Below, in pieces: positions 1 through 35,435 of a DNA stretch of 35,435 nt. The notes beneath the pieces were generated by a model. The model had not been told where the DNA came from. It ran no database searches and saw nothing but the letters and a program-made list of their open reading frames with translations. Each line of letters begins with the position of its first letter. Positions within the stretch are counted from its first letter, which is position 1. Made by a program: the position numbers and the translations under genes. This stretch comes from Lobosporangium transversale (lineage: Eukaryota), in contig NW_019029083.1 in assembly GCF_002105155.1 (NCBI RefSeq), positions 1 through 35,435 on the forward strand. Reading direction: 5' to 3'.

Positions 1-90
1 AAGAAAAACACGAATGCACTAACAGATTAAATGCAACAACAATAATAATAACAATAAAAAAAAGAAATAGTTAAATCAATCCATTCTTTT

Positions 91-1365
91 TTAGATGCTC
101 TTGCCAATGGTCTCGACACGGAAACCAATCTCTCTGAGCTTGGGAGCATCCAAGATCAAACGACCATCGAAAATGAAGGCGGGCTTCTGCATAGAATCAA
201 AGACCTTCTGGTAATCGAGCTGATGCATCTTGAACTCATCCCATTCAGTGCAGATGACAATGGCAGCAGCATCGGCGCAAGCCTCATATGCAGTCTTGCA
301 CACCTGGATATGTTTCTCAACCGTCGCCTCGTTGGTCCCGACACCGGGCTCAGTAAGGTCCATCTTGATCTGCGCAGCACTGACCTTGGGGTCGTAAATA
401 GCAACATTGGCGCGCTCCTGAATAAGATAGCTGCAGAGAGTAATCGCCGCAGACTCACGCGTATCACCAGTGTCCTTCTTGAAGGCGAATCCGAGAAGGG
501 CAATGCGCTTGTGTGTGACCGTGTTGAAGAGGGTACGAACGATACGATGGGTGAAACGCATCTTTTGATATTCATTCATGGTCACAACAGACTTCCAGTA
601 GGCAGCGACCTCGGGCAAGTGAAGTTGTTCACTCAAGTAGACCAAGTTGAGGATATCCTTCTGGAAGCATGATCCTCCAAATCCGACCGAAGCCTTCAAG
701 AACTTGGGTCCGATACGCGAGTCAGTACCACAGGCATAGGCAACCTCATCAACATCAGCGCCAGTGGCCTCACAAATGGCCGAGAGGGCGTTGATAGAGG
801 AGATACGCTGGGCGAGGAGGGCATTGGCAGCCAACTTTGACAGTTCGGATGACCACAAGTTCATGGTAATGACCTTCTCCTTGGGGATCCAGCGAGTGTA
901 AATATCGACCAACTTTTGCTGAGCTGCAAAGCCCTCTGGGGTTTGGAGGCATCCGATCAAGACACGGTCGGGATTGGTCAAATCGTTGATAGCAGTACCT
1001 TCGGCCAAAAACTCGGGGTTGGACAGGATGTCGAAACGAATGTTCTTGTTGGAGTTGGCCTCAAGAATAGTACGCATACTCTGGGCAGTACGGCAAGGGA
1101 CCGTCGACTTTTCAATGACGACCTTGGAAGAGGTGGCAACCTCGGCGATACGACGGGTCGCTCTCTCAATATATCTAATAGAATCAGAACAAATTGCAAT
1201 GTGAACATTAGACTCTGCAGGGTCCCACGTCTATTTTTGGATATGATTCGATTAAAAAGGTCCAAAAGAACAATAGATCAAAAAGAATCACAAGTAAAGG
1301 GAGGATGTACTTGAAAAAAGTTTTCACCTTCGACCTCAAACGCGTTTCTTTCTCTATAACTGCAC

Positions 1366-1398
<33 letters not shown>

Positions 1399-1774
1399 CT
1401 TTGTCTCTGCAATTGCCCTCACTCGTTCTTAGCTTAAGAGACAAATAGATAAATCACGATCACGTGAATAACACTTACGCAAGGTCGGCTGCCATACCAG
1501 CACCCATACCAGTCTTCTTAGTAGGAGTATTAACGGAGACAAAGATGAGATCGGCATCAATGATGGCTTGATCAACATCGGTTGTGAAGAACAAGTTCTT
1601 GCCACGACGAGCAAAGACGATCTCATCAAGACCGGGTTCGTAAATAGGAAGCTCGTCCGAGTTCCAGGCGTCAATACGGGCCTGGTTCAAGTCCACGATG
1701 GTGACCTTGACGTCATGGCACTGATAGGCAATAACAGCACAGGAAGGACCACCTATTTAAGAGGGAAAGGAGGA

Positions 1775-1805
<31 letters not shown>

Positions 1806-2260
1806 CGCGTATTTAGAATGATTTGCTGATAAAAACACGCAGTTCAAACTGCAAGGTGGAAGAAGTTAAAGATGCTTTATAACGAGCAGGGATCATTTAT
1901 GGTAGCAAGAATCACGTTCTTGCGAACCATGTCCTTCGTGAACAGGGGAACAAAAAAAAAAAAAATTTGTAACACCCAATTTTATGACGTCCTGTGAGAA
2001 TTCAGGGCACCTCCATCATCTTTTTGTCAATTGACTGCAGATATTGGGTTCCGAGTGTCCAGTGATTACTCGCTGGGTCCAGAGATTGGTATCCGATCTT
2101 TCCAACTGGTCAATCAATATGGTCATGGCTTCCTTAAGGGAGACTTCCATTGGGAGGGAGGAAGAGGGGAGATCTCAAAGCAAAGTCATTTGAACAAGTG
2201 AAGAAAAAAAAAAAAAATCTTACCGACATAACCGGCACCAATGCAGCAGATGTTGACCAT
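91..2260 (-). CDS. UGD1: UDP-glucose 6-dehydrogenase, 3 exons (2260-2224, 1752-1479, 1174-91), 464 aa
   Basis: Spliced translation starts [17 protein letters not shown] (Rossmann GxGxxG). It contains [11 protein letters not shown], the catalytic [10 protein letters not shown] and [14 protein letters not shown] motifs. All introns are GT..AG and phase-consistent; CDS total 1395 nt. Confidence 0.97.
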
Positions 2261-2390
2261 TGTGGAGATATTAGAGTTGAAAGGAGGAGTAGTGGTGAGA
2301 AAAAAAAGAAGTTGGAGTTGTGATGCGATGGAGATGAGGATTCAGAAGAAAGGAATGAAAGAAAAAGAAAAGAGATGGCCCTTGTCCAAA

Positions 2391-2459
2391 TATTTTTATA
2401 CTCTTTGAGGTGCAGGGTCCCCCTTCTTCTCCCTTTTACAGTACGGACGCTGATTGGCC
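2391..2459 (-). promoter_or_regulatory. Candidate TATA box and CCAAT box upstream of the UDP-glucose dehydrogenase gene
   Basis: On the minus strand, TATAAAAATA (2400-2391) and GGCCAATCAGC (2459-2449) lie ~130-200 nt upstream of the ATG at 2260. Confidence 0.45.
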
Positions 2460-2973
2460 TGGTTGTCTTGATTCAATTGTTCCTTTTGTTCCTTTGGGAT
2501 CTTAGGGGTGTATGTGTGTCCTCCTTATCGTCGAAAATGTATAATAAGAAAATAAATTGAAAACAAGCGGTTATTTTTGGTCAAAGGTTATTAATAAAAA
2601 CTTTGATTCGTCTTTATTCCTTTCTGACTATCTTTGTGCACACTCCAACACTTTTTATTGGACTTTCTTTTTTTTTTTCCTTTTTTTATCCACTGTGCAC
2701 TCCCTTACATCGATGCAATTCGTTCTTCATATACTCACTCTTATACTCCTGTGCTCTTTTACTCAGCAGATCCATTCAACTTTTTAATCAGTTCCTCTTG
2801 CCAATGAGCATCCATCCTTCCTCCCTTCCTTCCTTCCCGCTGCCTTTTATTTTATCTTATTTTATTTCATTTCATCTTATTTATTCCATACTATTTTCTC
2901 GGAGGCAAGAAAAGAGGGAGACAAAGAAGGGGGGGGGGAAGGAAATGGCGGAAACCACGACTATGCAAAAGGG

Positions 2974-3006
<33 letters not shown>

Positions 3007-3409
3007 CTATCAAAATATCTGCCTTCTTCCGACATGCCGATCTTTCCTCGCCTCTCCACCTTGCTCCTAGTCTACTCTGACACAATCGCGAAAAATCTAG
3101 GCCGGAGCAACAAGGGTGATCCATCTATCTCTACAACCAATACAGGTTTAAACTTTCCTTTCTATAACAATGATCGGAGCAAGACGCTTAATGGATTGAT
3201 GAAACCAGTAAAGGAAATGATGCTCACTTCTTAATGGGATATAAGATATATTAACATTGTTATTACATATATAAATATACCACAATCATTCCAAAGGACC
3301 GTGAATATGTAACTCAATGGATGTCTGTTTTGACGCGATCAGTTTTTTCTGGTTCTCAAAATCGATTACGTAAATTAATTCTTTACATCTTTGAATGTCT
3401 GTTCCCAGG

Positions 3410-3440
<31 letters not shown>

Positions 3441-3871
3441 CATGTACATTGAATGTTCTTCCTTCTTTTTCTTCCTTCCCCCCCTTTTTTTTTTTTTTTT
3501 TTTTTATCAAATGGCTTGTGCACGGATATCGGAGCAAGCTTATGATGGATTAGAATAGTCAGATGTGAGAAGTGTTCTTATCAATTTCGTCTTCTATCAC
3601 CTTCATAGAAAGATATTAGCAAAAAAAAAAAAAAAAATAATAGAAAGAGAGATAAGGAATGGGAGGCGTAAGCAAGCATGAGACAATGATGAGTTGGTTG
3701 TGTTAAGGAGAAGCTTTTCAAAAAGGTTGTCCGAGCTTCGTTCGATCTAGCTCTGAGGAGACAAGTCATAGTCCTACATCTGATTACCCAACAAGGCCTC
3801 TCCTTTTAATATCTCTCTCTCAAAAAAAGCATTTTATATACAAGGAAAAAAAAAAAAAAAAAAAAGAAACA

Positions 3872-3925
3872 AATAATAATGATAATAATAATGATAATAA
3901 TAATGATAATAATAATGATAATAAT
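3872..3925. repeat. Compound AAT/GAT microsatellite (ATAATAATAATG-type 12-mer)
   Basis: Directly visible tandem array just downstream of the PEX11 stop codon. Confidence 0.85.
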
Positions 3926-4030
3926 TGACAATAGTTATTACATTTATTGCTTTCTAAAAATCGAATTTTTTCTTGAACCATGCCACACCCATAATTGCAT
4001 AGCTCGTTCAAAAAGTACTGTAGACTGAGC

Positions 4031-5631
4031 TTATGCCTTGTTGACTTTGTTGACTTTCTCCCATTGAGTCTGAGCTCCCATGATGGCAGTAGCAGTACTA
4101 AACAACAAAAGGAAGAGCGAGGTATACATCAGATCCCAAATGCACGATTGAAATCAAAGTCTAGAAAGCATGGTACAAACAAACAAACAAAAAAAAAAAA
4201 AAAAAAAACCCTAAAACACAAAGTAGAACCCTTACCCAATAAGACCCACGGCCCCGTCGTCCAAGTTAAGGTAACCCAAACCAGTGGCAGGGATGAGCAT
4301 ATCCAAACCGTCTTGGAGGAGCTGTTTGTTGACAGTGTGCTGCTCCCTATAATAAAAGACGGAGAAATTAACCCACGTCAGTATAAATATTCATTAGCAA
4401 GACAAGACAATTAAAGTCATGGATGTCGACTGGGCTGATGAAGAGGCCGAATCGAAAGTCACGACATGTATAAATAAATAAGAAAGAATATGTTCTGCAG
4501 TATACGTACTTTGCAATAGCCTTAAGCTGAGCACGAGCGTCCGACTTCTCAGATTCACTGTTATTAGAGAGACCACGGGCGGCAGCCTCGCGACGGATCT
4601 GGAGCTGGCGAGTCTTGTACAATCCGCTGACGAATCCGAAAATGATTCCGGCCAACCAGAACCTGCTGGCGAGCTCGTTATACTTCTTGATATTCTTAAA
4701 CTTGTAGGCACCTGATCCATCGATCTAGTCACAAATATAACAAAACAAAATCAGCCAATCTGCACTTTCAGCGCAATGGGCGTAGGGAGGCTTTCAAGCA
4801 TGAAGATTATGACGCAATCAGCTACTTACAAAGATAATTCCATCAAAGGTCAAGTAACCGGCGTAGGCCAACTGCTTGCCAATGGTGAAGAATCGCAAGA
4901 TTTCATCCTTGACTGATGTGGCCTTGGCAGCGTTTTCCAAGTGCTCAATTGGCTTGCCTATTGGATAATGAAGAGGAGGAAGAAGAAGAAAACAGAACCG
5001 GATTTTTAAGACTCTTGAATCGCGGTTTTTGATGGACGTATTCATAAATATCTGAAAGATCGAGCAAGCTGCTCCTTACCGAAACGCATCACTAGATCGG
5101 ACATGGCACGTGAAGAATGAAGCAGAAAAGGCAGATCACAGAGGAATTAGTATCCGAGTCGAAGATTAAACAAATGATGGCAGTAAGGGCGTTTTCTGGA
5201 CATCCGGACATGAAGATACTCTTGGGGGAAGTACAAAGCAGCCCTCGGCTGCTTTAGTGTGTACTTGATGCAAAAGCATGAATAAAGTGAACAGAGTCAC
5301 TGTATTTTTTTTTTTTTTTATCATTTTCCAGAATTTTGTTCTCTCAAATAAAAAAAAAAAATGAATTTGCAATTCCTTGAAACATCTCATCCAGATTTCA
5401 AGAACAGAATGAATCCCATGGTCACTTACGCTTGCGAGACAAGCCGAGGGTCTTCTTGAGGTTGTTGAAGCGCGCGACAGTTTCCTTGGTGGCACCCTGG
5501 CGGAGAAGGTACCAAGCGAGGAAGCGGGAGAAATACTGAACAGCTCTGTAGATCTTGTCACGACCAACGGTTGTGGCTGTAAACTTGAGCCAAGGCTGAA
5601 CGTTGATAGGTAAGCTGACGGCAGTAGACAT
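4031..5631 (-). CDS. PEX11: Peroxisomal membrane protein PEX11, 6 exons (5631-5430, 5091-5080, 4957-4830, 4724-4510, 4346-4236, 4097-4031), 244 aa
   Basis: Contains TTVGRDKIYRAVQYFSRFLAW, LGLSRKLMRFGKPIEH and QDGLDMLIPATGLGYLNLDDGAVGLIG, all typical of Pex11. The 735-nt spliced CDS is in frame with canonical splice sites. Confidence 0.95.
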
Positions 5632-6753
5632 GGCGATTGAGTAATGAACAAGAGAGGATCAAGAAGTGGTGTAAAGGAATAGAATGAGTTGTTTCTTGGT
5701 GAAAAAGAGAAAGCGGGGGAGTTTTTTTTTTTTTTTTTTTTTTTTTTCGGTCTTTAATACACAATCCCGTGTCACTTGTGTTTCCTCAGTAGAACCCGCA
5801 TGGATGGAAAATATAAGATTTTCCATTGTGTGGGTGGGATGAAATCATAATCTTCAATTGTAAATTGTAATTGTAAATATATTTGTATCGTGTGGTCGGT
5901 CTTCACGTGAATCAGATCTGTTTGGAGCACCGAATCACCAACTAAGCCGAAGATTCAAAAGGAAATGGACAGTTACAGAAGGGAAACAAACTTGATCAAA
6001 CAGATATCCCACGGATTCACTCTCCAGCTTTTTTTTTTTTTCTTTTTCTAGCAAACGCACAGGACACATTCAAAAAAAAAAAAGAAAAAACAGCAAAAAT
6101 CAAGCCACGCTTGGATGAAGAAGGATGACAATGATCTGTCTAAATGACAAAGAAGAGCAACCCGTGTGGTTTTACCAAAGAAATTGACCATCCGAAATGA
6201 TCCTTTTTTGTCCTCAATCTCATCACTGCTTATTGGTAAATTGGTACAACGATACTGAGAAAGTCACCGATATTGCGATCAATAACTCACCAATTCCTCT
6301 TGTGCTTTCACTGACAGGGACAAAACATTTAACAGTTCATATTAATGAATTATTTGGGTGGGACTATTTTTTTTTTTTTTTTTTTTTTTTTTTGACCCAA
6401 TGGCCTTGCGTCTTTGTCATTGCCACTGGTATTCATGGCAGTTGTGTACCTAATTTTTCTTACTCCAAAATATCGTCCCTTTGCCCACCATTCACACATT
6501 CTCATCTTCCCATCTCTTTCATCGCACATCATCGACCTCTCTTGAACTTGCAGCTTTTACTGATCTCTACTCCACTTTGCTCTATTCTGCTTCACTTTAG
6601 TCTACTCCACTCAGCCCTTTACCTTGTCATAAAAGGCCTATATTTTCGCACACACATATATATAGATATATAGATATACATATTTCTGCATTGAATATAA
6701 TCGATATTCTCAGCAGAAACGAACCAAAGCCATAGAAGCAATCATAGCCATTG

Positions 6754-8690
6754 ATGGCGAAGACTTATGGAACCATGTCTGAGGCCGACCCCGTCCTCTA
6801 TTCGTCGTCTTCCAACACAATTATCGCTCGTTCCGGTAGTCCTACCAGCGTTGGCAAGCAGACAAACGATAGTAGGAGTTGTAGTAGTCCAATCCGATCC
6901 AATATTGGTGGAAACCATGAGCGACACTCTTCTGACGAGTCCCCCTTGTTGAATCATGGATCACACGGTAATCATGATATTGGTCATGGTAACGAGGTTG
7001 GTCCATCTGCTGGCTTCTGGAGCTGTGTAAGTTCAAATCCTAATGATCCTAGTACACAATGGGGGTGTTGGGTGCAAGCATTTTTTGGAGTTACGTTGGG
7101 CGCTGTTAGATCCGCAGTTACGTTGGGCGTTATTGTATTAATAGTCCTATTATGTAACACATAAGAACTTTCCGCCATCTATTATATTCGCTAATTTTTT
7201 TTTTTTTCTTCTGTTTCGCTTTCTCCACAATGTGTTTAGACAATTAATTTGGCCAATACCATTCTAGGTACAGGCATGCTTGCCATGGTAAGTTCTGGCT
7301 GAGAATTCGCTTTTATGCCAGCAAAAGAATAAAGAATAAAAATATATAACCTTGACTCTGATTCCTGTGATCTTTTCATTATTCTTGATAGCCTGGAGCA
7401 CTAGCAGCTGTGGGAATGATCTTAGGAAGCTTCATGATAGTATTTTCAGCCTTTGCATCTGGACTTGGACTTTACTTTTTGACACGGAGTGCTAGTAGGA
7501 CTGAAGGCCGATCAGCGTCATTCTTTGCCTGTTCGAAACTCACATACCCTTGGGCAGCAGTGATTTTTGATTTTGCAATCGCAATCAAATGCTTTGGTGT
7601 CGGTATCTCTTACTTGATCATTATTGGAGATCTGATGCCTGAAGTCGTAAAATCTATGAGTACACTGGCGTTTGTTGCGGCAGGCGGTGATGGATCAGGA
7701 GATATGGATCCCATTCTCTGGTTCCTGATCGACCGTCGCTTTTGGATTACTATTTTCATGGGCATCATCGGTCCATTGTCCTTTTTGAAGAAGTTGGATT
7801 CGCTCAAGGCCACGAGCGCACTGGCTCTTGTTGCAGTTGTCTATTTGGTTTTCATCGTTATATATTATTATGTGAATCCGGAAGGACCTTTACCACCCAA
7901 GGAGGATATTCAGTATTTTAAATTTTCAGGACAGTTCTTTACAACGCTTCCGATCTTTGTCTTTGCCTTCACATGCCACCAAAACATCTTTTCTTGCTAC
8001 AATGAATTGACGGATAACGGCCAAAGTATGTTGAACAGGATCATCACAAGCTCTATTGGAGCGGCTGTTGGCGTGTACCATGTCATCGGTGTATTGGGAT
8101 ACTTGACGTTTGGAAATGCTGTCGGAAGTAATATTATCCAAATGTACAACTCTTCTATGTTGGTCACGATTGGTCGTATCGCCATTGTGGTTCTAGTGAT
8201 GTTCTCTTTCCCACTGCAGTGTCATCCCTGTAGGGCCTGTCTGGACAAGGTGCTATTCGCTTTTGGAGAGTATTGGCAAACGACACGTTTCGGCAAGGCC
8301 AAGAAATATAACTCACTAAACTCCCATGATGCTGATGAAGATCATGCCTCAAACACAGCTACTCTTATAGGCGCTCATCAACATGACGACCATGGTGGGG
8401 TTATCCCCGAGCCATCACAACTCAAATACATTGTTATGACCTCTGCAATTATTCTTGGAAGCTATATTGTTGCGATAACTGTTTCGGAGCTGGAACTTGT
8501 CCTGTCGCTTGTGGGCTCGACTGGATCGACAGCAATCTCGTTTATTTTACCAGGAAGCTTCTACTATAAACTACACGTAAACGACCCTTGGACTGTACGC
8601 AAGATGCTGTCAGTGGGTCTGTTGACCTATGGATGGCTTGTCATGATCATCTGTCTGTCAGCCAACATTCGCCGTATTATTAGTGGATAA
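6754..8690 (+). CDS. Vacuolar amino acid transporter (Aa_trans/AAAP, AVT5/6/7-like), 3 exons (6754-7026, 7240-7287, 7392-8690), 539 aa
   Basis: Motifs INLANTILGTGMLAMP, AIAIKCFGVGISYLIIIGDLMP, PIFVFAFTCHQN and GSTGSTAISFILPG, with many hydrophobic helices. The N-tail carries a DESPLL dileucine motif. Confidence 0.93.
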
Positions 8691-9349
8691 GATGTATTAT
8701 ATATTTGGAACATGTATGGGAAATGCAACAAGAGCTGGGACGTTTGATTGATTGTTGCATAGATTTTTTTTTTTCGTTTCCTATAACAAATAGTGTATCA
8801 TTCGTTCATAATTAATACATGTATTTATTCCAAATCCTTTTTTGCACTGTTACAAAGCACTGTGGTAATGAAGATCCTTCGTGCTTTGTCTTTTTCTTTT
8901 CTTTTGATACTTCGCTCTTCTCCTTTTTCCTTCTTCCTCACTGCCAACCAGAACATGTAAAAAAAAATTTAAAAAAAAAAAAAAATGGCCCCTTACTTTG
9001 CGTGGCAAATTTGGGTGAACTTGACCATGATGCTTTGACCTGACTGACTTGTTCCCAACTGAGCCTCAAGTTTGGAATGAGATTCCCAATTGTCAGTTCA
9101 TTCAGTCTCATTTCACTCTTTCCCAACTCTCCTACTTTTTTTTCACTCGTTTGCATTTCCTTGGGTCTTTTTATTTTATTTTTTTTTTTTTTATTTTTTT
9201 TTATTTTTTTTTTATAAACGAATAAACGAATAAACGGTGCTGTACCGCCTACGGTTTTGCAACGAAAACCTGACCAAACAGTAAAGTCCGAACATCTTTC
9301 AAACAGAAATCCTTCCCATCCGCATCACTTGTTGGTAGCTTTGGTCAGG

Positions 9350-9967
9350 ATGGAGTCACCCCTACTCAATCATGTGAACGAGTTGAAGGACAAAGGACCC
9401 AGACGATGGTTTATTCTGGCCATGTCGTGCTTACTTCTTTTTGGCAATTACTTTGGTATGAAGAATTAGCGCGCGTGACTTTCTCTTAGTTTGCAGTATT
9501 TTGTCTGTACAGTTACAAGTTTGGCTCACAACCTTGCTAAAAACTAACTTGATGCATATGTCTTTTTCCCTGCATCTCCTGCATGTTCTGCATGCGGCAC
9601 CGAAAAAAAAAAAAAAAAAAAAAAAAAATAGCCTACGACAATCCTGCTGCACTCAACACCCAACTTCAGAAATACTTAGAAATCCCCTACAACGATTATC
9701 AATATCTTCTGTCTACGCTCTACAGTGTCTATTCTTTACCCAATACTATCCTACCTTTCTTGTTTGGGTCTCTTGTAGACAGATTTAGTCCTCAAAGGGT
9801 GTTGTTGATGCTCAGTGGCTGTGTCTGTATTGGTCAGACCATCTTCTCGATCGGAGTTCAATCTCGGAAGGTGTGGATGATGCTTTTGGGACGAGCCATC
9901 TTTGGAATTGGTGGTGAGAGCTGTAGTGTTGCACAAGCCAGTATCACAACTATGCAATTCAGGTGAG

Positions 9968-9998
<31 letters not shown>

Positions 9999-12186
9999 TC
10001 TGAGTTAAAGTATCATGGAGCTTCCTGTCAGAAACTCCCCCTTCCCCCATCTGCAAGATCCAACGTTCTTATGAGGGGGGTAATTTGTTCATCATTTACA
10101 AATAGGGGACATGAGCTTGCTCTTGCATTAGGACTAAATCTTTGTATTGCAAGATTTGGTAAGTAAGATTTAAGATTTGGGTCCAAGCGTTTTTTTTTTT
10201 TTTTTTTTTTTTTTTGAAAAAAATTTACCAAGACTATTTACAGCTTTTCAACTTTTATTCTTTGTTTGGTTAAGGATCTGTCGTGAACTCCATCATCACA
10301 CCATGGATTGAGCAACTATGGGGCGTCCCAACAGCAATATGGGTAGGAACACTCAGTTGTGTGGCGTCATTTTTATCCGCAGTTGCTCTGGTCTGGATGA
10401 TCAACAACCCTCCTCCATTCACACCAACTACACCCCAAAAGGAAGAGCAAGATGTAGCACCATTGCTTTTGGATGCACCAAACCCTAATACCAATAACAA
10501 TGCGAACAGCGGGCTTTGTCTTACAGTAATTGACCATACTGGAACGCCTCATGCACATGCACCGCTGCCCATTATCTGTCCCCCTACAGAGTTTGCTATC
10601 GTTCAGCACCTGCCTGGGGCTTTAATGCAAGAGGATAGCCTCGTAGGGTCGGTTGATAATACCCTGTTTACACCAGATACCGCTGAGTCATCCACACGAG
10701 CATCTCTTCATATCACTAACGCAGACTATCTACAGAAGCAAGAGCTTTGGTGGATGCAGTGGTGGGAAGGTCTCAAGTTCTTTCCATCTTCATTCTGGCT
10801 GCTCTGTGCCATGACTGTGCTGCTCTACAGCACGGTTGTACCATTCAATAATGTCGCAAGTGACTTCTTGCAATCAAAATGGTATCCTAATAACCCCCGA
10901 AAAGCCACTACAATCATGAGCATACCCGATACCATTGGCGCCTTCTTAGGTCCTTGTCTGGGCATTATAGTAGATCGATATGGAAGACGTGCAAGCATCC
11001 TGATCGCATCCACAATTGTTTTGGTGATTGTCCATACTACCCTGGGTTTTACTATGATCAATCCCATATTTGCGTTCTCATTACTTGGTATAGCCTATGC
11101 GATGTATGGTGTTGCTATCTGGCCTTCCTTTGCGTGGTAAGCAAGTGCTTCTTTTGATGCCAGTTAGAGAAACAGAGAGAAAAGGGAAATGGAAATTATA
11201 AATAGCTTTACAACACAACCATGCTATCGTTCTCAATGCTTTCAATTTATTCCTTTTAAATTAGTGTCATCACGAGCGAATTGCACCTTGGTAAAGGGTA
11301 TGGGATCGGTTCAAGTTTTCTCAACATCTCATTAACCGCGGTGCCTCCAATCGTGGCCACAATCCGTGTGTTGTGCGGAAGCTTCGTCCCCGTAGAGGTT
11401 TTCTTTATTTCAGTGGGGCTTGTGGGGACCGTAGTGGGATTCATACTGAAGGGGATCGATTGTCGGGATGGAGGTGCGCTGGAAGCACCGGAGATCCATG
11501 TTGAAGCACCGGTTATTATGTCACAGCCTTTAGCGGGCTCAGTTCCTCCCTCGGCAATTGCATCTCCAGCGATGTCTCTGGCTCGATACCAGCTTTCGGA
11601 GGATCAGAGGCGCCTTCGACTGATTATGCTTAGATCATCAATATCTGAATCTGGGCTTGGCTGGATGCCAAAACGCTTGGAGGATTATAGCGACGATGAT
11701 GGAGTTGATGATGGTAATGATAGCAATACTAACAAGTACAGCCAGCAGAACGCATTTCTAATTCAATGGGAAGCACAAGGCGAGAATTCATCAGCCAAAC
11801 CGTCGTCCGTCTATAGTCCAGATTCACCAGCACCTTCATCACTCATGCTGAAGAAGATGAGGAGGAGATATCGACGATGCCATGACCGGACACTACTATA
11901 TCAGGCGCTTGGGAAGATCAGAAGCCCATTACTTCGTCAGCATTCATCCAGCTCCCGTTATGGGTCAATACCATCGCCATCCACCGCTACAATGCAAGAC
12001 GAACAATGGAATATAGATGAAGAAGCAAAGACTCTCCTCGACCCAGAATGTTACAGCGTGAGTGAGTATCCTATTCTCTATAACCCATTACGGGGAAGCT
12101 CGGGTAGTTTTCGGATCAGTAGAAATGTACAGCCAGTGACATTGGATGAAGCCAGGGGAGAGGGACGAATTCCTCAAGATGACTAA
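9350..12186 (+). CDS. MFS transporter, MFSD1-like (lysosomal/vacuolar), 5 exons (9350-9455, 9632-9962, 10106-10158, 10275-11136, 11265-12186), ~757 aa
   Basis: Spliced FGNYFAYDNPAAL, LYSVYSLPNTILP, GRAIFGIGGES and GHELALALGLNL match MFSD1-family motifs; also GIIVDRYGRR (MFS motif A). Exon phases are consistent. Confidence 0.9.
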
Positions 12187-12401
12187 GCGGTAGGGTCAGG
12201 AGAGTATGATAAGAATGAAGAATGAATCTGGTGAAGGCTCTGCTGCCCAAAAATTGAGGATTCAAGAATGGGAATGACAACTATGTATGACAGAATGACT
12301 GATACCAAAGCTGCATAGAAGTGAGAACAAGGTCTAATGCTTTAATGATTGGAGCGACACTCCCAAAGAAGCTCGGCTCTTTCTGTTGTAAACTGCTTAA
12401 C

Positions 12402-12404
<3 letters not shown>

Positions 12405-12449
<45 letters not shown>
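12405..12449. repeat. (ATT)15 microsatellite
   Basis: Perfect trinucleotide array between the convergent 3' ends of the MFS and MAPEG genes. Confidence 0.95.
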
Positions 12450-12583
12450 TTAAGAAAAATATTAAATAGCAATAATAAAGAAAAGTTGTATGAAATAACA
12501 ACTTTTTAAAATTGATATATTTATTCATTTATTCAAAGTAATGTAGTAAGATGAAGTTTTTTTTTTTTTTTTTTTTTTGCTGC

Positions 12584-13153
12584 TCATGAGCGCGATACGA
12601 TTAGATCATAAGCAAACTTGCCCATAAAGCCCAAAAGACCAAACTCGCCAATGTGGCCAAATGCACCGATCAGTCGTGCAGAGGGTCTACCGGTGGTATA
12701 TCCGAAATAATAAAAGATCCTTCCTAGGCACCAAACACCACCCAGAACGGCTGAAGGGATCGGATAGACCACACCAATGAGCAAGAGCATTGCTAAGTAG
12801 CCCGTGAAGCCCTCAAGGGTATTTTGGTGAACGCGTTGGTAGCAGTTGAAGATGAGTTTTTGATGATCTTCTTTGCATTCTGCAGCATCTGCATAGAGGA
12901 ATGGTAAAGGGACTTGAGCGATTTTGCGGTAGCTGGTTACTCGTGCACCGAAGAATATGGTCAATGCAATTGAGAAAGCTGCAATGATCACAACCTGGGG
13001 TTGAGAGAGAGAGAGAGAGAGAGAGGAAGAAGAGAAGAACTTGTTTAGCTTCTAGTTCTTGAAAAGATAATTTGTAAAAAAAAAAAAAAGAAAAAGAAAA
13101 AGAAAAGTTCAACTTACATAACCGTATTCAGGGGTAAGTTTAAAAGCATCCAT
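12584..13153 (-). CDS. MAPEG family microsomal glutathione S-transferase 3-like, 2 exons (13153-13118, 12994-12584), 148 aa
   Basis: Starts MDAFKLTPEYGYVVI and contains FNCYQRVHQNTLE and GRIFYYFGYTTGRPSAR, signatures of MGST3-type MAPEG proteins. Confidence 0.93.
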
Positions 13154-13406
13154 GATGGCAAGAGAAGTAGAACAAATTAGTTCTTGTTTGTTGAGAGCGT
13201 TGATTAGTGATTAAGAGGAAGGGAATAAAATAAACTAAAAAGAGGAAGGGACTGTGGAGAAAGAAGGCTTTTATAAAGAAGGAGAATATACACGTTGAAA
13301 ATAAAATAAAATAAAATAAAAAAAAAATAAAAAAAAAAAAAGATCGAGGCGTGTATGATGACGCGCATCTTGCGCTTGTTGAAGACGCGTACTGATCGAG
13401 GCTTTT

Positions 13407-13440
<34 letters not shown>

Positions 13441-14551
13441 CGACTTTTTTCTGCGTGGCTCTTGCTCACAATTATCGATCGTTTTTTTTTTTTTTTTTTT
13501 TTTTTTTCTTGGCGTAGGTGGAAATGCGCTGCAGCACCGCCTAAATAAAAGGTACATTGTACACGATTTTTTTTTTTTTTTTTTTTTTTTTTCCAACGTG
13601 CTGGAGGGAAAACATGTCATATCTTTCATATCACTTTTTATATAAGAAAAAACTCTCTCATTATTAATAACCGACTAAGACAACAAAGAGCATGACGAGG
13701 CCGACTTTGTTAGCCACCCATTCGACTGTGAAAGAGTTTTGGATGAAGATTCTAGATTTCACAAGGCAAGGATGAGTGCGTAGTCGGGCAATGAAGATAA
13801 AACATCCATCGGATTAAAAACTTCGACAGCAACATTCTTTAACACCATTAAAGTGAAAAAAACACAACAATGTCTGCGAAACCAGCTCGTCTACATCTTC
13901 GGCGGTTAGTCATGAACATAAATTCTCGAGTGGTAGAGGAATAGCCCTCTATCTCCATTAAAGCAAGCCATCTATGCCTAGAGGATGGTCTCAATGCTTC
14001 AATACTTTTCAGGTCAAAAAAAAAAAATAAATAAAAAATAAACTAGAGCACCATATCATACATATATATCCGTCCTATGTAGTTTTTGTTTTCATTCATT
14101 TCATCATCATCACAATTACAATGAAAAATAGTGAATCATATAGATGTACTGAACATGTACGAACACAAGTATTTTTTCAGTAAAAAAAAAAGTCAAAGTT
14201 ACCTTTGTTTACCGATGTTTCAGCGGGGTCTCTGTCTGGACACTCTAATTACGTACTAGTAGACCAACACCACTTACTGGAGGCCCTCCATGTATGCATG
14301 GCAGAAAAAGTTATTTATGCCAGATCCAGCAGGAAATCAAATTCTATCGTATCCACCATTATTAAAAGCGTGATATATGCGCGGCATGGAAAAGTTTGTT
14401 GATCCTTAGTAAAATATCGATTTGGACTTGTCAGTGAGTGTCCATGCATTGCACTGAAGCCATTTAGGTTGGCGATGTGTCTGACCTAAGGTACCTTGGA
14501 AGGTTGCATCCCGATGCCATATCTTAAAAACCCTTCCTCCCCCTACAAAAC

Positions 14552-15241
14552 CTTGAAGAATATCAATAAAGCCTTTTCTTTCAATGATTCCTATCATCAT
14601 CAGCTTTCCACAATCTTCATTAACCCCAATGTGCCTGGTACTTGGTACTCGGTACCTAACATCTAAATAGTGGTGCTTTCCACCATCTCCAACGTCATTG
14701 TACAGACATAGACACGCAGATAACACAGTAGATGTGAGTGTACAGCCAGACAAGCAGACAACTTGACAACTTGTGTGAGCTATCCCAAAACTCTTTTGCG
14801 GATCATGGCCAAGGAGACAAGAGTAAACTTTATGGAATAAGACAAAGACAAGCTCCGATTAATATTTGGTCTAGAGTGCCTATAACTAGCCATTAGAGGC
14901 ACCGTGTAAAACCAAAGACCTGTTGCTCTCGCTATATTGTATCCGTCTTCCTCAAAGGAGACGTGAAAAGGACTAGCAAAATGCCGATCAGAATCCTTGC
15001 TATGTTATGATCCAAGTCGAGTGAGATCCCACGCTTTATTTAAGAAGGCTTTTGATGATCCAAAGCACCAAGAGCAAGTCGTTTTATTCCCATGTAGACA
15101 TCCATTGATCAACTCAAAAGATTCCACCTCAATCCCAATGCTATGTCTCTGTCAAACACTCCCTCTCTTCAAATATCATAAGATCAGTCCTGGAGAGCGA
15201 TCTGTTTAAAAGCTCTATAAGGGATTCTCAAAAGATCGTTA
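14552..15241 (+). repeat. Left arm of 690-bp near-perfect inverted repeat
   Basis: Reverse complement of 16676-17365. I found only two mismatches by eye (14558, 14998). The ORF track shows mirrored peptides (14997+ vs 16896-, 14753- vs 17164+). Confidence 0.97.
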
Positions 15242-15604
15242 AATGTTACCAACGAATCATTGAGTGATAGGCGCTATTTATTTTTTCTATTTGCATTTCG
15301 GTGCTGCTTTTTTGTAACCCACTGAATGTATATATCATGTTTAACTGTTACTTAATACAGACGCTACACACTATTATTCCTTTTATCTCTTTTTTACAGC
15401 TCTCACAAAGGCACAGCATTGAATTTATTAGTGTGCTTCACGATGTTTATTTTTGGTCATAATAATGTCTTTATTATCGAAGTAGAGGTTCAAATAATTT
15501 TATACAGTTAGCAATTTCATGAGTGGTATGCTTGCTTCTTTGATGTCTGATGACAGGGGTAGACTCTGCGTCCGAGAGACTGGGATGTGCTCTGCTTTTT
15601 TGCC

Positions 15605-15870
15605 CTAAAATGGGATTAGGCCACCTTCACTTCGTGGAATGGCTACTTTTTCAGAGCCCTTGAAGGGGATCCCTGGCTTCTTTCTCAGAGCTCTTGAAGG
15701 GGATTGGCCCACCTTCACCTGGCGGGATGTCTACTTTCTCGGGACCTTTGAAGGGGATTGGCCCACCTTCACCTGGCGGGATATCTACTCTCTCGGAGCT
15801 CTTGAAGGGGATTGGCCCACCTTCACCTGGCGGGATGTCTACTTTCTCGGGGCCTTTAAAGAGGATTGGG
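15605..15870. repeat. 54-bp minisatellite: 3 full units, one 34-nt truncated unit, one diverged unit, with ABAB higher-order pattern
   Basis: TTGAAGGGGATT-type unit starts recur at 15694, 15748, 15802 and 15856 (period 54). There is a truncated unit at 15660-15693 and a diverged unit at ~15606-15659. Confidence 0.95.
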
Positions 15871-16040
15871 CTAGCTATAAGATTAAATATGGAAAATGAA
15901 GTAGTAGTGAGTCAAATGCGTACTTGAACAGTACAGATACCAACAAAGACAGGTGTGAAGATCCTACCGTCTGCCCTAGGGGTGACCACAACTAAGGCGG
16001 CAGCGACTACGGAAATGACAGCGGTGATTAAGAGCTTCAT
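15651..16040 (-). CDS. Small secreted tandem-repeat peptide precursor, 2 exons (16040-15968, 15874-15651), 98 aa; not in ORF track
   Basis: Translation: MKLLITAVISVVAAALVVVTPRADA-SPILF-KGPEKVDIPPGEGGPIPF-KSSERVDIPPGEGGPIPF-KGPEKVDIPPGEGGPIPF-KSSEKEARDPLQGL*. It has a classic signal peptide and a 93-nt GTAGGA..CTCAC..TTATAG intron that joins it in frame to the repeats. Many differences between repeats are synonymous in this frame. Confidence 0.8.
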
Positions 16041-16129
16041 GACGTATAATGGATAATGGAGATTCGAGAATCTTGTTAAGTGTTGTAAGGTATTTGAAGA
16101 AAAGAGAAGAAAGACGTGAGATGTTCTGC

Positions 16130-16136
16130 TTTTATA
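16130..16136 (-). promoter_or_regulatory. Candidate TATA box of the secreted repeat-peptide gene
   Basis: TATAAAA on the minus strand ~90 nt upstream of ATG 16040, preceded by a poly(T) tract and followed by a CT-rich leader. Confidence 0.5.
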
Positions 16137-16137
16137 T

Positions 16138-16168
<31 letters not shown>

Positions 16169-16675
16169 GATACATCAAGCTTGACACATCGAGAGAAATC
16201 AATAGCTTTCTACGTCAAAGGTGCTTTTCTGTTTTGTTATTTGTACTCTTTCAGATCATTTCAGTTACAGCGGAACCTGCTACGCTCAATTACGCTCAAT
16301 GAACCAAGAACGGTTGCATGTCTATAAATGTGTACTGGTATGACGATATAGTTTGACTTTGAAGCATGCGACAAGAACGTTTCATTGGTCTTGTACGGCT
16401 ATTCTCGTTTTATGCGGTTTGATGCATTTCCATGTCGACGTTTGGGTCAAACAGCCCAATGGAGGAGCTGTAGTCGTAATACATTTAAAATTAGAATGAA
16501 CTAATTAGCCTTATTTGGCTGCTTTACATAATCAGCCAGGCGAAGCTGCTTGCTTGTCTTTGTTACTGATGATTAATACATTTGTCTTGGGATACTCAAC
16601 CGTACCAAGTTGCTCACATTTTGGAGTATCAAACCAATGTGACGGCATACTATCGGCTCTTTTGCCCTTAATAGA

Positions 16676-17365
16676 TAACGATCTTTTGAGAATCCCTTAT
16701 AGAGCTTTTAAACAGATCGCTCTCCAGGACTGATCTTATGATATTTGAAGAGAGGGAGTGTTTGACAGAGACATAGCATTGGGATTGAGGTGGAATCTTT
16801 TGAGTTGATCAATGGATGTCTACATGGGAATAAAACGACTTGCTCTTGGTGCTTTGGATCATCAAAAGCCTTCTTAAATAAAGCGTGGGATCTCACTCGA
16901 CTTGGATCATAACATAGCGAGGATTCTGATCGGCATTTTGCTAGTCCTTTTCACGTCTCCTTTGAGGAAGACGGATACAATATAGCGAGAGCAACAGGTC
17001 TTTGGTTTTACACGGTGCCTCTAATGGCTAGTTATAGGCACTCTAGACCAAATATTAATCGGAGCTTGTCTTTGTCTTATTCCATAAAGTTTACTCTTGT
17101 CTCCTTGGCCATGATCCGCAAAAGAGTTTTGGGATAGCTCACACAAGTTGTCAAGTTGTCTGCTTGTCTGGCTGTACACTCACATCTACTGTGTTATCTG
17201 CGTGTCTATGTCTGTACAATGACGTTGGAGATGGTGGAAAGCACCACTATTTAGATGTTAGGTACCGAGTACCAAGTACCAGGCACATTGGGGTTAATGA
17301 AGATTGTGGAAAGCTGATGATGATAGGAATCATTGAAAGAAAAGGCTTTATTGATATTTTTCAAG
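16676..17365 (-). repeat. Right arm of 690-bp near-perfect inverted repeat
   Basis: Reverse complement of 14552-15241; the spacer between arms is 1434 bp. Confidence 0.97.
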
Positions 17366-19002
17366 ACTTTATAAGAACCGTAGGTCGATAGCAGAGGGAA
17401 ACAATGAGCATTGGTAATATGTGAGCTAACAGGGCGATGATTAGAATGGTGTAATTGGAGGATGAAGGGCTTTTGAAATATGGCGCATCAGGGTACAAGC
17501 TTACTTCAGTCTGTGCCATGGAACCTGAAATTAAAAAGAAAGTTTTCACGTGCTTGCTACTCTATTACTTTGATGATCACTATGATCATCTTGGCAACCT
17601 CGAGTGGACTCAAATGGGGATGGCCCTATTTAAACTAATGTCTCACATGTTGGGGTCATTTATACTGTGATAAAAAGGGACTCGCCACTTTCTACAATAT
17701 TCACTGATTTTATTTTGGGTCAATCCATTTACGATATCTAAATCGGTTGCTGTTTGAATCTCTGTTCCAAAGAATGGTGAGGATAGGAAATAAAAGGTTG
17801 AAAATTTTCATTAATGCACACGTCGTATTAAATGATGTTTCATTTTACTGAATCAGCTCCTGGAATGCATAAGCAGTTTTACAAACATCAGGCTTGGTCA
17901 CAAGTCATGCATGGATCGAAGCATTGAGAGGGTTGATTGAATTTGCTGAAGCTGAAGCTAGGGCAGCTATCATTCATCTATCAACATTTCAATTGAGCTA
18001 TCTGCTGAGAATTAGGCTGCACATCAATAGATCGGCCAATGATCTCTATCCAGGTCTCTGTAGTCGTTGGAGTAAGTAAGCATCAACTCTCAATCTTGAG
18101 GATCATGCATGTCGTTCCTTGTGTTCCATTTTTCTTCCCCTGTTTTCGACGCCATTTCTTCTGTTTTCATTTCCTCCTGCATTTCATCTTTTTTTGCTTG
18201 CTTGGTTCTGTCCAATGATCAATTAGGGAGATAGCAGTAGACATGCATGTTGTCTTCCATTCTTTTGTTCCGCCCCCTCTCTCCTTTCTTCCGTCTCACC
18301 TGTCACTCATTCAGGACGTTGGTTTGTGTTCCCAGAAGAGGAGAACGTGTAATGTGTGCATGCACTGCTTTTCTTTCTACCGTTTGACTTCCATCAATTG
18401 CTTGTTGTGCCTGATCTCTTCCCGCCGTCCTTTGATATATATGACCCCAAACCCCTCATTCTCCCTTATCCCCATCTCCACCCTCTTTATATCCCGCAAT
18501 AAACCTTCTCTTCACTACGATTCAAAAATATATAATATTAATAATAAATACTAAAAAAACCACCAACAGCAGGGGGTTTTTTTTTTTTTCTTTTTTCTTC
18601 TTTTCTATATTGCCAAATTAAATAGCCGAATGGTACGCTTATGAAGTCGAGTCAATTGATCCTCGACCATGCTTCTATCATTCTTTTTTTAACTCTCTTT
18701 AAAACTGTTCTTCCCGCCCTTTTTTGCACACCTTTTTTTTTTTTTTTTTTTTTTTGCGGAAGGGCCCTTGTTGCTCTGATTTATATGTCTTTGTGCTCAG
18801 TTTTCTTTTTTGCCCTTTTTACTCTTTTTTATCTTTCACTTAATTCTCTCACTTTTTCACTTCATTCACTGATTCATTCTCTTTTTTCTTTTCCTCTCAT
18901 CTTGACATCGCTCTATTAGCCCATAATTTACATCCAACTAAAAGAGAAAGTTCTTTTTCTTTTCTTCAGAAACATAAAAAGTAGAGCTCATTCCCTCAAG
19001 TC

Positions 19003-22000
19003 ATGTCCTTTGTGGACGACGTGATGGAATCTTCAATTCGCTCTAAACACACCTCAACTCCTCCACTTCACTCATCTTACCAACGGGTAGACTCATTCGA
19101 GCCCCAGAACAATCAGAGTCCGCGTGTAGTGGCAGAAGAAACACCGGTAGTGGGCGGAGGAGTCACAGGAGTAACAGAGGCTGAAGGTTCAACTACGGGA
19201 GGAACTAATAAACAGACTTCCCATCGTTCCAAACATGAATCGGCACCGGCTCCACCTAAAGGAATAGCAGCGTTAGGGAACCGGCCTCGATCGTCCTCTA
19301 GCACGAAGGCGCTACTGACAATGGCTTTACTTGAAGCTCAATCAGCAGTCCAAAAGGATAATGACGGCAATATCTCAGAGGCACTAGATTCCTATAGTAA
19401 GGCTGTTACACTCTTGGGGAAAGTCATGGAGGCAGCCTCTACACAAGATGAACGTGAACGATTAAAGATCATTGTAAGTTCATAGAAAAAAACAAAAAAG
19501 AGGAAAGATCGAACAGCAAGATCTTTCTCACAGCTGGTTCTTACGAGCTCAAAAGTACTCTTACTGTCATTCCTGCTCCAATTAACGTTTTTGGTTCACA
19601 TATTCTGACTTTCTCATCGCTCATCTCTGCTCTTGGAAAAAAAAAAAAAAAAGCACGACTCGTATCGGTTCAGAATGCATTTGCTTGCAACTCCGCCTTC
19701 ATTGCCAACACAACAGTCTGTAATAACACCCGAGACGAATAATGAGAGGCAATCAGAAGGGGCCATGGAAACTCAAGTAGTTCAATCAACGCTAGGGACA
19801 GAGACGGCACAGAATGTTCAAGAGTCACGAAAGATACAGAGCAACGATGAGGAAAAACCTCAGGCGACGGCGCCAGTGGAAGAGTACACAAAATCTACTC
19901 CTCCTCCAAGGCCACCACCACCACCGCCTGGCTCATTGGATCTTCCGCTTTCTTTGAAAGAGGCACTAAAGGAGCAAGGTGTGACTTTTGATGACCCTTC
20001 ACCACCACTACGACCACCAACTCTAGGGCTTCCACCATTGCCCATGTCCCCTCCCCCTATACCACCCCGGAATCCTCCCCCACCACCTCCACGGTCTCCC
20101 CCTCCCCTGGCGAGTATACTCGGACCAGCTCCTCTTCCTCCACAATCTGTAGCAGCCTCTGCATCAACGTCAACAATACGCTCCCATGCTCAGGCCACCT
20201 CAGTGCAGATGCACGCTATGCCACTGAATGCTATGGCCTCTGTAGAAAATACAGGAGCATCGACAACAACAGCAATGACAGCTATTTCTGGAGGTATATC
20301 ACAAATAGCAATGGTTCGAAAAGATGCACCACCTAAGCAGACCAAAAAAAATAGAGCTGTTTCACACGGACCTCCTGCTGCAGCCCCTGCACCTCCTACT
20401 GGCGAGCCAAAGACGCGTCGCTTAAGAGCAGAATCAGCTTCAGTAGGGTTATCAGGAACTAATAATTTCTCAAAGTTGGAAAATACGTCAAATGAAAATG
20501 GATCAAGTCTGGCAAGGAATCGCTATCGTACAAAAACCTTTGCAGGAGTACCTCGTACCGCCCAAACAGACCTTGAGCATCAGCCACAACCACAAGCACA
20601 TCCCTCACCCACACTACCATCCCAACAACAACCGCAACAACAACAGTTGCAACAGCGTCGTGTAAGAGACAAGGAGCAAAAGCCTAAATTCGTCATCTTG
20701 AAGAGCGCCCCTACTGTACCATTACCACCACCTCCACCACGGACATCGGGACCAACTACAGAGCCATTACAGGCCGCAGACTCAACATCAGCGCAAAGCA
20801 GAGATGTATCAGCTATGCATGCGATGCCCATGTCGCCCCTTATGTCACCACCTATGTCGCCACCCGTACCTCAAGTGCCACCATTAAGACCTAATCGAGT
20901 GAGCGCAGCATCTAAATTTACCAAATCAGGAACACCCACACTTACTGCTGCACACATGACGTTTTCGTCCATGGGTGACGGCAGTAACAATGGACGGCCA
21001 TTGTCACCTCCACCTACTTCTCCACCACCAATCATCCCTGTATCGCCACCATTATCGCCCACTAACCCTGGGCGACGAATCAGACCGCTCTATCAACAAT
21101 TAATGCCACAACCACCAATTAAGTCTCCTGAGCAACAACAACAGCAGCAGCAACAGCTTCCTGAGAGCCAAGCGGAAGTACAAGAGCAGAAGCAAGACGG
21201 AAAGGAGCAAAAAGGGCAGGTTGAAGGCTTAGCAACATTGCATGAAGACGAAAGAGAGGAAAGCCACTCATCGGAATCATCCAGTTCTCATCGTATATCT
21301 CATTCATCGGCAAGCTCTGTAGAAAAAGAGGCGTCTTTAACTATTAATTCTACTATGGCTAACCAAACTCAATCTACAACAAAAAAGGGGTTGGAATCAT
21401 CGGCTAATGCCTCGGCCGACCCAGACACTTTAGTCGAGGTGTGGCTACCCAATTTATTAAATACGAGCTTTGCTACGTCAAAGATCTTTTTAGATCATCT
21501 AGAGCAGCCTTCAGATTCTACTCCTCAGGATCAAGTTTTCCTTAAAGGTAAATTGATACTCCACCAGGCTATTTCCGCTTTTACTCTCCTTTTAATATCG
21601 TCCTAATTATATAATTCTATTGAACATCGTACGGGCAGGATGGTATAAATCTACGCAGCATGGTCAGGAAGATATACCACCAGTGCCATCGATGCCACCA
21701 GTACCGCCTTTGCCGGCAGGATATAGTCAACAGTCACCAGAAATGCAATCTGTAGAACAAATGCAATCACCTACAACATCAACCTTACCAACCTCATCCA
21801 CCATCACAACGAAGGCCTCGCCGCTCGCATTATCGCTTGAAAGCCAACAGCTATTGGACACATTGAGTCGAGCTACTGCAAATGCAATGGCAGCATTGGA
21901 ATCGCATTCTGGAGCAGCTACAACTAAACCTGCGACACGGACTCAAGAGGCTATTTCACCAAAGCTTCTTCCATCACGGACAATATCAGCTACGACTACA

Positions 22001-23684
22001 GCCACAAAAATCATGGACAGCAACAGCAGCAACAGCAGCAACAGCGACAGCAACAACAACAATAATTCCCCTATTAATGCCAACTTGAAACCAAATGGAA
22101 GTGGTAGTGGGAACTGTCAGAACAATGCTGATACCAATACCAACAGCAATAACAACTCTAAAGGTAGCAGCAGCAATAACCAAAATAGCCCGACAATAGC
22201 GGCACCAGCGACCATGGCTACTACAAACAATACTGGAACTGGACGAGAATTGAGTTTACAGGATGTAATCTCGCAAGATCCTTTCGCTGGGCTGAAAACT
22301 GTAGGGTTTAAACGAGTTTGTATGGACCTTATTTTTCGGTGACAATTGGGCCGCGCTAATTCTTCCTTTCCTTTTTTTTTTCTTTTTTTTTTTTTTTTTT
22401 TTTCCCTTCTTTACGATCACCAAAGCCAATCCCCCCACATGAACTGGACCCTCCTCCTCCTGCTGACCGATTCCTTCGATGCTTCTGGTTTATGCATTTA
22501 TTAGAACAAACCATGACTACTGGTGGCTTCCTCAGTCCTAAACTCTATGTACCTCGCAACATTTGGTATCAAAAGACAGCTGTCCGACTTCCTGCTATTG
22601 ATGCCAAGATTCATGCATGTCAGACTCTTTCCCAGACATTGGATCGAATGGTAGCCCAATCCAAAAGTGGCAAGCTCACATTGCTGGTCGAGCTTGGTGG
22701 ACGTGTCGAGAAGGGTGAAAAGGATAGAGCGATGCTTCTTCATGAACTAGCAGCCCTTGAGAACTTGACTCAGGAACTGTGGGTGAAGCTGAGCAAGAAA
22801 ATGTCATTTATTCATCGACCTAATAAGAATCAGAGTGTGGGTAGTGGCAGCGCAAACGGGGGCACTCTGATGCTGGGCTTACAGCAACAGGGATATCGCC
22901 CATCCCATCTTTACCAAAACCAAGCACTTTATAATCCTTCAACGCAAACACACCGTCATGGGGATCAAAACCAATCGGATGAGCATGGGCCTTCTTCCGC
23001 TTCAGATCCATATAGCTGGCTTGGCTCAGAAGAGATGTGGGCCTCAACATTACAGTCTGGAGGACTGACCGCTGGGTCAATATCCTCGGGATCAGTCTCC
23101 TCTGGTACCTTGACGGGCTCTTCCATGGTAACTTCACCGGTTTCAGAGAAAGGTAGCGGGAACAACAACAACACTAGCCATAAAAGAGTGACTTCTGGTG
23201 GTGCTGCCAGCGATCTAAAGAGCCAGTGGAAGAGTTTTTCAAAGTCGGTGCAAAAGTCCATCGCCACTGACAAAATGTAAATGTCTTTTTTCTTTCTTTC
23301 AGGGGTTGAAATGGAATATAACGACAGCTGTATTAAGGACAATCCAACTGACTTTTTTTTTTTTTTTTATTTTTTTTTTTTTTATTTTTTTTATTTTTTT
23401 TATTTTATTTTTTTTATTTTATTTTAATTGACTAATGTTTTAGTGAGGATACCACCAGCTACACAGAGGCTTTAATTCAGCTATTCCAATCTAGTTACAT
23501 CTTGGAGAGTATGCTCAAACATTTTGAAGCCTTACCACCACATCAAACTCATTTCAAGATCCTGGGTCGACTCCAACGGATTAGTGATTTCTACAACTTA
23601 GTTGTGTGTGCGTTTGTAATCCGTGATCTGGGTGAACTCATGTCAAAATATGTAAAGCGCATGGGCGCAGCAGTTGCTGAGTAA
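19003..23684 (+). CDS. MIT-domain protein with long Pro/Ser/Gln/Asn-rich linker and conserved fungal C-terminal domain, 5 exons (19003-19473, 19654-21547, 21639-22300, 22426-23276, 23444-23684), ~1372 aa
   Basis: MIT-like helices KALLTMALLEAQSAVQKDNDGNISEALDSYSKAVTLL...ERLKIIHDSYRFR. The C-terminal LRCFWFMHLLEQTMTTGGFLSPKLYVPRNIW and VVCAFVIRDLGELMSKYVKR resemble the fungal MIT-protein family. The 4119-nt CDS is phase-consistent. Confidence 0.85.
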
Positions 23685-23862
23685 CCAGGAAAAAAAAAGG
23701 AGAAAAAAGAAAAAAGAAAAAAAAAAAAAAAAAAAAACAAATAATAATAAAAAGCCAGAACATGTAGTATAGAATGAAGAAGCACGACTACAACTACAAA
23801 AAATGTTTCTACTGAGAAATCCATCATTTATTGTGTGAAGAAAAAAAAAAAATCACTTTTTT

Positions 23863-24876
23863 TTACAGGTAGCGTTGCAAGACAACAGCGTTCAAAAGCT
23901 CTGCATCCTTGATAGTCTGTTGTGTATCCACCAAATCCTTCCTTGGGAAACTCGTCTGGAGAGCATAAGCTCTTGAGGATTCGCCTGCACGAGATGCATT
24001 AATAAATCCACGGATATCATTGATCGTGTGTGTGTGGTTAAATCTCGCTACCATCCGTGTCCCATCTGCTAAACGGATCTGGATTGTTGTCACTGGCTGT
24101 GATTCATCAATGTTCAAGCTTCGAGGCGTAGGCTCAGACGATGATGATTCGCCTCCAGGGAAGGATCCAGGAGTTGACGAAGATGTAGATGCGGGTGTCG
24201 CAATGCTGCCAAGACGGTTTCCAGTACCCTCGAAAGGTTTTGGCGGAGCCTTGGGCGGTTCCTTGTAATCTTCATCCATACGTTTTGCAACTCGCATTTC
24301 CACTGGCTGACCCGGCCTAACGTTGAGATACTTGAGTGGGGCATGTCTGTAGAGGGTGACAATATGGTCATTATTAGTAATAATAAAAAATATATAAAAA
24401 AAGATTATATTATTAAAATAACATATTTTACAATATTAATCATCCTCTCTTCATTCAACATTTCTGTGGGACATCTGCATACCCTCTATTGATCGCATCC
24501 AAGAACTCTCTATTAGCTGGGTCGGTGTAGCTCATCAATGGGCCATCTTCAAGGCTATATCCATTTCTCCAGAATGTGAGCTGACGTGTAACCTATAAAC
24601 CCATTGATGGAAAATGGTTAGTTTTTTTTTTTTTTTTTTTTTTTTGTGATGGTTAAGCAGAGCGAAAACAAAAGCAAAAAAAAAAAAAAAAAGACATACA
24701 GTTTCCAAAATCTCTGGTGAAGGAGTTGAGCGCACTGGTGCCTGTGGTGCCTGAGAGGATGAAGAGGACGAACTCTCGCCTTCACTTCCCAAACGATTTC
24801 CAGATCCTGTGAAATATGGTTTCTTGGGCGCAGGTTGTTCTGCAGCCTCTTCCGCATGTCTTTGGCCACCCCTGAG

Positions 24877-24911
<35 letters not shown>

Positions 24912-25850
24912 AAAAGTGAAATTAGTCAGTCAACTGTACTAAGCCTTTATGTTTCTTTTTTTTTTTCCTCCCATAATTTTTAACATACTTGGCAGCCTTC
25001 TTCAAAATGTCCTCGACTAATGCATTGGAATCTTTCTTTCCAGGAGGGCCTTGAACCATCACACCTCTATAAAGTTGGGTAGAACAAGGAAATAGTAAAA
25101 AGTCAATGAAGTGCTTCATGATAAGGGGTATCTTTGATTGACACAAAAGGGTTTTTTTTCCTCCACACATACGATTTTTCTCCGCCAGCAAAGAAGTTTT
25201 GCGAATCCTCATCTGAGTCTTCTTCATCCGAGTCTTCATCCTTGTTCAAATCACGGAAAGTGGCGATGCCTCTGTGTATAAAGTAAGAAAATCAGTAAAT
25301 ATGCAGAGTATTCTAATCAGGTCGTAAAAAAAAGAGGAAACAGTCACTTTGTGCATCATCATCAACTGAACAGTACACGTACCCTTGTTTGCGACTAGAA
25401 CCAGCATTGGCTTTACGTTTGCCTTCTGAACTCGACGAAGTCTTTGGAGCTGTTCGAGCGATGATATCTTTCAAGTCATCGTCATCGTCCTCATCTTTCT
25501 CTGCTTTTGAAGCTGATGATCCGGTGTTGGCTCCTGCAGCGCTGGCAGCTTCTGGTTCCTCATAAAAGTTACTTAGAGCTTCCTGTTATGGTTATACGTC
25601 CATGAGTCCATGAATGAGTACGCAGTAAATTATAACAAATAAGTTAGAGGATTGGCGTTTATGGGTATTTAATCTCTCTTTTGTGAGACAGCAGAAAGCA
25701 GAAAGAAAGAAAAAGAAGTAAAAAGAAGATATTGTATTTATTATTTACATTGAGGTCCCAATTATTAGCTTCAAGATAAAACTGAGCTTGTTCAGGAGTT
25801 GAGTCAACAACGCCGACAAAGTTTGCAATCAGTTCTTGGTGATCTGCCAT
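23863..25850 (-). CDS. SHP1: p47/Shp1 Cdc48 cofactor (UBA-like, SEP, UBX), 7 exons (25850-25749, 25582-25383, 25271-25173, 25066-24989, 24871-24700, 24592-24483, 24346-23863), 414 aa
   Basis: UBA-like [30 protein letters not shown] boxes [21 protein letters not shown] domain [15 protein letters not shown] and UBX domain [20 protein letters not shown]...SFPRK. Confidence 0.96.
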
Positions 25851-26015
25851 TAGTTAACACAATGTTGTTCTGTTGGAATGAAGAAGAATGGAAAATGGAA
25901 TAAAAAAAAAGGAAGGAAAGGAAGGGGTAGACAAATTTATTTCCTTCCTTGATGACGCACTTTTTTTTTTTTTTTTTTTTTTTTTTATATTTGGGTGAAC
26001 AAAAGGCCTCTTTGT

Positions 26016-26544
26016 CTAAAGTCTGGATGGGTTCTTGACGGACACAACAAGCTTTCCGAACTGGCTACCTGTCTTCATCGCTTCAAACGCGTGCTCAGAG
26101 AGTTCAAGCCCACGCCAGACTTGGCTTACAATTGGCCTCAGCTTATGCTTTGATACAAACTCCAACATCTGTTGGAACTCTAGACGCGATCCCTATTTAT
26201 AAAAATGTTGATTAACATTAATAATCATACTTCAAAAGCTTGCCAGTCTCACGCATTATGGATTATTGAGAGTAACGGACTTGTTTATTACTTACCATTG
26301 TGCTTCCACGGATTTCAATGTTTCGTAGGACAGCGGCCATAGTGTAGTCGACCTGAGGTTTGACAGTCATGCCATACGAGACAATGATACCTCCCAATCT
26401 CAGAATCCTTGTGAACGTTTTGGGACCGTCTCCTCCAGCACCATCAATTACTGCATCAAACAGTACTCCTCCAGTCAAATTTAGTAAGGCTTGGCCCCAT
26501 TTGGCTGAAATCGTAATATAAATAGTAGTGAGATTAACAATGTG

Positions 26545-26577
<33 letters not shown>

Positions 26578-27534
26578 CGAAAAATGGAGCTACTAGAACT
26601 TACGGTCTTTATAATTAACGCCTCCTGCAGCACCAAGACGGACAGCCTTGGCTATTTTTTCATCACTCGATGAAGTGACAAACACTTTGGCACCGATTGC
26701 TATAGCAAACATCAGTGCTTGTAGTGCAACACCTCCGCCTAAACAAATAAATATCGAAAGAAGTTAAAGCGGCATTTTGTCTTGTTAAAATAAAAATAAA
26801 AATAATAATAAAAAAGACACGCATTAATCCTTACCAATCCCAGTGATCAACACAATTTGGTCCTGAGCAACTTGACCTTTTGTAAACACAGCACGGAAGG
26901 CTGTCAAGCCGGCCAATGGCAAAGCAGCAGCTTCTTCATCCGACAAGTGATCAGGTGCCTTAAAGATGTTTTCTTGATCTGCTACAAAGTACTCGGAAAA
27001 CACACCTGGAAACAAGAAAAAGAATTAGAAAATAAATAAATAAAGAGGCACATTTATCCGGTTGCAAAGCGTTTATTTCCTTCATACCTCCAGCATGGCT
27101 TCCTCCAAGGATATAGTACGCTTCTTCAGGTCCACGAGGATCCTTGTCCCAACCCACAGAAGGCATCACCACAACACGGTCACCGATTTGGAGGTTCTTA
27201 GGAGAGCTACCCTTAATGTCGGCAACCTTGCCAACACAATCGGCGCCCATGACAGAGCCAAACACAATTCCCTATCAGTACAACGGAAATCAAGAAATTA
27301 GCAATGAGGAATGATGCACTACACAAAAATTTTCTTTTTGTGCTGACGATCTTTTGTCCAACATACTGGATATTGTCCCTTTCTGATCCAGAGCTCACGA
27401 TGGTTTAACGAGACTGCATTGATTTCTAATAGCGCCTGGTTGTTCTCAAGAGTTTCAGGCTTTGGTATATCTACGACTTTGGCAAGGTGATATGTCGGCT
27501 GTGCATCTGACTTTTCTATGATAAGTGCCTTCAT
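26016..27534 (-). CDS. Medium-chain dehydrogenase/reductase (quinone oxidoreductase-like) with C-terminal PTS1 (SRL), 6 exons (27534-27367, 27271-27088, 27005-26835, 26738-26604, 26504-26296, 26192-26016), 347 aa
   Basis: Motifs AVSLNHRELWIRKGQYP, GADCVG, AAALPLAGLTAFRA, LITGIGGGVA, IRGSTMGS and QFGKLVV. The protein ends in NPSRL*. Confidence 0.92.
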
Positions 27535-28331
27535 ATTGGAACCTTCTGCAAAATAGTAAACAGTAAAACAATAACAGTTGAAATGGAACGTCCAAGGTCT
27601 TCGTTGTCAACAAGAAAAAAAAAAACAAAAAAAAAAAAAAAAAAGTGGAATGAGAAATGAGGAGAGTTCGAAGACATGGCAAATTTAATTTGCCTTATTA
27701 AAAAAATAAATGACGTTCTTGTTCAACTGTGCAACCGATCGAAAATTTCGGATCGGAACCCATATTCACAAGCAGGATTCAGTATACCAAGCTTCTTTAT
27801 GCTTTGACACTACTTCTCTTTTTTCAATTTTCGACATACAAATAAACATAAATATATATCTTTTATTTTTATTGCGAGATCAAGATCACAAGTCAAAAAA
27901 AAAAAAAAAAAAAAGATTGGAGTTGAGGGGAGAAGTATGGATAAGCAGTTTAAAAGGTGATGGATCAATTGAAGGGGATATTTGCAAAAAAAAGTGAGGT
28001 GGTAAGGGTGGAAGGGAAGATACGATCCAGAATCTCGCTTCTATTTCCTTGCCTCTTCTATTTTTTTTTTTTTTTTTTTTTTTTTTTGCGCGTCTGAATT
28101 GAATGCTACTGTTGCTTTAGAAACATAATAATAAAGACGCAAAGAGTGATAGGAGTTAAAGACTGTTGTCTATTGATCATTAAATCCGTCAATTTTGTTG
28201 AGAAGGATCCAAATGCCGGTGCATAGCTGTTACTTACAATTGCAAATGAGGAAAGAATAAAAATGAAACAAACAGACAAAAAAAAAAAAAAAAAAAAAAA
28301 AAAACTTCGTAGCCGTTGTATAGCACACGAA

Positions 28332-28975
28332 TTAATGGTGTCCAGCGTGGTCATCAGCACTCTTGACATCATAGCCAACAAAGTTCCTGCGTCCAATGAT
28401 CTCACCGATCAAGAAGAAGGTGTAAGCCTCAGCAGCAACAAGTCCTGCCTTCAAGTACTGATCCTTAGAGATGTTCTTCCAAGTATTGGTGGAGCGAGCA
28501 GACTGGACAAACTTAAGAGTCGCCTGCTTAGCAGCCTCAATCTGAGCACCAGTTGGGGGAGCCATGCCCTCGCGGATGTAGACCTGCTTGGCAATCTGTC
28601 CAGCGACCTTGGCATTGTAAACAAGAGGACCTACAAGATATATATATCAAAATAAAATAATTAGAACTTAGGAACATGTCCACGGTCGAAAGCAGTGGTA
28701 CCTCAACGAAGAGGCAATGTTGCTGGATCCAAATTATAAAAAATAAAAATAAAAAAGAATAAAGAAGCGATCTCTTCAATAAATTGAAACCCATTGTGAT
28801 GATTAAATTTCGATCTAGATCTTTGCTGATTGATTAGTTCAAAGAAAGATCGCCTGTTGAATCCTTGAAACCATGATCTGTGGATGTATACAGGTGTTAG
28901 ATTGAGATGAGACATACCAGACAGCTTGGTAGCGGTCGAAGTAACGGAAGAAAGAGCCTTGGTGACGTTGTTCAT
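28332..28975 (-). CDS. ATP20: Mitochondrial ATP synthase subunit g, 2 exons (28975-28918, 28630-28332), 118 aa
   Basis: Contains YNAKVAGQIAKQVYIREGMAPP and the subunit-g signature EAYTFFLIGEIIGRRNFVGY. Confidence 0.95.
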
Positions 28976-29149
28976 GGCGATGGAGGCAGATGGGTAATGA
29001 TGAAAGAGGGTGATGGATGGTTAGTTAACGCGGTACACCTCGCTGATTATGGAGTGTGCCTGGAGTTTGCTTTTTTTTCTATTCGGAAGTACCCGTCACG
29101 GATTCGGCTTGGAACTGCTGCGCCACAAAATCGTGACTGCTTCTATTTA

Positions 29150-29379
29150 GGACTATCGGATGTCATTTGGCATCAAAGACGATATTTATCACATTTGGGG
29201 CTCTCGCCAACCTCGCGCGTCCGTACCTATGTACCCAGTCCACATCAACCGAATCTGAGCGTTTGTTCAGTAAGGCTGGGTTAGTTCTCCCACCATTCGG
29301 GACCAATCTCAGCGATCAAAATATGCGCAACATCATTTTTAGTCGCAGCTTTGAGAAAGTCCGGACTTTGTTAGACTAA
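29150..29379 (+). mobile_element. hAT transposase C-terminal dimerization-domain relic
   Basis: LANLARPYLCTQSTSTESERLFSKAGLV...NLSDQNMRNIIF matches the hAT dimerization consensus (LA..YL..P.TS..SER.FS.AG). The upstream part is frameshifted and the catalytic core is absent. Confidence 0.8.
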
Positions 29380-30168
29380 TATAAAGTAATTAGCAATATT
29401 AAGTTTAAATCGCTTTATTATACCCCGTCAATGTTATACGCTATGTTTTCTTGTCTTTGCCTTGCTCTTTTCGTAATCGTTCATCTCCAATTTTATCTAT
29501 CTCTTTATCTTAGAGTTCCTGTCCTTTCAGATAGCATTCAATAAGTCCTAGCATCCAATAAATCGAAGCATCCAGGAAATATGGGCTTCAGTATTGCTAA
29601 TTCAGGGTAAGGCTTCTTTCACCAAACTCAAACAGTGGCGAGAGAAGAATCTAGCGCAGTCTTAGCATCAATGTTACTTGTTGTCGCAGGCGATGACTAT
29701 CGGTCTTTAAGATCTTTGAGATATAAAAATATAGAAGTCTGGCTATGGAAGTAGAATTTGGCCTTGACTATATAGACGATATTAGTAATGAAGAGAATGC
29801 AGAGGCAGAGACGCAATTAAAGTACATGGCGAGGTAAAATCAGGGAACTAAAGTTAATCTGTCAACTGTTCGTAGTATTAAGTGTGTCTTTAGAGATGAT
29901 GCAGAAGGTTCCCTGAGAATGGAAAGAGAATGATAATGGGGAGAAAGAAGCCTGCTATGCATGCAAATGATTGTGGGGACAAAAAGATCAAGGCTGTGTG
30001 CTTTTCTTACAGGTTCTGCAAGGGGTTTACTATTTTCATTACGTGATTATGTAAATCAGAATATTGATCTGTTGGCTGGTCTATCCTCATGCTTGTCATT
30101 ATTCCATTCGGGCTGCATATACGCTTGTCCTCTTTAAATGCTACTACTTCAACTCTATCTATTACGCG

Positions 30169-30978
30169 ATGTCCCTTCGTCTTCCCGAAACCGCACGTAC
30201 CCCAAAAGGTCATCAACTTTTCATCGATCCCGCCACTCCTAATCCAACGTCTAGAGAGGGTCCCCAAAAAGTGGATCAGTTTTTTTATGATGAGGATCCC
30301 GTCCGTTGGCTACCAGAAAACTATGCTGCAGACCATGCAGGCGATACTAAAGGCTTTGTAGATGGTTTACGAATTATGTCAAAGTGGAGAGATTTCCCTT
30401 TGAGAGCATCCATTTTTCGATTGGCAGCTTGACTTGTTAGCCTCGTTCTATAGTTTTCAGATTGTGTCTGACCATCTTGCAGTCAATGCTGGAACATGCT
30501 CTGCAGATCAGCTCAAAGACGCTTTATACCCTTCACCTATAGACCCTACCTCTGAGAGAAGTAAACCTACAACTAAGAAGGGACTTGACGCCCAAGACAT
30601 ACAAACCCCAAAGAAAGCTCGCATTACCTCTTCCTATTCTGCTTCTTCCTACTCTGCCTCCCTAGAATCCTTAGACCCGCGACCATTGTCATTTACATTT
30701 CCTACTGAGGAACGGGGCGAAGCTGGTATGCATCCATATGTGTCAATATATTCATAAATGATGATAACCCAATGTAATAATGTCTAAAGCTCTTATCACT
30801 TCCGAAAACGTAGGACTCTCGCCACTCCTTCGTCACTCTCAATCTCTTGTCCAGCACGCAAATATGAACTCGTCACTCCCTTGCGGGGAGTCGATTCCGT
30901 CTTCGCCAGAGCAATCGACGCTTACACCGCCCTCGCCTCCAAAATTCAATCAAGAGTCGATTTTGGAGCAGGAGGCTG

Positions 30979-31014
<36 letters not shown>

Positions 31015-31491
31015 GCGCCGCTGGATCACTGCAAGATATCCTCCTCAGCGATCTCCACGAGGGTCGCAGCTTGCCTCCGTGGGCGAAGAATCGCCCATTG
31101 TATAAGTTCAAGCTACAGTTGCAAGGGGATTGGGGCCCTCGAGTGACTGACTTGTACGAGGCAACCAGGGCCAAAGCTATCCTTGATCACACTCATCTGG
31201 ATGAGATCGCGTATGTATCTATTCATAGCTTTCAAAGCTGTATAGTGTTTCTTTCAATATTTGTTCTCTACTCATGATTTTCATCAATTATGCAATAGCC
31301 TGCTCTCTGGAATCTTACATTTCAACCAAAAGCTTGCCGGATTTACCTCTGACGAAATATATTGTATATCCAGAGAGGTTCTCGAGGGCTTCTATAGCCA
31401 TGAGGATGAGGACAAGGACATTTTGCGGGGACAGGATGCAGCTTCTCTCTGGGTCAGCTAGGTGCAGGTTAGTCGCAAAATGATTCTAGTT

Positions 31492-31548
<57 letters not shown>

Positions 31549-32451
31549 CAGAAGAGCGTCTTAACCTTTGAATAAATAGATATGGAAATCGCTTCTCCTC
31601 AATGAGAAAGTGATGGCAAAGAGAGAAAAAAGAGATCCAATCGATGCTGTTAATGCAATGCCAGTCATCGAAGCAGTACTCGCAAGCTTTGGGGAGTGCA
31701 AAAGCAAAAAAATCACCTCGATCTTTTTCATTGCTTTGCACATATTCCGACACTTTAACGCTTGGTCCTCACTGGGTTCAGAATCAGACTGTGCAATGGC
31801 GGTCATTGGTCCTATCGTACAGCAGGTCATGGGCCTGCAGCATAAGATTAAGTTCGCCTGGTATGCATTCAATTTGGCTGTGCCATGATATTTTTCTTGT
31901 TTGACACGCACTAGTTGGTTTTATTTAGTGCAAATACGGGCAGGAAAAAATAGGAAGTGTGAACTCCAGCAGGATGGGCAATCCCGACAACCCGACATCA
32001 TTGGCAGGACGCAGTGCAATAAGGAAATCTTCTATGGGGAGCTCAAAGGGCCTTATTCGAATGGAGCACCAGTCAATACAGACATTCTTCGCCTCGCAAT
32101 TTTTTCCAAGGACTCACTTGATCAACTGAACAAGAATTTAGAACAGGGACTGCCACTCCTGACCTTTCAAGCTGTGGGGCGTGATATAACTTTTTTCTTA
32201 GGGGCCAAAGTCAACAACACTGTTGTCCATGCGCACCTGTCAACGATTAAGCTACCATCGCGTTTGACTGAACTGGATCTAGATCACGAATTTTTTTCCA
32301 TCTTCTGCAAGTAGAAACCTTAGTGAATATTGCCTATGGTCGCCTCCAGAATACGAGGAAGGAACCATTACAGGATGACCCTTTCCCGACTCTTGGGACA
32401 CCGGAGCGAAACGCAGCGTTGAAGGGCCCCGCCAAGGAGAAAGTCAAATAG
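30169..32451 (+). pseudogene. Intron-containing pseudogene with C-terminal PD-(D/E)xK restriction-endonuclease-like domain (lineage-expanded, Crinkler-REase-like family)
   Basis: Motifs ESDCAMAVIGPIV...RQPDIIG...IFYGELKG...DILRLAIFSKDSLD...LLTFQAVG...PTLGTP. Introns are evident at ~30726, ~31211, ~31468 and ~31861. There are in-frame stops (30430, 31459, 31572) and a T-run frameshift at ~32291. Confidence 0.6.
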
Positions 32452-32677
32452 TGATTCTACTGAGAAGACAGTTTGTTCTGCGGTTCAAGTAGAGTCCTCG
32501 CCAAAAAGTTGTCGACTGATATATTTTTAAAATACCCAATTTGAATTAGAATCTGAAAAAATAGAATAAATTAGACTGCATTGGAAACCATTGTTTTTTT
32601 ATGAATGTGAAACTGATCGATCGAAGCAGACCCTCATTACGCTTACATATTCACTCATTCTCCAAAAAAATAGTCAA

Positions 32678-34636
32678 ATGGCTTTCCCTGCTGATATCGA
32701 TGGTCACCTCCCACATAGTGATCTGAGTGATTTGTATAATGATCTAGGTGATACCGATCTAACATTTCTAAGAACACCCCGAAGATGCCGACAATCGCCC
32801 TCCAAACTCAATGTCACTCCCAATAGATCCCCCACACGATATCATTGGATCACTCCACCTAAGAACAGATCCAAAGGGTCCCCTCTAAAACAGTACTCCG
32901 AGGAGCTTCCCAGTGCTGCCGATCCAAATCCGTTCCTGTCAAATGGACAAGCTGCAGAGCTTCAGCAGGACATTGATGAGTTTCCTCGCAAAAAAGCGAC
33001 CATTACACATAACGAATACGTTATGATGGCTCGGACATTCAAGGCTATTACTGAGGGGCCACTGGAAGTTCGACAGTGGTTTATGCAGACACCAGACAGA
33101 GCGAACACCTTGTCGATTTTAATGGGTGTAGGAAGAGATGCATGTTTGACAGGAATTAAATTTGCCACCACTGGTGTCCTCGAGTTCAAAGACCGTGGAA
33201 AAGTTGGGCATGAGAGAACTAGGATGCCCAAAAAAAGAAATTGATCAGGATGTAGCCTCGAAAATTATGGCGGTCATAGTAGATTCAAACAAGCGTGGTG
33301 CACCTAATTCAGCAGCTATAGTTGCGAACCAACTCAAGGATGACTTTGGGATCGACAGATCAGCAAGGTCAATTACTCGTGATCTTCGCAGAAGGGTTTA
33401 TATTGGGGTAAAGGAATTCGACACTACTTCTTGCATGACTCCAAGGAAAATGTCGCATTCCGGACAACATACCTCAAGCGTTGCCTCAGTAATCTAAAAC
33501 TTGTGGATGACAATTGGGTTCCTAAAATGTCGGAAGTGTTCTTAGATAGGTCTTACTGTCACATCGATCATGCTGCAGCAAGACGTTGGGTGAAAAATAG
33601 TGGTGGTGTCGCAAACGATGCGGGAAGAAAGCCAATAGGTTATCTTTGCGGCATTCGTTGTTTACTACGATGAACTCAACAAAAAAGTTGAGGGCAAACT
33701 CGTGAAAGATAGTGTATATGTTTGGCCACCCAAAGGGCCAAAGCCATAGTCGAGGAAAGGCCAAGAACAGGAGGCAGAGTTGTAGAACGATGTGCTTGAA
33801 GGGATCAAGAGTGCAGGGGTTGTAGCAACAGGTCACGACTATCATGGGAATTTCAACGCCAATTTCTTTAAGCGACTTTGTGAGTACCTCAATGAGATGG
33901 GATTGGAACTTGCCAAATCTATCTTGATGGTGCTTCGTATCATTTCCATAAGAAAAACAAAGCACCAACCAAGAGTGAGACCGCGACAACTATCAAAGAG
34001 TGGCTCACCAACAAGGGCATTGCTATTCCAACCAAGGAAAATGGAAAAGCAGTGAATAAAGACGATCTTATGGAGTTGATCAAAGCCCTTCCTGACGAGT
34101 CGTATTTCTCTATTAGTAAAATCGCTCAGGAGAACAGTGGTCATGAAATTCTCAAGACTCCACCATATCACTGCGAGCTTCAGCCTATCGAGAAAATTTG
34201 GGCCGTCGTTAAAAACATTATTGTATCGAGAGCAAGGACAATGACAGCCCTTTTGTTGAAGAAAAAGTTACTCAGTTTATTTTCTCAAACCCCGGATAGA
34301 ATATTTTATTCTGTATGGAGAAAGTCAGTGAAAATTGGTATGAAATACTACAACGAGAGGAGTCGCGTGCAGGAACTGTTGGACGAGTTGGAAGAGAGGC
34401 ATTATCAAGAGACCAGTGATGGACAGGGGATAATTGAGGACATTGGTGAGGAGATTAGAGTCGACAGCAGTGAGTGGGACATAGAGATCGCTAAAATAGT
34501 AAACCGAGAGCAAGCTGAGCCTATTATCATGGGATCTGAGATAGAGGACCTTGCTCCAGATACTGGAAACGTGTTTGGTTTAGTAGGGTCTGAGGATGAG
34601 CCTCTTATCAATCGAAAGAGCTTTCGTAAAAATTAA
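32678..34636 (+). mobile_element. IS630-Tc1-mariner DDE transposase pseudogene, DD87E (Sailor/DD82E-like)
   Basis: HTH-like region (IVANQLKDDFGIDRSARSITRDLRR) and first D in FLDRSYCH (33545), followed by DYHGNFN. The second D is in YLDGASYH (33926) and E in TPPYHCELQPIEKIWAVVK (34190). Several frameshifts fall between 33240 and 33910; no TIRs identified. Confidence 0.85.
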
Positions 34637-35401
34637 ATTTTGAGGAATTGTTCTTCCCCAACAGCTAACGCAATCTTGTTAAAAGAAAAAAGGATAAACA
34701 AACTTAGTGCAAACGTCTACCACATCGAGGAAGTATTCAGACGCTCGTCTTATATATCAATTTGCGATATGGTCGCCTGAGAGTTGCTCATATAAATCAC
34801 ATGGAATGAATATCTGTATCGACAATATTATATTTTTGATTAGGCAGGCCAGGACTTGGAGGTCTGGTTGATGAATGAATGGTACAGACCATTTTTATAT
34901 GCCGATATGGCCAGGATCACAGTATAGTCATACGTTTGAAGCCTAGATCACTATCCTACATTATATGAAGATTGGAGGATGAAATATGCTGAAGTAGTAC
35001 TCTGGTATATACGGTTCACAAAGGAAACAAAAAAAAGCTATTATCCTGTACCCAGTTAACCCAAAGGGAAGCTGCATCCCGTACCTCGTTCTCCTGATTA
35101 TAAGTAGACTCAAGAACTTCTTTTCATGTTTTCTCCACATGGTTTTGTAGAGTTGTATAGATAGATGAAAGTCCTGAGTTAGGCCTCTAACAGTACCGAA
35201 TCCTAAGCCACGATGTTGATGACGTAAGACTTGTCGAAAATTTTATCACTTTCACACTCGGTTATCGTCATGCTCCTCAATTCTGTGATCATTCGCTTGG
35301 ATGCCGACTTCCAAAGGTAATTCACATACAAGACTTCGATTGTTATTGTTCCTTCTTGTTCAGGAAGGGACTGTAACACCAGTAGTTGTTAACTATAGTA
35401 C

Positions 35402-35435
35402 CAGGGCCGGGCTTAGTGAGGGTGCGATGAGGATC
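35402..35435 (+). mobile_element. Possible hAT-type terminal inverted repeat at window edge
   Basis: Abrupt GC-rich CAGGGCCGGGCTTAG; CAGGGCCGG is a common hAT terminus. I found no partner end in this window. Confidence 0.25.

Follow-up and report, generated by a model that had tools for sequence, protein, structure and literature searches.

KEX2-processed repeat proteins (KEPs) of fungi have been catalogued in Le Marquer et al. 2019 (PMC6339444) and Umemura 2020 (PMC7329392). In the sections of the latter cited here, the definition calls for KR, KK, RK or RR between repeats, and 7878 fungal KEPs are counted, 2560 of them stand-alone and without homologues (PMC7329392). The supplements of the KEP surveys that we cite give 8 KEPs for the genome of M. 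verticillata and 11 for that of M. elongata, and the role of KEP-type peptides in early-diverging fungi is stated as unknown in the pertinent section of PMC6339444. Some insight into maturation comes from KEPs of Coprinopsis, which, when expressed heterologously, gave products in mass spectrometry that end in Lys or are cut after a single Arg; in the parts of that report cited here, knockouts of six KEP genes had no phenotype and the synthetic peptides were not antibacterial (PMC9769878). Other secreted repeat precursors, the Ustilago Rep1 repellents and Laccaria MiSSP8, have surface or symbiotic roles and are cut at Kex2 sites, as described in the relevant section of PMC7329392. We describe here a locus that shares much of this layout and departs from it in the nature of its basic sites.

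The window, by which we mean the whole stretch of 35,435 nucleotides analysed, encodes a UDP-glucose dehydrogenase that shares 91-94% identity with proteins of Mortierellaceae and no more than 79% with those of other fungi, which narrows to Mortierellaceae the early-diverging fungus proposed by the first-pass annotation of this DNA. Housekeeping neighbours of the locus comprise, besides this gene, PEX11, amino-acid and MFS transporters, MAPEG, an MIT-domain protein, UBX/SEP, an alcohol dehydrogenase and ATP synthase g. A public sequencing run (X1), compared over positions 1-20000, matches the window exactly in pieces of 891 nt and of 1384 nt and shows nine joints, seven of which have canonical intron ends. 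The exact pieces and the seven canonical joints out of nine together argue that the run is spliced RNA of the same organism; it is one run from one study, recognised as RNA by its spliced joints alone. Several features of the neighbouring genes emerged from the same comparison. Two joints in the PEX11 gene have non-canonical ends (4333-5445 and 4958-5430), and the 11 letters that lie between the two sides of one of them may be a micro-exon. A contig with a depth of about 1000 departs at 32 places from exon 1 of the UDP-glucose dehydrogenase gene (1523-1709), which suggests a second expressed paralogue. Directly past the MFS transporter exons, a 308-codon open frame lacking a Pfam match (11260-12186, plus strand) is covered by the contig 11624-12375 and is probably either a long C-terminal tail of the transporter or a separate gene. 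A low-depth contig in 14008-14201 stops at 14201 with 153 loose letters; this end may reflect an exon spliced elsewhere or a poly-A artefact.

On the minus strand, a gene can be read from the sequence that begins with an ATG at 16040, closes with a TGA ending at 15651 and has a product of 98 aa. Its parts and flanking elements, in the order of transcription, are as follows.

16130..16168, minus strand: promoter-like region of putative function, with a T25 tract (16144-16168) and TATAAAA (16130-16136)
15968..16040, minus strand: coding exon 1, 73 nt, predicted signal peptide, phase-1 splice
15875..15967, minus strand: predicted GT-AG intron, 93 nt, with an in-frame stop inside
15651..15874, minus strand: coding exon 2, opening with SPILF as a partial unit, then three complete units of 18 aa, a brief tail in the shifted frame, and TGA
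15424..15475, minus strand: candidate polyadenylation region of putative function, with three AATAAA beginning at 15475, 15451 and 15429

The anatomy is complete, from the T-tract and the TATAAAA (90 nt ahead of the ATG) through the ATG, the signal-peptide exon and the phase-1 intron to the AATAAA sites, and the locus is a real, apparently unannotated gene, likely spliced, for a predicted secreted repeat protein. The signal peptide, judged here by a simple rule and by hydropathy, carries Lys at position 2, followed by an uncharged hydrophobic stretch, and its A-x-A site is completed across the splice; over residues 1-21 the nine-residue Kyte-Doolittle means range from 1.9 to 3.4. Only two of the 1314 ATG codons of the window pass the rule, the exon-1 ATG being one; the other continues into a poly-T (poly-Phe) tract. 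By these two measures the prediction of a signal peptide with an A-x-A site, made in the first-pass annotation, holds. The sequence likewise agrees with the 93-nt GT-AG intron proposed there to join exon 1 in frame to the 54-bp minus-strand repeats, its splicing being predicted, and since a stop lies in frame within this intron, the repeats are reachable by splicing only. The donor (G|GTAGGA at 15967) shares its +5 G with all seven RNA-shown introns of the window, while its +4 G is present in none of the seven; the acceptor (TTATAG at 15875) equals the last six letters of the RNA-shown intron 4347-4509. Alternative donor and acceptor pairs were considered and also yield in-frame products; among the pairs, 15967/15875 is the one that unites a +5 G donor, an acceptor with a pyrimidine tract and an intact signal peptide.

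The repeats were delimited with TRF, which reports an array at 15694-15869 (period 54, 3.3 copies, score 294, far above chance) and a second at 15640-15704 (period 34). In codon register the array holds five units and extends beyond the end of the feature as first described.

15804..15857, minus strand: unit 1, linker KGPEK and core VDIPPGEGGPIPF (core 15804-15842)
15750..15803, minus strand: unit 2, linker KSSER and core VDIPPGEGGPIPF (core 15750-15788); the sole Arg site; present in the RNA contig
15696..15749, minus strand: unit 3, linker KGPEK and core VDIPPGEGGPIPF (core 15696-15734)
15662..15695, minus strand: unit 4, 34 nt against 54, opening with SSEK; site of the frameshift, after which the frame closes at 15651
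15605..15661, minus strand: unit 5, linker KGSEK and variant core VAIPRSEGGLIPF, then TAG; out of frame

Unit 4 is short by 20 nt, a deficit that shifts the frame, cuts off unit 5 and leaves the short C-terminal tail; it is either biological or an assembly error. Unit 5 proper (15608-15661) has the full 54 nt and ends in IPF, with the TAG directly after. The ancestral gene would have possessed five units, the last of them ending exactly at the final Phe of the core, and a loss of 20 nt in unit 4 would have left the three intact cores of today. A sixth, relic unit past the unit-5 stop was rejected, as its score was reached by 287 and 450 of 2000 shuffles. Units 1-3 differ from one another by 1-6 nt in an A-B-A-B alternation (units 1 and 3 by a single nt), so that the identity of their cores largely reflects recent duplication; across their 39 core codons there are no coding changes. 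The first-pass annotation had called the 13-aa core invariant and had confined all amino-acid changes to the linker, which is accurate for units 1-3, but not for unit 5, whose core departs from theirs at 4 of 13 residues. The linker changes it described, K(G/S)(P/S)E(K/R), and the synonymous changes it listed are present, TCC/TCT deriving from the truncated unit 4. Variable columns within units 1-3 are concentrated in the linker (5 of 15, versus 1 of 39 in the core; P=0.005), but with unit 5 added the proportions become 7 of 15 and 10 of 39 (P=0.19).

The divergence of unit 5 also supplies the best evidence for coding. In the proposed frame, 8 of its 13 differences from unit 1 are synonymous (P=0.005), as are 8 of 14 from unit 2 (P=0.008) and 9 of 14 from unit 3 (P=0.002), where about 25% would be expected by chance; the three comparisons are non-independent, and six frames were tried. 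Such a bias is absent in four of the five other frames of the array (P 0.34-0.90), and for the antisense frame with the wobble position in common P is 0.02-0.20. Two plus-strand frames run open through units 1-3, but the bias speaks for the minus-strand protein, in accord with the initial proposal of a minus-strand coding sequence in preference to a conserved plus frame.

Transcription of the repeat, expected from that proposal, finds support in a contig of run X1 of 84 nt at depth 70, of which 78 nt are identical to 15748-15825; the match is strandless. A k=31 graph built from exon 2 of the window contains a loop of 54 k-mers, or 84 nt, that passes through unit 2. The contig opens with the k-mer that comes after the branch where units 2 and 4 part, and its matched stretch stops at the other branch. 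Length and both ends thus fit the loop and identify the contig as the expected collapsed copy of the array, the six unmatched letters being taken to fit it as well. The repeat is transcribed in one RNA run; the contigs are strandless, and the matching one could come from a paralogue elsewhere. No contigs of this run fall on exon 1, the splice junction, the 3' end or the inverted arms described below, a gap that proves nothing; the assembler may drop the short flanks of a collapsed repeat.

Every collection searched came back empty of relatives, and the core is as unfamiliar as it had appeared from the sequence alone. Exon 2 matched none of 90 protein candidates of 40-128 aa and none of 949 candidates of 129-2000 aa at E <=10; six matches among 1.84 billion representatives were to unrelated long or low-complexity repeat proteins, which score by summed repeats, and were discarded. 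A search of 5.8 billion clusters did not find a protein of this sequence. The back-translated core had no exact match in metagenome contigs, and exon 2 was found in none of 169 metagenome candidate stretches and in none of 116 candidates from prokaryote genomes. Of five candidates from viral contigs, one is a 17-residue match that runs antisense to an unrelated 349-aa ORF, presumably similar to a capsid gene of large DNA viruses; it was judged to be chance, as were weak matches to GFP hairpins, the only ones obtained in the PDB (best E 0.0095). Pfam gave no family for exon 1 or exon 2 at E <=1, Rfam gave no match, and the ESM Atlas returned nothing usable. The collections searched hold no unannotated fungal genomes, which makes this absence of a homologue weak evidence, and in view of the KEPs counted in Mortierella and of the stand-alone share among all KEPs (2560 of 7878), an orphan repeat precursor is unsurprising here. 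The motifs GEGGPIP, GGPIPF, DIPPGEGG and VDIPPG were not found in the literature searched, and no core motif appears in those supplements of PMC6339444 and PMC7329392 that are cited here, the tables of which give accessions rather than sequences; a related peptide could figure in the peptide table of PMC6339444. Literature queries linking Mortierella with Kex2 repeat secreted peptides or with RiPPs found nothing, and a proline-rich query fared likewise.

The predicted product offers a distinctive set of potential processing sites. Its 98 aa contain no dibasic pair (KR, KK, RK or RR), and the sites are monobasic, as had been remarked at the outset. Each core is preceded by Glu-Lys or Glu-Arg and followed by Phe-Lys; the P2-P1 pairs at its bounds are F-K in three cases, E-K in two and E-R in one, with Lys at five of the six bounding sites and Pro at P2 in none. 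A yapsin-type substrate rule, requiring a single Lys or Arg at P1 and the absence of Pro at P2, is given in section 5.2.2 of PMC6624476, the part of that source used here; the core bounds conform to it, as do many sequences, the rule being permissive. The unit-5 stop coincides with the Phe|Lys boundary as well, an argument for a mature peptide that ends in Phe. The mature chain of 73 aa has no Cys, Tyr, Trp or His, and neither an N-glycosylation sequon nor a C-terminal hydrophobic anchor is present in the product.

Our preferred reading, which we regard as an even call, is that a non-Kex2 protease cuts a secreted precursor at single Lys or Arg residues, releasing three linear, acidic, Pro/Gly-rich 13-mers that would likely serve as an extracellular signal. 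After splicing, the product would enter the ER by way of its signal peptide (both steps being predicted); a yapsin-like or trypsin-like enzyme would cleave after Phe-Lys and after Glu-Lys or Glu-Arg, and a Kex1-type carboxypeptidase would trim the C-terminal Lys. The analogy of KEP peptides suggests that the resulting 13-mer might then diffuse and act as a ligand on the producing fungus or on its neighbours. Cleavage of a non-Kex2 type is favoured by the basic residues that bound each core, by the unit-5 boundary, by the preponderance of Lys (five of six sites) and by the mass spectrometry of Coprinopsis KEPs. On the other hand, Lys at intervals of 4 and 14 residues could be a matter of ordinary composition, the unit-4 frameshift shows that the array tolerates damage, and the contrast between linker and core is not significant once unit 5, with its four core replacements, is included (P=0.19). 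Signalling is the least supported step, and the analogy behind it is weakened by the Coprinopsis knockouts without phenotype and by the lack of antibacterial effect of those peptides. The proposed border between core and linker, and an effector role, which the first-pass annotation also raised, are likewise conjectural.

The alternative that best survives, possible although distinctly less probable than processing, is that the mature 73-aa chain is left uncut, as a disordered Pro/Gly-rich polypeptide of the hyphal surface or matrix, or one that serves as a decoy or a multivalent binder. The absence of a dibasic site is as expected of such a chain, and its composition (16 Pro and 12 Gly, 28 of 73 residues) is suggestive of disorder; a single-sequence AlphaFold model has a pTM of 0.13 and no secondary structure, although it is uninformative on the fold. 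Moreover, 7878 of 69,264 secreted fungal tandem-repeat proteins met the Kex2 criterion in the section of PMC7329392 cited here, which makes uncut or differently cut repeat proteins the majority. However, the chain would be very short for a structural protein, and it has no Cys, no GPI-like tail and no Ser/Thr-rich stretch, while the basic residues that flank each core, and the unit-5 stop placed on that very boundary, are more in keeping with cleavage into 13-mers.

The genomic setting of the gene raises a further alternative. The whole peptide transcription unit lies in the 1420-nt spacer between the arms of a long inverted repeat.

14544..15248, no strand assigned: left arm of the 705-bp inverted repeat, downstream of the gene
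16669..17373, no strand assigned: right arm of the 705-bp inverted repeat, upstream of the promoter

The arms differ by 8 mismatches in 705 nt, seven of them at the ends, so that the inner 683 nt (14559-15241) contain one. A colinear match continues outward (14500-14552 versus 17502-17448, 55 nt at 73%, E 6e-4, a score reached by 1 of 300 shuffles), and in combination with the near-identical inner arms it points to an inverted duplication of older date, homogenised or recently recopied in its inner part. Only two copies of the arm occur within the window, and the arms match nothing in Pfam (six frames, stops read through), in Rfam or among plasmids. At the arm ends there is no target-site duplication of 4-12 nt, and a 2-nt TA, which would fall below this range, is possible; a lone 4-nt direct-repeat match lies 20 nt inside them. 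Long terminal inverted repeats around a gene, the hallmark used for Pack-MULE and foldback elements, are present, and the arrangement could be a non-autonomous transposon, an invertible segment or an inversion whose breakpoints were duplicated. Beyond the right arm, at a distance of about 1.6 kb, begins a large gene (18985-23280, plus strand) that encodes an N-terminal MIT domain and long Pro/Gln/Ser-rich regions of low complexity. Elsewhere in the window, matches to the hAT C-terminal dimerisation domain (PF05699, E 3e-7, 29137-29376, plus strand) and to DDE_3 (PF13358, E 4e-5, below the curated cut-off, 33896-34636, plus strand) are probable DNA-transposon relics; around the latter, a 49-nt inverted repeat (31428-31476 and 35037-35085, 78% complementary, 3560 nt apart) possibly represents the decayed terminal repeats of a Tc1/mariner-like element.

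In such surroundings the gene might be a decaying or neutral passenger, that is, a once-functional repeat gene within an inverted duplication or non-autonomous DNA element that is still transcribed after selection has gone. The frameshift in unit 4, the four replacements in the orphaned core of unit 5, the homologue found nowhere, the near-identical arms that enclose the gene and the hAT and DDE_3 transposase relics of the window are all in line with this account. We nevertheless hold it to be unlikely: the start, the signal peptide, the splice signals, three cores and the promoter-like elements are intact, the 39 core codons of units 1-3 are free of coding change, the repeat is present in RNA, and the arm ends are devoid of a 4-12-nt target-site duplication.

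Far less probable still is a reading of the cores as cyclised or cross-linked RiPPs, either dikaritin-like or made by a macrocyclase of the prolyl-oligopeptidase (POP) type that cuts after Pro. The Pro-rich core with its terminal Phe lends it some plausibility, as does the combination of a signal peptide with repeated short cores, which is the layout of dikaritin or ustiloxin-type precursors (UstA, PhomA) and had led to their mention in the first-pass annotation. To our knowledge, however, precursors of POP-type macrocyclases are not secreted. In contrast to dikaritin precursors, the locus encodes no Kex2 site and no Tyr in the mature chain, and it has no DUF3328 or tyrosinase gene nearby. The absence of a DUF3328/UstYa gene from the window, claimed at first from inspection, is borne out by the open frames: 182 of the 184 stop-to-stop frames of at least 65 aa in the 35-kb window, a scope that leaves shorter exons aside, gave no DUF3328, tyrosinase or peptidase match. 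DUF3328 proteins were, moreover, found to be absent outside Ascomycota and Basidiomycota, with none in Mucoromycota, in the survey section cited here (Umemura, PMC7329392). The lack of Tyr together with that of DUF3328 in these frames rules out a dikaritin, and the comparison first drawn with that family does not stand. That the functional frame lies on the plus strand, or that the repeat is non-coding, has a negligible likelihood in our view, for although stop-to-stop frames are open there (15609-15896 and 15664-15924) and the RNA contig carries no strand, one of these frames meets a stop in unit 5 and has only 2 synonymous among 13-14 changes, the other shares the wobble positions of the minus frame and scores more weakly, neither begins at either of the signal-peptide-like ATG codons of the window, and the promoter-like and splice-like signals are all on the minus strand.

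Orphan secreted repeat precursors are common among fungi; what makes this one more curious is its partly broken array, together with inverted arms that are almost identical. Should the 13-mer be released as proposed in our preferred reading, it would represent a Lys-cut class of secreted peptides in early-diverging fungi. A bolder extension, which we consider doubtful, is that Mortierellaceae make bioactive ribosomal peptides by a Kex2-independent route with cleavage at single Lys, the present gene, with several cores in its precursor, being a first example, carried as a whole transcription unit on a cassette that homogenised inverted arms render flippable or mobile. If true, this Lys-cut route would be invisible to screens for dibasic sites, and both genome-wide catalogues, in the sections cited here, demand dibasic Kex2 sites (PMC6339444, PMC7329392); small spliced genes of this type are, in addition, easily overlooked. 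As the peptide is short, linear and readily synthesised, the claim is directly testable.

Among linear systems, the ascomycete precursors of the alpha-factor type, matured by Kex2, Kex1 and Ste13, are similar in their identical linear 13-residue repeats, signal peptide and short spacers. Unlike them, this product has no KR site, no long pro-region and no consistent run of XA or XP past the cut, GP occurring in two linkers and SS or GS in the others; X-Pro follows Lys in just two of the five linkers, short of a Ste13 pattern. The Pfam profiles MF_alpha and MF_alpha_N match neither exon 1 nor exon 2 at E <=1, and pheromones of Mucoromycotina are described as apocarotenoid in the section of PMC6339444 cited here. 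Rep1 of Ustilago and MiSSP8 of Laccaria offer a looser parallel, as secreted fungal repeat precursors without a modifying cluster; a sequence match between them and this gene was absent in all searches. The closest resemblance is to KEPs, with which the product has in common a signal peptide, at least three tandem repeats of at least 8 residues, basic residues between the repeats, small size and orphan status. An ER signal peptide is indicated by the rule-based test and by hydropathy, and the three in-frame units, each of 18 aa, agree with the KEP requirement for three or more repeats in tandem, 8-100 aa long. The difference lies in the sites: KR, KK, RK and RR are absent, and five of the six sites that bound the cores are a single Lys. 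For want of a dibasic site, the product falls outside the KEP definition and would be rejected by both published screens. Judged by its predicted sequence, it is KEP-like in layout, yet stands outside the KEPs as a putative variant with single-Lys/Arg sites.
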